Made by a program: the position numbers and the translations under genes
Part shown: positions 1 to 64,000 of the stretch, one piece after another
How positions within the stretch are numbered: the first letter of the stretch is position 1
Layout: the number at the start of each line of letters is the position of its first letter
The notes under the pieces: model-generated
Told to the model about the DNA's origin: nothing
Databases searched by the model: none
Seen by the model: the letters and a program-made list of their open reading frames with translations, nothing else
Source of the DNA: Verrucomicrobiota bacterium
GTDB lineage: Bacteria; Verrucomicrobiota; Verrucomicrobiia; JABWAM01
DNA length: 64,000 bases
NCBI GenBank assembly: GCA_016198745.1
Contig: JACQHZ010000291.1
Coordinates: 819 to 64,818, forward strand
Direction of reading: 5' to 3'

Positions 1-779
1 TTTTCGCTGGACTTGCTGCATCCGGTGTAGATACCCGGAATGGCGCACCAACATGCGATGAATACAAATCCCATTATTCTCCGTAAAATTGATAAAGGGG
101 CCACATCCAAACAATTGCGCCTCCGAATCGAGCAGTCAAGCCGCAACAAAGTTTCTAAGTTTCTTGTCAAGCGCGGGCCGCGTCGCAGACGGGGTGGTAA
201 TGCACCCAGTTTTCAGCTTTTCAGCCGCGTCTCCCGCTTGAGACCGCTGGCGACAGCGGTTATCCTGATCATATGAACGAATCATTTTCCTATCGTGATA
301 GGGCCCCAACCAAGAACCACAGAAAATAACCACAAAGAGGCACAAAATGCACAAGTCGTTTACCAAATCACTTTTTCCAGAGTGGGACAGGCACCCGCCT
401 GCCAATCGGCGGGCAGGTCTTGCTGATAGGAATTTTGATTCTGGCGCTGGGTTGGGGCGGGACGGAGTTGGAAGCCCAAATTCGGCGCCCGGTGTCCTGC
501 TTGTCACCCCCTTGGAGGGTGGCGGGAGGCGATTGCCCGCCGGGGCGAGGTCTCGTGGGAACGGACGGGACGTCGGAGCGGGCACCACCCCAAAGGGGTG
601 GCAGGCAGGCACGCTGAAACCGGGATTCTTCCAGGAAAGGAGGTTTTCGATGATGTCGGGGGAAAGTGCGCCCCGCGCTCGTCCTGGCACGAGTCCTGTG
701 TGCGACGCGCGGGGGGGCAAGCATCCGTTTGTGCGAAGGTCAGCCTTGCTTTTTATCCGCAAAATCGTAGTTTAGAACT

Positions 780-998
780 ATGGAAAAGAAAGTGGCAGGA
801 ATTTACGAAAACGGGGTCGTGCGATTGATCAATCCGGTCGAAGTTCCCGCCGGCACACGGGTTGATGTGGTTTTTGAGCAACCAGTTGAAAAGAAAGCAA
901 ATGTCCTCGATTTCGCCGGCATGCTTTCCGATTTGACCCAGGGGGAATGGGAGCGGTTTCAAAACGCTGTCCGTCGCCGCCCGCTTTTTGGAAATTAG
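780..998 (+). CDS. Small antitoxin-like protein (DUF104/VapB-like); likely antitoxin of a degraded VapBC-type pair
   Basis: 72-aa ORF. The N-terminus (MEKKVAGIYENGVVRLINPVEVPAGTRVDVVFEQ) resembles DUF104-family antitoxins. It is followed immediately by a PIN-like remnant. Confidence 0.5.
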   Translation: MEKKVAGIYENGVVRLINPVEVPAGTRVDVVFEQPVEKKANVLDFAGMLSDLTQGEWERFQNAVRRRPLFGN

Positions 999-1001
999 CC
1001 C

Positions 1002-1094
1002 ATGCCTGACATTCCGCGGTGTCTGTTCGATACCAACATTCTCGTCTCTCATTTTCGGGGTCATGAGGGGGTGGCGAGTCGCATGGCGGAATAG
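1002..1094 (+). pseudogene. Truncated PIN-domain (VapC-like) toxin remnant
   Basis: A short ORF starts a few nt after the antitoxin stop and reads MPDIPRCLFDTNILVSHFRGHEGVASRMAE then stops. FDTNILV is the characteristic PIN N-terminal strand carrying the first acidic residue. Only about 30 codons remain. Coordinates are approximate to within 1-2 nt. Confidence 0.4.
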
Positions 1095-1204
1095 GTTGGG
1101 ATGCCGGCGATCATACCGGGCACGACGTCGTCGCGATCAAGGACGCTCCGGTAGATATCGAGCACGGTCTGCCAAGCGCAGCGGGCCATTTTGCCAAGCA
1201 GGGA

Positions 1205-1969
1205 ATGATCGAATCCGAAATAACTCCGCAGGATGTTTTCGACTACCCGTTGGCCGACATTGAAGCGGATTATCGTTACGAACAGGTTGACCGGCAGATC
1301 AGGGAAATTCAATCGCGGGGCTTGTGCGCGACCGCGTGGATGGCCTGCACGGTTTTCGAGATTGCCTGGTATATGCGGAGCATGGAAATGCTGCTGATGG
1401 ATTTCGTCGATAACCAGGAGTTTGCCGAGGCGCTGCTCGATCGGATCACGGCGAAACGCGAGACGCAGGCGCGCCGCTACGCGGAACTGGGCGCCGACGT
1501 GGTCTGCCTTGGAGACGACGTGGCTTCGCAGCGCGGAATGTTGATGAGCGCGGCCATGTGGCGCCGCTGGTTGAAGCCGCGGCTGGCCCGCGTCGTCGCC
1601 GCCGCCAAGGCGGCGAGACCGGATGTGCTGGTTTTGTACCATAGCTATGGGGATGTGACCTCAATCATTCTCGATCTGATCGAGATCGGCGTTGATATTT
1701 TGAATCCGGTTCAACCCGAGTGCATGGATCCGGTTGCCATCAAAAAGAAGTACGGCGAGCGTCTTTCCTTTTGGGGAACGATTGGAACGCAGACCACGAT
1801 GCCATTCGGGACTCCCGAAGACGTGCGCCGGGAGATTTGCGCGCGGATCGAAACGGTGGGCAAAGGTGGGGGGCTTTTGATTGCTCCAACGCACGTTGTC
1901 GAGCCGGAAGTGCCCTGGGAAAACATTCTGGCCTTCGCCGAGGCCGTGAAGGAGTTTGGGCGTTACTAA
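1205..1969 (+). CDS. Uroporphyrinogen decarboxylase (URO-D)/MtaA-MtbA methyltransferase family protein, C-terminal roughly 250 aa only (N-terminally truncated, possible pseudogene)
   Basis: The 254-aa ORF aligns by eye to the C-terminal two thirds of URO-D family proteins (LGDDVASQ, WGTIGTQTTMPFGTPEDVRREI, LIAPTHVVEPEVPWENILAFAEA). Family members are about 340 aa. No in-frame upstream start would supply the missing N-terminal 90-100 aa. Confidence 0.5.
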   Translation: MIESEITPQDVFDYPLADIEADYRYEQVDRQIREIQSRGLCATAWMACTVFEIAWYMRSMEMLLMDFVDNQEFAEALLDRITAKRETQARRYAELGADVVCLGDDVASQRGMLMSAAMWRRWLKPRLARVVAAAKAARPDVLVLYHSYGDVTSIILDLIEIGVDILNPVQPECMDPVAIKKKYGERLSFWGTIGTQTTMPFGTPEDVRREICARIETVGKGGGLLIAPTHVVEPEVPWENILAFAEAVKEFGRY

Positions 1970-2030
1970 GAAATCAGTCTTTAAGGCAACACTTCGCCTG
2001 GGAAATGTACCCAAACTTCGATATATAGCG

Positions 2031-2145
2031 TCTTGACAAATCGCTGAATCTCTGATACGTATCAGATGAAATTCAGGAAAATATATTCATGAATTTTCGA
2101 CAATTTTCAATCTTGACACGCGACTGATTCTTTGATACGTAGCAG
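2031..2145 (+). promoter_or_regulatory. Tandem promoter/operator elements (two 35-bp direct repeats 80 bp apart)
   Basis: Repeat 1 at 2031-2065 is TCTTGACAAATCGCTGAATCTCTGATACGTATCAG. Repeat 2 at 2111-2145 is TCTTGACACGCGACTGATTCTTTGATACGTAGCAG. Identity is 27/35. Each has TTGACA, a 17-nt spacer and TACGTA. Repeat 1 contains a perfect 14-bp palindrome CTGATACGTATCAG; repeat 2 has an imperfect copy. The region is AT-rich and lies 20-130 bp upstream of the 2164 gene. Confidence 0.45.
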
Positions 2146-2163
2146 TTTTTAAACTCAAGCCTC

Positions 2164-3033
2164 ATGAGCAAAGAAAGCGACAACATGAAAACAAAACTCA
2201 TTGACAAGCCATCCCGTCTTGGCGGGACTAATTTTTCTGTCTTGAAAAGTTTTGCAAGTGATCCCGCCGCCAGCGGCATGACTTTAATAGAACTGCTTGT
2301 GGTGATCGCAATCGTTTCGATCCTGGCAGCGCTGTTGATGCCGGCGCTGAAACAGGCGCGAGAGACAGCGCAACGGACGGTCTGTGCGAACAACTTGAGA
2401 CAAATCGGTGTCGCCTCGTTAATTTATGCAGGGGATTCTGACGGTTGGATGTTCCGCTCAGGTGGTTGTGATACCGGCATAATAATCGATGGCGGTGTCA
2501 GCCCGGAACAATATTTTGGAAAGTTGCGCGTCTTGATTTGTCCGACATCTAAACTCGCCAGCGACCCTTATACCTACGCTAAATTGGGTGTTTTTTTTTC
2601 CAACAATAACTACACAGGCACGTCCTACCGGTGGTTCGGAACCAGGGGAAATTATGGAACTCCTTTGAGCAATACATACTTTAGACGCTTTGTCCATTAC
2701 ACCTATCCGCAGCAGGCGGGAGATTCAACCGAGGCGCCTTGCCCGAGCATCTGCGCTTTCAACAACAAGTTGAGTTGTCCCGAAACGGGCCAATCGGCTT
2801 ATATTCATGGTCCGGAACGTCAACCGATCGCATTTGATAATTACAACACAGCAAGCGATCGATGGATGGGTTTCAATAGCTTATGTCAGTGGCTGAACAA
2901 CCATCGGGGACAAGATGGACGGAGCAGCGGCATAAACATCGTGTTTTTCGATGGGCATGTCCAATGGGTCAACATCGGCAATGGCGTTCCGCGCGTGTGG
3001 CATCAGTGGGTTAATGACTGGGTGTATTGGTAG
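2164..3033 (+). CDS. Prepilin-type N-terminal cleavage/methylation-domain protein with C-terminal DUF1559 (H-X9-DG) domain; pseudopilin-like
   Basis: Contains [25 protein letters not shown] (class III signal / N_methyl motif). The C-terminal [13 protein letters not shown] matches the DUF1559 H-X9-DG signature. It is the first gene of the plus-strand operon. Confidence 0.8.
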
Positions 3034-3116
3034 CCGGCGGCATACAGGCCCTGCGCGACGCGTCGCGCGAGACAGTTCGCGAGATCGAAGACCGGGCGAC
3101 GAACCACACCAAGACC

Positions 3117-5741
3117 ATGAAGAAAAATCGAACCCTGACAATGGTATTATCCAGGTCCCTGGCGGGGGTTCTTCTATTTGCCGGTTGTGGCGCGCTCGGC
3201 TTGGATGCGGTGCGGACCCCCCTGGCTCAGGATGGCCGGGCGCTGATGCCCGTGATCGTGGGTGAGCAGGCCACGGTCCGGGTGCGTCAGGCCGCCGCGG
3301 AACTTCAGGCCTATCTACAGAGGATGAGCGGGGCCAGTTTCGAACTCAGCGTCGGCGATGGCACAACCGGCATTGCGGTGGGGACAGCCGGAGACTTTGC
3401 CAGTCTTCCTTTCGGCGATGCTTTGAAGGTTCAAGGCATGGTTGACCGCGAGCGGTATCTTTTGCGTTCTCATGCCCAGGGCGTGTACCTGATTGGGGCG
3501 ACGGAGCAAGGGGTGGAACATGCTGTGTGGGATTTCCTTTATCGGATAGGCTATCGGCAGTTTTTTCCGGGAGCAACCTGGGAAATTGCGCCTGAAATGC
3601 GGACGATCAACGTGCATCTCGATGTCGTCGAGAAACCAGACTACCATAATCGGAGCATTCGGTATGGGTGGGGCATGTGGGATTATAACAAGCAACCCTA
3701 TGCGGACTGGTGCCGTCGCAACCGGTCAGTTAAGGGATTTGCGCTTAGTCATGGCCATATGTACCAAGCGGTTGTCAGCGCTAACAAGGCGGTGTTTGAC
3801 GCGCATCCGGAGTATTACGCCCTGGTCAAGGGCAAGCGGTCGTCCGACAAAATGTGCCTGAGCAATCCCGAGGTGCGCAAACTGGTGGTGGAGTATGATC
3901 TGAAAACGTTGGCGTCAGCCCCCGCCCAAGAGTGCGTTTCGGTTGAGCCCAGTGACGGCGATGGCTGGTGCGAGTGTGCCGCCTGCGCGGCCATGGGCAG
4001 CATCAGCGACCGGGCCGTAACGCTGGCGAATGAAGTGGCGCAGGCCGTGGCCAAGAATTTTCCCGGCAAGCGCGTCGGCATGTACGCCTACAACCAGCAC
4101 TCGCCGCCGCCCACCATTACCATGGAAAAGAATATCGTGGTCAGCATAGCCACCGCTTTCATTACAGGAGGTTATACCGTTGAACAGTTGTTCGAACGCT
4201 GGGGGAAAATGGGAGGAACGCTTGGAGTTCGCGAGTATTATGGCCTCATCGTCGGGGACCGCGATCTGCCGGGCAAGGCGGTGGGAAGCAATATTGATTA
4301 TCTGCGCCGGAGCATTCCCCGGTTTCACCGCCAGGGGGCGCGATTCATGGATGCCGAGGCGAGTGACAATTGGGGGTGCAGCGGGTTGGGTTATTACCTC
4401 GCCTCACGGATGCTATGGGATATTACCGAGGCCGAACGTATAGAGGCGCTTAAAGAAGATTTCATCGAAAAATGTTTCGGTCCGGCTGCGGCGCCCATGC
4501 GGGACTTTTACAAGTTGATCGATGGCGGAAACAAACCGTTGTTTGGCGAAGACCTGATCGGGCGCATGTACCGTTTGCTGGGCGATGCCCGCGGGCGGGC
4601 GGGCGCCCCGGACATCTTGGCCCGCCTGCAAGCTCTGGTTCTCTACACCCGTTACGCGGAACTTTATTTTTATTACACCAATCCGGACGCCATTCCAGAA
4701 ACGGAACAAACCCATTATGCCGCGTTTGATCAAGGTGGTGAAAAGCCGCGCGCAACGCGCAGCTTGGCGGCCGAGGCGCTGGTTCGTCATGTCTATCGGA
4801 TTCGCCAGACCATGATGATTCATGCCTTGGGATTCTTACGCGAGTCGCGCATGATTGACAAGGAGTCCCGCCCTCCCGCCGAAGTTGATTGGAAAATCCC
4901 GGAAGGGAAAAACCCGTGGCGGTCGAGTGAGCCGTTCACCGAAGGGGAGATAAAAACCATCCTCGCCAACGGCATTGCCAACCACAAACTGCGCGAGTTC
5001 GAACCCGCGACCTTCGGTTCCGATCTGAAACCCGCCGATGGGCTGCGCGGCAATCTCAATGAGAAGGAAGGCGGGGGTCCACAATTCTACTTTCGTGGCG
5101 GTCGAGATGTGTTGACCTGGTTTGACAAGGCCCCGGCCGAGATGATGCTTTCAGTGACCGGTGGCGGAATTGTCGGTTACCGCTCGCGGGGGAATGCGCA
5201 GTTTTCCTTAAGATCTGGCGATGGACAAACCGTCTTTGACCAGGCGGAAGTGCCGCCGGATGGGAATCCGCACACGGTTGTGCTGAAGACGCCGCAGACG
5301 GGGTTGCATACCATTCGCATGCACGACCTGCACGTCGGAACCACCGTGAGATTCCCGGCAAACCTCCCGGTTGTCTTCGCTTGCGCCGCACCCGACGGGG
5401 TGACTTTTAACGAGAGCGTCAACGCGGCTTTTTATGTTCCCATAGGCGCCCGCACCATCGGTGGTTGTTATAGTGGCGGCGGGGACGCCGGCTGCGGACA
5501 TATTTGTCATCCAGATGGCAACATAGCCGAACGGCTGAAAAAGGCGGCGGCGTTTAAGGACTTCAACATCCCCGTGCCCAAGGGTGAAGATGGTAAAGTA
5601 TGGACGGTCCGGCAAGCGCGCGGCAGTTTTTTGCTGATGACGGTGCCGCCGTATCTGGCACTGGGCAACACGCCGATGCTGTTGCCGAAAGAAGTAGTTT
5701 CGGAAATTGAGTCGAACAGTCAGAAACATGATAAGAAGTAA
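3117..5741 (+). CDS. Secreted DUF4838-like protein (putative glycoside hydrolase, GH20/GH67-related fold)
   Basis: The long ORF 3027..5741 most plausibly starts at MKKNRTLTMVLSRSLAGVLLFAGCGA (3117), which gives a signal/lipoprotein-like N-terminus. The N-terminal region (RALMPVIVGEQATVRVRQAAAELQAYLQRMSGASFEL) resembles DUF4838 proteins common in glycan loci. Protein-like composition holds throughout. Confidence 0.5.
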   Translation: MKKNRTLTMVLSRSLAGVLLFAGCGALGLDAVRTPLAQDGRALMPVIVGEQATVRVRQAAAELQAYLQRMSGASFELSVGDGTTGIAVGTAGDFASLPFGDALKVQGMVDRERYLLRSHAQGVYLIGATEQGVEHAVWDFLYRIGYRQFFPGATWEIAPEMRTINVHLDVVEKPDYHNRSIRYGWGMWDYNKQPYADWCRRNRSVKGFALSHGHMYQAVVSANKAVFDAHPEYYALVKGKRSSDKMCLSNPEVRKLVVEYDLKTLASAPAQECVSVEPSDGDGWCECAACAAMGSISDRAVTLANEVAQAVAKNFPGKRVGMYAYNQHSPPPTITMEKNIVVSIATAFITGGYTVEQLFERWGKMGGTLGVREYYGLIVGDRDLPGKAVGSNIDYLRRSIPRFHRQGARFMDAEASDNWGCSGLGYYLASRMLWDITEAERIEALKEDFIEKCFGPAAAPMRDFYKLIDGGNKPLFGEDLIGRMYRLLGDARGRAGAPDILARLQALVLYTRYAELYFYYTNPDAIPETEQTHYAAFDQGGEKPRATRSLAAEALVRHVYRIRQTMMIHALGFLRESRMIDKESRPPAEVDWKIPEGKNPWRSSEPFTEGEIKTILANGIANHKLREFEPATFGSDLKPADGLRGNLNEKEGGGPQFYFRGGRDVLTWFDKAPAEMMLSVTGGGIVGYRSRGNAQFSLRSGDGQTVFDQAEVPPDGNPHTVVLKTPQTGLHTIRMHDLHVGTTVRFPANLPVVFACAAPDGVTFNESVNAAFYVPIGARTIGGCYSGGGDAGCGHICHPDGNIAERLKKAAAFKDFNIPVPKGEDGKVWTVRQARGSFLLMTVPPYLALGNTPMLLPKEVVSEIESNSQKHDKK

Positions 5742-5745
5742 TTGC

Positions 5746-6753
5746 ATGAGAGTTACTCATTCCGTAAATGGATTCCGAATGTTTGGGATGGTGGGCGCCA
5801 TGTTGTCGGCAAGGACGCCCTTGGTCATGGCGGCTGCCGAAGACCATTTTTGTCTCACGCGTGGTGGAAAGGCCAATTGTGATTTTGCGGCTTCCAAGCA
5901 GGTCCTGGACACGTTGAAGCAACTAACTGCCGAAATGATAGATTTTCGTCTGTATCCGGATCCTCCTGGCCCCGACCCTGTAGGGGATAAACATCCCGAA
6001 AATGAGGCGCGCGCTTTATGGTGGCGAACCTCTAATAACTATCTTAAGCGTTTCTGGTCGGCATGCGCCGAACAGGGAGTCGAGCGCGTGGCGGTCCGCT
6101 GCGAGCTTGTCGCCGGATGTCCGGACGAGTGGGACTTCCGGACCGACCCGAAGAATGTCGGCGAGTCGCTGGAATGGCATCGGGACGTCCGGATCGGCGG
6201 CGACTGGAAGCCGCTCAAGACCCTGACCGCGAGATGGAGCGATCAGGCACTTCACGACTACAAAGGCTTCGCATGGTATCGCATCGAAGTGGTGATTCCC
6301 AAGCAATTCGACGGGCGCAAGGTTTATTTGTGGTTTGGGGGTGTTGACGAGAACGCCACGGTATGGCTGAATGGCGGGTGTGTGGGCACGACCGCGGAAC
6401 CGGGTGGGGGTCTCCCCGGCGTGGCCGGCGCCTTCAAGCCGGTGGAGTTCGAGGTCAGCCAGGCCTTGCGCTTTGGCCAAGGCAATACCATCGCGGTCAA
6501 GGTCGAAAATAAGGTTCTTGACGAAATAGGCACCAGCGGCATCGTTGCTCCCGTCATGTTTTGGTCGCCACGAACAGGCCCAGCGGACAAGCAGAAGGAG
6601 AAGACCGATGACGGAATGAAGGTGTCCTGGCGACGCTCAGTCACGGGCAGTTGCACGGCCGAGACCGGGAAAATCGGTGCGTTTGAGGCATCGGCTTATC
6701 TGGCAAAGAATATGCAGATTCCCATCTATGCCAAGCCGGTAAAATTAAAATAA
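5746..6753 (+). CDS. Secreted protein with a GH2 N-terminal sugar-binding (galactose-binding-like) domain but no catalytic domain
   Basis: The ATG at 5746 overlaps the upstream stop at 5739-5741. There is a signal peptide (MRVTHSVNGFRMFGMVGAMLSARTPLVMAAA). The motif GFAWYRIEVVIPKQFDGRKVYLWFGGVDENATVWLNGGCVGT is the classic Glyco_hydro_2_N signature. At about 335 aa it is too short to carry a TIM barrel. Confidence 0.6.
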   Translation: MRVTHSVNGFRMFGMVGAMLSARTPLVMAAAEDHFCLTRGGKANCDFAASKQVLDTLKQLTAEMIDFRLYPDPPGPDPVGDKHPENEARALWWRTSNNYLKRFWSACAEQGVERVAVRCELVAGCPDEWDFRTDPKNVGESLEWHRDVRIGGDWKPLKTLTARWSDQALHDYKGFAWYRIEVVIPKQFDGRKVYLWFGGVDENATVWLNGGCVGTTAEPGGGLPGVAGAFKPVEFEVSQALRFGQGNTIAVKVENKVLDEIGTSGIVAPVMFWSPRTGPADKQKEKTDDGMKVSWRRSVTGSCTAETGKIGAFEASAYLAKNMQIPIYAKPVKLK

Positions 6754-6757
6754 AAAT

Positions 6758-8173
6758 ATGATTATTCGATCCATTCGCCGTGTAACCAACGACGCCCACC
6801 ACAATGCCTTCACGGGCGCCTGCTGGTTCAAAGGAAACCTTTTCATCGCTTATCGTCAGGGTGACGCGCACATATGCGACTTGGGTCGCATCGTTGTGCT
6901 TCGCAGCCGCGACGGCGGCGTGTCGTGGGACCACGTAGCGGTTTTACGCGGACCGGCCGACACGCGGGATGCCCATCTCTATACCGATGGAAGACGTCTC
7001 TATGCGGTCGCGTTTTGCTACTACTCAAAAAAGGAAAAGGGCAAGGAGACCGGCCAATCAGGTTGCGCTTCGACCGAGGACGGCGACATCTGGACGAAGT
7101 GGATCCCGTACCGGGGCGCGTCCAATTTCGTGTTATGGCGCCCCCAATTCCATCAAGGCAAACACTACTGCGCCGGCTATTGCTGGGACCTTAAGATCGG
7201 AGATGCGAAGCAGGAGGTTCATTGGTTTGAGAGCAAGGACGGAATGCGATGGATGCGCGTTCGCAAGTTGTTTGGCGGCCCAGAATCACCCAACGAATGT
7301 TTTCTCGACATTCGTCCCGATGGACGCGCCACCATGCTGATGCGTTGTGAACGGCGTGGACGCAATCCCTACCTTTGCATCAGCCGCCATCCATTCAAGA
7401 CCTGGAAAATGCAGAAACTCAACGACCTCTCGATCAGCGGTCCGTGCGTGTGGACCGTGGGCGAGGACGTGTACATCAGCGCCCGATGGTGGATTGCGGA
7501 CAAGGGACAACCTTTCGCGCACACCGCCATCTTCAAGATGGTGAAGGGCAAAGCACGGTTGCAGTGTGTCCTGCCGAGCGGGCCTGGCTACGATCATTCC
7601 TACATGGGGGTCGCGCAGCATCCTGAGAACAATCGCCGCTTCGCACTCAGTTTTTACAGCAATGGCATTGCTCCTGATGATCCACAGGTCAGCCAATGGG
7701 ATCATCCGGATATCTACCTTGCGGATGTTCTCTTCGACGCGGAGTATCTGCGGGATGGCTTTCTGGTTTCGAATCGAATTGTGTTGGAAGGCGGACTCCA
7801 ATCAGCAATCTGCCCCAATCCCGCCAACGCCTCGCTACAATTCCAAAAGGCGAAGGCAGGCGCGGAAATCCGTGATGCCGATTTCCTCGACGTAAGCGAT
7901 CACATCGAAGAAAAGCCCGGCGTCGTGTTCATCGTGCGTGACATCAAGATTGTCAGTGCCGACAAAGTCCGCGTCCATCTCGGCTATGACGGTCCTGTCA
8001 AGGCATGGTGGAACGGAGAGCAGATTTTCCATGGCCCTGGCGCCAATCCCGCGATCAAGGACCAGAAAACGCTCACCGTAAAGGCCCGCGACGGCGCCAA
8101 TCGCCTGGCCATCGCTCTTGACACCAACGGGGGAAAAGCCCATGGCGTTTTTGTGCGATGGGAACAAGCGTGA
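6758..8173 (+). CDS. BNR/Asp-box repeat beta-propeller protein (sialidase-like fold; glycoside hydrolase candidate)
   Basis: 471 aa. An Asp-box is present (SRDGGVSW). Composition is typical of GH33/GH93-like propellers. It follows the GH2-N protein with a 5-nt gap. Confidence 0.55.
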   Translation: MIIRSIRRVTNDAHHNAFTGACWFKGNLFIAYRQGDAHICDLGRIVVLRSRDGGVSWDHVAVLRGPADTRDAHLYTDGRRLYAVAFCYYSKKEKGKETGQSGCASTEDGDIWTKWIPYRGASNFVLWRPQFHQGKHYCAGYCWDLKIGDAKQEVHWFESKDGMRWMRVRKLFGGPESPNECFLDIRPDGRATMLMRCERRGRNPYLCISRHPFKTWKMQKLNDLSISGPCVWTVGEDVYISARWWIADKGQPFAHTAIFKMVKGKARLQCVLPSGPGYDHSYMGVAQHPENNRRFALSFYSNGIAPDDPQVSQWDHPDIYLADVLFDAEYLRDGFLVSNRIVLEGGLQSAICPNPANASLQFQKAKAGAEIRDADFLDVSDHIEEKPGVVFIVRDIKIVSADKVRVHLGYDGPVKAWWNGEQIFHGPGANPAIKDQKTLTVKARDGANRLAIALDTNGGKAHGVFVRWEQA

Positions 8174-8272
8174 TGCTCTTATCTGCGAGAACTAATGGAG
8201 TGCCGCTCAAATGCCTTTCCGATGTAGCGGGTTTTACCCCCGCCCGTGGGGTGTTTTGAAGGATATTCAAAA

Positions 8273-9394
8273 ATGAAAATGCAGAGCATACCCAAGTACA
8301 AAGAGATCGTTGCCAACCTGCAGCGGCAAATCATGAGTGGCGCGCTGCGCGAGGGACAGGAACTGCCGACCTATCGCGCCCTGATGGCTGAACATGACGT
8401 CACGGTCACCGTCGTCCGGCAGGCAATGCAAGTGCTTCAAGCCAACGGGGTTGTCGAGTCGGTTCCAAGAATTGGTTGTCGGGTGGCGCCCGTACCTGTG
8501 AGGCGGCGGCTGATCGGCTTGGTGTTGCTAGGGTTTTCCGAATCGCCCCACTACCTTGAGCAGATCAAGTTGTTGCACGACGAGCTTGAACGGGTGAGGT
8601 GCGATCTGGCGATCAAGTTCGTTGCAAAGACAGATGAATCGACTCTCGATGCTTGTGGCGACTGGACACGACGCTTGGATGGCGTGCTCTTGGCAGGGCG
8701 CGTACCGATGTGGGCGGCGCAACGCATGGTGAATATCGGTGTTCCCCTGGTGCAAATCGGGGAATTGACCGATGCGCCATTCCCGGCGGGCCTCAGCGCG
8801 GTCACGATCGATTTGCCGAGCCTGGTGCGCCTGGCGGTGAGTCATCTGGTGAGCAGTGGGCATCGCCGCATCGCATTCGACAGCGGGTACGGCTCACGGT
8901 ACTACGATCTTCTGCGCGAAGCATTCGATCGTTGCCGGGCGGAGTTTGGAATCGATGGACTGTGGATATTTCCTGCCGCCGGCGGCTCGCGGGCCTCTGG
9001 CGAGCAGATCGTGCAACAACTGGCGGAGCGGGAGGATCCCCCGACGGCGATTCTGTCGGAAGAAGGAGGTTATGCTTCCCGGTTGGTTGAACTGCTTCAG
9101 GCCAACGGCTGGCCGGTACCCGAACGGATCAGTGTCCTGGCGATCACGGCGTCCACTCAGTCTGCCCTTGTAAGGCGGGACCTGAGCAGTATTTTGACAT
9201 CAACGCGCGAGTTGATTCTCCGGGCCGTTGAAATCCTGAACGACCAACTGGGCAATTCCATTTCCACCGTCCGAGTGGAACGATTAGTCGCGCGCTACGT
9301 GCCCGGAAACACGTGTCGGGTTATGGCAACACCCACTTTGGGTTCTCAAACCGTTCTGATCTCCGAAAAAACAACAACCAACCCAAAAGGATGA
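8273..9394 (+). CDS. Transcriptional regulator: GntR-type winged HTH fused to a LacI-type periplasmic-binding-protein-like sugar-binding domain
   Basis: The N-terminus (KYKEIVANLQRQIMSGALREGQELPTYRALMAEHDVTVTVVRQAMQVLQANGVV) is a GntR HTH. The C-terminal 270 aa have the PBP type-1 pattern. The start MKMQS at 8273 is preferred over 8246. Confidence 0.75.
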   Translation: MKMQSIPKYKEIVANLQRQIMSGALREGQELPTYRALMAEHDVTVTVVRQAMQVLQANGVVESVPRIGCRVAPVPVRRRLIGLVLLGFSESPHYLEQIKLLHDELERVRCDLAIKFVAKTDESTLDACGDWTRRLDGVLLAGRVPMWAAQRMVNIGVPLVQIGELTDAPFPAGLSAVTIDLPSLVRLAVSHLVSSGHRRIAFDSGYGSRYYDLLREAFDRCRAEFGIDGLWIFPAAGGSRASGEQIVQQLAEREDPPTAILSEEGGYASRLVELLQANGWPVPERISVLAITASTQSALVRRDLSSILTSTRELILRAVEILNDQLGNSISTVRVERLVARYVPGNTCRVMATPTLGSQTVLISEKTTTNPKG

Positions 9395-9398
9395 CGCA

Positions 9399-10679
9399 AT
9401 GAATTCCGCAGCCCTTTACCCATGGTCTCAAACGCTGGCGCAAGAATATGCCGTTGTTGCCAGAGCGCCAGACGATACGGAGGATCGCTATTGGTTTTTT
9501 TTAAACATTGGTTTTGCCGCCCTTTCAGATGGCACCCTGCTGGCCGCGGGATCGCATGTCGTTGTGGGCCCCGGTGCGGTGACTGCGGATGGCACCAGCG
9601 ATTGTTGCGTCGTCATCGCGCGAAGTGCGGACCATGGGAAGACCTGGACGGAGACCGCGCGAATTCCCTTTCGCAATCGACCAGAAGTCACGCTGTATAC
9701 CCGAGAGAACATCGCGTACCTGATAGCCGGACTCAGCAGAAAGGAGGGGGTGATCATGGCGGCGGCCAGCAAAGACAAGGGGGCCACCTGGAGCCAACCG
9801 ACGCCGATCATCCGTTGGTCAAAGAAGGGCGCCACTGGAACCGGAAAAGGCGGAAACGACAAGTCGGGGAGTTGGGAAGTTCCCACGGAAGCCGTTTCAA
9901 AGGACGATCACTGGTATGCCACCAATCAGACGGCCATGGTCGAAAAGGACGATCGCCTTTACTTGGCGGTGGGCGAAAACTGTCAAACCATGGGCGTGGC
10001 GGTCTGCGATTTGGCAAAGGGACTCCTGAATCCACAGGCTTGGCGAATCACCGATCAGGTGGAGATGCCGATTCCCAAGGAACTGAATCCGGGCCTTTTT
10101 CCCGGTCCTGCCATGCGCTGTTTAGAAGGCAATATCATTTTAATCAAAGACCGGCTGCGGGTGCTGGCCCGGGCGGTGATAGACCGGTACGGCACCGCGA
10201 ACCTGGCGGCCGTCTTCGACCTGGAGGACAACGGCGAAAAGGTGAAGCTGTCGTTTACGCAATTCTATCCCATTCCCGGCGGACAGGGGAAGTTTTTCAT
10301 CATCTATGATGAGCGGTCCCGGTTGTATTGGATGGCATCCAACTTACCGGCCAACACGCAAGGCTGGGTGGAATCGCCGGCCGGCGCCCCCCGTGGAAAT
10401 GACCGGCGGTTTCTCATGCTGTGGTATGCGTGCGATGCCCTCAATTGGTTTCCGGCCGGCTGCATTGCCAGGACGGAGAAACTGACGGAATCTTTCATGT
10501 ATCCAGTGATGATCATTGAAAACGATGACCTGGCGATCCTGGTGAGGACCTCCGTGCGCTATTCCGGCCGGCAGGCGGAGAACAGGGCCAAGAATGGTTT
10601 TCACGATGCGAACCGGATGACCTTTCACCGAGTCCGTAACTTTCGTTCGTTGGCCATGAATATCTTGCCGCAAGCCTGA
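9399..10679 (+). CDS. BNR/Asp-box repeat sialidase-like protein
   Basis: 426 aa with Asp-boxes SADHGKTW and SKDKGATW. Cytoplasmic or periplasmic location is unclear because there is no obvious signal peptide. Confidence 0.6.
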   Translation: MNSAALYPWSQTLAQEYAVVARAPDDTEDRYWFFLNIGFAALSDGTLLAAGSHVVVGPGAVTADGTSDCCVVIARSADHGKTWTETARIPFRNRPEVTLYTRENIAYLIAGLSRKEGVIMAAASKDKGATWSQPTPIIRWSKKGATGTGKGGNDKSGSWEVPTEAVSKDDHWYATNQTAMVEKDDRLYLAVGENCQTMGVAVCDLAKGLLNPQAWRITDQVEMPIPKELNPGLFPGPAMRCLEGNIILIKDRLRVLARAVIDRYGTANLAAVFDLEDNGEKVKLSFTQFYPIPGGQGKFFIIYDERSRLYWMASNLPANTQGWVESPAGAPRGNDRRFLMLWYACDALNWFPAGCIARTEKLTESFMYPVMIIENDDLAILVRTSVRYSGRQAENRAKNGFHDANRMTFHRVRNFRSLAMNILPQA

Positions 10680-10683
10680 GTTG

Positions 10684-12162
10684 ATGAGCTTTACACTATT
10701 ACCCACCCCCCGGAACACGGCAATGGGTGACACGATCATCGCGTTGGGGCCGGGGTCGCCCATCACGGTTCCCGAAGGAACAAGCGATTGGGAGCGTCAG
10801 GCGCTTGGCGAACTGGCGCAACACGGTTCGGGCATCACGCCGTTGCGGGTGCGCCACGATGCAGATTTGGTTGCGGAGGGATACCGTTTGGAGGTGTCGC
10901 CGGAGGCGGTCGAGTTGTCGGCGGGTGACGCCCGCGGGCGACGGTACGGCATCGAGCGCCTGCGACAGATGACCGCGAACGGCCTCGTCAAAACCGGAAG
11001 GATCGTGGACTCACCCTCTCTGGGAATGCGCGGTTATCATCTGAATCTCAGCCTTTCCACCATCGGTTTCAATGAGGGCATGCGGCTTCTGGATTCCATG
11101 GCGAACTGGCGGTTGAACACGGTGCTGGTGGAGTATAACGCCCGGTACCCCTACAAGAAACATCACGCTATGTCGGCGCCGGATGCGCTGCAACGGGAAC
11201 AGGTGTGCGAGTTGGTCAGCCATGCGCAGGCGCTGAATATCGAGGTGATCCCGTTGCATCAATGCCTGGGGCATGTCGAATATATCCTCAATCACGATGC
11301 CTATGCCCATCTGCGTGAAGAGGACGAGCATCGGGACCAATGGTGTCCGCTGAAGAAGGAGTCGCTGGCGCTGTTCAAGGAGTGCGTGGACGACTTTGTC
11401 GAACTGCATCCGGGCATTCGCTACTTCCACATGGGCGGCGACGAAGCCCGTCGGCTGGGAACCTGCCCCAAGTGCGCCAAGGAGACTGAGGCGCATGGCA
11501 AAGGCCGTCTGTACGTGGATTTCGTGACAAAAGCCGCCGAATACGTGCTGTCTCTGGGTTTGACGCCGATTGTCTGGGACGATATGCTCTGCACACACAG
11601 CGAGGTGATTGAGCAGATGCCGCGCGAGATCGTCATCATGTACTGGGACTACTGGACCGTAAACGATCCCTGCGCCATCTTCGTTGCGCGTCCGGAAAAT
11701 GGACTCGGCGTCGTGACGGATAGGCGCTGGTTGGGACCCTGGCGCGCAGAACTCGGCGAGGTGGAACAGCGCATGATCGCGCATTTTGCCAAGCCCATGG
11801 ATTTCCAGACGGAGCTATCGCCGGCGTTTTGTGCGAAATTCGGCAAGTATTTGGGTAATCAATTCCCCAAGCGCATCCGGGCGTTTCCCTATATCGAGTT
11901 TTACCAGGACCTGGGATTCAAGGTCATTGGCGCGGCGGCCGGCGGCAGCAACACCAGCGCCTGGCATGGCCTCCCCGACTGGCCTCGTTACGGGGACAAC
12001 ATCCGCGTCTTCTGCCGGCGGCTGCACGAGGCCGGTTCGCTGGGGGTGGTGACAACGGCGTGGTACAATTTCCCGCCCGAAGCCATGTTGCCGGCATTGA
12101 TGTATACGGGACAATTTGCCTGGAATGTGGCGATAACAGGGGAGTGTTGCGCAAAATTGTGA
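10684..12162 (+). CDS. GH20 family beta-N-acetylhexosaminidase
   Basis: Contains the HMGGDE catalytic motif and an RGYHLNLS (R-x-x-HLD-like) region, with overall (beta/alpha)8 order. The ORF table starts at TTG 10681; ATG 10684 is used here. Confidence 0.8.
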   Translation: MSFTLLPTPRNTAMGDTIIALGPGSPITVPEGTSDWERQALGELAQHGSGITPLRVRHDADLVAEGYRLEVSPEAVELSAGDARGRRYGIERLRQMTANGLVKTGRIVDSPSLGMRGYHLNLSLSTIGFNEGMRLLDSMANWRLNTVLVEYNARYPYKKHHAMSAPDALQREQVCELVSHAQALNIEVIPLHQCLGHVEYILNHDAYAHLREEDEHRDQWCPLKKESLALFKECVDDFVELHPGIRYFHMGGDEARRLGTCPKCAKETEAHGKGRLYVDFVTKAAEYVLSLGLTPIVWDDMLCTHSEVIEQMPREIVIMYWDYWTVNDPCAIFVARPENGLGVVTDRRWLGPWRAELGEVEQRMIAHFAKPMDFQTELSPAFCAKFGKYLGNQFPKRIRAFPYIEFYQDLGFKVIGAAAGGSNTSAWHGLPDWPRYGDNIRVFCRRLHEAGSLGVVTTAWYNFPPEAMLPALMYTGQFAWNVAITGECCAKL

Positions 12163-12168
12163 ATTGGG

Positions 12169-15100
12169 ATGAACGCGCGCGCCTTATTCATTCTGCTCAT
12201 AATCTCTGAAACTCCTCATTTGACGGCCGCTCCGCCGCCATCTCCCCCGATGGAGCTTGCCTCGCAGATTCTTTTGACGGGGCAGGCCAGCAAAACAAAT
12301 GGCGTGATCCTGGTGGAGGAGAAATTGGCTAACCTGGTATTCGGCAATCAACAATCCAGCGGGTACCGTTGCGAAGTCCAATTGCGGCTGACGGCCAATA
12401 AGGCGCCGCTGCAAATCGCGGCCCTTCCCGAGGATCCAGCCGACGTCAACAAAGCGGCCGCTTTGCGAATCGATCTGCTTCGCGATAATGATGGCGCGAC
12501 TCTTACGGTCCAGCGTTACGAGTGGGATCCGGAACATAGCCGCTGGCAAAAAATGGACGAAGGCAGCAGGGTTCTGAATTACCTGCCTTCACCCAAGGAC
12601 AAAATGGCTTTGGCCAATGTGGACCGCGACCATTTGCGACCCGTCGGTTGGCGGGACCGGTGGCTGGACTTGCGGGTGGAGGCAACTGATCGCCAAATCG
12701 ACATCTGGCTGGATGGGTTGCTTCTGAACCACTTTGATCTGCCGAAGCCCCGGTCCGGTCCGGTTCGCGTAACCGTGGCCAAAGGCGACCAAGTGAGGAA
12801 GGTCATGTTCGTCCCGCTCGTGGACGGGGCGCGATTCTTGACGGCGGATATCGCGCGACAAGTGGGTGATGGAACCGAACCCCTGCCGTCCGCCACCAGG
12901 ATTGAGCAGGACGGCGTGCCGTTCATCCTGCTGGATGATGGAAAGCAAGTCATCGATGTGGGCAAGGCTTTTTGGTCCGAGTGCGATCGCGATCCCAGTT
13001 CCTACAACGAGGCCTATGACAATGGTCCGGTTTTTCTTTTCGACCCGCGGATGCCACTGCTCCGGGTTCCCGTGGCGGATTATGCGGCAGTACACCTTCT
13101 GGCGGTGGCCAAGGATGATGCCAACACCGTTCCCGTCCTGACCCTGCGGGCGGGACAATACGGTGGCCGCGGTCAGGTCGTCCAGCATGACTTCCCGACT
13201 TCGGTGCCCCGGCAAGGGGAGTTGGCACGGCTGGCGCCCGGGCGGATCGTTCAAAGCGCCGGCGGGGCTTTTGCGCATATTCGAGTCCCTTTCCCAGTGG
13301 CTTTTGCGCAGGATCTCCAGCGGGTAATGGAGATTGAACTGACCAAGGAAGTGCGGCTGGCGCGGCGGCGGCCGGATCCCGCCCGCTACCGGTACCGGCC
13401 ACTGGGACTGCCCAGCGGGGTTCGGGTGGCGGCGGTAACCTTGGAGCGTAGTCCTCTCCAAATGCGCGTGACCAGCGAGGAGCCTGGGCATGCCTTTGTC
13501 GATCCCGTCTGCCCGGAATTTACCGTAACCCTAAGCTCCCTGGCGCCGGTGCCTCAGGCTTTCGCGCTCCAAGCCGTCGCTACTCCTCTCGACGGGGAGA
13601 CCATAAAAGTCGATCGGCGTGGAAAAATTGAGTCAGGCCAAACCACCCATATCCAATTGCCGATCCCGGTCGGCCGGCGTGGATGTTACAATTTGGCGGT
13701 GACGTTGACCGTGGGCGAGGGAGAACCGACTCTGACGCGCCATACGAGTTTTGCGCTTTTGCCGCCAGATACGCGGCAGCATCGCGATTCGTCTCCTTTT
13801 GGCACGTGGGATTTCAGCGGCGCCCACTTCACTTGTCCCAAACCGGATCTGGTTGGAGCGCTTTATAAAAAAGCGGGGCTTCGTTATGGAATGTTTAGTT
13901 TCACTTCCGCGGATCGTAAAAAGTGGGGAGTTGCACAGGGAAGGGAACCCAAACTGATGGATAGCGCCGATGCCTACCGCAAGTGGTTGCAGGAGAATCC
14001 GGATGGCCTGCCGGTCGCGTTGCTTTTGCATGAGCATGCAATCTCGGGAGGCCACGCGATGCGGGTGCCCGACATCTTTCACGACCGGGCTCCGTATCAA
14101 TTGAACGAGATCGAAAAGCAGCGGTTTGAGGGGATTTGGAAATTGGCCGAGACCATGGCAACGATGATGCGCGCGAATTTTCCCAACGTGGCGCTCCGTC
14201 TTGGCAACGGTCCGCTGCCGACAAAAGAGGAGTTCTTGCGACGGAAGTTTCCGAAGGAGCTGTTTGATGCCTTGGGCAATGAAGCGGGGGTCTTTGGGCG
14301 ACCACCTGAAGCGCAACCTCCTGACTATGTTGCGAACAACGCCAGCCTTTGGATGGATCATGAGCTTCTCAAAGCCTATGGCTACCCGGATAAGAAGGTC
14401 GTTCAGTGCTATGAGATCTGTTATCCGAGCACAAATCCTGGCAACCTGTCACCATGCACGCAAGCCGCGTATTTTGTCCGCCATGCGATGCACTCTTTGG
14501 CCTGGGGAGTCCCCGAGGTTCGCTTCGGCATCATCTGCGATTCAGGGAGCAGCTACCGTTTTAGCAACTGGGGCGCAAGCGGTCTCGTGCGTTCATGGCC
14601 GGAGTTGAACGTCAAACCGTCGTTTGTCGCGGTCGCCACCATGACCCGGGTCCTGGACGGCGCGAAGTTTGTCCGTGAACTCGATTTGAATAGCTTGAGC
14701 CTGTATGGGGTTGAATTTCGTCGTCAGGATGGCAAATGCGTCTTGGTGCTGTGGACGATTCGCGGTTCTCGTCCGGTACGTTTTACTGTATCGGGTGGCA
14801 ACTGGGCGTTTACGAACGAACAAGGGCATGCCACGCCACTGGTTGCCAAAGACGGACCTTTGGATGTGACGCTTACGCCGTCGCCTCTTTATTTGATTGG
14901 TAACGGCGAAATCAATAAAGCCGAGCCAGGCGCGCCGAAGTACCCGGACGAGTTGCGGGGCCGAGTGTCTGAACTGGCGGCGCTGAGTTCCCTTGACGGG
15001 TGGAAGGTTGAGACGGAGCGCAACCCTGTGCTTGAATATCACAATTTCATGACGCCGCGGCGGAAGGGCGATTTCCGATTTGAGCCGGTGGCGGAATTTG

Positions 15101-15720
15101 CGGGCGAGAAGAACGTTTTGCGCGTCAACCCGCAATCAATCACGATTGGAAAGGTGACGATGCCAATGTACTCGGTGTTGCGCCACGACAAGGGAATACC
15201 GGTGCCCGGTGAACCAACCGAAATCGGCTTGTGGGTCAATGGCAACAGCAGTTGGGGACGGATCATTTTTGAACTGCAAGACGCCTCAGGCCAGGCATGG
15301 ACTTCCATCGGCGCGCCTCAAAAAGGCGATCTCTCGCCGTGGCTGTTGGATTGGATGCCGAAGGAGATGCTCGCCAGCGATAAGAAAACGACGCAAGCCG
15401 ATTGGAATACGGACGATGTGTTCGGGGTTAGTCGCATCGATTTTGACGGCTGGCGATATGTTGGTTTCCCGTTGCCGGGCAATTATCCCGGCGAACATTA
15501 TCCATGGCCCGGTTCAAGCCAGTGGCGTTACGATGGCGATGGGATTGTTCATTATCCATTGGTTTTACGGGCATTGATTGTGGAACTGCCGGAAAAGACG
15601 CTTCATCTGACGAAATATGCGCCTGCGCCCCGACCCGAGATTTATGTCAAACGCCTGGTGGCGGTCCAAGGTGAGACGCCGGGCGTGAAGCACACCGTCA
15701 GCGAATGGGAACAACCCTGA
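12169..15720 (+). CDS. Large secreted hypothetical protein (1183 aa), candidate novel CAZyme
   Basis: Signal peptide MNARALFILLIISETPHLTAAP. Uninterrupted ORF with protein-like composition. It is the last gene of the regulator-BNR-GH20 operon. I recognise no catalytic motif. Confidence 0.65.
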   Translation: MNARALFILLIISETPHLTAAPPPSPPMELASQILLTGQASKTNGVILVEEKLANLVFGNQQSSGYRCEVQLRLTANKAPLQIAALPEDPADVNKAAALRIDLLRDNDGATLTVQRYEWDPEHSRWQKMDEGSRVLNYLPSPKDKMALANVDRDHLRPVGWRDRWLDLRVEATDRQIDIWLDGLLLNHFDLPKPRSGPVRVTVAKGDQVRKVMFVPLVDGARFLTADIARQVGDGTEPLPSATRIEQDGVPFILLDDGKQVIDVGKAFWSECDRDPSSYNEAYDNGPVFLFDPRMPLLRVPVADYAAVHLLAVAKDDANTVPVLTLRAGQYGGRGQVVQHDFPTSVPRQGELARLAPGRIVQSAGGAFAHIRVPFPVAFAQDLQRVMEIELTKEVRLARRRPDPARYRYRPLGLPSGVRVAAVTLERSPLQMRVTSEEPGHAFVDPVCPEFTVTLSSLAPVPQAFALQAVATPLDGETIKVDRRGKIESGQTTHIQLPIPVGRRGCYNLAVTLTVGEGEPTLTRHTSFALLPPDTRQHRDSSPFGTWDFSGAHFTCPKPDLVGALYKKAGLRYGMFSFTSADRKKWGVAQGREPKLMDSADAYRKWLQENPDGLPVALLLHEHAISGGHAMRVPDIFHDRAPYQLNEIEKQRFEGIWKLAETMATMMRANFPNVALRLGNGPLPTKEEFLRRKFPKELFDALGNEAGVFGRPPEAQPPDYVANNASLWMDHELLKAYGYPDKKVVQCYEICYPSTNPGNLSPCTQAAYFVRHAMHSLAWGVPEVRFGIICDSGSSYRFSNWGASGLVRSWPELNVKPSFVAVATMTRVLDGAKFVRELDLNSLSLYGVEFRRQDGKCVLVLWTIRGSRPVRFTVSGGNWAFTNEQGHATPLVAKDGPLDVTLTPSPLYLIGNGEINKAEPGAPKYPDELRGRVSELAALSSLDGWKVETERNPVLEYHNFMTPRRKGDFRFEPVAEFAGEKNVLRVNPQSITIGKVTMPMYSVLRHDKGIPVPGEPTEIGLWVNGNSSWGRIIFELQDASGQAWTSIGAPQKGDLSPWLLDWMPKEMLASDKKTTQADWNTDDVFGVSRIDFDGWRYVGFPLPGNYPGEHYPWPGSSQWRYDGDGIVHYPLVLRALIVELPEKTLHLTKYAPAPRPEIYVKRLVAVQGETPGVKHTVSEWEQP

Positions 15721-15846
15721 CCCGCAGAGTATGGAACCCATGTCGCAGGAGCTTCTGATAACGGACATGCGCTGCGCGCGCGGACACACACCAGATGATT
15801 TTCTTTTGCCTCCCAATGCAGATACCTGAGATGTTACAAAAGAACA

Positions 15847-16230
15847 ATGGAAACCTACGACCCATTGACAGACCCCGAACCCACGGTATGGCAGGCGATG
15901 GATGAGGATGAACGACTCAGTCTTATCGAGGAGTTCCACAAGCAAGCGAGAATCCGAATGCCGAATCGTCGTCTCCACGCCACGCTTCACACGGTCGTGG
16001 AGAACCAAGTGGCCATGGGCGATGAAACACCGGTCAAGGCGGCGCTGGCGCGCTTGATGACGGAGGGTCTCGACCGACACGACGCCATCCATGCCATCGG
16101 CTGCGTTCTGGCCGAGCACCTGCACGGAATGATGACCAGCGCAAGGCCTGATGACCCGAATGCGGAGTACTTCAAACGGGTTCGGGAACTGACAGCCGAC
16201 GAATGGAGAGATATTGGACGCACACCATAA
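15847..16230 (+). CDS. Small cytoplasmic protein, DUF1841-like
   Basis: 127 aa. The pattern DPEPTVWQAMDEDERLSLIEEFH...LHATLHTVVENQV resembles DUF1841 proteins. Weak call. Confidence 0.35.
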   Translation: METYDPLTDPEPTVWQAMDEDERLSLIEEFHKQARIRMPNRRLHATLHTVVENQVAMGDETPVKAALARLMTEGLDRHDAIHAIGCVLAEHLHGMMTSARPDDPNAEYFKRVRELTADEWRDIGRTP

Positions 16231-16612
16231 GATGTTCGTAACTGCTCAGGTTGCCAGAGCCTGCCCCCGCGAAAGCGAGGGGTTCACCGTTCAGGGTTCA
16301 GGGTTGGTTGCGTTTCGCTGCTCATCCATCTTCAGGTAGTGATCCTGTACAACAATGTTCAAGAATCGCGCTTTTTCGATAAGAAATTTTTACCACGGAG
16401 AATACGGGGGCACGGAGAAAAATCGGCGAACTCTCAGACCAGAGGTTTCCGCCACGCGTCCGCCTGGGGCGAACGCGTGGCGAAAACTCTCCTCGGTTGG
16501 AGAAGGATGGAGGAATCTCCGTGCCTCCGCCTGCCTGTGCCGCGGCAGACAGGTGGTTCAATGTTTTTCCTCCGGATTGGGTTGTGGCTATGCCGCGCTG
16601 GGCAGTTACCGT

Positions 16613-17650
16613 TCAGAAGTTGTCCGTGCCGCTCCAGAAAAGGAATCCCTGCGCTCGCAGGAAATCGGCGAGCGCGTCGCTCCCGATAACGCGGTGCGGG
16701 AAGGTCGGCGAACGTCGCAGCAGGCGGACCATGCCGCCATATTGTTCGGCCAGTTCGATCCGCAGCGGGGACTGCTTTTCCAGATCCTCGCTGCGCGGAA
16801 AGATGGCCGCCCAGCGGCGCTCCCATTCCGGCGACCAGAAATTGAGCGCAACCTTGCGCTGGCGCAACGCATGTCTCGCCACCGCCGCGAGAACAGGTTT
16901 CCAGGAAGCCTGGTCACGCGCTGCAACTTCGACCACGGTCTTCCGGTCGGGCGCGACAAGAAAATAACCGGCCGTATTTCCTTGGATTTGAACCACGCAA
17001 ATCGTGAAGCGCGGCACCCATTTTGAGCCGTGCGGGGTCTGGCGATGGCGCAGCCAATCGGACCAGTATTCCCGGTTGCGCACCGCGCCGCCCCAGCCGC
17101 CGCGATTGGAAAACGCATAGCAAGTCTGGAGAAACGAAACGTCGCTTTCCCATCGCACGGCGCGCACCCGCACCTGGCGCGCGATGGGATCAAAGCATTT
17201 TGACTCGAAATGAATCGTCGCCTTCCATGCTGGAACGATTCGATAACCCGATCCGCCATAGACCTTCGGATTACCGAACAGAAATGCAAAATCGAATTTG
17301 CGCCGCGCCATCCAGGCGTGCGAAAACGCCAACAGCTTGCGGATCAATCCGCGCCCGCGCCAGGCCGGCCGCGTGAAGACATTGCCGATGCATCCCGCGC
17401 GCGCGACGCCGGCGCCCGCGCGGAGGCGGCGCTCGAAAACATGCAAGCCCGACGCAATCCTGCCGTCAACGGTGACGACGTGCGTGTGCGCCGCTGTGGT
17501 TCCCGGATCGCGCCTCAAAGTTTCCAACGCCCAGTCCGGGTTCTGCTTGAACGCGCCGCCGTACTGGCGGAACGACTCGGCCATTGCCTCGGCAATCGCC
17601 GCAATCTCGGTAGCGCGCGCCTCACGAACGCGAATGGATTCCGTCTTCAT
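16613..17650 (-). CDS. GNAT family N-acetyltransferase (Eis-like, with C-terminal extension)
   Basis: 345 aa. The N-terminal GNAT fold signature is IRVREARATEIAAIAEAMAESF...GIGNVFTRPAWRGRGLIRKLL. Its first 70 codons are duplicated at 40130-40344. Confidence 0.7.
   Translation of the reverse strand: MKTESIRVREARATEIAAIAEAMAESFRQYGGAFKQNPDWALETLRRDPGTTAAHTHVVTVDGRIASGLHVFERRLRAGAGVARAGCIGNVFTRPAWRGRGLIRKLLAFSHAWMARRKFDFAFLFGNPKVYGGSGYRIVPAWKATIHFESKCFDPIARQVRVRAVRWESDVSFLQTCYAFSNRGGWGGAVRNREYWSDWLRHRQTPHGSKWVPRFTICVVQIQGNTAGYFLVAPDRKTVVEVAARDQASWKPVLAAVARHALRQRKVALNFWSPEWERRWAAIFPRSEDLEKQSPLRIELAEQYGGMVRLLRRSPTFPHRVIGSDALADFLRAQGFLFWSGTDNF
17440..17650 (-). repeat. Direct repeat copy A (5' 210 bp of GNAT gene)
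   Basis: About 85-90% nucleotide identity to 40130-40344 in the same orientation. Homology begins exactly at the ATG and ends after codon 70 or so. Confidence 0.7.
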
Positions 17651-17788
17651 GTTCGACGAATGGTAGTGCGCAACCTCCCTAAAATGGAATCATAAATCCT
17701 TCGGCTGTTGCTCGACACGGATCGCGCCCGAGAACCATCGGTCGCGTGGACGGCACCGCCGCGTGGACGGATTCGATGGATTTGATTT

Positions 17789-20455
17789 TCATGGGCCGCT
17801 CTTGAACGAAGCCGACCAGACGAAGCTCGAATGGGGATTGTTTTCATTGGGTCGGGGCGCATCCACGGTCCAGCCCCGCGCGCACGCGACCGGTTGTGAG
17901 GCGGGCGAATGGAGCACGCCTCGCGGCGCGCCACGGCCTGGGGCGATCTCGACATCCGCGGGAAGCGTCATTTCGAGTTTGCGCGCGCCGGTCGAGATCG
18001 AGCGCGCACCAAGCAGGATGATTTTCCCCGCCTGATCGTCGCGCAAGACCGCCTCGGCGAGACACTCGCCATCGTCCCAACGAAAGAGTTGATTATGGGT
18101 GAGATGGAGACGGGCGGACTGCGGGAGCGTGACACAGCCTTCCCTATAAGTCACACCGGTCGCGTCGGCGCTGAGCGCGAACACCAACCGTCCATGGGTT
18201 ACACGCCCGGCCATCTCCAGTCGCCAGCGGCGGTAGCGCGGGAATTTTGCGTCGCGGAAGTTCTCCCTTCCCGTGAAGTTGAGACCATACGCATAGGACG
18301 GGAACCAATACGGCTCTCGCACGCTCACGCGGGACGCGTGCGACGAATCCAAGACCGTGGCGAAAATCTCGCCCTGCTCGTCGTCACTGAGTCCTTTGCT
18401 GCCGCCCTTTGTTCCCGCGATAAGATTGGCTTGTCCGCCGGTGAGCCGGTAACTCGTGTCGCTGATCTTGCTGACCGAGCTGGAGCAATGCAGATGCGTG
18501 GCGAATCGGAGCGGCCTGGTTCCCTCAAAGGAATCGATCAGCACGATGGCGCCCGTGCGGTAATCCATCAGGAAAATCCGGTCCGCTTCCTTGACCCCGT
18601 GTTTTGGATGCAATGCCGCTGTGATCACCGCGTGCGCGTAAATGAAGCGATCATTGATGAAACAGCGGCGGATGTGCGCGCTGACTTCGGGGCCGGTATC
18701 CCCGCAGAGCCACTGACCTTGGACGCGCGCGCCGCCGTCCTCAAAACACATTGTGTTCAACAGCGAACTGTCAAGCGCGTAACCGCCGATGTTGATCAGC
18801 ACGGGCGATCCGTCAACCGATACATCGATCTGCGCCAGGGACATGCCGAGTTCGCGATTGTGCGGCATCAGGCTGAAGCTGACGCACCTGCCCGCCTTGA
18901 GGCCCGCGCTGAATTGGCAGCCGATCGTCTTCTTCCCGCGTGAAACGCACACGATCTCGCCCGTGTCGCGCGCGAAGCGCGGACTGGAAGGAAACGCGGC
19001 GGGCGGATGCGATTCCGCGGGCGCATAAAGCAGGTCGTACAACGTGGGCAGCAGATCGCCCGCCGCCTTGCGTTCCCGCTCGACAAAGGCTTGGTGGATG
19101 GACTCGATCCGCCGGGTCGGGTGAAAGCGGCAGAGAAACGCGGTGAGATAGCGGTGCTCATGGGTTCGCAGTCCGCGACCGATTTCCTGCGCGTTCGGCG
19201 TTTCGAAGCAGGCCAGCAATGCCTGGCCAAGGTTGTCGAGAAAAGGACTCCGGCTGAGTTCAGGGCGTTTTCCGGCGAAGGTGTGCGCAGCCGCGAGGTA
19301 GCGCGCCAGGTGCATCGGGTAATACGTCGCCCAGTTGGTCTTGCCGCCGGGCGGGAAAAGCCGAAAGCTGTCCTTGAAAAGCCCGTGGAAAAACGGCAGC
19401 GCCTTTCGCGCGCTGTCCAGATCGTCGTAGAAGCACATGCACGCCACGCCCACGCCCGCCCACGTGCCGAGCGCGTGCGCGTCGGGCGTCGGGCAGCCCA
19501 TGTACGCGCGCTGCAGCACGGTGAAATCGTAAATCTTGCGCAGATATTCGTCCGCCTTGGCCAAGATGATGCGACGTTCCTGCTGGTTGAACAGGTCGAA
19601 GGCGTATTCACGCGCGATACCCGTGTAGTACAGCGCGCTGCCAATGTCGCGGTCATTATCGCCTCCCATCAACAGGGGATCGGGTCGCGAGCTCCAGGTC
19701 GGGCGCCGGCACAGCGTCAAAATAGAATCCTTGAGCTTCCGTCCGATGGATTTCTCCTTGATGATCAAGTACACCAGAGCGGCGAGGTCGAGGTTGCACT
19801 GCTGCTTGAAAGGGAGATTTTCACTCGTGAGTTTCTCGATTGTCGTTCGGAACATGGGTTGCGACGGCAAATGCTTGCGAAGCCGCTTCAGGTCACTTGC
19901 CCCGATGTACACCCGGGGGCGCTGATGGCTTCTGGGCCGCAACTCACAGAGCAGGCGGTCGTCACGACGCAGTTCGATGTAGCGAACGTCTCTCCAGCGA
20001 ATGCGTCCATGGTCGTGTTCGACGAATTCGAGCACGAGTTCCGTTTCCTCCCCTTCCGCTTCGAACCCAAAATCCGCCCACAACCGATTTTCCGCGATCT
20101 GCTCCGGTCCGGGCATCGCAAACCACAGCCCGCCTTTCAAACGGCCGTTCACGAATGTTTTGGCCATGGGCATCGCCATGACATTTTGGAAATGATCGAG
20201 GTCCCACGGTCCAGTGAGCAGTTTCTTGCCATCGGGCACACGCACCATGAGCATCATCGCAGTTTTCATGTCGAACCTGCCCACCCTCGTTTCCAGCTTG
20301 CAGCGATAGAGACCCGCAGGCAGGCGAGCCCGTATTGTGAAGCGGTGGTCGTCCACGCGGATATCGCTTATGACACCGCACACGTCGCGCCATTCGCAGG
20401 GGTTGAAGCGGTTCGGCGCGGGTTGCAAATAGGCGATCAGGTCGTCATTCAACAT
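17789..20455 (-). CDS. Large alpha/alpha-toroid protein, heparinase II/III- or alginate-lyase-like (putative polysaccharide lyase)
   Basis: The ORF table gives 17789..20623; the start MLNDDLIAYL at 20455 is preferred because the upstream 56 codons are Arg/Pro-rich junk. It is the last gene of the 11-gene minus-strand operon. Family assignment is by overall pattern only. Confidence 0.4.
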   Translation of the reverse strand: MLNDDLIAYLQPAPNRFNPCEWRDVCGVISDIRVDDHRFTIRARLPAGLYRCKLETRVGRFDMKTAMMLMVRVPDGKKLLTGPWDLDHFQNVMAMPMAKTFVNGRLKGGLWFAMPGPEQIAENRLWADFGFEAEGEETELVLEFVEHDHGRIRWRDVRYIELRRDDRLLCELRPRSHQRPRVYIGASDLKRLRKHLPSQPMFRTTIEKLTSENLPFKQQCNLDLAALVYLIIKEKSIGRKLKDSILTLCRRPTWSSRPDPLLMGGDNDRDIGSALYYTGIAREYAFDLFNQQERRIILAKADEYLRKIYDFTVLQRAYMGCPTPDAHALGTWAGVGVACMCFYDDLDSARKALPFFHGLFKDSFRLFPPGGKTNWATYYPMHLARYLAAAHTFAGKRPELSRSPFLDNLGQALLACFETPNAQEIGRGLRTHEHRYLTAFLCRFHPTRRIESIHQAFVERERKAAGDLLPTLYDLLYAPAESHPPAAFPSSPRFARDTGEIVCVSRGKKTIGCQFSAGLKAGRCVSFSLMPHNRELGMSLAQIDVSVDGSPVLINIGGYALDSSLLNTMCFEDGGARVQGQWLCGDTGPEVSAHIRRCFINDRFIYAHAVITAALHPKHGVKEADRIFLMDYRTGAIVLIDSFEGTRPLRFATHLHCSSSVSKISDTSYRLTGGQANLIAGTKGGSKGLSDDEQGEIFATVLDSSHASRVSVREPYWFPSYAYGLNFTGRENFRDAKFPRYRRWRLEMAGRVTHGRLVFALSADATGVTYREGCVTLPQSARLHLTHNQLFRWDDGECLAEAVLRDDQAGKIILLGARSISTGARKLEMTLPADVEIAPGRGAPRGVLHSPASQPVACARGWTVDAPRPNENNPHSSFVWSASFKSGP

Positions 20456-20472
20456 CTTGAGTTCTCCTCGGC

Positions 20473-23178
20473 TCACAGGACTTCGAACCCGTACACCGCC
20501 AGCCGCCGCGTCGCGGTAACCCCCGCCAGGAAACACGTTTGCGGGCCGCCAAGCATCGGCATTTCGGGGTTGGCAAATTTGTGTTCGGGATCGAAGCCCG
20601 ATTCGAGGCCGATTTGAAAGCAATGCCTGCTGTCGGGCAGTCCCGCCGCCAGCAGCCGTCGCTGCATGATTCGTCGAGGATAGTACAGCCGCAGGCGCTG
20701 CGGAGGTTGTTCGTCGATCCGTACGATCGCAGTTCCAGCATGGGGCGAGGTTTCGATCAGCGCCACCAAGCCATCGCCCTGAAACTCACCGCAGATCGCC
20801 GCGCCCGTTTGCGTCGTCACCGCAAGTCGGTCGTTCGCCTCCTGCCAGCGCCCGTTCCGTTGAAGCGACGGATGATCGACGCTCAAGAAGGACCTGATCC
20901 GACGGGCATATCCCTTGATCGTTCGGTAGGAATAGCCGCGCAGGTAACAGCCGTTCCGACTGGCGCCGTTGTCGGACGATCTTACCCCCAAGAGGTCGTA
21001 GGTGAGGTAAGCCTGCCCGGCGCATTCATCAACCAGCAGGCCGTTATTCATGCTCGAATAGCCGTACCAACCGAAGTGGGCAGCCATTTCATGAATCCGG
21101 TCATCCTCAACGCAGACCTGCGTTTCAAACGACTCCCCGTTGTCGCAACTCACCGCCAGGATGATTCCGGGGCGGCCGATGGTTAAAAACAACGTCCCAT
21201 CCCGCAGAGTCCGAAGTTGCGGAGCAACTCCGCAAAGACCTGTTCGTTCAGGCGGACTCCAGGTGCGTCCGTTGTCGTCCGAAACACTCTTCATCAACGC
21301 CTGATTGAACCCTCCCGTTCGCGCTACCATCAATATCCGACCATTCGCGAGCTGGACTGCCGCCGCTTCGCAATAACCTTCTTCTCGAAGCCCGTCGTCG
21401 CGCATCGGCACAGCCACAGCGCGCCAGCGACGGAGATCGTCGCTGGCCAACACAAGCATTGAAGATCGCTCGTCGCCGGGAAGGATGCCATCCGCGAACA
21501 ACAAATAGCCGCCATCCTTAAGCGCCAGCAGTTGGTCGAGCGCCAACGGCATTCGCCCGCCGTTGTAACCGGCCATATCCACACGCGCCTGAACCAGTTC
21601 CTCATGTTGGTCTGTAGCGGTGAGCCGCAGGGTGAACGAGTCGGGGCATGCCTGTTCTCGGGGCATAATCCGACCATCGGGCAGCGCGTTTGTCACGTGC
21701 GGGAAAGAACACCAGCGTCCATCCGGGAGTTTAACGGCAGGGCGACCGTGGCCGGGTTCGACGGGTCGGTGGTTCTTCCACGTCCGCCCGTCGTCATCGC
21801 TTTCCGCCTGATGACGCGACGGGCGGGCGCGTTCGTTCACGCCGGGCAGGTGATCCGGTCTGCACACGTACTTGACGATCAATTTGCCGCTTTCTTTGCT
21901 GAGGACGTTGGGAAACCAGCAGTAGCTCGGCGCCGAGATGATTTCGTGGCGCGGCCCTGGTTCGAGAAACACGACGTTCGCGGGCGGTTCATACTGACCT
22001 GGCAAGGGACACGTGGACTCCATCGCCAGCAACACATCTTCCGCCGTAAAACGCCCCGGCGTCAACCGCCAGCTTCTCAACCATCCGTCCAGTTCTGCTG
22101 CGACATTCGGGTCGGCGAGCATTCCGCCCAGGGCGCAGCCGCCAACGACCATTGTCTCCCCGACCCGCAGCGGGTCCAACGCGTGAGCTTTGACCTGCTG
22201 CACGCAAGCATGGGATTGTCCGTTCCAGTAAATCGTCGCCGCTCCGTCCTCGTCCCAAACGGCCGCCGCATGATGCCAGGAGTGGGAGCGAAAGCCCTGC
22301 CCAAGGCACCACTCCCAGTAATACATCCACGGACACGGTTTTTCGCCGGCGTGAAGAAGAGGCTCCTGATTTTCCGCGCCGAAACTGAAGTACCCGTGTG
22401 CCATGTCGAAGAAGATATGGTTCGGGTGCGCCGCTTCCCACGCCGGCTGAAACCAGAAATCAATCATCCCGGATTTCGGAATCGAGCCGCGCGGAACGCG
22501 GACTTCGAGGCGATCGCGATCTCGCGCTTCGCCTCCGGGCACCCAGCTTCCCGGACACGGGAACAGCACGGACCGCCGGGCCGTTCGATAGGTTGTGACA
22601 AACGGCTCAAGCATCAGGCCATCCACGAACATCTCACCTTCTTCGACAATGACCGCCGCTTCGAGAGATCGCTTGGCCATCGGACCATCCAGCGCCACAC
22701 ACCAGCGTTGCCGGCGATCCACGACCATGAAGCCACGCTGAACTTCCAGGCTGTTGAGACCATCACGCAGTCTCAGCGACACCTTGCCGTGGCCGCGAAC
22801 ATGAGCCGAAAGTTGATAGATGACGCCGACGAAGGTCGTGCCTTCGTCCGATAGTTCGCCGAGCGAATCCCGGTGCAGCAAAGGCAGCGGCAAGATCGCA
22901 GGGCGATGGGAAGCGCGGATCAAAAGGCCGCGCCCCTTCTGGAACTCCAGGCCGTCGATCCTTGCCCAATCCTCGGGGACTCCCTGGAACGGCGCAAACT
23001 CTCGTGGCAACAGATTGCGCGTTTGTCGTCCAAGAAACAGGGCGGGTCCCGCCTTGGTGTTTTCGATGTGGGGAACGTTCGGGCCGGCGACACGGACGAA
23101 GTCGCTGCTCCACGAACTGCTGTTGCGCTGGAAGCGGCAAGGGCCGGAAAGGCCGGTGATAAACTTTTCCAGATTCAT
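20473..23178 (-). CDS. LamG (concanavalin-A-like) domain plus BNR/Asp-box sialidase-like propeller protein
   Basis: Start MNLEKFITGL at 23178 overlaps the sulfatase stop. Asp-boxes are SDDDGRTW, SDDNGRTW and SCDNGESF. The N-terminal 250 aa have a LamG-like beta-sandwich pattern. Confidence 0.6.
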   Translation of the reverse strand: MNLEKFITGLSGPCRFQRNSSSWSSDFVRVAGPNVPHIENTKAGPALFLGRQTRNLLPREFAPFQGVPEDWARIDGLEFQKGRGLLIRASHRPAILPLPLLHRDSLGELSDEGTTFVGVIYQLSAHVRGHGKVSLRLRDGLNSLEVQRGFMVVDRRQRWCVALDGPMAKRSLEAAVIVEEGEMFVDGLMLEPFVTTYRTARRSVLFPCPGSWVPGGEARDRDRLEVRVPRGSIPKSGMIDFWFQPAWEAAHPNHIFFDMAHGYFSFGAENQEPLLHAGEKPCPWMYYWEWCLGQGFRSHSWHHAAAVWDEDGAATIYWNGQSHACVQQVKAHALDPLRVGETMVVGGCALGGMLADPNVAAELDGWLRSWRLTPGRFTAEDVLLAMESTCPLPGQYEPPANVVFLEPGPRHEIISAPSYCWFPNVLSKESGKLIVKYVCRPDHLPGVNERARPSRHQAESDDDGRTWKNHRPVEPGHGRPAVKLPDGRWCSFPHVTNALPDGRIMPREQACPDSFTLRLTATDQHEELVQARVDMAGYNGGRMPLALDQLLALKDGGYLLFADGILPGDERSSMLVLASDDLRRWRAVAVPMRDDGLREEGYCEAAAVQLANGRILMVARTGGFNQALMKSVSDDNGRTWSPPERTGLCGVAPQLRTLRDGTLFLTIGRPGIILAVSCDNGESFETQVCVEDDRIHEMAAHFGWYGYSSMNNGLLVDECAGQAYLTYDLLGVRSSDNGASRNGCYLRGYSYRTIKGYARRIRSFLSVDHPSLQRNGRWQEANDRLAVTTQTGAAICGEFQGDGLVALIETSPHAGTAIVRIDEQPPQRLRLYYPRRIMQRRLLAAGLPDSRHCFQIGLESGFDPEHKFANPEMPMLGGPQTCFLAGVTATRRLAVYGFEVL

Positions 23179-24551
23179 CTTGCGTGTCCGTATGTTGATC
23201 GCAGCCAGGTCTCCAGCTTGTCGCGGAGCAGCCTGGCCTGGAGCGGTGGTTCCTTTACACCAAAGCACAGGTTGTTCAACTCGTGCGGATCGGCGGCTAA
23301 ATCATACAAGGTGTCGAACCGTTGCTCGGGCCAGCGCGTATAAGCCCAGCGCACGTCGCGGTAGCGCCATTTGTTCGGCTCCGCAAACATGAACGCCTCG
23401 CGTCTTGGCGGGCGGGCGCCTTTGATCGGATCGAGCAAATTGAATCCCTGACAGTGGCGTGGCACGGGCGCCCCGGCTGCCGAAAGAATCGTTGGCATGA
23501 GGTCCACGTTTGTTGAAAACTCCGCGCAAGTGCCGCTCGGCACTTGCCCGGGCCAACGGATCAAGAGCGGCACCTTCATGTCGGCGTCACACGGCAGATA
23601 GGCTTTCCACAGGAGATCATGATCCCCGAGATAATCTCCGTGGTCGGAAGTAAAGATCACCAGAGTGTTTTCCGCCACCTCTTGCCGCTCCAGGAGCTTG
23701 AGCACACGACCGACCCATTCGTCGATCAAGGTCACGTTGCCGTAGTACAAAGCTCGAATCCGACGGATCTCAGCGTCGGGAATGCCCCACAAATTCAACT
23801 TTTCGATGCCGAACGCCGTCGTTTCCTCGCGCACGATCGGGGGAACTCGATCCAGTTCACCATCGGCCCGCCGCGGCGGCGGGACCTTTACGGGATCATA
23901 CATCGAGGCATACGGCTCGGGCGGATCATAGGGATCATGCGGACCGCAGAAGGAAACCCAGGCAAAGAACGGCCTTGACGCAAGCCTGCGTTCAGCGATC
24001 AATGTCTCCAACATCTCGATGCTTCGCTGTCCCACAAAGCCGTCAATATGATCTTCCGGGTTCAGCGGGCTGACCATCGCCTTGTTGGCTTTGCCGAAAC
24101 CGGGAGTTTGGTGGCCGATCACACGCCCTTGCAGGTCGTGGTCTCTGATGTGCGCTTGATACTCATCGGGTTCCTCCGCGTACTTGCCTTCGATGATAAC
24201 CCGTCGCTGAAAGCCACAGAGCGCATCCCACGGGACGAAATGCATTTTCCCGATGCCGACCGTGCGATAGCCGTGGGCGGACAGCAGGCCGGGCAACGTT
24301 GGCAAGCTCGATGGAACCCACCGGCCGGCCCCGCTTTGCATGACGCCGTGGATCGTCGGGTAAACGCCGGTGAGAATGCACGCGCGCGATGGCTGACAAG
24401 CCGCGGCGGCGCAATAGCTGTGAACGAAACGAACCCCTTCCGCCGCCAGCCGATCCAGGTTGGGAGTTAAGATCGAAGGATTGTCGTTCGCTCCGACCGC
24501 ATCCCAGCGTTGCTGATCGGTTGTGATGAGCAGGATGTTGGGCGAATTCAT
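23175..24551 (-). CDS. Sulfatase (S1 family, formylglycine-dependent)
   Basis: Contains ILLITTDQQRWDAVG and the CQPSRACILTG formylglycine motif (C-x-P-S-R), plus GKMHF and the C-terminal sulfatase pattern. 458 aa. Confidence 0.9.
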   Translation of the reverse strand: MNSPNILLITTDQQRWDAVGANDNPSILTPNLDRLAAEGVRFVHSYCAAAACQPSRACILTGVYPTIHGVMQSGAGRWVPSSLPTLPGLLSAHGYRTVGIGKMHFVPWDALCGFQRRVIIEGKYAEEPDEYQAHIRDHDLQGRVIGHQTPGFGKANKAMVSPLNPEDHIDGFVGQRSIEMLETLIAERRLASRPFFAWVSFCGPHDPYDPPEPYASMYDPVKVPPPRRADGELDRVPPIVREETTAFGIEKLNLWGIPDAEIRRIRALYYGNVTLIDEWVGRVLKLLERQEVAENTLVIFTSDHGDYLGDHDLLWKAYLPCDADMKVPLLIRWPGQVPSGTCAEFSTNVDLMPTILSAAGAPVPRHCQGFNLLDPIKGARPPRREAFMFAEPNKWRYRDVRWAYTRWPEQRFDTLYDLAADPHELNNLCFGVKEPPLQARLLRDKLETWLRSTYGHAR

Positions 24552-24699
24552 GGTTCAAAGAATCGCTGCATGTCCACAATCAGCAGCGCGGACGACTCAG
24601 GGCAAAAACGTCGCACCCGACAATTCCATGCCGCAATTACCCTCAGCCATTCTTCCGTTTTCTTCATCAACGATTCGGCGGTAAAATAGGCTTCTCGTT

Positions 24700-26100
24700 T
24701 CATGCCGGTAGTTTGTTGATCAGGTCCAATGCCTGTTGTGTCAAGTGCTCCCCGGCGCCCAACGCATAGGGCAACGGACGCGCGCCCGGCGCCAGTTTGG
24801 CGTAGCGCTGCGCGGTGTACATTTCGTAGCCGCCATGCCGGCGGCTCTCATCCAAGCCGATATAACCATCGGATCCGTTGCTCATCGCCATGAGCAGGGT
24901 CTCGCGCAAGGGGCTTCGCGCGGCCAGGGTCAGGCCAAATTCCGTGAAAGGCTCTCCGGAATAAAAAACCAAGCCCAGATCATCAATCACCCAAACGTTG
25001 ACCTCGGAAGGCCAGGTCGCGGGGAACTTCCGCCCCGCTTGGATCGCTTCCCTCATCCGTTGCGCCCACTCCGCAAGCGGGCGGACGCTGCCTTTCTTGT
25101 CTTCCACCGACCAATCCTTCTTGCAATTAAAGCCGAGCACCCATTCGAGGCTTGGGTCTTTGTCGAGCGCGGCAATGAACGCCTCGACTTCTGCGATCTC
25201 CCTCTCCAAGAGTTCGACGGGAGGCGGCGGATCAAGGGGAAGCTCGATTGTTCGCGAGCCCGTCACAAACCGGCGCGGCCCGGCGGTCTGGATGCCTTTA
25301 AACACCTGCGCTGCTGCATTGGCGAGGTTGAGGCCGAGATCCTTGGAGTCCTTTTCCATGCCGAACATCGGAATGCAATTCACATCGCCGCACGCTCCCA
25401 GTCCGAACAGGACCGGAGCGCCCGTCGCGACGGTTTCGCTGACTCGCTCGGTCATGTAACCGGGATATTCGCCCGAGAGCGGCGCATTGAAGATCACACA
25501 AGCTGGATGGGCCGCGAATCGAATCCAGCCGGCGATCGGTTTGCCGTTTTGATCGTCAATGCGGATCACGTTCAACCGCGGGTCGATCGGCCGTCCCGCC
25601 GCCAATCCTTCGCGAAAGTCGCGGGTGAACTTCACGCCACCGTTCGGCAAGCGGACCTGGGTGTTGAACGAGGCGCCCGCGATGTACGTGATCCCTTGCC
25701 CAAACCGGGCGGGCCGCCGTGCATCCCAAGCGGTCAGCGCCGCCTCCAGGGAGCGCGACTTGATGAAGTCGAACAACGGATGTTCGCCGGCGAGAGGCTC
25801 GAGAAATGGCGTCGAATGACTGTGGGTGGCCGAGATGATGATCTCTTCGGGACGAAGAGCGGTGTGTTGGCTAATCGCTTGTCGAAGCTCGACGCAGTGT
25901 TCCGCCGGTATGAAGACCAGATCGAGCGCCACCATCAGCGCTCGCCTTGAACCGGACGACAACGCCAGCGCTTTCGCCTGCAGACGGGAACCTGGCGCCC
26001 CCCACTGAACCCTCATATTGGAGTGCAACCCAGGATTGATCATCTCGGGCGACAAGGTAAGGTCACGCGCTGACGCACCGGCATGAAACGATCCATTCAT
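24700..26100 (-). CDS. Neutral/alkaline ceramidase-like hydrolase (low-confidence family call)
   Basis: The ORF table extends to 26745, but the upstream 215 codons are Arg/Gly-rich junk that overlaps the MFS gene. The start MNGSFHAGASARDL at 26100 is chosen. Motif IISATHSHSTP resembles the neutral ceramidase N-terminal domain. Confidence 0.4.
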   Translation of the reverse strand: MNGSFHAGASARDLTLSPEMINPGLHSNMRVQWGAPGSRLQAKALALSSGSRRALMVALDLVFIPAEHCVELRQAISQHTALRPEEIIISATHSHSTPFLEPLAGEHPLFDFIKSRSLEAALTAWDARRPARFGQGITYIAGASFNTQVRLPNGGVKFTRDFREGLAAGRPIDPRLNVIRIDDQNGKPIAGWIRFAAHPACVIFNAPLSGEYPGYMTERVSETVATGAPVLFGLGACGDVNCIPMFGMEKDSKDLGLNLANAAAQVFKGIQTAGPRRFVTGSRTIELPLDPPPPVELLEREIAEVEAFIAALDKDPSLEWVLGFNCKKDWSVEDKKGSVRPLAEWAQRMREAIQAGRKFPATWPSEVNVWVIDDLGLVFYSGEPFTEFGLTLAARSPLRETLLMAMSNGSDGYIGLDESRRHGGYEMYTAQRYAKLAPGARPLPYALGAGEHLTQQALDLINKLPA

Positions 26101-26855
26101 GAACGCCTTTCGGAAATCGCGGGGTGGTTTTCCCCCATCAAGCGGCTGGACAACCGCCGCAGCAGGGAAAGTTCGACGATCAAAGCGAACGCGCCAGCCA
26201 CGGCCAGCGATTCCTTCACTCCCAGGATCCGGGCCATCAGTCCGGCGCTGGCTTCGCCGAGAATGTTCCCGACCAGCATGGTGGCCATCAGTCGGCCGAC
26301 TTGCGGGACCACGTGATCCACGGAGGTATGTTGTGCGGCCATCTGGATCAGGCTCGGGAAGAACAAGCCGTGACCCGTCCCAAACAGCAAACCGATCATG
26401 GCGAACTCGCCGGGTTGCGACGCGAACGCAAGCGCCAGGGCGCCGAACGGCACCAAGCAACCCGTCGCCACCAGCCCAACCCCCGGCAAAAGATGCCTCA
26501 ATCGCGTTTCCAAGAAGGCGCGCGACAAAAATGCGCTGGCGCCATACCAGCCGGTTAAGGTACAACCGCGACAACCAATCCTTCCAATGGCGCGGCCCCC
26601 GGTCGCCGTCCCCGCAAGAAAAGCGAAACTGAAAGCCGCCATGATCCACCCATGCCACGCGAGGTCGAGTCCCTCGCGTTGAAACAAGCGTGGCAAAAGG
26701 AGCATGAGACTCATGGATCCGCCGATCAGAATCTGGCCAATCCATACGACCATCATCCCCGACCGCTTTTCGTCACCGGGGTTCATGACGGTGTTGTTCC
26801 TTTCACCGGCCGCCCGCCCTCGCGTTTCGGAGGAAATTGAAGATGCCATGAACAA
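26097..26855 (-). CDS. MFS transporter, half-length (6-TM, 252 aa); possible split or decayed gene
   Basis: Hydrophobic segments throughout with an MFS-like pattern. It overlaps both neighbours, by 72 nt with the upstream gene and by 4 nt with the downstream gene. Confidence 0.5.
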   Translation of the reverse strand: MFMASSISSETRGRAAGERNNTVMNPGDEKRSGMMVVWIGQILIGGSMSLMLLLPRLFQREGLDLAWHGWIMAAFSFAFLAGTATGGRAIGRIGCRGCTLTGWYGASAFLSRAFLETRLRHLLPGVGLVATGCLVPFGALALAFASQPGEFAMIGLLFGTGHGLFFPSLIQMAAQHTSVDHVVPQVGRLMATMLVGNILGEASAGLMARILGVKESLAVAGAFALIVELSLLRRLSSRLMGENHPAISERRS

Positions 26856-27913
26856 TGGGCGCAGGCGGCCGGGCCATGCGCGGCGAAGACGCCGCCCAGA
26901 CGAAAAAGCTCGGGGTGGCTGCCGTTGGCTTTACAGAGCGGAATCGAATTTCCAAACGCCTCATGGCAACCGGCGAAGGCCGGGCAATCCTCGCGGACCA
27001 CGTCGCCAGCCTTCGCTGGTGCGATCGGTTGGGGCGGAATCGCGAAGGATTTCGCCCCCCCCTGCCGGCCGCGCTTCCGGGCTCTTAGCATTGCCGCCGC
27101 CTTTTGCAGCGCATCCAGAGCCAGATCGTCGCTTCCACGATCGGGTGGGCGCAGCACCAGACAATACGGATCATCCGCGAATAGGGTTGCCATGAAGCAG
27201 TCGAAATCCCGCGCGCGCATCAGCCCCGAAACACTCTTGCCGATGGGACCGGTTTTGAGAATGCCTGCGGCCCGGCAGACATCCTGCATGACGCCGGGGT
27301 ATTCATACTGAATGCGTCGGCCCGTCACGCAATGATTGAGATGTCTTTCCTTGGGCCAATAATGGCCTAAGTAAGGCACTTGAAGAATCTCTTCGTAGTA
27401 ATGCCAAAGCGTCACGGTGTTGACCTGCACGCCAAGAGTCAGAATGCAGCCATCGAGTTGAAGCAACGCTTCGAATGGATTCCCCCGCCCGCATGGCGTG
27501 GGCGATGCGCGGTGCCCCTCCACCAACCGCTCCGCTGAAGCTCCCAAGGCAACCCACGAATGCGTTGGATGGCAACTACGCAAACTGCCCGTGCGCTGTC
27601 GCACTTCTTCGGCGATCACGCCCTGAAAACCCGGCAACTTGCTCGGACAAAGACGCTGCGGACAACGAGCAGCGCAATCGCTGTTGGTGAAATTGGCGGG
27701 GTCGCCCCAGACGCTGTCGCGGAAAGCGGGAACAAGCAAGGTCCCGCGCGGGCCGACTGCTTCGAGCAGGGCATCGACGACGGTGGTTGCGCCGCCTTCG
27801 ACATGTCCGAGCGCGCTGAGCGAACTGTGCATCATCACCGCATCGCCCGCGCGCACGCCGAGCGCGCGCAGGTCGCGGACGATTCGTGATGGGCCAATAC
27901 CAGACGCCTTCAT
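26783..27913 (-). CDS. AAC(3)-family (aminoglycoside N3-acetyltransferase-like) acetyltransferase with a Cys-rich C-terminal extension
   Basis: The N-terminus (DLRALGVRAGDAVMMHSSLSALGHVEGGATTVVDALLEAVGPRGTLLVP) closely matches the Antibiotic_NAT family signature. At 376 aa it is longer than the usual 270 aa or so. The tail contains CPAFAGCHEAFGNSIPLCKANG...ACAHCSWH. Confidence 0.7.
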   Translation of the reverse strand: MKASGIGPSRIVRDLRALGVRAGDAVMMHSSLSALGHVEGGATTVVDALLEAVGPRGTLLVPAFRDSVWGDPANFTNSDCAARCPQRLCPSKLPGFQGVIAEEVRQRTGSLRSCHPTHSWVALGASAERLVEGHRASPTPCGRGNPFEALLQLDGCILTLGVQVNTVTLWHYYEEILQVPYLGHYWPKERHLNHCVTGRRIQYEYPGVMQDVCRAAGILKTGPIGKSVSGLMRARDFDCFMATLFADDPYCLVLRPPDRGSDDLALDALQKAAAMLRARKRGRQGGAKSFAIPPQPIAPAKAGDVVREDCPAFAGCHEAFGNSIPLCKANGSHPELFRLGGVFAAHGPAACAHCSWHLQFPPKREGGRPVKGTTPS

Positions 27914-27915
27914 CC

Positions 27916-29325
27916 TCAGGTTCGTTCCAATGTTTTCAAGGCGCGGTCCAGCAGCGCCTTGACCTTCTGCTCCGTGGCTTCATCCATGCCCGGCGCCGGA
28001 TCGGGGCCGGCCATGATCTCTTCCCACCGACGACGCGCGCGATCTTCCAGGGAAGTTCCATCCTTGCTCTGCCAAAAATGAAATCCACTGTGGCTGAACA
28101 ACGGCGCCTTCCACAACGCCGTGCGCACATGTGCCGCCGTGTGGTCGGCGCCAATGAAACCGCCCCCTGCTCCAACGGCGCGGATGGTTTCAAAAGCCAG
28201 GTGTTCATCATCAAACGATTCACGCCGGCCGAGGCGATTCAAGGCGTCGGCCAGCTCATCATCGATGATCAACTGGATCGGGCTGCAGACTTCGTCGCCG
28301 GAGAGGAGACCCGCGTTGATCGTGGCGGCATTGAAATACAGCAGGGACGGAATCACGGTCAGCATTTTCTGTGCCGCCGCCTCCGAGCCGGGTTGCTTGG
28401 CATCCGCCAGCCCGGTCTGGCCCACGTGCTGCGCGCCATAGAACCGCGCCATTTGGCCGTGGAGCAGGTTGGCCACCGCATTTTCCGGACGGCCATAACA
28501 GTAGGCCGCCCGCCGCATATCCAGCGGCAGAATGGAGCAAAGAAAATTCAACGTTCGGGTTCCATAGTACAGACGCTGTAAAATGTTGCAGAAAATGTCC
28601 TCGGCCAGGTGTTGCGCCAGCGCGCCCGCGAGCGTAATCGGTCCGCTGCCGCCCAGGGTCGTCATATTGGAGATCGAACACGGATAACCGCGTTCAGCGA
28701 AGTAGAGGAACTGCTCGGCATCCGTAGCGGCAAGTTTGAGCGGCGAGATAAGGAACATCGTGCCGCGCATGGATTCTTTCAGCGGCATGCCGAGCGCCTC
28801 CGCGCGCAAACCATGGAACTCTTCGATGAAGGGGCATAGTTCCAAACTCTGAATGCCCTGGTCCATGTCGATGCCCAACTTCCAGCAAAGATATTTCACA
28901 TGGAGCGGATGGATCCGGTGCGGCGCCGGCACCGGACAACCCAGGGTGCCGATGCCAGTGACGTTGGGCATCGCCTTGGCCGTCTTCACGTACGAGGCCA
29001 TCCGATCCTCCGTCCAATCCTCGAATTGATTGGTTCTCGGATTCAGGTATTTCCCGATGTAAATGCCAACGCTGCACTCCACGCGCGGTTCCGCGACGCG
29101 CTCCGCGGCGGGTTCCGACTCGCCGATAAACCGCTCAATCAACGCCTGGGGAAAACGTGCGACCTGGGTCGTCCGGTTGACATCCGCCCCAAAATCAACC
29201 AGTCGATCAAGAATTCGGTTGCTCTCGATCTTGACGCCGATTTCCGCCAGGATGCGCAACACAGCGCGGTGGATGCGTTCCTTCTCGCTCGCAGTCAGTT
29301 GTTGAAAGCCATGGATCGTTTCCAT
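27916..29325 (-). CDS. MttB-superfamily (trimethylamine methyltransferase family) protein, non-pyrrolysine member
   Basis: Start METIHGFQQLTASEKERIHRAVLRILAEIGVKI at 29325 gives 469 aa. The N-terminal motif and length match the MttB/MtgB family. There is no in-frame TAG. It is translationally coupled to the AAC(3)-like gene (stop/start overlap at 27913-27916). Confidence 0.7.
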   Translation of the reverse strand: METIHGFQQLTASEKERIHRAVLRILAEIGVKIESNRILDRLVDFGADVNRTTQVARFPQALIERFIGESEPAAERVAEPRVECSVGIYIGKYLNPRTNQFEDWTEDRMASYVKTAKAMPNVTGIGTLGCPVPAPHRIHPLHVKYLCWKLGIDMDQGIQSLELCPFIEEFHGLRAEALGMPLKESMRGTMFLISPLKLAATDAEQFLYFAERGYPCSISNMTTLGGSGPITLAGALAQHLAEDIFCNILQRLYYGTRTLNFLCSILPLDMRRAAYCYGRPENAVANLLHGQMARFYGAQHVGQTGLADAKQPGSEAAAQKMLTVIPSLLYFNAATINAGLLSGDEVCSPIQLIIDDELADALNRLGRRESFDDEHLAFETIRAVGAGGGFIGADHTAAHVRTALWKAPLFSHSGFHFWQSKDGTSLEDRARRRWEEIMAGPDPAPGMDEATEQKVKALLDRALKTLERT

Positions 29326-29329
29326 TGTT

Positions 29330-32023
29330 TCACCGTATATGTTTGGCGCGCGCGGCGATTTCAGCTTCCGCCAGCGCGCGATTATAGATTTCAGCCTGGC
29401 CGAATGACCCGGCAAAATAATCGCCGATTTCCTCCACGGCGCCTTCGGGATACAACGTGTTGCCGTTGCGTCCGAAATGGATATCGCCGGCGTGCGCCGG
29501 CAACTCGGCAGCAGCGCCGGCAGCCGCCTTTTTCCCGTCCACGTAAAGGATCAACCGATCCGCCGCTACGGTGGCGCCCGCTTGGTTCAGCACAAGCGCC
29601 GCGTGATGCCATTTGTTCGGCTCGATTTGATCGTACGTAAGCCATGTCCCCGGCCAGACCGCCTTTGCCCACATGCCTCCTCGCAGGGCGCCTTTGTGGA
29701 TAAAGAGATTGAGGCCGTTCCCAGATCCGCCTTCCTCATACAACATCTGGCGTTTGGTCACATCGGCCGCCCTGAACCATAGAAGAACGGTGCGATTGGC
29801 GTAGGGACCGCCCGAATTGATCGTCGGGCAATTCAACACGGAGACATAACTCTCCTTTCCGTCAAGTTCCAGTGCTGCGCCTCGCTGCGGATCATCCACC
29901 CAGTTGCTTCCCGCGACGAAGCCGAGATTGTTGTTGCCCGACGAGTCGTAAAGGAAACGATAACAGGGTTTGTACCAGCGCCCCGCGCCCCAGATCCACT
30001 GCAGCAAGCCCTGTGAGGGCGGGCGTTTTATGATGTAGCGCAGCACCAGGTCCTTCTCTGTCTGCAGACCGACGAATATCGGGACCGCGTGAGCAGCCTC
30101 GGCCTTCGCATCACCCGAGGCCCTAAGCTCGACAAGGTACTGGCCCGTCGAACTGAACGCGTGCGTCACTTTCTCGCCTTCGCCGTTCTTGCCGTCGCCG
30201 AAGTTCCACGTCAGTTTCGTCAGTTTTCCATTCGGCGCAAAAGGATCGAGCGCGGTGAATTCGACGGGCTTGCCTGACTCGACGAACTGCGACGCGACAC
30301 CAATCGCCACACTTGGCGGACCGCCGCGCCAGACCACGGTCATTTTTTTCGATTGTTCCGATACATGGAAAAATGCGCCTGCTTGCGGCACATCGACCGT
30401 GATTGGCCCGAATTCGGGCACGATGATCTCGACATTGAGGCGGGGGCGGCGCGGCGCGTGCGCATAGACGAGCCACTCGCGGGTCGGCGGTTTGCCTTTC
30501 GCCAGCGCAAGAGCGTACACGGGAATCTCGGTTTCGAGCGTCCACGGCCATTTTGCATCGAGACTCGTGTCGAGCAAAAACCAACGGTCCTCCTTCTTAT
30601 ACTCATCGGGAATGTCGGTCTGGTAGGGATGCTGATGGGCGCGATTGGGCACAAGTTCGCCTTTCCGCCAAAACTCGCGCAACACGGCGTTCGTATGGAC
30701 GCGGTCCACCGCCTCCACGATTGACATGAAATACGGCCCCGCGTACTCGACTGTCTCCAACCAACCGCGAAACTCGCGCACGACGCGCGGCCGCAACAAC
30801 CACATCCCGAACTGCACAAAACCGCCGTAACGCTCTGGCGTGAACGACTGTCCGAGGCGCGCATAGAATTTCCGTTTCGCGTTGGGTTGATCGGTCGCAT
30901 CGCCGTCCCATGTGGACATCTCGAACCAGAACCGCGGATTGAGCTTGTGCGCTTCTTGCAGCATAAAAATCCAGTTCATGGACTCGATCTGCGGACTCCA
31001 CACCGTGAAATCGGTGATCGGCATCCAGTTGTGGAGATAGTAGGAGGGCGAACCGCCGCCCCACGCCAGCGGCCCGGAATCAATCCGTCCGGGGAAATAC
31101 CCGGAGTACAGCTTCCAGTATTCAGGCGGTTCCATCGGCCGTCCCATGTGCGGAGGGCCGAGCACTTCATAACCAACGAACATGGCGTTCTTCTTCCACG
31201 CGGAATTGACCAATCCCTCCCGCATCGCCGCCTGCAACGCGCGGTAGCGTTCGATCCATCCTTCGGACACGACTCTGCGCTTGAAATCATCGTCGCGCCC
31301 CTTGCCATACCGTTCCAGGTATCCCTTGGAAGTCTCGACTTCATTCCATTGCAACTTCGAGTGTTCGTTGTTAGAAATGAAAATCACCAGCGGCGGATCG
31401 GGATACCATTCCTGGAGTTTCTTCATGAAGATGCCAGCCGTCCATTTGCCGCCCACTTCTCTCCAAGGTTCCACGGGGCCGAAGGGCGAGACCTTGGGTT
31501 GAATCGTGCCATCGAGTCCCGCCTCGTTGGGATTCTTTTCGGGTGGCAGATCGAGGTACGCCTTATCGGTGGTCAACAACGATTCCCACTGCGTGCCGAG
31601 AAACGTGAGAGGCAGTCTGAGTTGCGCCGCTTTTTGGATGCGCAACTCGTATTCCTTCATCTTGGCCTCGATCCACTTTTCACGCTCGGGGGCGCCCGGC
31701 TTCCATGTTTCCTGGAGCCACCGGTCCGTCGGCGGATGCGAAAACCAGGGCAGGACATGGCGCCCCTGATCGAGCAACTGAAACTGGTATTCTGGAGTGA
31801 ACCCATCGGCTCCGCCTTCGCCGACACCCCAATGCGCCGCCAATGGAAGTGGTCGTCCCGCTTCGCTGTGGTTCGGGCGGAGCGCCTCGACGCGGACCGC
31901 TTCGGGCACGGGCAGCGGTTTGTCCTCTGCCCTCGAATGTCCTGACGGCAAAAAGAGGGTCATCGCGTGGATGATGAAGATGGCGGTTGAGAGAATAGTC
32001 GTTGCGCCTCGCACGAGTCTCAT
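29330..32023 (-). CDS. Secreted multidomain protein: N-terminal glycoside-hydrolase-like region plus PKD domain plus C-terminal LamG domain
   Basis: Signal peptide present. The PKD signature is LTWNFGDGKNGEGEKVTHAFSSTGQYLVELRASGD. The C-terminal LamG pattern is RLILYVDGKKAA. 897 aa. Confidence 0.6.
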   Translation of the reverse strand: MRLVRGATTILSTAIFIIHAMTLFLPSGHSRAEDKPLPVPEAVRVEALRPNHSEAGRPLPLAAHWGVGEGGADGFTPEYQFQLLDQGRHVLPWFSHPPTDRWLQETWKPGAPEREKWIEAKMKEYELRIQKAAQLRLPLTFLGTQWESLLTTDKAYLDLPPEKNPNEAGLDGTIQPKVSPFGPVEPWREVGGKWTAGIFMKKLQEWYPDPPLVIFISNNEHSKLQWNEVETSKGYLERYGKGRDDDFKRRVVSEGWIERYRALQAAMREGLVNSAWKKNAMFVGYEVLGPPHMGRPMEPPEYWKLYSGYFPGRIDSGPLAWGGGSPSYYLHNWMPITDFTVWSPQIESMNWIFMLQEAHKLNPRFWFEMSTWDGDATDQPNAKRKFYARLGQSFTPERYGGFVQFGMWLLRPRVVREFRGWLETVEYAGPYFMSIVEAVDRVHTNAVLREFWRKGELVPNRAHQHPYQTDIPDEYKKEDRWFLLDTSLDAKWPWTLETEIPVYALALAKGKPPTREWLVYAHAPRRPRLNVEIIVPEFGPITVDVPQAGAFFHVSEQSKKMTVVWRGGPPSVAIGVASQFVESGKPVEFTALDPFAPNGKLTKLTWNFGDGKNGEGEKVTHAFSSTGQYLVELRASGDAKAEAAHAVPIFVGLQTEKDLVLRYIIKRPPSQGLLQWIWGAGRWYKPCYRFLYDSSGNNNLGFVAGSNWVDDPQRGAALELDGKESYVSVLNCPTINSGGPYANRTVLLWFRAADVTKRQMLYEEGGSGNGLNLFIHKGALRGGMWAKAVWPGTWLTYDQIEPNKWHHAALVLNQAGATVAADRLILYVDGKKAAAGAAAELPAHAGDIHFGRNGNTLYPEGAVEEIGDYFAGSFGQAEIYNRALAEAEIAARAKHIR

Positions 32024-32035
32024 TCGTTTTTCCTT

Positions 32036-34944
32036 TCAGTCGCTCTCGACGACGCAGGCGCCATTCTGCGGAGGGAGCAGTTTCCCATCTTGGATCCGAG
32101 GCGCCCGCAACAGCATGGCCTTGGTCTTGCCCGATGCGAATTTCATCGTCACCGCCACATCCGCATTCTTCACGGCATAACTGAGTCCGCTGAGCGCCGG
32201 CGCCTGGTCGAAGGCCTCGAAAAACTCCACATTCACCGTTTGCTTGACCTGACGTTTCCGCATGAGACTGAATGGGATCGGCGTGCCCGCCCACGTGGCA
32301 TAGGCAGTGCCGATCATCACTTCCTTCGGCTCGCCACCGGCAACGGTTCGTTGCGCCTTGAAGGACGCAAGCGGCCACTGGAAGGTGAACGCCCCGTCCG
32401 TAACCGTGCCGCTCAAGTCGTGCGGCACATCGTAGCCCGGACCCTTGGCTCCTTTCCAGTCCACCAACTTCATGTTGGCAAGACTCGTCTCCACCTTGCC
32501 AGGCGGATAGAACGGCCAGTCCACGTTGTGGGGGGCATCGGATTTGATTACATCCACCAGCAGGACGCCCTCTGGTCGCGCCACAAAATAGCGCACGATT
32601 TCCACCCCGGGATAGAGTGGCCGCTGCGGATCAGCCGCGACGATCCCCGCCGAGAACCGATTCCCTCCATCGACCAGGCAGGAGAGTTGGCGACTCATGG
32701 ATGAATCGGCCTCATCCACCACGATGCCGCTGGCGGCAAGCGAGGCGCTGGTGAACGAAGCCTGCGGATGCGAGTAGGAGATTCGGCCGGCTCTGGAATC
32801 CGCCCGCTGACCGCGGAGATAGAGCTTGTGGCTGAACAAATCATGCGCATTCCGCTCCCAGGTTTGACCCCAGTTCACATCGATGCCGTTGAAAGTCTTC
32901 GGTTCGCCAAAACGAACGAAGGTATATCCCGTCCCCTCCTGAATGGAGGAGGCCTCCTTCTCACGCGCTTTTGCCACCGCCAAATCCGTTTTCGCGCGTG
33001 GCGAACAGAAGAACCAGCGCTCGTTGCTGTGATAATTCGCCTCGGATTGGCTGAAGATCGCTGTCGGACGGACGCGTCCAGCCTCGTCCGGATAGGGCGT
33101 CTGGTATCGGGCGAAGAGGACATGGCGCAGGCCGGCCAACTTCAACAGCTTCTCGAATTTCCCGCGGCGATACACATCCGCGCCCGCGTAATGCGCGGCC
33201 TCGGCGATTTCATCGAGACAGTCGGCGTGTCCCCGCTGATAGCCTTCCGAGCCTTCGATCGTCCACCCGTCGGCGTCAAACCCATATTCGACTAACTCGT
33301 GGAATCCAAAGTCCCAATTCAAGGCGCGACCCGCCATCACCCAATGCCCGCACGCCAGGGCAATGGCCAATTGGTTGGACCGATATTCCGCCGTCTGGTT
33401 CGAATACTGGCCGTTGTGCAGGCTCAGGCGCTTCATCAGCGGCAGCAAGAAATTCGTTTCAATCTCCTGTTGTTCGGTTTCGGTGAGGCAATGACCCGCG
33501 AGCAGAAAATCATACGCCCAGGGAAAACCGCTGCACAAATACGACTCGCCGAGGACGCACCATCCGAGCAGGTTGTTGTAGCCCGTGGCTTGTGCGTTCA
33601 CGAGTTTCATGCGCGGCGCGATCCGGGCGTAGCCAAGCAAAATCTCCTTCGCCCGGTCGGCGTACTTCTTCTCGCCCGTGAGCGCGAAGGCCAGGGCGCA
33701 TTCGTAAGACATGTTGGCGTTGAGGCGATGGAACTCCGTCACCACTTTCTCGCGCAAATTGCGATTGCCGCGAATCCACTCCTTGCAAGTTGGACAATAG
33801 AGTTGAGTGAGCATTTCCTCGGTCAGTGGCGCTGTGGCGAACCCGGTGCTGCACTTGGGACAAACAAAACCTTGATCGTAGCCTCCGGATGTCTCGGGAA
33901 GGACCACGCGCGGCTTCAGGAAATTCTCCGCGTTTTCCACGAGCGAGGCGCGGGCCGCGACGAAGTCCGGCTCTTGCGCGCACCATTCGCGCAACGCGGT
34001 GAGCCGCGCCGCGTCGCAGCGGACGCGCGGGCGGTCGGCCCCGGCGTAGCGGGGCGGAACCGCGCCGAAAACGGGCAGCTCCTGCCAGCCGCGCAACACC
34101 GTGGTATCGGTCTCAGCGAGGCCCTTCACTCGAAGAATCACCGGCGCTTCTTCCGTGTAAAGCGGTTCGAGTTTTGACGCGACTTCAGCGGGAATCGACA
34201 GAATCGCGACAACGACTTTCTCCGCTCCCGCTTTCACCATGAACGGTTCCTCTTCGGAGACGAGAGTGAAATGCTTCAGGCGTTGACGATCAAATACCAG
34301 GGCGCACTCACGCTCAACGTTGTCCCGGTTGTGAATCTTCAAGTCATAGCGATACCGATATGCGTCTCCATCCTTTTCGAAGCCCTTGACCGTCTCGTCA
34401 TAGTCGAGCGTGACCGTATACCGAACGGCGCGCAGGTTCTTGACCCGCCATTCGTAGGTTGCATTCGGGCCGGTCTTCCAACCTGCAAATGAGAGCCGCA
34501 ACAGCGTGCGCGGGTCTTTGCCGTTGTCGGGACTATCGTCATCGAGCCGCAACTCGAACCGCGCCGTGCGCCAGACCTGTTTGTAGCGGGACGAAAACTT
34601 GAAATACCAGTTGCGCGCGGTGGCGAAACCGGGGACGTTTTCCAAGGTCATCCAGGCCTGACTCGGCTCTCCATCCATCCAGTATTCAAAACAGATCGCA
34701 TCGCAACCGGCCAACTGATCCTTGAGCGGCGTGAGATCCTTCACCATCGCGGTGCTGTCACGCGAAACCGAACGCCACCGGAGACAGGCGCCTCCTTTCG
34801 GATCCTCCACTGCGCTCACCTCCTTCGCGCCTTCAATCTGCCAATTCGCGAGGTTCTTAAAGTCATCCAACCGGAGCGCGTTGTCATTGCCACCCGCTGA
34901 AACGGATTTGGCGCTCGCCACGACGAGCAAGATCGCAAGGATGG
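32036..34944 (-). CDS. Secreted heparinase II/III-like / alginate-lyase-like alpha/alpha-toroid protein
   Basis: Start at MEMSILAILLVVASAKSVSA (signal peptide); the upstream part of the table ORF is junk. The central region (NGQYSNQTAEYRSNQLAIALACGHWVMAGRALNWDFGFHELVEYGFDADGWTIEGSEGYQRGHADCLDEI) resembles lyase toroid domains. Confidence 0.45.
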
Positions 34945-34956
34945 ACATCTCCATTT

Positions 34957-37900
34957 TCACGGTGTATCTCCATGTTTCGTGTTGGTTGAACCGACGGACG
35001 CCGTACCGTGCGCTTCTTTGCCGGTGATCCCCTCTTTGACCGACACGCGATACTTTCCGGGCGGGTCCGTCAGTTTGCCCAACGAAATTCTTGCGGCAAA
35101 ACAACCCCGGGCATCCGTCGCCGCCACAAAAGAATGGCTGGTCGCTTGCCCGTTGGGATATTCCACGGTCACTTCGAGAGGCCAAATCGCGGGAATACTC
35201 TCTTTCTTGGATCCGCAAACCGCGCCGGCCAACTCGATCTCGCGCTCCTTGACATTCACCCGTAGATCGATGCTCTCCACAGCCTGGGGAGGCAACATGA
35301 CCATTTGCCAATCGGCAGGCGCAATGGCGCCATTCCACTCGATTCGTTCACTCTTGCGGCGCACGGCAATCCGTTCGTGTTTCATCACATCGTAGGCCGC
35401 GTCACCCGGATGAACGAAACTGACCCCGATTTTCTGCGGTTCCCACAGGTTCAGGTTCACCAGAAACACATACCGCGCCTGGCCGCCGTAAAGCTGATGC
35501 GGGCTGATGAAATCGCTGCCGCTGACAATCAAGTCCGCCGGCTTTAGAACGGGTGTTACCGTCTCTTTCAATTTCATGACTTGTTCGCCGTGGGTATTGA
35601 TGACGCGATGGATGGGATCGTTGCCCGTCGCGCTCAGTTCGTGGTTCACGACCTCAATATCCATCGCGCTTGGAGGAAGCAGGTCCGACCGTTTTGGATC
35701 GCTGAAGAACAGGCGCTTCCCCGGTGTCTTCGCGAACTCGACGATCTTCTGCCAAACGCTTTTCGCGGAGTAACGATGATGAAAGAGAACCAATGCCTGA
35801 TATTCTTGCAGCCGTCCTTCGAGAACGTCCTGGTCCAGAACCAAATCCACCGGCGCATTGGCGCTGCGAAGGGCGGCGTAGGTGTAATCCAAGAATCCGG
35901 GCCAGCGATGTCCCTCGTGCACCCATCCCGCAAGGTTCGATTCGCTAAGCAGCACCGCCACGCGGCGATTCGGACGAAATTCGAGCCGGGCGAGCATCGG
36001 TCCGTAGCGGTGACACCAGTCCGCCCAGCGGATGAACTCGGCCTTGAGATCGTCGCGGCTCAGGATTCCTTGTTCCTTTTTCGCGCCGCTCCCATTCCAA
36101 TCGCCAAGCGCCCATTGGATCATCGAGACGCCTTTCGCGATGGCCATCTGGGTGTTTAATCGGAAATCGCCGACGCACCAGCTCAGATCAGCATCCTTGC
36201 TCTTCTGATCCATGTCGCCCGACCACCAGCCGGGCAGCCCCGCGAGCGGTTTGAAAGGACGCTGCTTTTGACGATAGCGGTGACGATCGTAAAGGAAATC
36301 GAGCCGGCCGTAGCTGACGGTATAACCCGGCGTGGGCTCCCAGGTCGAGGTATAGGCGTAATCCATCACGCAATCGAGTTCGCCGCCTTCGCTGCCGCTG
36401 ATGTTGAGCGTGGTCACATCGGGCCGGACCGTTTTGACCCACTCGTGACATTGACGGTAAGCGCGTTCAAACGCCGGTGCGCTGCAATCGCCCGGCAATC
36501 CGATGATCCGGGCCCATTGAATGTACGGTTCCTGATCGGGAAAAATGGTGGCGGGTTCGGACACCGGAGGAAAGGCCGGCCCCTTTAAGCCGGTCTGTTG
36601 CATGAAATGTGCCACCGCATGCTGGTTGTAATCGCCGATCTGCAATCTTTTATTCACCTCTTCCAGCCGCAAGTCGTATTCATCCTGAAACGAAACAAAC
36701 CGCAGGCCCGGATAATCTTTTAGCCGTTTCATCACCGACAGAACGAACTCCTTGATGAATTCCTGCGCGACCGGGCTTGAAGGCGAAGCGATGCTGCTGG
36801 GGAGACTGCCGGTGCTGTTGTTAAAATCCTTGCCGTCCGCCCAAGCCAGAATCTGGCAGATTTCCGCTTGCCCCTTCGGACTGAGCCGGCCGTCTTTGTC
36901 AAAATAATCCCGCGTTTTTTCCGGCGAAATTCGCGGATAAAACGAATGATGAAACACATTAAAATTCACCATGGCAGAAATACCGTAAGTGTATGCCTCA
37001 TTCATCCGCGCCTCGAGACCGGATTCCGGGAAAAGCTCATACGTCACCCACGTGTCGATATGCCATTTCCGCAGCATTTCATACTGCCACGATTCAGTGA
37101 TGCCGCCCCAGAGACCAAGTGAAAATGCGGGCGGACTTTCGGGCTGTACGCCCAAGACGATCTCCGGACTCGAAGCCACCTGCTTGGCGCCATCCCATAA
37201 CTCGGCGCTAACACCGTAACGCCCCGGTCTCAGGTCCGTGGTGTTGAGCGCGAAGCGGTTTTCATGGGAAGGCAGAGCGCCGAGGACCCATTTGTTGGTC
37301 GAACCCTCCGCATGCGCAACAATCCGCGCCTCAGTTCCGCGGCTGTAGGAAAGCACGCTGAGCGCGACTTGCTCGCCGCGTCGGTAGCCGCGCCTCGGCG
37401 CGTGAAGCAGAATCCCGCCGCCAAGCGATTGGATCAGCCCCTTGTAGGCAGGGTCGTTCCCGTCACGCCAGAGTCGTTTCACCTCCTCGTCCGAAAGCGG
37501 CGACCGCAGAATCGCGAACTCGTCCAGGATGGCGTTTGCGAAGCCGCTGTCAGGTTCAGATGTGCTACCGTGCCTGAACCCCAGGTAAAATCGGGGATAC
37601 ACGCCATACTGACACTTGTTCAACGGAAGCGCGCCATCCCGCGAGCCGACCAGTTCGCCGTCAAAATAAAACCGTCGTTTGTCCGCGTCCCACACGCCCA
37701 CGACGAAATGCCATCGTTCCGACAGATCATTCATGAAAGGATGAAGGTCGCCTTTCACGAAGTCCTGATGCGTGCCCGCGTAGAAGAGCATCGCGTCGCC
37801 CGATGTTTGGTACATCTCGAACGTGGCGTTGCCGCTGCAATACAACGTTCCGATTTGAGCGCCCTTGGGCTTGAACCAAAGCATCACGCTGCCGCGATCA

Positions 37901-38250
37901 AGAGGAAAATTCCTCATGTCAATCCAGTAGCTCGGTCGAGCGCCGCCGGGCGCTTGTTCCGGCGCGCCGACCCACAGGCCTTGACCAATCCTCCCCGGCT
38001 GGAAGACCGACACGCCGGTTGTTGCCGCGGCGTTCGTGGCCGCCGATTCCGCGCGACCAAGCGAAGTGTCCCAGGAAGACCCGATCACGGGCGCCATCGT
38101 TCCGTCCATCGGCGCGTAAAAAAAGACCTTGGTTATGGCGTTGCTGCTGCTGTTTTGACTCTCGGCGAGCAGGTTCATTGCCCCATCGCTCAAGACCAAC
38201 AGAGAAAGAAAAATGCTTTGGACGATGGGTTGTGGAAAGATTCGTTTCAT
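34957..38250 (-). CDS. Secreted LamG-domain plus GH42-like TIM-barrel glycoside hydrolase candidate
   Basis: 1097 aa. The N-terminal LamG pattern is RFYFDGELVG. The remainder resembles GH42/GH35-type barrels. Family assignment is weak. Confidence 0.45.
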   Translation of the reverse strand: MKRIFPQPIVQSIFLSLLVLSDGAMNLLAESQNSSSNAITKVFFYAPMDGTMAPVIGSSWDTSLGRAESAATNAAATTGVSVFQPGRIGQGLWVGAPEQAPGGARPSYWIDMRNFPLDRGSVMLWFKPKGAQIGTLYCSGNATFEMYQTSGDAMLFYAGTHQDFVKGDLHPFMNDLSERWHFVVGVWDADKRRFYFDGELVGSRDGALPLNKCQYGVYPRFYLGFRHGSTSEPDSGFANAILDEFAILRSPLSDEEVKRLWRDGNDPAYKGLIQSLGGGILLHAPRRGYRRGEQVALSVLSYSRGTEARIVAHAEGSTNKWVLGALPSHENRFALNTTDLRPGRYGVSAELWDGAKQVASSPEIVLGVQPESPPAFSLGLWGGITESWQYEMLRKWHIDTWVTYELFPESGLEARMNEAYTYGISAMVNFNVFHHSFYPRISPEKTRDYFDKDGRLSPKGQAEICQILAWADGKDFNNSTGSLPSSIASPSSPVAQEFIKEFVLSVMKRLKDYPGLRFVSFQDEYDLRLEEVNKRLQIGDYNQHAVAHFMQQTGLKGPAFPPVSEPATIFPDQEPYIQWARIIGLPGDCSAPAFERAYRQCHEWVKTVRPDVTTLNISGSEGGELDCVMDYAYTSTWEPTPGYTVSYGRLDFLYDRHRYRQKQRPFKPLAGLPGWWSGDMDQKSKDADLSWCVGDFRLNTQMAIAKGVSMIQWALGDWNGSGAKKEQGILSRDDLKAEFIRWADWCHRYGPMLARLEFRPNRRVAVLLSESNLAGWVHEGHRWPGFLDYTYAALRSANAPVDLVLDQDVLEGRLQEYQALVLFHHRYSAKSVWQKIVEFAKTPGKRLFFSDPKRSDLLPPSAMDIEVVNHELSATGNDPIHRVINTHGEQVMKLKETVTPVLKPADLIVSGSDFISPHQLYGGQARYVFLVNLNLWEPQKIGVSFVHPGDAAYDVMKHERIAVRRKSERIEWNGAIAPADWQMVMLPPQAVESIDLRVNVKEREIELAGAVCGSKKESIPAIWPLEVTVEYPNGQATSHSFVAATDARGCFAARISLGKLTDPPGKYRVSVKEGITGKEAHGTASVGSTNTKHGDTP

Positions 38251-38277
38251 GGTATTGCCAACTCCATTTGAAGACGG

Positions 38278-39681
38278 CTAGAATGGGTAGTCTCCCCCGT
38301 TGGGATGAACGCTACGACCTTCCACGAAACTCCACGAATACCAGGCGACATGCCAATCACAGAAGAGGACGTTGATCCCATTCGAATGCCTTGGAAACGC
38401 GTAGGAGGTGGGTATGGTGAAAGTGCTTGATTGATAAAATCCGCCGTCGAAGCAGAAACAAATCCTCGATGGAATCGGGACGGCCAACGCGGATGACTCA
38501 AGCACTTGATACTTGATCGGATTGGTGAACAAGTAGCTTCTGCCGTAGGTCGTGTCGATGCCCGGTTCGCCGGGCATCGGGGTTGACGGACAATCCACGC
38601 TGCATGGATAAGCAACGCGCGTGCCCAACGGTCCGCCATACTGCGGATATTTCTTGCCGAGGTACCCCATCCAATCCAGCGTGGCAACTCCGCGCAGCCA
38701 TTCCGGCCAGGGCGCGAAATAGACGGAAGCCGGCGGAAGATACTCCTCATTGTCATTCATATACAGGACCAGCGCCGTTCCGATTTGCTTCAGGTTGTTC
38801 ATGCACGCAATCGATTTCGCCTGGTTTCTCGCCGATTTGAGCGATGGCATCAGCAGGGCAGCAAGAATGCTGATAATGGCGACCACCACCAGAAGTTCTA
38901 TTAAGGTGAAGCTCCGCTTGGACGACGCCCCGGTTCTTCGTTTCGGGATCATCTCGCCAACCGATCCCATGTGCCGCATCATCCATTGTCGGTCTTTTTC
39001 TTGGGCGGCGGCCGCAAGCAGATTCGAAAAGATTGGCGCCGTATGCCGGTAAACCAGTTCGACAGCGCCTTCCGCATCACGAGTTCGGAGAGCTTGAATG
39101 ATGCGACGGTGAGTGCGAAGGACGCCTTCGGTGTCCGCGCGATGGTTTTCGACGCTGACGCCGCTCATCCAACTGAACACCTGCACGTGCGCCCCCTGGA
39201 CGAGCGCCTCCACGCGCTGGCTGTTGGCGAGGCCGACCAACAGACGGTGAAACTCCAGGTCGTAATGATCCGCCGCGCGCCAGTCGCCCTTTCGCGACGC
39301 CGACTCCATCGCGTCGCAGGCGTGTTCCATTTCAGCCAGCTTGAACTCCGAGAACCCTCTTCGGCACGCGATCCGCACCGCAAGACACTCCAGCGCTGAG
39401 CGAATCTCGAAGGTCTCCTCAATTTCCTCCACCGTGCAATGCCGCACAAAAAACCCCGCATTTCGCACCCGCTCCACCAGTCCTTCGCCGACCAGTCGCA
39501 TCAGCGCCTCACGAATGTGAAATCGTCCTGCGCCGAGATGCTCGGCGAGCGGCGTCTCGGTCAGGTGCGTCTCCGGTGGAAATTGCCCTTCGAGAATTGC
39601 ATAACGAATTTCTGAGTACGCCCGATCCACCGGCGAACCGGCGGTCAAGGGCGGATTCAGCCTGGATTTCATTCTGATCAT
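38278..39681 (-). CDS. Fusion protein: GntR/FadR-family regulator (HTH plus FCD domain) fused in-frame to a pseudopilin-like TM helix and DUF1559 (H-X9-DG) domain
   Basis: - Residues 1-230: GntR HTH ([52 protein letters not shown]) plus an FCD-like helical domain.
- Basic linker: [11 protein letters not shown].
- Then [25 protein letters not shown] (N_methyl motif) and a DUF1559 domain ending [13 protein letters not shown].
- Single uninterrupted 467-codon ORF, first gene of the 11-gene operon. Confidence 0.75.
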
Positions 39682-39694
39682 GCGTATTGTTTAT

Positions 39695-39708
39695 CATTGT
39701 TAACAATG
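39695..39708. promoter_or_regulatory. Perfect 14-bp palindrome CATTGTTAACAATG (GntR-type operator candidate) inside an AT-rich promoter region 39685-39830
   Basis: It matches the GntR-family operator consensus (T.GT-N-AC.A). It lies 14 bp upstream of the GntR-pilin fusion start codon. The surrounding 150 bp are markedly AT-rich compared with the window. Confidence 0.4.
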
Positions 39709-40017
39709 ACTGTCAATATAAAAAAGAGCGCGAAACAACAAGCAAATGGTTACAGCCAGGCAGCGCCAAATCGACCTCTTTTGCATTAAACGTTTACATA
39801 AGTTAGAACCGTGACGATTGTGTCAAGTTAGGCGGCTTTTTTGAGGGGCGTTTTGATCTGGGCGTGATCGAGCAGGCGCTGCACTTCCGTTTCTCCAGGC
39901 GCGACCCGGGGCGGTGTAACCGTCCGCGTGGGATTGGCGGAGCGCTTGCGAGCAGTCAGCCCCAGCGTGGCCGCCGGCGGATGATGCGTTTGCTCGAACG
40001 GGAGGAAGCTGTTCTAA

Positions 40018-40344
40018 TCACGCCATGAGAAACGCCCGAGTCACAACGATCGCGCTCGTTCCCGCCAGAGGTCTGAACGAACTGCGCCGCCATCTCGCGG
40101 AAGTGTGAAAAACGGCCGCAACGGAGAATCCCGACGCAATCTGGCCCCCCACGGTGACGACGTGCGTGTGCGCCGCTGTGGTTCCCGGATCGCGCCTCAA
40201 AATCTCCCGCGCCCAGTCCGGGTTCTTCTTGAATGCGCCGCCGTACTGGCGGAACGACTCGGCCATCGCCGCCGCAATCGCCGCGATCTCGGCTGCGCGC
40301 GCCTCACGAACGCAAATGGATTCCGTCTTCATGTTCGACACCAT
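40018..40344 (-). pseudogene. GNAT acetyltransferase fragment (N-terminal ~70 codons homologous to gene 16613..17650, then unrelated sequence)
   Basis: MKTESICVREARAAEIAAIAAAMAESFRQYGGAFKKNPDWAREILRRDPGTTAAHTHVVTV is nearly identical to the N-terminus of the complete GNAT gene. Homology stops near 40130. Confidence 0.6.
40130..40344 (-). repeat. Direct repeat copy B (5' 215 bp of GNAT gene)
   Basis: Same orientation as copy A at 17440-17650, and 22.7 kb away. Homology starts at the ATG in both copies. Confidence 0.7.
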
Positions 40345-40457
40345 GCCTCAACTTTGAAACTTAAATTCACCTTTGCCCTTGAGTTCGGTTTGGCCCCGAG
40401 CAAGCGCGTCCGAATGCGGTCGCCAGAACATCAGCCAGACCGCGCCGAGGAGCAGCG

Positions 40458-41657
40458 TTAAAACTCCAAGCACTCGTAGAATTCGGAGAAGGTGGGACAC
40501 GGCTTTCTTATGAACAAGCATTTCGTAAATGCAAGGCCGGTGAACAGGTTGCCCTGATCCGTTTTCCCGTCGGGATATACATCGCCGGTCACGAGGTCGA
40601 GCGTTTCATAAAACTTCTCGTGATCGTATCCGTACCAGGTGAGCATCGCGTTGGTGGTGATCGGAACGCGCACGCCTTCCTGCCGCAACCATTCGCGTTG
40701 CAGTCCCCAGCATTCTCGGATTTGGTGGTCCATGAAAAGGCCATAAAGTTGGTGAAGGCAGGGGTTCGACCCCGCTTCGGGCAGGGGCGCCTCCTCGAAT
40801 GCTCGCGAAGTGCGGCCCAAAAAAAACTGGCCGACCTTGAAGTTGAACGTTTCGATCTCTTCGAACAGCCGCTTCAACCACTGCTGAAAACTGCGGTGAC
40901 ACAGCGGACAATAACAAAACGGGCGCCCGATTTCGTTGTCAATTTGCCAGCCGATGACCGATGGGCACTGCGCATAGCGCCGGGCCATGGCTCGAACGAT
41001 GCGTTCGCAATTCTCGCGATAGCGCGGCGACGTCGGGCAGGTATGGCGTCGCACGCCGGTTCCGTAACTGCGCCCGTCCATTTTCACGGGCACAATCTCG
41101 GGGTGCTTCAGACAAAGCCAGTCGGGCGGCGATCCCGTCGGCGTGGCAAGAATCACGTTGATTCCGCGATCGGCAAGGATGCGAATGAAGTGATCCAGCT
41201 TTGGATCGAGACGACAGCCGAAACTGGCCGTCGCCGTGCCCGGCCCGACGCCGAGTCCGAGCAACGGACGAATCGGGTTGTGGAGTTTCAACGGCGCGAG
41301 CAGTCCGCACAGTTCGGTAGCGAGTTGCTCGGGCGAGCAGGCTTCGACTTGCGTCCGCCGTTCCTTCTGTCCGCCCTTCGGGATGCCTTCGCCCGCGTCG
41401 GGGTCGGCCTGGCGATTGAGATGAAACACCGGGTGCGGCCGCGGCCGTCCCGCTTGCGCCGCCAGGTCGGCCGCGAACCCGTCGCACGCGGGGTTCGCCC
41501 GCAACGCGGCCGCCAGTTCGGTCAGAGCATCGTCAACGTGTTGGTTCATACGAATTACTAAGCAGTCGGTATTTACGCCATCTCCAGCGATTCTCATGGT
41601 TTTTCCAAAATGCGAGTGCTTGTGGGGGATCCATATCTCCTTGATAAGTTGCGACAT
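40458..41657 (-). pseudogene. GH42-like beta-galactosidase fragment (TIM-barrel portion only; trimerisation and C-terminal domains missing)
   Basis: VILATPTGSPPDWLCLKHPEIVPV...RYAQCPSVIGWQIDNEIG...CYCPLC is the GH42 order, including the catalytic acid NE and the Cys cluster. GH42 enzymes are about 650-700 aa. The N-terminal 100 aa look degenerate. It abuts the GNAT fragment. Confidence 0.5.
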
Positions 41658-44600
41658 CGGATCTCGAGTGCCTGAACCACGGAGGATTGAACCACCGCGT
41701 CGTCTTTGATGCGAATCCAGGCCGCCCGACCATTGAATTCCACCTTATCGAACTGGTGCAGGCCATCCTTCTCACTATACAAAACCATGTCCGTGAACGT
41801 TTCCCTTTGGAGACGAAGACCCACGCGCACCCCCTCCGAGTCAGACTCCGTGATTTCGATTGGCTCCACGGTTGTGATAGGGGGCTGATCGCCGCGAATT
41901 TCCATGACCGAAACAAAGACTGTGTTTCGTGCTTGCCGTCGAGCAACGAACATGGAGCGAAGCGGCTGGTGCTTCATGCAACCAGGGCTCTGACAGGCAA
42001 AAATCGTGGTTTCCGGAATGGGCATGAGTCTGAATACCAGATCGGTAAATCCCTTGGGCGTGTTGAAGGGCCATCTGACCGAATACTCAGAGTCACAGCG
42101 ACGCTTGGCAATGACATCCACATCCTGATACCCGTTGCCGATCCCCAGCTTGGTTTCTGGAGAAGCGGGGAAATTTGACGGGTCTTTCCAGTCGCTATCG
42201 ACGTGGAGGACGTAGTCGTATTGGTGTTGGTTGGCGCTGCGACAAATAAAGACATCGACCAGACAATCCGGGCCGAGGATGAGCGCCCGCCGCAATCCCA
42301 CGTCGGGATAACATGCGTCCGCCGATGCGCCCACGGCTTGAAGGAATGAATCACCGTGAAAGAAATCCAGGCGGCCGGTGTTGGGCTTCCGACTGTCGTC
42401 CCCAATGCGGTGGCTGGTTTCGTCCACAACGACCGTGTTGTAGGATATGCTGGTGCGTTGATACTCCTCGTAGCCCGGCTGATGATAAGTGCTGGTCCGG
42501 TATACTGGAAAGGCTCCCCGTGCATAGAGAATGTACGCAAGTCGATCGCCGTGATTGTGCCCGCCGCCATAGGGACCGTAGGTGAATGCCAATACCGGCG
42601 CATCGGGGTTGGATTCATCCTGACGAAGAACGGCGAAGCCCGTGGAGGGAAAGAGCGTGCTGCCATTCTCGGCCACACCGGTGTTGGCAAAACGTCCGGT
42701 GCCAATCTTGAACTCTGCGTCTTTGGGAAAGGTCTCGTCCCACCATATCAGCCGGGACCAACCATTCAGAGCCGTCTGATTGAACCAGGCATACCGAGGC
42801 TCCTGGTATCGGAGCCATGCCAGGTAATAGTGTTCACCCCCATACCACTTGTTTGCCACCGCGTCGCCGAAGGTCGGCGCCGTATGATCCGGGAACATAA
42901 AGTACAAGAGGGCATCGAAAGCCATTTTAAGGGTCTTGGGACCGTTGTCGCCGTCCACCGGATAGTGCTCGCCATAGTCCTCCAGACAGGTATCCGGCAC
43001 CGGGGTATGCCAAAGATCCACATTATTGTTGTAGGCAGCTTCGGCCAAGTCGTACAAGGGAGGCATGGCGGTGGTCACGTGGTAGCTGATGCTCTTCTCC
43101 CACCACAACCCGTCGTCACTGACCTGGCTGGCGACCTGCTTGAGAAACCCATAGGGACCAAACACCGCCCAGCGGATATACTTTTCTTCGCAGATACAAA
43201 AGCCAGTTAGTCCCACCGCGCCAATCCGCATGTTCTGAAAGTTGGTGGCGGTGTGACATAGGTCTTTTTCGCCCCTGCGATTAATCATGAGGTCGTCCGC
43301 CATGGGGCGAAAGAGATCATCCTCGATGTGTTGTTTGTCTTTTTCGGAGAGAACTGGGCATGGATAAAGCAGGTCGTAGGATCGAACTGCTGAATTCAGC
43401 CAACATGCATCCGTGAATTGCCATGCGGTAACGCGCCCTTCGTCATGCTGGAAAGGAAGGTTGCGGTAACGGTCCGCCCAATCGAGAAGCGTCTCGCGGA
43501 CCTTTTTTGCGAATTCCTCTTGTCCCGTCAGAACATAGGCGGCGGCTTGCTGGAAAGTCTGATCGTAGGGGCCTTTCTGGCTGGCGCGGCGGAGAACGTC
43601 CTGGACGCAATCTTTAGCCCAAGGGAACTTTTTGACCCTCGCTTTTGCCCTTTCGATTTGCGCTTGAGTGTAGAGCAGACGCGGATGGCGTCGAATGCCG
43701 GTTGTATTCGGGTCCACCTTCTTCACTTCCGGAGGGGACCACGATTCCCCGGGACCGACACCCAGGATTCCGTTCAGGCCTTGGCCTGCGATTTCCAGCG
43801 GTTGCGGTTCCGCAGGTTTCATCCACACAACCGCCCCGCGCTGTCTCTTGACGTTCTCGGCCACCACGCCGTATTCCTCATCCCGTTTCCCTTCGGGATC
43901 GGTGAACAGGAACACCCCTTCGCGGGATGCCTTCTTGTCAATCACCCTCTCCATCTGTCCTGCCGCCCGGCGGTTTAGGACAAGGTATTCTTTCACCGGC
44001 TCGCCTGAAAGCGCATCCCAGCGGATCGTGACACCCCCCTTGCGATTGGGGCAGACGAACACATTCCGAACAGTTCCAGGTGTTGCCACCGCCTGGACCA
44101 GTGCCCGGACAACACCGGAACCTGTTCCCACCTCCCCAGCGAGGTTCAGCGAAAAGACTTGATAATATACCTCGCTGTTGGGCGGTACGGCGGAATCCTC
44201 AAAGACCTCCGATACCGTCTCACCAAGAATCTTCTTATTACTCATATCAGGTGAGGTCGAACGGAAAATACGATACCGAAACACCCCGCGAAGTTCGTCC
44301 GGCATCTTCCAACTCAACCTTATGGCGCCGCGGGGAAGAATGAACGCTGCCGCACAGGTGGGCGGGGGAGAAACTTCTCCGCTGAACGCAGTAATGCACA
44401 CATTGTCATAGGCATATTCATAACGATTGAAGTGCTGGAAACCGAGCTTCCCCTTGACCGGAACCTCCTTTGTGACCAAAAGCTCTTCCACCGAAACGTC
44501 CGGCCGTCGCCGGTATACAGCCGCTTCGCCGTTTGTGACCACCAGACGCATGACGTACGGTTGATTGACCTGAAACGACGTTGGCGTCAGGCGAAGTTCA

Positions 44601-44959
44601 TTCTCAGGCACGCTTCCTCCCTCGCCCGCTCCCGCCACGATCACGGCTCTCTCATCTCCCTTGTCCGCCAAACGCACCATGGTCCATTGCATGACAACAT
44701 TTCGAAAAGATTGTTTGGTCAAGAGGAGCGCATGGGCATAGGAATCCTGCCACTCGCTGTTGCTGGCGATAAGCCTTCCCCCCTCAACCCGGAATCCTTT
44801 GTCGCGACGGCTCCAAAACTCCGCCCAGACAGGCGGGGTGTCGAAGTTGTCCTTGTACTGAACGAATTCTTCGCCCGCGGCAAGGGGGTTGCTGAAAACC
44901 AACAGCAAGATAACCCCGGTAAAATACGCAACACTCATTCTACTAAAATAAAACAGCAA
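41594..44959 (-). CDS. Secreted heparinase II/III-family protein (PL12/PL21-like) with N-terminal beta-sandwich/FN3-like domains
   Basis: Signal peptide present. The C-terminal half carries an alginate-lyase-like toroid and the Hepar_II_III-like motif PYGGGHNHGDRLAYILYARG. 1121 aa. Confidence 0.6.
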   Translation of the reverse strand: MLFYFSRMSVAYFTGVILLLVFSNPLAAGEEFVQYKDNFDTPPVWAEFWSRRDKGFRVEGGRLIASNSEWQDSYAHALLLTKQSFRNVVMQWTMVRLADKGDERAVIVAGAGEGGSVPENELRLTPTSFQVNQPYVMRLVVTNGEAAVYRRRPDVSVEELLVTKEVPVKGKLGFQHFNRYEYAYDNVCITAFSGEVSPPPTCAAAFILPRGAIRLSWKMPDELRGVFRYRIFRSTSPDMSNKKILGETVSEVFEDSAVPPNSEVYYQVFSLNLAGEVGTGSGVVRALVQAVATPGTVRNVFVCPNRKGGVTIRWDALSGEPVKEYLVLNRRAAGQMERVIDKKASREGVFLFTDPEGKRDEEYGVVAENVKRQRGAVVWMKPAEPQPLEIAGQGLNGILGVGPGESWSPPEVKKVDPNTTGIRRHPRLLYTQAQIERAKARVKKFPWAKDCVQDVLRRASQKGPYDQTFQQAAAYVLTGQEEFAKKVRETLLDWADRYRNLPFQHDEGRVTAWQFTDACWLNSAVRSYDLLYPCPVLSEKDKQHIEDDLFRPMADDLMINRRGEKDLCHTATNFQNMRIGAVGLTGFCICEEKYIRWAVFGPYGFLKQVASQVSDDGLWWEKSISYHVTTAMPPLYDLAEAAYNNNVDLWHTPVPDTCLEDYGEHYPVDGDNGPKTLKMAFDALLYFMFPDHTAPTFGDAVANKWYGGEHYYLAWLRYQEPRYAWFNQTALNGWSRLIWWDETFPKDAEFKIGTGRFANTGVAENGSTLFPSTGFAVLRQDESNPDAPVLAFTYGPYGGGHNHGDRLAYILYARGAFPVYRTSTYHQPGYEEYQRTSISYNTVVVDETSHRIGDDSRKPNTGRLDFFHGDSFLQAVGASADACYPDVGLRRALILGPDCLVDVFICRSANQHQYDYVLHVDSDWKDPSNFPASPETKLGIGNGYQDVDVIAKRRCDSEYSVRWPFNTPKGFTDLVFRLMPIPETTIFACQSPGCMKHQPLRSMFVARRQARNTVFVSVMEIRGDQPPITTVEPIEITESDSEGVRVGLRLQRETFTDMVLYSEKDGLHQFDKVEFNGRAAWIRIKDDAVVQSSVVQALEIRCRNLSRRYGSPTSTRILEKP

Positions 44960-44980
44960 AGACTTCTCTGGATGAATCTG

Positions 44981-45688
44981 CTATGGAATAGTTTTCCTTT
45001 TCTCAGTGTTTCCAGGCATCTTCTCGTCTATTTGGAGCGTTACATCATCAATATACACAACCAATTTTCCATCCCCCTTCCGCGCGCCCGTGATGCTCAC
45101 CATCCAGCCAACCACCGTTGCGGTGCCGGGCTTGTAGTCAGTGTATTTTGCGTTCCTCGCTATTTCCTCGTTCACATTGATTTCGTAATGATGCCATCCG
45201 CTGTTCTCATCAATAGAGCGCTTCGGCGTAAGCGGCGCCGAACCGCTTGGCTGTCCAGTTGTTTCCTTTATTCCATTCACCAGCACCGCCAGCTTGACCG
45301 CCGACGAGTCAGAACCCTCAACATATAAGTACCCTGACAGCACGGCGTTGCCTTCTTTAATGGCCACAGTTGGAGAAAAGGCGTGTTTCAAATACACATA
45401 TACAATACTGTCATCCAAACGCGTAATATCACACTTGAGCGAACATTTTCCAGAATGGGCCTTTTCACTGGAAATCCCCTTGTAGTTGATCATCACCTTT
45501 TCATTTCCAAAAGCCTGCTTCTCAATGGGTCCCGTGATGGAAGAAGTAAAACCGGGATTACCGCCTTGTATTGCTTTCACATCGTCATCGTCTTCATTCT
45601 CATAACTATTTGTATGGGCCGGTTCCGACCCCACACTGACGCCAGTGATCATGGTCATCAGTAAGGATGAGTATAGGATGCGTTTCAT
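44981..45688 (-). CDS. Small secreted hypothetical protein (235 aa), compositionally atypical (lower GC)
   Basis: Signal peptide MKRILYSSLLMTMITGVSVGS. It has an acidic stretch NEDDDDV and is rich in beta-strand-forming residues. Its GC content is visibly lower than that of its neighbours. Confidence 0.6.
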   Translation of the reverse strand: MKRILYSSLLMTMITGVSVGSEPAHTNSYENEDDDDVKAIQGGNPGFTSSITGPIEKQAFGNEKVMINYKGISSEKAHSGKCSLKCDITRLDDSIVYVYLKHAFSPTVAIKEGNAVLSGYLYVEGSDSSAVKLAVLVNGIKETTGQPSGSAPLTPKRSIDENSGWHHYEINVNEEIARNAKYTDYKPGTATVVGWMVSITGARKGDGKLVVYIDDVTLQIDEKMPGNTEKRKTIP

Positions 45689-45705
45689 AAGCGAATCTCC
45701 TTTGA

Positions 45706-47424
45706 TCAGAAATCAAGCAAGTAAGGTGAATTTCCTCCTCGACTGATATCGATAAGCCATGCTTGCAGCTCTCCGGACTTCTTAGCCGCAACGTGTCCAT
45801 CTACAAACAGAACGTTGTCGATTCCGCCGTGCCGGCCTGGAAAATAAGTATTGTAAGTGGGAAGATTTTTCAGTGTAAAGTAGCCGTAGTCCGGAGTTGT
45901 CAGATACGCCTGGTCCGCGGCCAGGACGCTTCGGCTCGAATCTGCTATTTGGGATAGCTTGGCGGGAGGGTATTGACCGGGGTTGGTCCAGGGAGGCGTC
46001 TGGCCGTTGGCCGGCCAAGCGCATGGTCCATAGAAAAGGACTCCGTAGGTGTAATACCTCAGGGACGTGACCTGTTTCGTAACAGGACAGTATAGAATGC
46101 TGGTTGGCCTGGTATAATCTGCTCCGAAAGGTTTCAGATATTCTCCAAAAAGTTTCGCGGGCACCTCGGTTCCGTTCGAGATTGGAGGAAAGGATTCGTT
46201 GTTGTCCTGAGCATACATGTTAACAACCATCCCAAGTTGCTTCAAATTGTTCATGCAGGCAATGCCCCTGGCCTGATCGCGCGCCTTTTTTAGCGCCGGA
46301 GATAATAAGGCCGCCAGAACGGCAATGATTGCGATAACGACGAGTAATTCGATAAGTGTGAATGCGGTTGCGCGGCGACCGTTTCTATTGCCGACGGCAG
46401 CGGGTTCCAACTGCGGGGTGGATTGATCGGCGGGACAGGATTGTTCAGCCCGACAAGCCGGGGTTGATTCGCGAACGATGAGGGATACCGGCAAGATGAT
46501 GTTGTCAACGTTTCCGACGGACATCAATTGCATGAGACTCGATGCGGCGCGTCGACCGATTTCCTGTTTGGGCGGGGCGATCGTCGTGAGGCGGGGTCTG
46601 ATGACGGTGGCAATGGGCATGTCGTTGAATCCGGTGATTGCCAGATCCCGAAACGGGTCAAAGCCGAGGTCGATGGTGGCGGCAATGATCCGGGCCGCCA
46701 GATCGTCACTAAAGGCGAACACGGCCAAAGGGCGTTCTCGTTGCAAGAGCACCCTGAACGTATCAACGTTCCAGTCCATCGCCCAATGTCCCTGAAACGG
46801 AAGGCCATGATCGCGCAACGCCTTCCGGTAGCCGAATGATCGAGCTTGTCCGAACGGGCCCCGCCCGCCGCCAATGTAATAGATTCGACGATAACCGCAT
46901 TGAATCAGATGCTCAACAGCCAGAAAGGCGCCGTGTACATTGTCAAACCCCACATAGGGGCCGGGAATCCCCCGGATGGGTGCGGTCACAAACACCGTAG
47001 GAATCCTTTTCTGGGATAGTTCCTGATAAAGGCTTGGCGGAAACGCATGGTGGGGCACAATCAATCCATCCACTTGTCTCTCCAACAGGACCCGCACGGC
47101 TTTCGCAAGGATGGGCGTCGATGTGGGAACCAGACGAATCAGGAGTCCATGGTCATGGTCATCCAGCACCTGCTCGATGCCCTGCAGGATGTCGGAGAAG
47201 AACGAGGCGGTTAAGGTGGGCATGATGACGCCGACCAAAAACGATTTCCCCATTCGTAGGTTGCGGCCCAAAGGATTCGGTCGATACCCCAATTCGGCAA
47301 CCTTTTTCAGGATGCGTCGTTCGGTTCGCTTGCTGATCTGCCCACGCCGGTACAATGCACGGTCAATGGTTGCCCGGGAAACCCCTAAAGTGCGAGCCAA
47401 CTGGGAGGAGCCGATATTCATCAT
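45706..47424 (-). CDS. Fusion protein: LacI-family regulator (HTH plus PBP-like domain) fused in-frame to a pseudopilin-like TM helix and DUF1559 domain
   Basis: - N-terminus: [50 protein letters not shown], a LacI HTH.
- About 280 aa of PBP type-1 pattern.
- Linker NRNGRRATA.
- Then [24 protein letters not shown] and a DUF1559 domain ending [14 protein letters not shown].
- One continuous ORF of about 572 codons, first gene of its operon. Confidence 0.75.
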
Positions 47425-48084
47425 GCGGGCACGTGCCCGTAATTTCACAGAATGACACATTGGCCAGTATTGTCAAGAGCATAGCTGAAAAAAAATTCCT
47501 CCTTACGTCCGGATTTGGGGGTGGCAAGACTTTTTTCTGGGTCGGTTTGGTCGCGCTTTTGAAGGAGCGTTGAGATTCGGTCTTGGAATTGGACATCGGG
47601 GATGAGCTTTCGGATTGGGGGTGGAACCTTTTCGATGTTGGCGTTGCCTGTCTGCCGTGCTCGGCACAGGCAGGCGACTCGATGAGTTCGCGGCGGACCA
47701 TGGCCACGTCGATTTGCGCGAAACGCGCTTCCAAGGTGGGTTGCCCGTTCAAGAGCACTTCCAGATGCTGGGGATTTTCCAGATTCTTTGCCAGGGGCGT
47801 ATCGGCGACCTGCCTGTGCGGCACGCAGACAGGTCATGGCCTGAAGCGTTCGGCTAATGCAGTGGTTGCCTGCCTGTGCGTGCCGCACGCAGACAGGCCG
47901 CTGCGGCGACGCGCGTCCGGCTCATCCAGATTCACCATCCCCGCCACGCGGATTGAGGGATCGAGCACGCGGAAGCAATTCTTGATCATCCAACTGACGC
48001 GCAACCCGTGCCCGATCACACCCAGCCGAAGCAGTTTGGATTTCATGATGCGAACTCTCCTCATTTCTGTTTCCGAAAAAACAC

Positions 48085-51000
48085 CTAACTTTTCGAACCC
48101 GGGGGCGAACCGGTCAATTCAAGAATCCAATCGATGATCCGCTGGCGCGTCTTGTCATAGTCAGCCCCCACCAGCTTGTTGCTGGCGGGAATGGCGTTCT
48201 GAATGAACATCTGGCGGACCTTTTCCAGATCGGCCGCAATTTCCGAGGCCCGTTTGGCGGCGGCGCCACCCGCCTTTTTCGCCCGGCGGATTTCCTTTTC
48301 CAGCAGATCGCAATACTTGAAGTCATCAATCCCCTCTCGCACCAGCTCCCAGCCGAGGCTGGTCACATATTGGCCGTCCATCATCGGCCAGTTCCAGAAG
48401 TAATCGCCAATCCCGTCCATCCCGTTATAGACGCTCAATACACAGCCGGGATCATGGTAATGCCACCACACCGATCCCTTGCAACGTTTGGCCCACATCA
48501 GGAAACCCGGTTCCCGACGGGAACGACCGGGAAAATGAGAGCTGTTGGGCATGTACTGCCAAAAAACGGCGCCTTCCGCCTGAATGGCGTTGCCTTCCAG
48601 TTCCGGATTGCCCACCCCCTTTACATAGCACCGGATGTCAATGCAGGACTTGAGCATTTCGATGCTATCGGTCGTGCAGGTGACAAAGGTCCGGCAATGC
48701 GGAACCGTCTTGATCAACTCGTAAATCCGTTTTGCTTTTTTACGCAGATCCAGCGCATTCGGTTCGTCCACCGCATAAAAAAGCATCTCGGGATATTCCT
48801 TGCCAGCCAACTGTTCCTTGACGTAACGGGTGCATTCCACAATGGTTTTTTCATCATCGGGAGTCAATTTGTAGTCGGGTTCCCTGATGTTGAATGGCAA
48901 AGCCGGAACCGTATATTGCCCACTGAAGAAGGGATGCGTCAGCCCGTATTTTTGGGCCAGCTTGATGCGGTCCTCAGTGATCTTGAGCGGTTTTTTCTCA
49001 CGCGCCTTGCCGACAAGATCGGGTTCCAACTGGATTTCAACGGCATTCATGCCGTGTTCCCGCATGTCGCTCAGGTGTTTTTCGGCGGCAGCCGGGTTGC
49101 CGGGCCAGGAGAAGTATTGTATCCAGGTAATCTCCGCGGGATCAGACAATTTGAACGGCAGGACCTCCAGTGTCAAAGGAACCGCCTTGCCCCCCACCGT
49201 GACCGTTCCCGAGTATTGGCCGGCTTTGGCTGAATCCGGCGCCTTGACTGTAATCCAAAGCCCGCGACATTCCCCCTTGAAAACTTCCTCCAGCGTACTC
49301 GCCGGCTTCAGAAAAATGGGTTTGATCGCATGGGCGCTTTCCTTGACGCTCTTGGCGATCTGTTTCGGGTAGGCGGTTTCCAGCAACAGGCGGTTGAACC
49401 GCGCGAGTTCCTCGTCGGTCAGCACGAGGTCCACGATATGGCGTTTCAGCAGTTCGTTCAGTTCCTGGTCAAAACCCAAACCTTCCCATGCCGATTTGTC
49501 CTCCCGGTTGTACAGCTTGTCGTTTTTAAGGACCCTTCCGTTCAACTCGCTGACCAATTTATCCTGGAGTTCCCCCTCCAGTTTCTGGCTGGGTTCCCAT
49601 TTTTGCAGGCCGGCCTGGAGATCCTCACTCAGAAGATTCCAAACCTGTTTTCCCGGCGAGGATTTCGGCGCCGCGGCATCAACCTTCAACATCTTGATCC
49701 ATCCGGGCCAATCCTCCATATCCGTTTTACTGAAGTTGGAGCCACCGGGCTTCCACTTGAAACGCATGTATCCAATGTCATAGACTGCGATGTCCTTGGC
49801 GGCCACCAGGACGCTTCCCGCCGCATCCTTCAGGTCGCTGATGGAAACCGGAATTTCCAACTGGTCCCGAAGCGGATAAACCCCCAGGAAAACGGGTTCA
49901 TACTCGCCGGGCGTGGCCCGCAGGGAAAGCGTCTTGACCCGTTCCGATTCGTCCGGCACGGTTTCGGGAAACACCGGCCCGACATACTGGCTCCCTCCCG
50001 TGCAACTGCGGGTGAAAAGCGCAAAGCCGCGCGTCGTCTCGTCCGTGTCCGGCGCCAGCGGTTTGGCCGGCGGTTCTGCGATTGACATGCGCGCCGTCCA
50101 TGGTTTGCTGGTCCGACTCTTGGCCAGAAAAATCTGCGCTTCATCCAGGTCAGCCTGCGTGATCGCCTTCAGCCGGTCAGCCGCCGGGTAAACCACCAGC
50201 GAATGGCAGATCCACCCCAGGTAAAACGAGCTGGTCTGAGGCAATGACTTGAAACGAACCCGCAACACCCCGTCCGTCACCTTCCCGCGCAGGGTGATGG
50301 GCGCGATCACGTTGTACGGCTGGGGGCACCGGATGGCAAACGGCTTGCCATCGTTGACTGAAATCTCGAAATGCGGACCACTGCTGATCAACAGCCGCAC
50401 GAAATAGTCGCCGTTGGGCGCATCCACCCGGAACGCATGGTCGGCTTCTTTGGCCGCATTCAACTTCACAAAAATAAAGTCATCGGAAAGCGCGTTGCCG
50501 CTGATCCCCCAGTCTTTTCCAAACTCCACTCCGGAAGAAAGACCCTGGACGGATTCAAAGCCGAAACCCCGTTCATGGCGGTAAAGAGTGGCCGGCGTAA
50601 CCTGGCGGTAGCCCTCGCGCACCGGGGACATCAGCCCGCCGAAATCAAACGCCGCCGTAAACTCGTAACCGCGCGGGCCGCTCTTTTCCACCGGCGGTTT
50701 CAACGTCTTGAGGTCCAGATTTTCGAGACTCACCCCGTTCACCAGCGCGACCAGCGGTCCCGGCTCATTCACCGTAAAACTGAGCGCCACCCGGTAAGGA
50801 CCATTGGTCGAGGCCACAAAATCCGATTCGAAACGCCGCCAACCCGGTTCCTGCACTGCCTCATAAACAAGAAAAAAATCGCGAGCGATCTTGCCGTTCC
50901 GCACCGGGTCCACGCTGATCAGCAACGTGCTGCCTTTGCCGATGTTGCACCATGCGGCCAGGCGGCAGGCATCACCGGTCTTGAGTTCCACATCCTGGTA

Positions 51001-51441
51001 GAGTGTTACGTGCTGTTCGGTCTCCACCCGCAAAGCCGGTTTGCTCTTGGATTCCGCGGGCAGATCATTCGTTTCAACTGAAATCACCACGGGTTTTCCA
51101 GCCTTGAAACTTTCCACCGCCCAACCCCCCGGTATTCGCAACTGAACATTTGTGGTCGCGGGGTCCGGGTTGATCGTCTCCCATCCTCCCGCAAAATCCC
51201 CGTTCTTCAAAAGCGATCCCTCCGCCCGGACTTCGCTGAAAACCCCGAGGACAAGTAAAATTACGTTAAATATTCGGATGATTTGAGTTGCTTGCAAAAT
51301 TCTGTGGAGGCGCTTCTGTGAAGCGCCGTCTAGCGGAAGTCTGCGCTTCACAGAAGCGCAGCTACATTTTGCGGCGGAGTTTTGCAAGAGGCTCATTTGT
51401 TTCATGTTCTTTTTCCTTCCTGATTTTGAAGTTTTTATCAT
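48085..51441 (-). CDS. Large secreted hypothetical protein (about 1100 aa), candidate CAZyme
   Basis: Uninterrupted ORF. A hydrophobic signal-like segment IIRIFNVILLVLGVFSEVRAEG lies about 50 codons into the table ORF. The true start is uncertain and may be TTG near 51297; see the inverted repeat at 51310-51359. No catalytic motif recognised. Confidence 0.6.
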   Translation of the reverse strand: MIKTSKSGRKKNMKQMSLLQNSAAKCSCASVKRRLPLDGASQKRLHRILQATQIIRIFNVILLVLGVFSEVRAEGSLLKNGDFAGGWETINPDPATTNVQLRIPGGWAVESFKAGKPVVISVETNDLPAESKSKPALRVETEQHVTLYQDVELKTGDACRLAAWCNIGKGSTLLISVDPVRNGKIARDFFLVYEAVQEPGWRRFESDFVASTNGPYRVALSFTVNEPGPLVALVNGVSLENLDLKTLKPPVEKSGPRGYEFTAAFDFGGLMSPVREGYRQVTPATLYRHERGFGFESVQGLSSGVEFGKDWGISGNALSDDFIFVKLNAAKEADHAFRVDAPNGDYFVRLLISSGPHFEISVNDGKPFAIRCPQPYNVIAPITLRGKVTDGVLRVRFKSLPQTSSFYLGWICHSLVVYPAADRLKAITQADLDEAQIFLAKSRTSKPWTARMSIAEPPAKPLAPDTDETTRGFALFTRSCTGGSQYVGPVFPETVPDESERVKTLSLRATPGEYEPVFLGVYPLRDQLEIPVSISDLKDAAGSVLVAAKDIAVYDIGYMRFKWKPGGSNFSKTDMEDWPGWIKMLKVDAAAPKSSPGKQVWNLLSEDLQAGLQKWEPSQKLEGELQDKLVSELNGRVLKNDKLYNREDKSAWEGLGFDQELNELLKRHIVDLVLTDEELARFNRLLLETAYPKQIAKSVKESAHAIKPIFLKPASTLEEVFKGECRGLWITVKAPDSAKAGQYSGTVTVGGKAVPLTLEVLPFKLSDPAEITWIQYFSWPGNPAAAEKHLSDMREHGMNAVEIQLEPDLVGKAREKKPLKITEDRIKLAQKYGLTHPFFSGQYTVPALPFNIREPDYKLTPDDEKTIVECTRYVKEQLAGKEYPEMLFYAVDEPNALDLRKKAKRIYELIKTVPHCRTFVTCTTDSIEMLKSCIDIRCYVKGVGNPELEGNAIQAEGAVFWQYMPNSSHFPGRSRREPGFLMWAKRCKGSVWWHYHDPGCVLSVYNGMDGIGDYFWNWPMMDGQYVTSLGWELVREGIDDFKYCDLLEKEIRRAKKAGGAAAKRASEIAADLEKVRQMFIQNAIPASNKLVGADYDKTRQRIIDWILELTGSPPGSKS
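51310..51359. terminator. Perfect 17-bp inverted repeat (GCGCTTCTGTGAAGCGC, 16-nt loop, GCGCTTCACAGAAGCGC); stem-loop, possible terminator/attenuator
   Basis: Seen directly in the sequence. It lies about 100 nt downstream of the stop of gene 51461..55401 on the minus strand. A weak U-run (AAUUUUG) begins 9 nt after the stem on the minus-strand RNA. Confidence 0.35.
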
Positions 51442-51460
51442 GAGATTGATTTTGCCGGAA

Positions 51461-54400
51461 TCAGTTATTTTTAACCTCCGGCTGATAGAACTGGATAGAG
51501 TTAAACGAACCTTTCAGGCGGACGGCTTTATACCATCCCCCGGGAAACGCGATAAACCGTGGTCCTTCCAATTCCCCCTCGTGCATGGTCTGTTGGGGCA
51601 GGGCTTGCCACGTGAAACCGTCCGGGGAAACCTCGATCGTGTAGGAATGGGGATAGACACGAAAATCGTTGGTCATGTTTTCGATCCGGAAGGCCGGCGT
51701 GACGGCCACACCCGTCAAGTCCCGCGGTTCGGGGAACAAGATGGTCACCGGCTCATTGTCGGCGGGAAACCGGACATATTCATTGGTGTCGTAAACCACG
51801 CAGGCAACCGATGACCAGAAGTCATCGCAACCGGCCACACCCGTCTGGTTCTGAATCCCGCGCGCCAGGAGGGTGGTTCCATCCGGCGCCACATAGACTC
51901 CATCGCTGATGATCCGTCCTCCCTTCAAATCCAGCGGGGCGCCCACCGGCTTGGCTCCTTCCAGCAGGCCGATGGGACGGAAATCTCCACCACCTCCCTT
52001 GTCCTTTTCGGTGGGATCGACGCCCGTCATCGCCAACAGGATGGGCGATGCGAACCGCTTGATGAAAGGCGCCGTGAAGATGACCTTGACGATTTTCTTG
52101 TCCGGCTTGGGGTTGACCCATTCCGAAAAGTAAAGGAAGGCCGTTACGCCGGCCATGGTCTCCCCCTGCCAGGCCATGGTACCAGCCTTCATGGTTTTTA
52201 TGCCCCTGGGAGAATAATCCCATTTGGTGGGCAATCCATCCCAGTTGGCAATATTGATGTTGTACTTGATCTCCTCCTTGGCAAAGGTGTTGTCCTCGTA
52301 AACCATGAGATAATAGCCGGCCAGTTCCGCCCTGCGGACGTAATTTTGTCCCGGTCGTTCACTGAGCGTATGGAGAAAGAGCAGACTGGCTGCCTTGCGG
52401 TTGACCGGAATCTCCACCCGCGCGGGCAGGGTCCGGTCCACCAGACCAGGGTTTTGCACCATCACGCAACCGCGTCCCTTGTTTTGGCTTTCGTCAATGA
52501 TTTCAAAGGGGATGCCGCTGAAGTTGCGCTTGCCGGACATGAGGGCGCGCAAATCCATCTCTCGTCCCAAACCGAGCCAGCCGCCCTTTTCAACTCCCGG
52601 ATCCTCATCCTGGCGGCTGAGGTTTGCCGTAGATTGCAGGTCCACCGTAAAAAATTCCTTGGGACCCAACCGTCGACCAGGCAGGGCGATGTTATCAACC
52701 ATCTCGCGCACCAGCGGCAGACAGGCATCCTGAGCCGCGTCAAATTCAGGCGTTCCATTGACCATTTTGGATGGCGACCAGCCCATTTGAGCGGCGCCAG
52801 CGGCAATGGCCAGGTCAAATGGACCGTCGGAAAAGTTCATATAGTAGCCGCTCCAGGCCGGCGACTTGGCGTTCTCCGCCGACGGCATATTGCCGCGGAA
52901 TAATAAGAGGGGATATTTCAGCTTCTTGAGCCGATCAACCACCTCGTCATGCCAGACGTAGATGACCAAACGTTCAAAGAAGTTTTCCTTGGCCAGCAGT
53001 TCGGCCGCCTGGCGCCAGTCGTTTTGTTTGTCATCGGCATGGCTGATGCCCGCCACCCAGAAGGGGGAATCGTTCATGATGATGCGCTTGTTCCTGGCCG
53101 CCAGGTGGTCGCCAATTTTTTTCAAGGTTTCCACCCACAACTCCTGCCCGGCGAGCTTGCGGGCGCGACACCGTTCGCAGACATTCCATCGCGAACCATT
53201 ACCCAACTGCTGCATCTCGTCGCAGTTGATGTTGACCAAGTCGGAATTGCAATGCGCGGAGGCAGTGTCCAATACCTCAAAGTAACTTTTCCAGACCTCG
53301 GGATGGGATGGACAGGGGTTCTGCCGCCCGACACCGAGCTTGTCCAGCATTTCATCCGGCAGTCGTTCCACAAATTTTTCGGGATCAGGATTCCAGGCCC
53401 AGTTGAACTGAACACCGGGCGTCAGCTTGATAAAATACCGGTCCGCCATCGGCACAATGCCTTTGGCATATTCATCGAATTTACGGGCCGACTCCATGTT
53501 GACCAGGCCGATAAAGTTGTCGAAGTAGTTGTACTTGAGCCGCGCTAACGCCCGCACGAGCGATGGGTTCAGGCGCCGGTTGGCGACGATGTAACGGTAG
53601 GTTTTTTCCGGCCAATCCCGCACCTTGAAGCAAGGCACCGTCCATCCGCCATCGCGCCAGGCAACCGATTGCAAAAGACTCATGCACCCGTAAAATGTTC
53701 CCGCCGGGTCCCGGCCGGTGACCGTGACCCCGTCCTTTCCGACTTCGAGGACATAGCCTTCCAGTTTGTCCAGGGTGGCAGAATTTTCCTTCAATTCGAT
53801 GGCCGGCCCCGCTTTGGATTCCGCGATGGCGGCCTCAATGCCAAAACTGAGTTTGAGTTCCTCCTTGAGGACTTCCGCGGTGGCGCGCATTCGTGGTGAG
53901 GCATTGGCGGGGATGACAATGGAGACGTTCTTTCCCATTGGAAAGGCGCCCTTCTGCCGTTCAATTTCCTGCGGCACCGGAAAGATTCGCGGATCGAAAA
54001 CTTCCGGCAGCGCAATTTCCTTGGGATCGTTGTTGACGATTTTCCCCTGGTTCTGGCGGTAGGCTGTTTTGGTCGGGGTTTCCCCCCTCTTGAGCGGCCG
54101 CCCCCAAATCCGCGTCTCGCTCAGCCCCAAATATCCCCCACCGGTGAACGTGACATTGGCGCGAATCCAGCGCGCACTGGTATTCATGTCGCTGAATTCA
54201 GCCAGGGGTGCGGGATGGTATCCTTGTTGGTCAAACGTCACCAGGTCCTGGACCGTGTGAGTCATGACGTAGCGGCCGCCCGGGGATTTCAGATAGAGCG
54301 CGGCATTGGCCAGAGCGGGAGTGCCGGATAGCAGTTCGACCTTGTCGATGGCATATTCCATTCCCAAATCAAACACGATGTCATATCCGTTGTTTCCAAG

Positions 54401-55401
54401 CTGAAATATCGGCCAGCCCGCGGTGGGTCCCAGAATTCCATCCGTCAGGATGCCCTCCGTGAAGGAGATCCATCCCCCCACCCGCATCCCTTCCGCAAGA
54501 TTACGGTCCTCGAACGACAGGTAATACGGAAAATGAGCGGCAGTCGTGCCGGGTTCGTTGTACGTGTAGCGTCCACCGACCGATGCGTTCAGTTTCTCCA
54601 GCGAAGCGGGGGCATTTCCCGTCAGACAAAAGGTGCCTTCCTTGACCTTGTAAGAAGCCGCAATTTTGGATTGATCCACAACGTCAAAAATCAGTTCTCC
54701 CACGCTGATCACGTCGTCAAATCCGCCTCCGCTGGTGGTCCAACTGGAGAGTTCCGTGGCGCTTTTATGGCCATAATTTGAGCGCGCCAGGCGGATGGCC
54801 CACACATCCCCCCGCGCAGGAGTTTTCTGGTCCAGAGCGGCAAAGGGAATTTTGACTTCCACGATCCAGCCCCAATCATATTTCTTGCCGACCGCTTCCC
54901 AGTCCGCTTTGGGATTCCATTTTCGTCCTTGCCCCGCCATCATCCCGTCGTAACGGGAACCGGCGAGGTTGGCAACGAACTGGAACCATTCCTCGTTCTT
55001 CCAACTGTGTTGGGGTGAGAAATGAAACTCTGCGCAATCGCTCTGCCAAACGTCGTCGGTATCCTTGCCACAGGCGCCACCCAGCATGTCGCGATCTTCG
55101 GCGGCAAAAGCGAAATAAAGCGCCTCATCCGTGTAAACCACATAAGCCAGCATCTGTTCTTTCGTCGGGCGCGTCGTATTCGCCACCAGGTAGGGACCCG
55201 CGGGAGCGGCTTTGGACCAGCTTTCGTCATGAAGCGCGCCATCCAGGGCCGGCGCCTTTTCCACCCGCGGCGCGACAATGCGCCAAGGGCCCTTGCCGCC
55301 CGAACGCACAAAATCCTTCGTGCTCACATCCAACCCCTTCAGATGCCCCGCTGCCAGGATACCCATTCCCAACATGTAAACCCATCGGTTTATTTTAGTC
55401 A
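51461..55401 (-). CDS. Giant secreted GH20-like multidomain protein (CBM9-like N-terminus, GH20b-like domain, barrel, F5/8-type-C/discoidin-like C-terminal domains)
   Basis: Start MTKINRWVYMLGMGILAAG at 55401; the upstream 175 codons of the table ORF are junk. The GH20b-like motif is GYVLEVGKDGVTVTGRDPAGTFYGCMSLLQ. Where GH20 has H-x-GGDE, this protein has NCDEM. The C-terminus shows a discoidin-like pattern. Confidence 0.5.
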
Positions 55402-55410
55402 TAAAACACT

Positions 55411-56265
55411 TTACCGACTCGGAACGTTCGTGAGCAGAACAATTCCGATGGCAAGCAACAGGCCCATCATCTGCCGTTTGAGCAAGGACTCCTTCCACAG
55501 CAGCCGCGAGGCGAACACGTTCAGGCAAATCTCCAGACTCGCGAGCGTCGGATAGAACACCACGGCGGGGATGCGCGCCAGGCAGATCAGCACGAGCAGA
55601 AGCATGGAGGCGTTGACGAAGCCGATCGCGCCGCCGAGAGCGACGTCGCCCTTGGAATACTCGACGCGGCGGGCGAATGCGTAACTCAACGACGAAAGCG
55701 TCGCGAACGTGAACAAAAGCGTCATGTAAGTCTCGCGTTGCCCTACCGTGAAATGTATCTGGGCATACTTGTGGAGCGTCAGGATCGTACCCGCCATGGC
55801 GAAGCAGGTGAACAACACCAAATCGCCTCTCACGGTCACACGCGGATGCGATGACTCGCGCCGCCGCATCAGAATCATCGAGACGGGCACGAGCGCCAGC
55901 GCCACCCAGCGGTAAGGCGTCATGGTTTCGCCCCACGCAAGCCATGAGACCAGGACGGGCACGACGGTTCCCGCGCGGGACAGCGCCGCGGTGATTCCCA
56001 CGCCCACGATGCGGTAGGCGGCCAGAATGACGAGGATGTGCGCGAAGTAGAGAATGCCGTTCACGCCCGCGACCGCGATTACGTGCCCATCCAGCAACCG
56101 GCTCGGGCTAAGCCCGTGCGACAAGAAAATCATCAAGGAAGCACCGGCGGCGATGAGGTAGTTCACCACGATGGCGGCGAGAATGTTTGTGCCGTGCTTT
56201 TGCCCGTAGCGCAAGCACTGGTTGAAGCACACGCTGCCGACGACGGCGAGAAGCAGGAAGATCAT
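55411..56265 (-). CDS. EamA/DMT-superfamily transporter (10 TM)
   Basis: 284 aa, hydrophobic throughout, with two EamA-like halves. Confidence 0.75.
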   Translation of the reverse strand: MIFLLLAVVGSVCFNQCLRYGQKHGTNILAAIVVNYLIAAGASLMIFLSHGLSPSRLLDGHVIAVAGVNGILYFAHILVILAAYRIVGVGITAALSRAGTVVPVLVSWLAWGETMTPYRWVALALVPVSMILMRRRESSHPRVTVRGDLVLFTCFAMAGTILTLHKYAQIHFTVGQRETYMTLLFTFATLSSLSYAFARRVEYSKGDVALGGAIGFVNASMLLLVLICLARIPAVVFYPTLASLEICLNVFASRLLWKESLLKRQMMGLLLAIGIVLLTNVPSR

Positions 56266-56395
56266 GTCGGATGCTCGGCGTGGTCAGCCGCGCTTCTCAC
56301 GGGCGCGGCGGAGGTCGTCGAAAACCTGTTTCCACACCTTCTCGTCGTTTGAAAGAATGGCGCATCCATCCTGTTGAATAAACCGGGCGGGATTT

Positions 56396-59300
56396 TCATT
56401 TCGGTTTCTGTCGCTGGAACGGGAGAACAACTCCCGCCTTCCATTTCGGCTCGAAAAATTCATCGGGCGTGGCCGCGAAATAGGGCGACAGACCGCTGCC
56501 AAAAAAACTCCCGCCGTCCATGCGTTTGGGGATGGTCAGGATTTGTCCCTCTTGCATGCCATATTCAAACCGCCAAAGTGCGGCGGCAGGTTGGGATGGC
56601 AGGGGAACGTCCACCGTGCCGGCGCCTTTGGGCCAGCAGGCGTTGATGGGGATGACGGTCCCCTTGCCGCCCAGCTCCACAAGGCGGTTGGAACGCCCGC
56701 TGATCCACTCACCCAGCGGCCGGGACAAGGTCAACTCCGCAGCCGCCCCGTCTCCCCGCGTTTGAAAAACAAAGCTGCGGGCCAGAGGCTGCCAGCTATA
56801 GGGTTGGCGGGGCAATTCATAAACCACCTTGGCCAGGTTATGCTGAATCACATAGTGAAGGGCCTCGCGGGGCCACCCCGACTGGGGCGTCTTGCCGGGC
56901 CGTTTGCCGGATTCCCGGCACACCAGCGTGTACACGCCAGTTTTGCCGTCCGGTTTAACCTCCAGCTTGCCGCTCAAGCTTTTCTCGTAACTCAAATCAA
57001 TCTGCGCGCACACCTGGCCGTCGGGATCGTACAACGCGTAAGGTCCACCGTAGTAAGAGGCGATCTCAATCGAAACCGGCTGATCGTGCGTCTTCAAAAA
57101 ACAAATGTGGTGATCCTGCGGAATGGTGACCAGCAACCCTTTTTTATGGGTTGGCAGATTGGAATCCAGGAAGTCGCGCGGCGCTTTCATGAAAACACCG
57201 AGAAAACGCGGAAGGGTTTGCACCGTCCATTTCCCGCCTGTGTCCAGCGCCTCGGGCGCAGCCCACTTGTAGAGCGAGTTCATCACCACGTTGCGCCCCA
57301 CCCGCAGGTAGGCCGTGTCGCCCGTCAACAGAAAACCCATGGCGTAAGGGTTGAGCGAACCGGATTGAGTGCCGCCCTTGGTGAAGCCAAGCCCCCGTTC
57401 CATGTGTCTCCGGCAGAATTTCAGGAGGACCTCGCGGATCCGGGCATCGCCCGTCAACTGGTAATAGTCCCAGAGCCCTTCAAAGACCCAGCCGGCGTGG
57501 TACATCAAATATCCCGCCTGCTCTTCCAGGCTGTCGCGGGAGATATCACAATCCCGGAAAGATTCCGCCACCCGGTCGGCGCGCGCCTTCCAGCGCGGGT
57601 CCCATGTCGCCTGGTAAAGCAGGGTCCAGCGTTGAAGGAGGCCGCCGAGGTTGCGTCGGGCGTTGCCGTAAGCCTCCTCCTTTTCCAGGTTGCGGTAGTA
57701 TTGCCCGTTGGGGTCCACCTCGAGTTGGTTGTTCTCGTAACACTCCGTCATTTCCGCCCACATCAGCAGGGCATCCAGCATGCGCCGTTCACCGGTCATC
57801 CAATAAAGGTAGATGGCGTCCTCTTTGCCGGTCAACGTATCGCCAAACTCGCTTCCCCCAAACCAGCCGATCTCGCTGTTGTTGTAATGATAAGTGCCGC
57901 CGCGAAAATCTTTGGTGACGGAATGGTCGTGATAACAAATTCCGCGATCGAAGGAATAACCAGTGTATTCCTGCGCGTATTTCAGGTAACGCCGCAGCCC
58001 CGTCCGGTAATACATGGAAGGAGCGTAGGTGGACCAGCCATAATGCGACTTGGGCCGGGCGCGATACCATAGGCCGCCGTCCCGCCCGCAAAACGGCGCT
58101 TCATGGTAGCCGCCGAATTCAAAGAAACCGTAAATGCAATCCTGCTCCCGTTCCGCCAGGCGCAGGTCCAGGATGGTGGCCAGGTAGGCTTCCTCATCCC
58201 GGAAGTTTTTGACATCGTATGGATGCGCTTCCCGAAGCAACGCGCCGGTGCCGCACGCCCACGCCGGATCCACCACGGCCAGCACCGGTTGCGCGATGTT
58301 GCGCACGCGATCATGGATTGCATACAATTCCTCCGCGCGAAACATGAGCCAGATTTCGTGGGTCTTGGCGATGCCCGAACGGTTGACGGTACGGCACCAT
58401 TTGATCAATTCCGCCGGTGTCGCGTTGCCGACCGCCGCCGCCTTCCCGATTAATTTGTCCAATTTCTGTTCCTCGCTGAGATAGTACCATATACCGTCGA
58501 AGGAAAGATCCAGCAACCGCCCGTGCCGGGGCCACAAATGGAAACTGGCCACAGGACCGTTTGCCTCCGCCTCAAACGGGTTCTGTTGCCAGGCATCCCG
58601 GACCGCCAGACAAACCGCCGCCGACCCCGCGCGGGCCTGGACCCAGCCCGCGTTTTTCTCTCCACGGTAATAGATCGCCTTCTTGTCCAAATCCTTCAAG
58701 GTCCACTCGATAAGGTGGCCATCTGGCCGGTCGCAAACCAGCGACCAATGCACCCGGCTGGAAAAATCCATCACCTCGCTGATTCTTTCATATTCCTCGC
58801 CGCCAAACGCGCCGCTCACTGCCTCGGGTTTCTCACCCGCAGCCAGGGGGATGACCACGGCAAGGTCGCGCACGCGATCCTTCAGCGATTCGCCCGTGAA
58901 AATAAAGGTATGCTCCATTTTAATGTCGGGCTGGTTCCGGTAAAAATGGAGCCGCACCTGGTAGCGGCCAAATTTTTCACCCTTTTCGTTGGCGTACCAA
59001 CCCGACGCCTTGAGAGTTGCGCGCCACGGCCCGTTTTCCTCCAACGCCACCGTGGCGGAACGGTCATGGATGGCCAGGAAAACCCCGCGCTTTTCGTGTT
59101 CAACCAGCAAGCCATAGGGTTTGGACGGATCGATTTGTTTTTGACCCCCCACCGTCAGGTTCCGCCATGGATCAAACTGTTTTTTCAGACAGGTCGTTTT
59201 TAAAACACCGGTATCAATTATAAACCCATCGTCCTTTTCGGTCACTAACGGCGGCAAAGCGGACGGCTCTTTTTTTAATTCGCCGCCAAAAACCAGCCGA

Positions 59301-59614
59301 TGCGGACGGCTGTCCTTCGCTTGAAAATCCAGCAAAATCCAGCGGGCGCCCTCACGACCGTCAGCATCCCATGTGGCATGCACCCGGGTCTGGACGGGAA
59401 CCGACTGACCATCCGCATCGAGCAATCCCACCGGCGCATCAATCTTCAGCGTTCCCTTGGGGAAAGGCACCCCGACCGTACAGGGCGCCGGCCAGGCGCG
59501 CGGCGGCGCCGTGACATCGATCCGGATGAGAATTTCCCCGGCATCGCAGGTCCATGCTGCGAAAATCCAGACAACCAGGCGGGTCAATGAATGGACAAAC
59601 GGATGTGGTTTCAT
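56396..59614 (-). CDS. Large secreted hypothetical protein (about 1070 aa), candidate CAZyme
   Basis: Start MKPHPFVHSLTRLVVWIFAAWTCDA at 59614 gives a signal peptide. The remainder is a continuous protein-like ORF with no recognised family motif. Confidence 0.6.
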   Translation of the reverse strand: MKPHPFVHSLTRLVVWIFAAWTCDAGEILIRIDVTAPPRAWPAPCTVGVPFPKGTLKIDAPVGLLDADGQSVPVQTRVHATWDADGREGARWILLDFQAKDSRPHRLVFGGELKKEPSALPPLVTEKDDGFIIDTGVLKTTCLKKQFDPWRNLTVGGQKQIDPSKPYGLLVEHEKRGVFLAIHDRSATVALEENGPWRATLKASGWYANEKGEKFGRYQVRLHFYRNQPDIKMEHTFIFTGESLKDRVRDLAVVIPLAAGEKPEAVSGAFGGEEYERISEVMDFSSRVHWSLVCDRPDGHLIEWTLKDLDKKAIYYRGEKNAGWVQARAGSAAVCLAVRDAWQQNPFEAEANGPVASFHLWPRHGRLLDLSFDGIWYYLSEEQKLDKLIGKAAAVGNATPAELIKWCRTVNRSGIAKTHEIWLMFRAEELYAIHDRVRNIAQPVLAVVDPAWACGTGALLREAHPYDVKNFRDEEAYLATILDLRLAEREQDCIYGFFEFGGYHEAPFCGRDGGLWYRARPKSHYGWSTYAPSMYYRTGLRRYLKYAQEYTGYSFDRGICYHDHSVTKDFRGGTYHYNNSEIGWFGGSEFGDTLTGKEDAIYLYWMTGERRMLDALLMWAEMTECYENNQLEVDPNGQYYRNLEKEEAYGNARRNLGGLLQRWTLLYQATWDPRWKARADRVAESFRDCDISRDSLEEQAGYLMYHAGWVFEGLWDYYQLTGDARIREVLLKFCRRHMERGLGFTKGGTQSGSLNPYAMGFLLTGDTAYLRVGRNVVMNSLYKWAAPEALDTGGKWTVQTLPRFLGVFMKAPRDFLDSNLPTHKKGLLVTIPQDHHICFLKTHDQPVSIEIASYYGGPYALYDPDGQVCAQIDLSYEKSLSGKLEVKPDGKTGVYTLVCRESGKRPGKTPQSGWPREALHYVIQHNLAKVVYELPRQPYSWQPLARSFVFQTRGDGAAAELTLSRPLGEWISGRSNRLVELGGKGTVIPINACWPKGAGTVDVPLPSQPAAALWRFEYGMQEGQILTIPKRMDGGSFFGSGLSPYFAATPDEFFEPKWKAGVVLPFQRQKPK

Positions 59615-59630
59615 AATTCCTTTCGATTTT

Positions 59631-61067
59631 TCATTGTAATTCAGATGGAATGGATAAATGGGCCGGTTTGACGCTCCAGGTTTGCCAGCGGGTGAATTCT
59701 TCGATGTTTCCGAAGTCCAGCGCGGGATCAAACACGCGCCACGCTTTCAGACCATGCGCCGCCTGCGCCCATTCACCGGCGAACGCGGGATAAGGATGGC
59801 GGGGTTTCGAGGTCCAGCGAGAGCCGGCCCGCCCGCCACGCGCGTCATCATAGACCTCGGCTAACAGTCCCAAGGCGCCAGATAGTGTCACCTCCGTTTC
59901 CGCAACGGACAAGTGAGCCGGCAGAGATCCGGTTGTTCGCACGTGACGGACCAACTGAGCGGCCAGGTTTTTCACATCATCCCATGAAAAGGCGCCCTTT
60001 GCCGTCGCGTCACTTTTGCGGATGACGGTTGGACCGATCACCGGGGTTTTCCTGATCTCCAGCGGCCAGCGGCCACTCTGTCCATAGCCCGTTACCGCTT
60101 CTGCCAGGGCGGTCAACAACTCGGCAGGACTGAACCAGGGATCAAGCGGCACGTCTTCGCTTTCCCGGACACGGCGGGCGTATTGGGCAAGATGATCGGC
60201 CGTCACGCGCTGAGCTTGGCATCCAAAAATAACGGCCAGGTCGCCCAGGCCGCAGATCGAGACCGTCCCGCTTGCCTGGGCCAACGCGGCAACCAACCGC
60301 TCCAAATTGCGGCGGATGCGTTCCCGTTCGGCAAGCGGCCGCGGCATCAGCGGCTGCGGTTCCGGACGATTGAATCCCCCGTAATGATTCTTGCACGAAA
60401 ATTCGCTGGAAAGCAGGTGGTGCGGATGCGCCCCGAAAAGCGCCGTGAATTCCCATTTCTGGGCGGTTTCCTCCAGGAGGGAAGGCAGACGAACGAGCCG
60501 GGTATTGAATGCTTCGTCATGGGCGTAATCTTCCTCGAAATAACCCGGTCCATCTCCACTTTCGGTTACGATCAGGTCCAGAATACTGAAAACAAGATTG
60601 CCGCAAAACCAAAAGACCCGATGTTCCGGCAACTGAAACGGGGCGCCGTAATAAACCTTGCCGCATCTTGATATGGCCTGAATGATTTGGGGGGCGTAGG
60701 ACCCGCCATGGCGCGTGAGCGCCGCGCATTTTCCAAAGATGCGTTCGATGTCCCGGAAACCGGTCTCTTCTTCTTGCAGGGTGATTCGCACCCCTGCTTC
60801 CCAATCCGCCGCCGCCACCTGCTCGACGGTTGCAGGATGGACTGAGCCGCGATTGAAGTGGCTGGAAACGTCGTGGCGCGACACGGCCCGGATCACGTCC
60901 CGACGCCCCCGCCGCTCCAGGCGCCGGGCCTTGTCCCCGATGACATGGAAGGATCCCTTGACCTGGTAACGGCTGAGCAGATCGGCAATCCAAAGAACAA
61001 TGTCATCGCTGCCAAACGCCGGCGGTGAAAAGGAATCCTCGGTATCGAAATAGAGAAGAGAATGCAC
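59631..61067 (-). CDS. Hypothetical protein with weak NodB/CE4-like polysaccharide deacetylase resemblance
   Basis: 478 aa. The N-terminal YFDTEDSF and downstream His-containing segments loosely resemble CE4 motifs. Assignment is weak. Confidence 0.35.
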   Translation of the reverse strand: MHSLLYFDTEDSFSPPAFGSDDIVLWIADLLSRYQVKGSFHVIGDKARRLERRGRRDVIRAVSRHDVSSHFNRGSVHPATVEQVAAADWEAGVRITLQEEETGFRDIERIFGKCAALTRHGGSYAPQIIQAISRCGKVYYGAPFQLPEHRVFWFCGNLVFSILDLIVTESGDGPGYFEEDYAHDEAFNTRLVRLPSLLEETAQKWEFTALFGAHPHHLLSSEFSCKNHYGGFNRPEPQPLMPRPLAERERIRRNLERLVAALAQASGTVSICGLGDLAVIFGCQAQRVTADHLAQYARRVRESEDVPLDPWFSPAELLTALAEAVTGYGQSGRWPLEIRKTPVIGPTVIRKSDATAKGAFSWDDVKNLAAQLVRHVRTTGSLPAHLSVAETEVTLSGALGLLAEVYDDARGGRAGSRWTSKPRHPYPAFAGEWAQAAHGLKAWRVFDPALDFGNIEEFTRWQTWSVKPAHLSIPSELQ

Positions 61068-61111
61068 AGCGGGACCCCAATTTATCCAAAAGGGAAACGG
61101 ACATGTTGTTG

Positions 61112-61873
61112 TTACTGGTTGTCAAACCAGGCAGGGTTATGGCCTTGGATGAGGTCATAACTGTGCCAACTGACGTGAAGATCCACCCAAAGCACGTTGC
61201 TTCCTCCGTGGTGCCTTCTGCCCGGTTCCTGGCTCGGCAAAGGACCGTTTCCAAAACAGACGTAATCCGCACTGCCATCACCATCGGAATCGAGGCACAC
61301 GACCGTCTCGGCGGGCTGGGCAATATTACTGAGAGGTTTGATCCCAAAGTATGCCGTGCTCGCATAGTTGTAGCTGTAACTGAGTCTGTTTAGCGACCAC
61401 TGTTGTGTCGGCGGTCCTGCGGGACAAAAAAACACATTGGTGGCCACATAATTTGTCAGGCTATTGTACCAATAATCACAAGCTGGAAAGTAATCGTTGT
61501 TGTCATCAGCATACATGCGATACGCAAATCCAATCTGCCGCAGATCATTCATGCAAGCAGCCGATTTGGCGGACCCGCGGGCATTTTTCAAGGCGGGCAA
61601 CAAGAGACTGGCCAGGATGGAAATGATGGCGATGACGACCAGAAGCTCGATGAGCGTGAAGGCATGGGATGATGGAATGATGGAATGATGGAGTGGTGTG
61701 GGACGATGGTTGTTCCGTCTTTCAACCCTTCCCATTACTCCAGCGTTCCAGCATTTCATTGTTCCATGCGTTTGCATCGTGAATCGTTCGCCACGTCGAA
61801 TCCGTCCTTTGGCGGATGTATCGTTCAGGTTGGAATACCGATTACTTATCACTGATAACTGGTTTCTGATCAC
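61112..61873 (-). CDS. Prepilin-type N-terminal domain plus DUF1559 (H-X9-DG) pseudopilin-like protein, translationally coupled to the upstream regulator
   Basis: Contains [25 protein letters not shown] and the C-terminal [12 protein letters not shown]. Its start overlaps the regulator stop (ATGA at 61870-61873). Confidence 0.8.
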
Positions 61874-63054
61874 TGGTCACTGATATGGAGTAATTCGTTT
61901 TCCTCCGGACGCGTGGTCTCCCCGCCAATCCACGGCGTGGAAAAAATGCGGCCGGCAACGGATGATGTTCCGTTTCCTCTTCTTTCCAACCGTTGGCAAA
62001 TCATGTCCACCGCCGCCTCCCCGATCTTATCCAAGGGTTGAACCGTCCGTGTCAAACACGGGTGATGGCTGTGGGACAGATCGATTCCGCTGCCGCCCAC
62101 CACGCTCATCTCGACGGGAATCCGAATCCCTTTTTCGCGCGCGGCGCGCGCCACTCCTAATGCCAAAAGATCCCCCATGCACAGGACCGCGTCAGGTATT
62201 TCTCCTCCACGAGATAGAATGTCCTGCATGGCGCTGTAACCGTCTTCCTCGGAATAGGATTTCGCCCTCGCGATTTTGAAACGGACCTCCTCATTCAAGA
62301 GTTCGTCGCCAAGTCCCGTTTCCACGCCAAACCGTCGCAAACGACTGGAAACGGATTTCTGAATGGAAACTCCCAGCAAGAGAAGGATGCGTCGCCGTCC
62401 CGTTTGCCTCCAAACCTCAGCGATCCGTCGGCTGGACTCAAAGTAGTCCGGGGACACAAAATTGGCGGTGGCGCCGTCAGCAGGGGGATTGATATCCACC
62501 ACCGGCTTTCCATGACGCTCGTAAATCGGCCGGATTTCGTCGCTGACCCACACTGGAAAGAGAATGATCCCGTCCACGCGGGAGCAATCATCCACCAAAC
62601 TCTGCACGAGGGAATCGCATCCCCGGTTCTCGCACGACCGGGGCACCAGCATCAGCGGCGGAAAACGCTTGGCGGCCGCCTGCAGGATGCCGCTATTCAA
62701 ACCCGATAAAAAGGGGAGATTCATAGCTGGTCCGGAAATGGGAATGCCGAGCGCAATTCGCCATTCCGCGGCGCGAGAACCATTCGCTCCCATAAAAAAG
62801 GTCCCCCGTCCCACTTCACAACGAATCCGCCCCTGCTGGGCCAGCTTGTCAAACACTCCTTGGACGGTCCGCTCGCAGACACGAAGCCGATGGGACAGTT
62901 GTCGAATGGTGGGAAGCCGCGTCCCCATCGGCAGTTCAGGCCGCAGGAATTCAGTCTCCAGACAGTTGAGCACCCGTTCCCCCGCTCGTAAAGAAGCCAT
63001 ATCCGCCTTCAATAATCGGCCGGCTTTTTTGCGGTTTGAAAATGGATTTTCCAT
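61870..63054 (-). CDS. Transcriptional regulator, GntR-type HTH plus LacI-type PBP-like domain
   Basis: The HTH is [41 protein letters not shown]. The C-terminal 260 aa match the PBP type-1 pattern. An AT-rich promoter lies at 63055-63170. Confidence 0.75.
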
Positions 63055-63605
63055 GGTGATTTCGAAAGGTTAAAGCAACTTTATACATCTCTTATGCGTC
63101 AATAATAGATCAATATTACTATAATGCAAGTTTAATTTGCCGCGCTCAAAGTCGTCTCAAGGTTCATGAAAGGATCTCCCGCCGAATCTGCTTCCCGGGT
63201 TGCAACCTCTTGAATATTCTGCGAACCTCCGACGGGGACCGGTTCTTCGGATACCCCGCCGGACAATTTGTTATCCCCGGCAAATACGGCTTCTTCATTT
63301 CATCCTCCTTTTTCAAGAAGGGGAGGATCCTCAGCCAGGGACGGCTGGGCCACATGGTTTCATTAGTCTCATCTTGATAGTGAAAGCGAACTATGGTCAC
63401 AATAGACAGTTGGCCCCTTGGCGATCAAGAGCTTATGGGGGCTTGAGAGTTCGTTATTACCGCAGCTATACAAAATCCAGCCGCCTTTTGTGCGAATACC
63501 TGAGGCCCATTGAAACCCATCAAATTGGTCCGTCTGGCCCAGGACTGCAGTGGCTACGCCACATTTCAGAGCCATAACCAGAAAGTTCTCGCCACGCCGC
63601 ACGGA

Positions 63606-64000
63606 ATGCTCTTGAGCTACCTCGTCGACTACGATGGCAACACGGGCACGTGCCGCTGGAATTTGGCCCGCAGTCAAGACGGAGGGGATTCCTTCGACAC
63701 GGTTTACGAATCACCGGTTCGCGTGGGCAACAAGCCGCCTTGCCTGGAGATCGATGAAGCAGGCCGCCTGTTGGCGTTTTGCGAAAATGGCCGCAACGGA
63801 TCGAATGAAATGATGTTCTTCCGCTTTCGAGCCTTTACCGAACCGGATTGTTTTGAGGTCGGACCGAGTCATTACGGCAACCATCGGAGGGTGCCGCGAC
63901 ATCACGCCGGAAGGCTACGTGCTCGGCACGTTTACCGCACAAAATGGGAGCCGCGGGGACCCATATTTTTTCAAAATCAGTGTTGTCAGGGGGTGCGAAA
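63606..64000 (+). CDS. BNR/Asp-box sialidase-like protein, 5' partial (runs off the window end)
   Basis: The frame is open from 63504 to the window end. The first ATG is at 63606; TTG 63510 is an alternative start. An Asp-box ARSQDGGDSF is present. It is divergent from the regulator promoter. Confidence 0.45.
   Translation, partial: MLLSYLVDYDGNTGTCRWNLARSQDGGDSFDTVYESPVRVGNKPPCLEIDEAGRLLAFCENGRNGSNEMMFFRFRAFTEPDCFEVGPSHYGNHRRVPRHHAGRLRARHVYRTKWEPRGPIFFQNQCCQGVR

Follow-up and report, generated by a model that had tools for sequence, protein, structure and literature searches.

Why should a transcription regulator and a pilin-like protein be encoded side by side at the head of a glycan operon? 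The question is raised by a minus-strand gene pair (Table 1) in a 64,000-nucleotide stretch of DNA, hereafter the window, which is part of an 81,429-bp contig from a Verrucomicrobia MAG and in which two other regulators run without a stop codon into a pilin of the same kind. The two genes may form a dedicated signalling pair, they may be ordinary neighbours, or both may be genes that belong at the head of such operons.

The initial annotation described the pair as a regulator gene next to a DUF1559 pilin gene, and two minus-strand ORFs with the corresponding domains are indeed found, except that the DUF1559 assignment is one of homology only. PF07596 (DUF1559) scores 17.8 bits in the pilin, below its cut-off of 23.3, and a match to TIGR04294 (HX9DG) is absent; the homologs are PF07596-bearing DUF1559 proteins (E 1e-20 to 1e-39). 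The N-terminus is that of a prepilin: N_methyl PF07963 (31 bits, cut-off 21.2) and TIGR02532 (28.9 bits, cut-off 16.3) both score above threshold, the cleavage/methylation motif is followed by a hydrophobic helix, and E+5 is present. The predicted prepilin peptidase site, A|F, lies between 61661 and 61660 and is preceded by the residues SSHA, so that position -1 is Ala and not Gly, as in most relatives. The predicted structure is a type IV pilin fold, in which a long alpha-1 helix packs against a head of antiparallel beta-sheet. In GenBank the protein is MBI4026342.1 (PGAP; 207 aa from ATG 61735).

Compared with the DUF1559/H-X9-DG family of Planctomycetota, Verrucomicrobiota and Lentisphaerota, the pilin has in common the N-terminus, the Cys pair and the C-terminal RHxGGxNxLFxDGH motif (C61, C104, H175, N180, D185, H187) but is short, falls under the Pfam cut-off and has D-L where the family has D-G, a variant also seen in P0186. 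It is not a GspG equivalog, as TIGR01710 reaches 36.1 bits against a cut-off of 88.85 and covers the N-terminal 58 residues only, and the neighbours are the regulator and glycan enzymes and not a gsp operon. Unlike type IV pilins and GspG/PulG/EpsG of type II secretion systems, it thus lies outside any gsp or pil operon and has Ala at -1; it also has a head with the PVC-specific HX9DG-type C-terminal motif and belongs to a large set of paralogs that are each tied to a glycan operon. DUF1559 paralogs number 68-74 in planctomycetes, where their function has been called unknown (PMC10632474, PMC2754498); a verrucomicrobium has 67 PulG-like pseudopilin paralogs, one of them in the alginate-induced cluster pgaptmp_000046-60 (PMC13274419), and dextran is bound by planctomycete pili-like fibres (PMC5394234). 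The Pfam name for DUF1559 is 'SBP_bac_10', a putative solute-binding family.

The regulator (GenBank MBI4026343.1; 376 aa from ATG 63000) appears from its domains to be of the AraR type, combining a GntR winged helix for DNA binding with a LacI-type domain that takes a sugar effector, and would by family be a repressor. The combination of a GntR HTH with a GalR/LacI effector domain is the defining build of the AraR subfamily of GntR regulators, whose members repress genes for the use of sugars and polysaccharides (PMC4494728). For the GntR HTH, PF00392 gives 25.8 bits (E 8.6e-6) and narrowly misses the Pfam cut-off of 27; precomputed annotation has it in all close homologs. The effector domain has the GalR/LacI-type periplasmic-binding-protein fold that marks the subfamily (Peripla_BP_3 PF13377, 64.6 bits; Peripla_BP_1 PF00532, 45.3 bits). 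Its best PDB sequence matches are LacI, PurR and CcpA (E 1e-15). The protein thus resembles AraR of Bacillus subtilis in apparently being a chimera of an N-terminal GntR-type winged HTH and a C-terminal GalR/LacI-type sugar-binding domain, but the similarity to AraR itself is distant (3tb6, E 1e-4), the regulator belongs to a verrucomicrobial clade, and it is overlapped by a prepilin gene or, in paralogous architectures, fused to one. The upstream regions of 16 homologous regulators had no shared operator motif recognisable by eye, and searching for inverted repeats as operators, both around the regulator and within the spacer, gave nothing useful. Reading by eye, the sole promoter-like stretch near the pair is a weak candidate upstream of the regulator (Table 1); a sigma-70 consensus scan of 60900-63400 had no match anywhere, and terminators were at chance level.

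Downstream of the pilin follow a 478-aa protein, 56% identical to a 465-aa gene adjoining a pilin at a related locus, L001, and then the rest of the operon (48085..59731, minus strand), whose enzymes show a signal peptide in two of three cases (PcRGLX-like and GH123-like, N-termini read). The pair therefore seems, from sequence, to head a polysaccharide-utilisation-like operon of exported glycoside-hydrolase-like enzymes. The long glycan operon of the initial annotation is thus there. The statement that a pilin leads every multi-gene glycan operon of the window is inexact: in the target operon the gene order is regulator, then pilin, and the fourth regulator, a GntR+PBP protein at 8246-9394, has a BNR_2 gene and no pilin behind it.

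Table 1. Features of the regulator-pilin locus (positions in the window)
Feature	Position	Strand	Remarks	Basis
PulG-like/DUF1559-HX9DG-family prepilin/pseudopilin	61112..61873	-	253 aa as longest ORF; mature 182 aa	
AraR-type transcription regulator	61870..63054	-	longest ORF 394 aa	Pfam/NCBIfam, PDB sequence matches, homologs
GntR winged-HTH of the regulator	aa 27-86 of the 394-aa ORF			
LacI/GalR-type sugar-binding domain of the regulator	aa ~110-370 of the 394-aa ORF			
AT-rich stretch, TTGCAT-16 nt-TATTAT	63070..63135	-	upstream of regulator; putatively promoter-like, weak	read by eye
Heptamer tandem array, CAGTGAT x6.4 (coding strand)	61840..61885	-		TRF, sequence
Regulator stop TGA and overlapping GTG	61870-61872 (TGA); 61871-61873 (GTG)	-	inside heptamer array	
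Long imperfect hairpin	61662..61769	-	inverted octamer arrays (xTGGAAxx)n, loop, (xxTTCCAx)n	TRF
478-aa protein	59631..61067	-	no signal peptide; conserved downstream neighbour of the pilin	no Pfam/NCBIfam match
PcRGLX/GH127-like	56396-59731	-	N-terminal signal peptide visible	Pfam
CBM9+GH20b	51461-55945	-		Pfam
GH123-like	48085-51441	-	N-terminal signal peptide visible	Pfam

How the pilin is translated depends on where it starts. A 4-nt ATGA overlap between regulator stop and pilin start at 61870-61873 had been reported, but the plus strand reads tcac there and the overlap is GTGA; it is present only if the pilin starts at GTG 61873, as in the longest mechanical ORF, a codon without a Shine-Dalgarno sequence that would yield a leader of 71 aa. 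The other in-frame candidates are GTG 61852, ATG 61777, ATG 61759 and ATG 61735. The last, chosen by PGAP, gives a leader of 25 aa (33 or 39 aa from the other ATGs; annotated leaders of pilin homologs range from 7 to about 55 aa) and a spacer of 134 nt, made of 7-8-nt tandem repeats and a stable hairpin. The predicted RNA fold of the hairpin (dG -40.7 kcal/mol, z -3.9, 0/200 shuffles) encloses both ATG 61759 and ATG 61735, and its 3' arm codes for the 12 residues immediately preceding FTLIELL. The hairpin leader is also found in at least 11 homologous pilins. An Rfam scan of 60000-64000 (E<=1) had no match at the repeats or the hairpin, and a scan of a genome collection with the leader 18-mer CCATCATTCCATCATTCC returned more than 118 matches in many phyla, none of them adjoining a pilin. 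Slippage in the heptamers as a way of fusing the regulator and pilin frames was considered and rejected: intact CAGTGAT units place a TGA in every frame.

In one account of the locus, regulator and pilin would be separate transcription and translation units, the pilin being made from ATG 61735 under a promoter or operator of its own in the spacer, and the frame that stays open back to the GTGA would be an accident of stop-poor repeats. The PGAP start agrees with it, as do spacer repeats of a kind common in the intergenic DNA of many phyla, and we estimate that 68 open codons would occur by chance in about 5-10% of cases. A paralogous pilin locus, L146, fits as well. It shares with the window a leader of ~170 nt at roughly 87% identity, beginning exactly at the L146 ATG (MND...), a start that homologs also have and that is CTG in the window, whereas the mature pilins are 37% identical; the gene upstream is a glycerate kinase, a regulator upstream is missing, and the pilin has a promoter of its own (TTGACA-17-TAGATT) together with a palindrome whose arms are 10 nt long. 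Pilins of the window type can therefore be transcribed independently. At a further locus, L137, regulator and pilin are separated by a gap of roughly 150 nt.

Several observations rather argue against this account. An orthologous regulator-pilin pair on a JGI metagenomic contig (L003) does have the ATGA overlap, with a GGAGGA ribosome-binding site 5 nt upstream of the pilin ATG; from the regulator stop to F+1, no other canonical start is in frame. What separates the two coding regions in L003 is unrelated to the corresponding stretch of the window and holds different heptamer arrays, yet at both loci the pilin frame runs open as far as the regulator stop (71 codons in the window). The spacer is without a promoter-like match in the sigma-70 scan, which we count in favour of a single transcription unit, and ATG 61735 lies inside the hairpin with a GGAG just 2 nt upstream. 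A spacer promoter of a type that the sigma-70 scan does not cover could be accommodated. Separate expression of two ordinary neighbours is accordingly a credible reading, though less likely than not. Translational coupling, which the initial annotation had inferred for the window, is on the sequences well supported in L003, and its ATGA overlap and lack of any other start make coupling plausible in the window too, but there the overlap is a GTG without Shine-Dalgarno sequence and with three ATGs downstream.

Could the pilin gene instead be in decay, or be phase-variable, with the 7-8-nt repeats of the leader switching its frame? The ancestral ATG that has become CTG, the degenerate HX9DG motif (D-L for D-G), the DUF1559 score below threshold and repeat units whose lengths are not multiples of 3 would all suit such a gene. 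The comparison with L003 makes this unlikely: the mature pilins are 92% identical, with a dN/dS of 0.082 over 182 codons (dS 0.56). Moreover, D-L recurs in P0186, just 3-6 repeat copies are present, and with TGA in all frames of the perfect CAGTGAT units slippage cannot simply fuse the ORFs. We consider decay or phase variation highly improbable. For the C-terminus of the regulator dN/dS is 0.091 (dS 0.62); pilin and regulator are thus both under purifying selection as judged from this alignment (dN/dS about 0.08-0.09), and values this low against L003 (dS about 0.6) indicate that both genes are functional and that the pair has been kept together.

Being kept together in one ortholog is not the same as a conserved functional partnership, which is what the initial annotation saw in the pair. 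Within the window three of the four pilins are attached to three of the four regulators, and with 33 genes, 4 regulators and 4 pilins in random order the probability of at least three pilins being directly preceded by a regulator is 0.003. Among 18 distinct homologous regulator loci with enough downstream DNA, however, a pilin lies directly downstream of the regulator in two (L003 and L137); three others have N_methyl genes about 1.9 kb downstream, and the remaining 13 have no N_methyl gene downstream. In L001, where the regulator is 51% identical and the order of regulator, PcRGLX and CBM9/GH20b is that of the window, the pilin sits in a divergent cluster, along with the counterpart of the window's 478-aa gene, its ortholog. 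One sampled pilin locus, L150, had no nearby regulator. A conserved partnership is not what these neighbourhoods show.

The two protein types are also joined in fusions. The ORFs at 38278-39681 (GntR+FCD+N_methyl+DUF1559) and 45706-47460 (LacI+PBP+N_methyl+DUF1559) have no internal stop, each is a single GenBank protein (MBI4026330.1 and MBI4026335.1), and the linker of the LacI fusion contains no ATG or GTG: they are the fusions that they had been taken for. The view of the target pair as their unfused counterpart is also supported: P0014, P0015 and P0058 are single proteins of the architecture GntR-HTH+PBP+N_methyl+DUF1559, and the unfused state does look ancestral for this regulator family, all 26 homologs of the regulator (Verrucomicrobia, 32-51% identity, 372-409 aa) being unfused. 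A profile of nine fusions was compared exhaustively with 1.84 billion representative proteins; among the best 150 matches and earlier matches are at least 38 distinct regulator-prepilin fusions of 547-700 aa, with named sources that include Verrucomicrobia, Omnitrophota and Armatimonadota (Capsulimonadaceae). Many have linkers of just 12-35 aa without Met, as judged on protein sequence, where start codons other than ATG are not visible. P0033 resembles a degraded fusion and was left out of the evidence. Fusions also head glycan operons elsewhere, as in L147 (DUF4838, two URO-D, GH65) and L153 (Laminin_G_3). L004 holds a 76%-identical unfused LacI ortholog on a sequence too short to tell if a pilin comes next. 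In the literature searched we found no paper describing a regulator-prepilin fusion or coupling.

Cleavage of type IV pilins requires a small residue at -1, usually Gly, and E+5 is important in their assembly. The prepilin cleavage motif is retained at the fusion junction: F+1 and E+5 occur in 38/38 of the collected fusions, as in the window pilin, and position -1 holds G or A in 36/38, the exceptions being P0298 (S) and P0421 (K); the GntR-FCD fusion of the window, which is not part of this set, has S at -1. Conservation of -1 and E+5 suggests that the fusions are still processed by cleavage. The idea that Ala or Ser at -1 marks uncleaved fusions was rejected, since stand-alone relatives also have Ala. 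An AF2 model of the LacI fusion has two well-folded modules, a confident repressor module and, after a disordered linker (aa 338-363) that ends at the junction A366|F367, a pilin helix and head.

Such proteins make it tempting to see regulator and pilin as signalling partners, with the periplasmic DUF1559 domain sensing the glycan or the state of a pseudopilus and controlling the regulator, in the fusions by membrane tethering or by regulated release through prepilin peptidase, and in the unfused pair perhaps by protein-protein contact, by analogy with ToxR/CadC-type or PilA-PilS-type circuits. The fusions are recurrent in several phyla and kept across orthologous regulators, three of the four window pilins are attached to regulators at the low probability given above, and the Pfam name of DUF1559 hints at solute binding. 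Prepilins, moreover, insert N-in, which places a fused regulator in the cytoplasm. As modelled, the fusions share with ToxR, CadC, TcpP, RodZ and proteolytically released membrane-tethered transcription factors a topology in which a DNA-binding module at the N-terminus lies in the cytoplasm and a single membrane helix leads to a C-terminal domain in the periplasm; they differ in that the DNA-binding module is a complete LacI or GntR repressor with its own effector domain and the membrane helix is a prepilin helix with the peptidase site at its cytoplasmic end. To our knowledge no protein of this type, a repressor joined to a prepilin helix, has been characterised. In the PilA-PilS-PilR system of Pseudomonas, pilin levels are autoregulated and the regulator reads the inner-membrane pilin pool, but through a two-component kinase rather than a one-component repressor, and with neither gene fusion nor a link to glycan operons.

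Five observations speak against it. (i) Three unrelated regulator types (GntR-FCD, LacI-PBP and GntR-PBP) are involved, each with its own cytoplasmic effector domain. (ii) An adjacent pilin is kept in just 2 of the 18 homologous regulator loci. (iii) Orthologous regulator halves (89%, 56% and 51% identity) remain fused, whereas the pilin heads are just 33-37% identical; free swapping of the head next to a regulator 89% identical is not what a co-evolved sensor-regulator interface would lead one to expect. (iv) E+5 and -1 are conserved, as they would be in assembled and cleaved pilins. (v) P0070 is a non-regulator enzyme, URO-D, fused to such a pilin in the same way, so that pilin fusion is not specific to regulators. 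We thus regard a signalling partnership as unlikely. The URO-D fusion, together with the retained F+1 and E+5 and the predicted type IV pilin fold, also leaves the earlier inference that these pilins have no pilus or secretion role without support. In the window itself the stand-alone pilin at 2164 comes after a URO-D-like gene (1205-1969).

We propose instead, giving it about an even chance of being right, that repressor and operon-specific pseudopilin are tightly packed operon-head genes, the simplest reading to cover the separate, the overlapping and the fused forms alike. Adjacency would then reflect that both genes belong at the operon head, and not a dedicated regulator-pilin signalling pair. 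In such a scheme regulator, pilin and enzymes would be transcribed as one unit from upstream of the regulator, and repression would be lifted by a sugar that arises when the target glycan is broken down, as the regulator's family suggests. The pilin would be translated by coupling to the regulator stop, as appears to be the case in the L003 ortholog, and possibly through the GTGA overlap in the window, where three ATGs compete. The prepilin would insert N-in into the inner membrane and be cut after Ala-1 by prepilin peptidase, and the mature pilin may serve as a pseudopilin subunit in the secretion of the operon's enzymes or in the capture of their glycan.

On the operon-head reading, the fusions at 38278 and 45706, and the at least 38 elsewhere, would be the same gene pair minus the regulator stop codon. 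The fused regulator would in effect be an overlong leader peptide and end up free in the cytoplasm: the fusions would be tolerated because prepilin peptidase cuts the regulator off, and with a cleavage site at the junction that frees the regulator, fused, overlapping and separate forms would be functionally equivalent. Loss of the stop codon would thus be harmless, and fusions could arise repeatedly and persist. We know of no precedent for a prepilin peptidase cutting a 'leader' of 250-400 aa.

A bolder version may be entertained for the fused and, by extension, the coupled forms, namely that a complete sugar-responsive repressor is membrane-tethered as the leader of a prepilin and freed only when prepilin peptidase processes it. 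We hold this to be rather doubtful. If true, how far each glycan operon is transcribed would depend on the flow of its own pseudopilin into a secretion or capture machine, and the fusions would represent, in the PVC and neighbouring phyla, a novel type of one-component regulator that is set free by proteolysis.

In many Planctomycetota, Verrucomicrobiota and Lentisphaerota no paralog family is larger than that of the DUF1559-type prepilins; these phyla break down complex glycans with no SusC/D system of the Bacteroidota kind. The findings described here suggest that every such pilin belongs to a single glycan operon as a dedicated component. That pilins at operon heads overlap with the repressor of their own operon, or are fused to it, with a cleavage site at the fusion junction, offers a way in: whether the fusions are cleaved, and what cleavage does to repression, could give a first handle on the regulation and role of the DUF1559 family.

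The leader of the pilin gene carries two octamer arrays that are inverted relative to each other, of the form (xTGGAAxx)n, loop, (xxTTCCAx)n (see the table below), and a scan of the genome collection matched its exact 18-mer CCATCATTCCATCATTCC in more than 118 stretches (loci L005-L122), which are spread over Bacteroidota, Desulfobacterota, PVC, Calditrichota and other groups. At least three copies of TGGAA lay within 160 nt upstream of the 18-mer in 34 of 109 stretches and downstream of it in none, and the fold z-score was below -3 for 41 of the 109. No Rfam family matched the hairpin when positions 60000-64000 of the window were scanned (E<=1). The octamer repeat-hairpin may be a widespread, so far undescribed element. 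The intergenic and leader DNA of the target lineage (the window and L003, the metagenomic ortholog of the pair) is also filled with short tandem arrays of heptamers (CAGTGAT, GGGTTCA, CGGTTCA, GCATTCG), which resemble the cyanobacterial STRR repeats; the stop codon of the target regulator falls within one of them.

Judging from their sequences, the pilin genes themselves look modular: some pairs share an almost identical leader and N-terminal helix but have heads of ~35% identity, and the converse is also seen (window versus L003 and the paralog pilin locus L146; P0296 versus P0010). This mixed similarity suggests recombination among many pilin paralogs, and the conserved 13-residue segment as its likely site. 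Upstream of the paralog pilin in L146, a fragment on the opposite strand encodes a pilin N-terminus, and the same region holds a ~140-nt element between inverted repeats (ctagtgtagtgtccc...gggacactacact). These may be leftovers from rearrangement of pilin genes, or else a mobile element of small size.

Features in the window and at related loci
Feature	Location	Strand
Octamer arrays, pilin leader	window 61662-61769	minus
Heptamer array, regulator stop codon	window 61840-61885	
Other heptamer arrays	window 16280-16305; L003:355-385, 455-490	
Pilin fragment and ~140-nt element	L146:480-740	
478-aa protein	window 59631-61067	
Its counterpart	L001:1605-3002	
450-nt gap without assigned gene, between PcRGLX-like and CBM9/GH20b genes of the target operon	window 55946-56395	
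Laminin_G_3 next to pilin or pilin fusion	window 34957-38250; L146:1789-2889; L153:4826-6547; L001:3800-4681	
Fourth regulator (GntR HTH + Peripla_BP_3, 382 aa)	window 8246-9394	+
URO-D-like genes	window 1205-3033 (with the stand-alone pilin), 27916-29415; L147:10878-12982	

The 478-aa protein of the target operon has no match in Pfam or NCBIfam and no signal peptide, and is predicted to be cytoplasmic; at 56% identity to the gene after the pilin in L001 (the locus with a 51%-identical regulator), it is the best-conserved neighbour of the pilin. The gene immediately beside a pilin or pilin fusion repeatedly encodes a Laminin_G_3 (ConA-like lectin/glucanase) protein. Only remote similarity links the window's fourth regulator to the target regulator. 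The genes behind this fourth regulator are BNR_2 and GH20, with no pilin, in the order also seen in L001.

Pilin-led glycan operons, including the fusion-headed one of L147, are accompanied by URO-D-like genes, possibly of the MtaA/CmuA type. One such protein (P0070) is fused to a pilin, and a MTTB-family methyltransferase is encoded in an operon next to a URO-D-like/pilin operon. Together, the URO-D-like and MTTB-family genes may provide corrinoid-dependent demethylation of methylated sugars.
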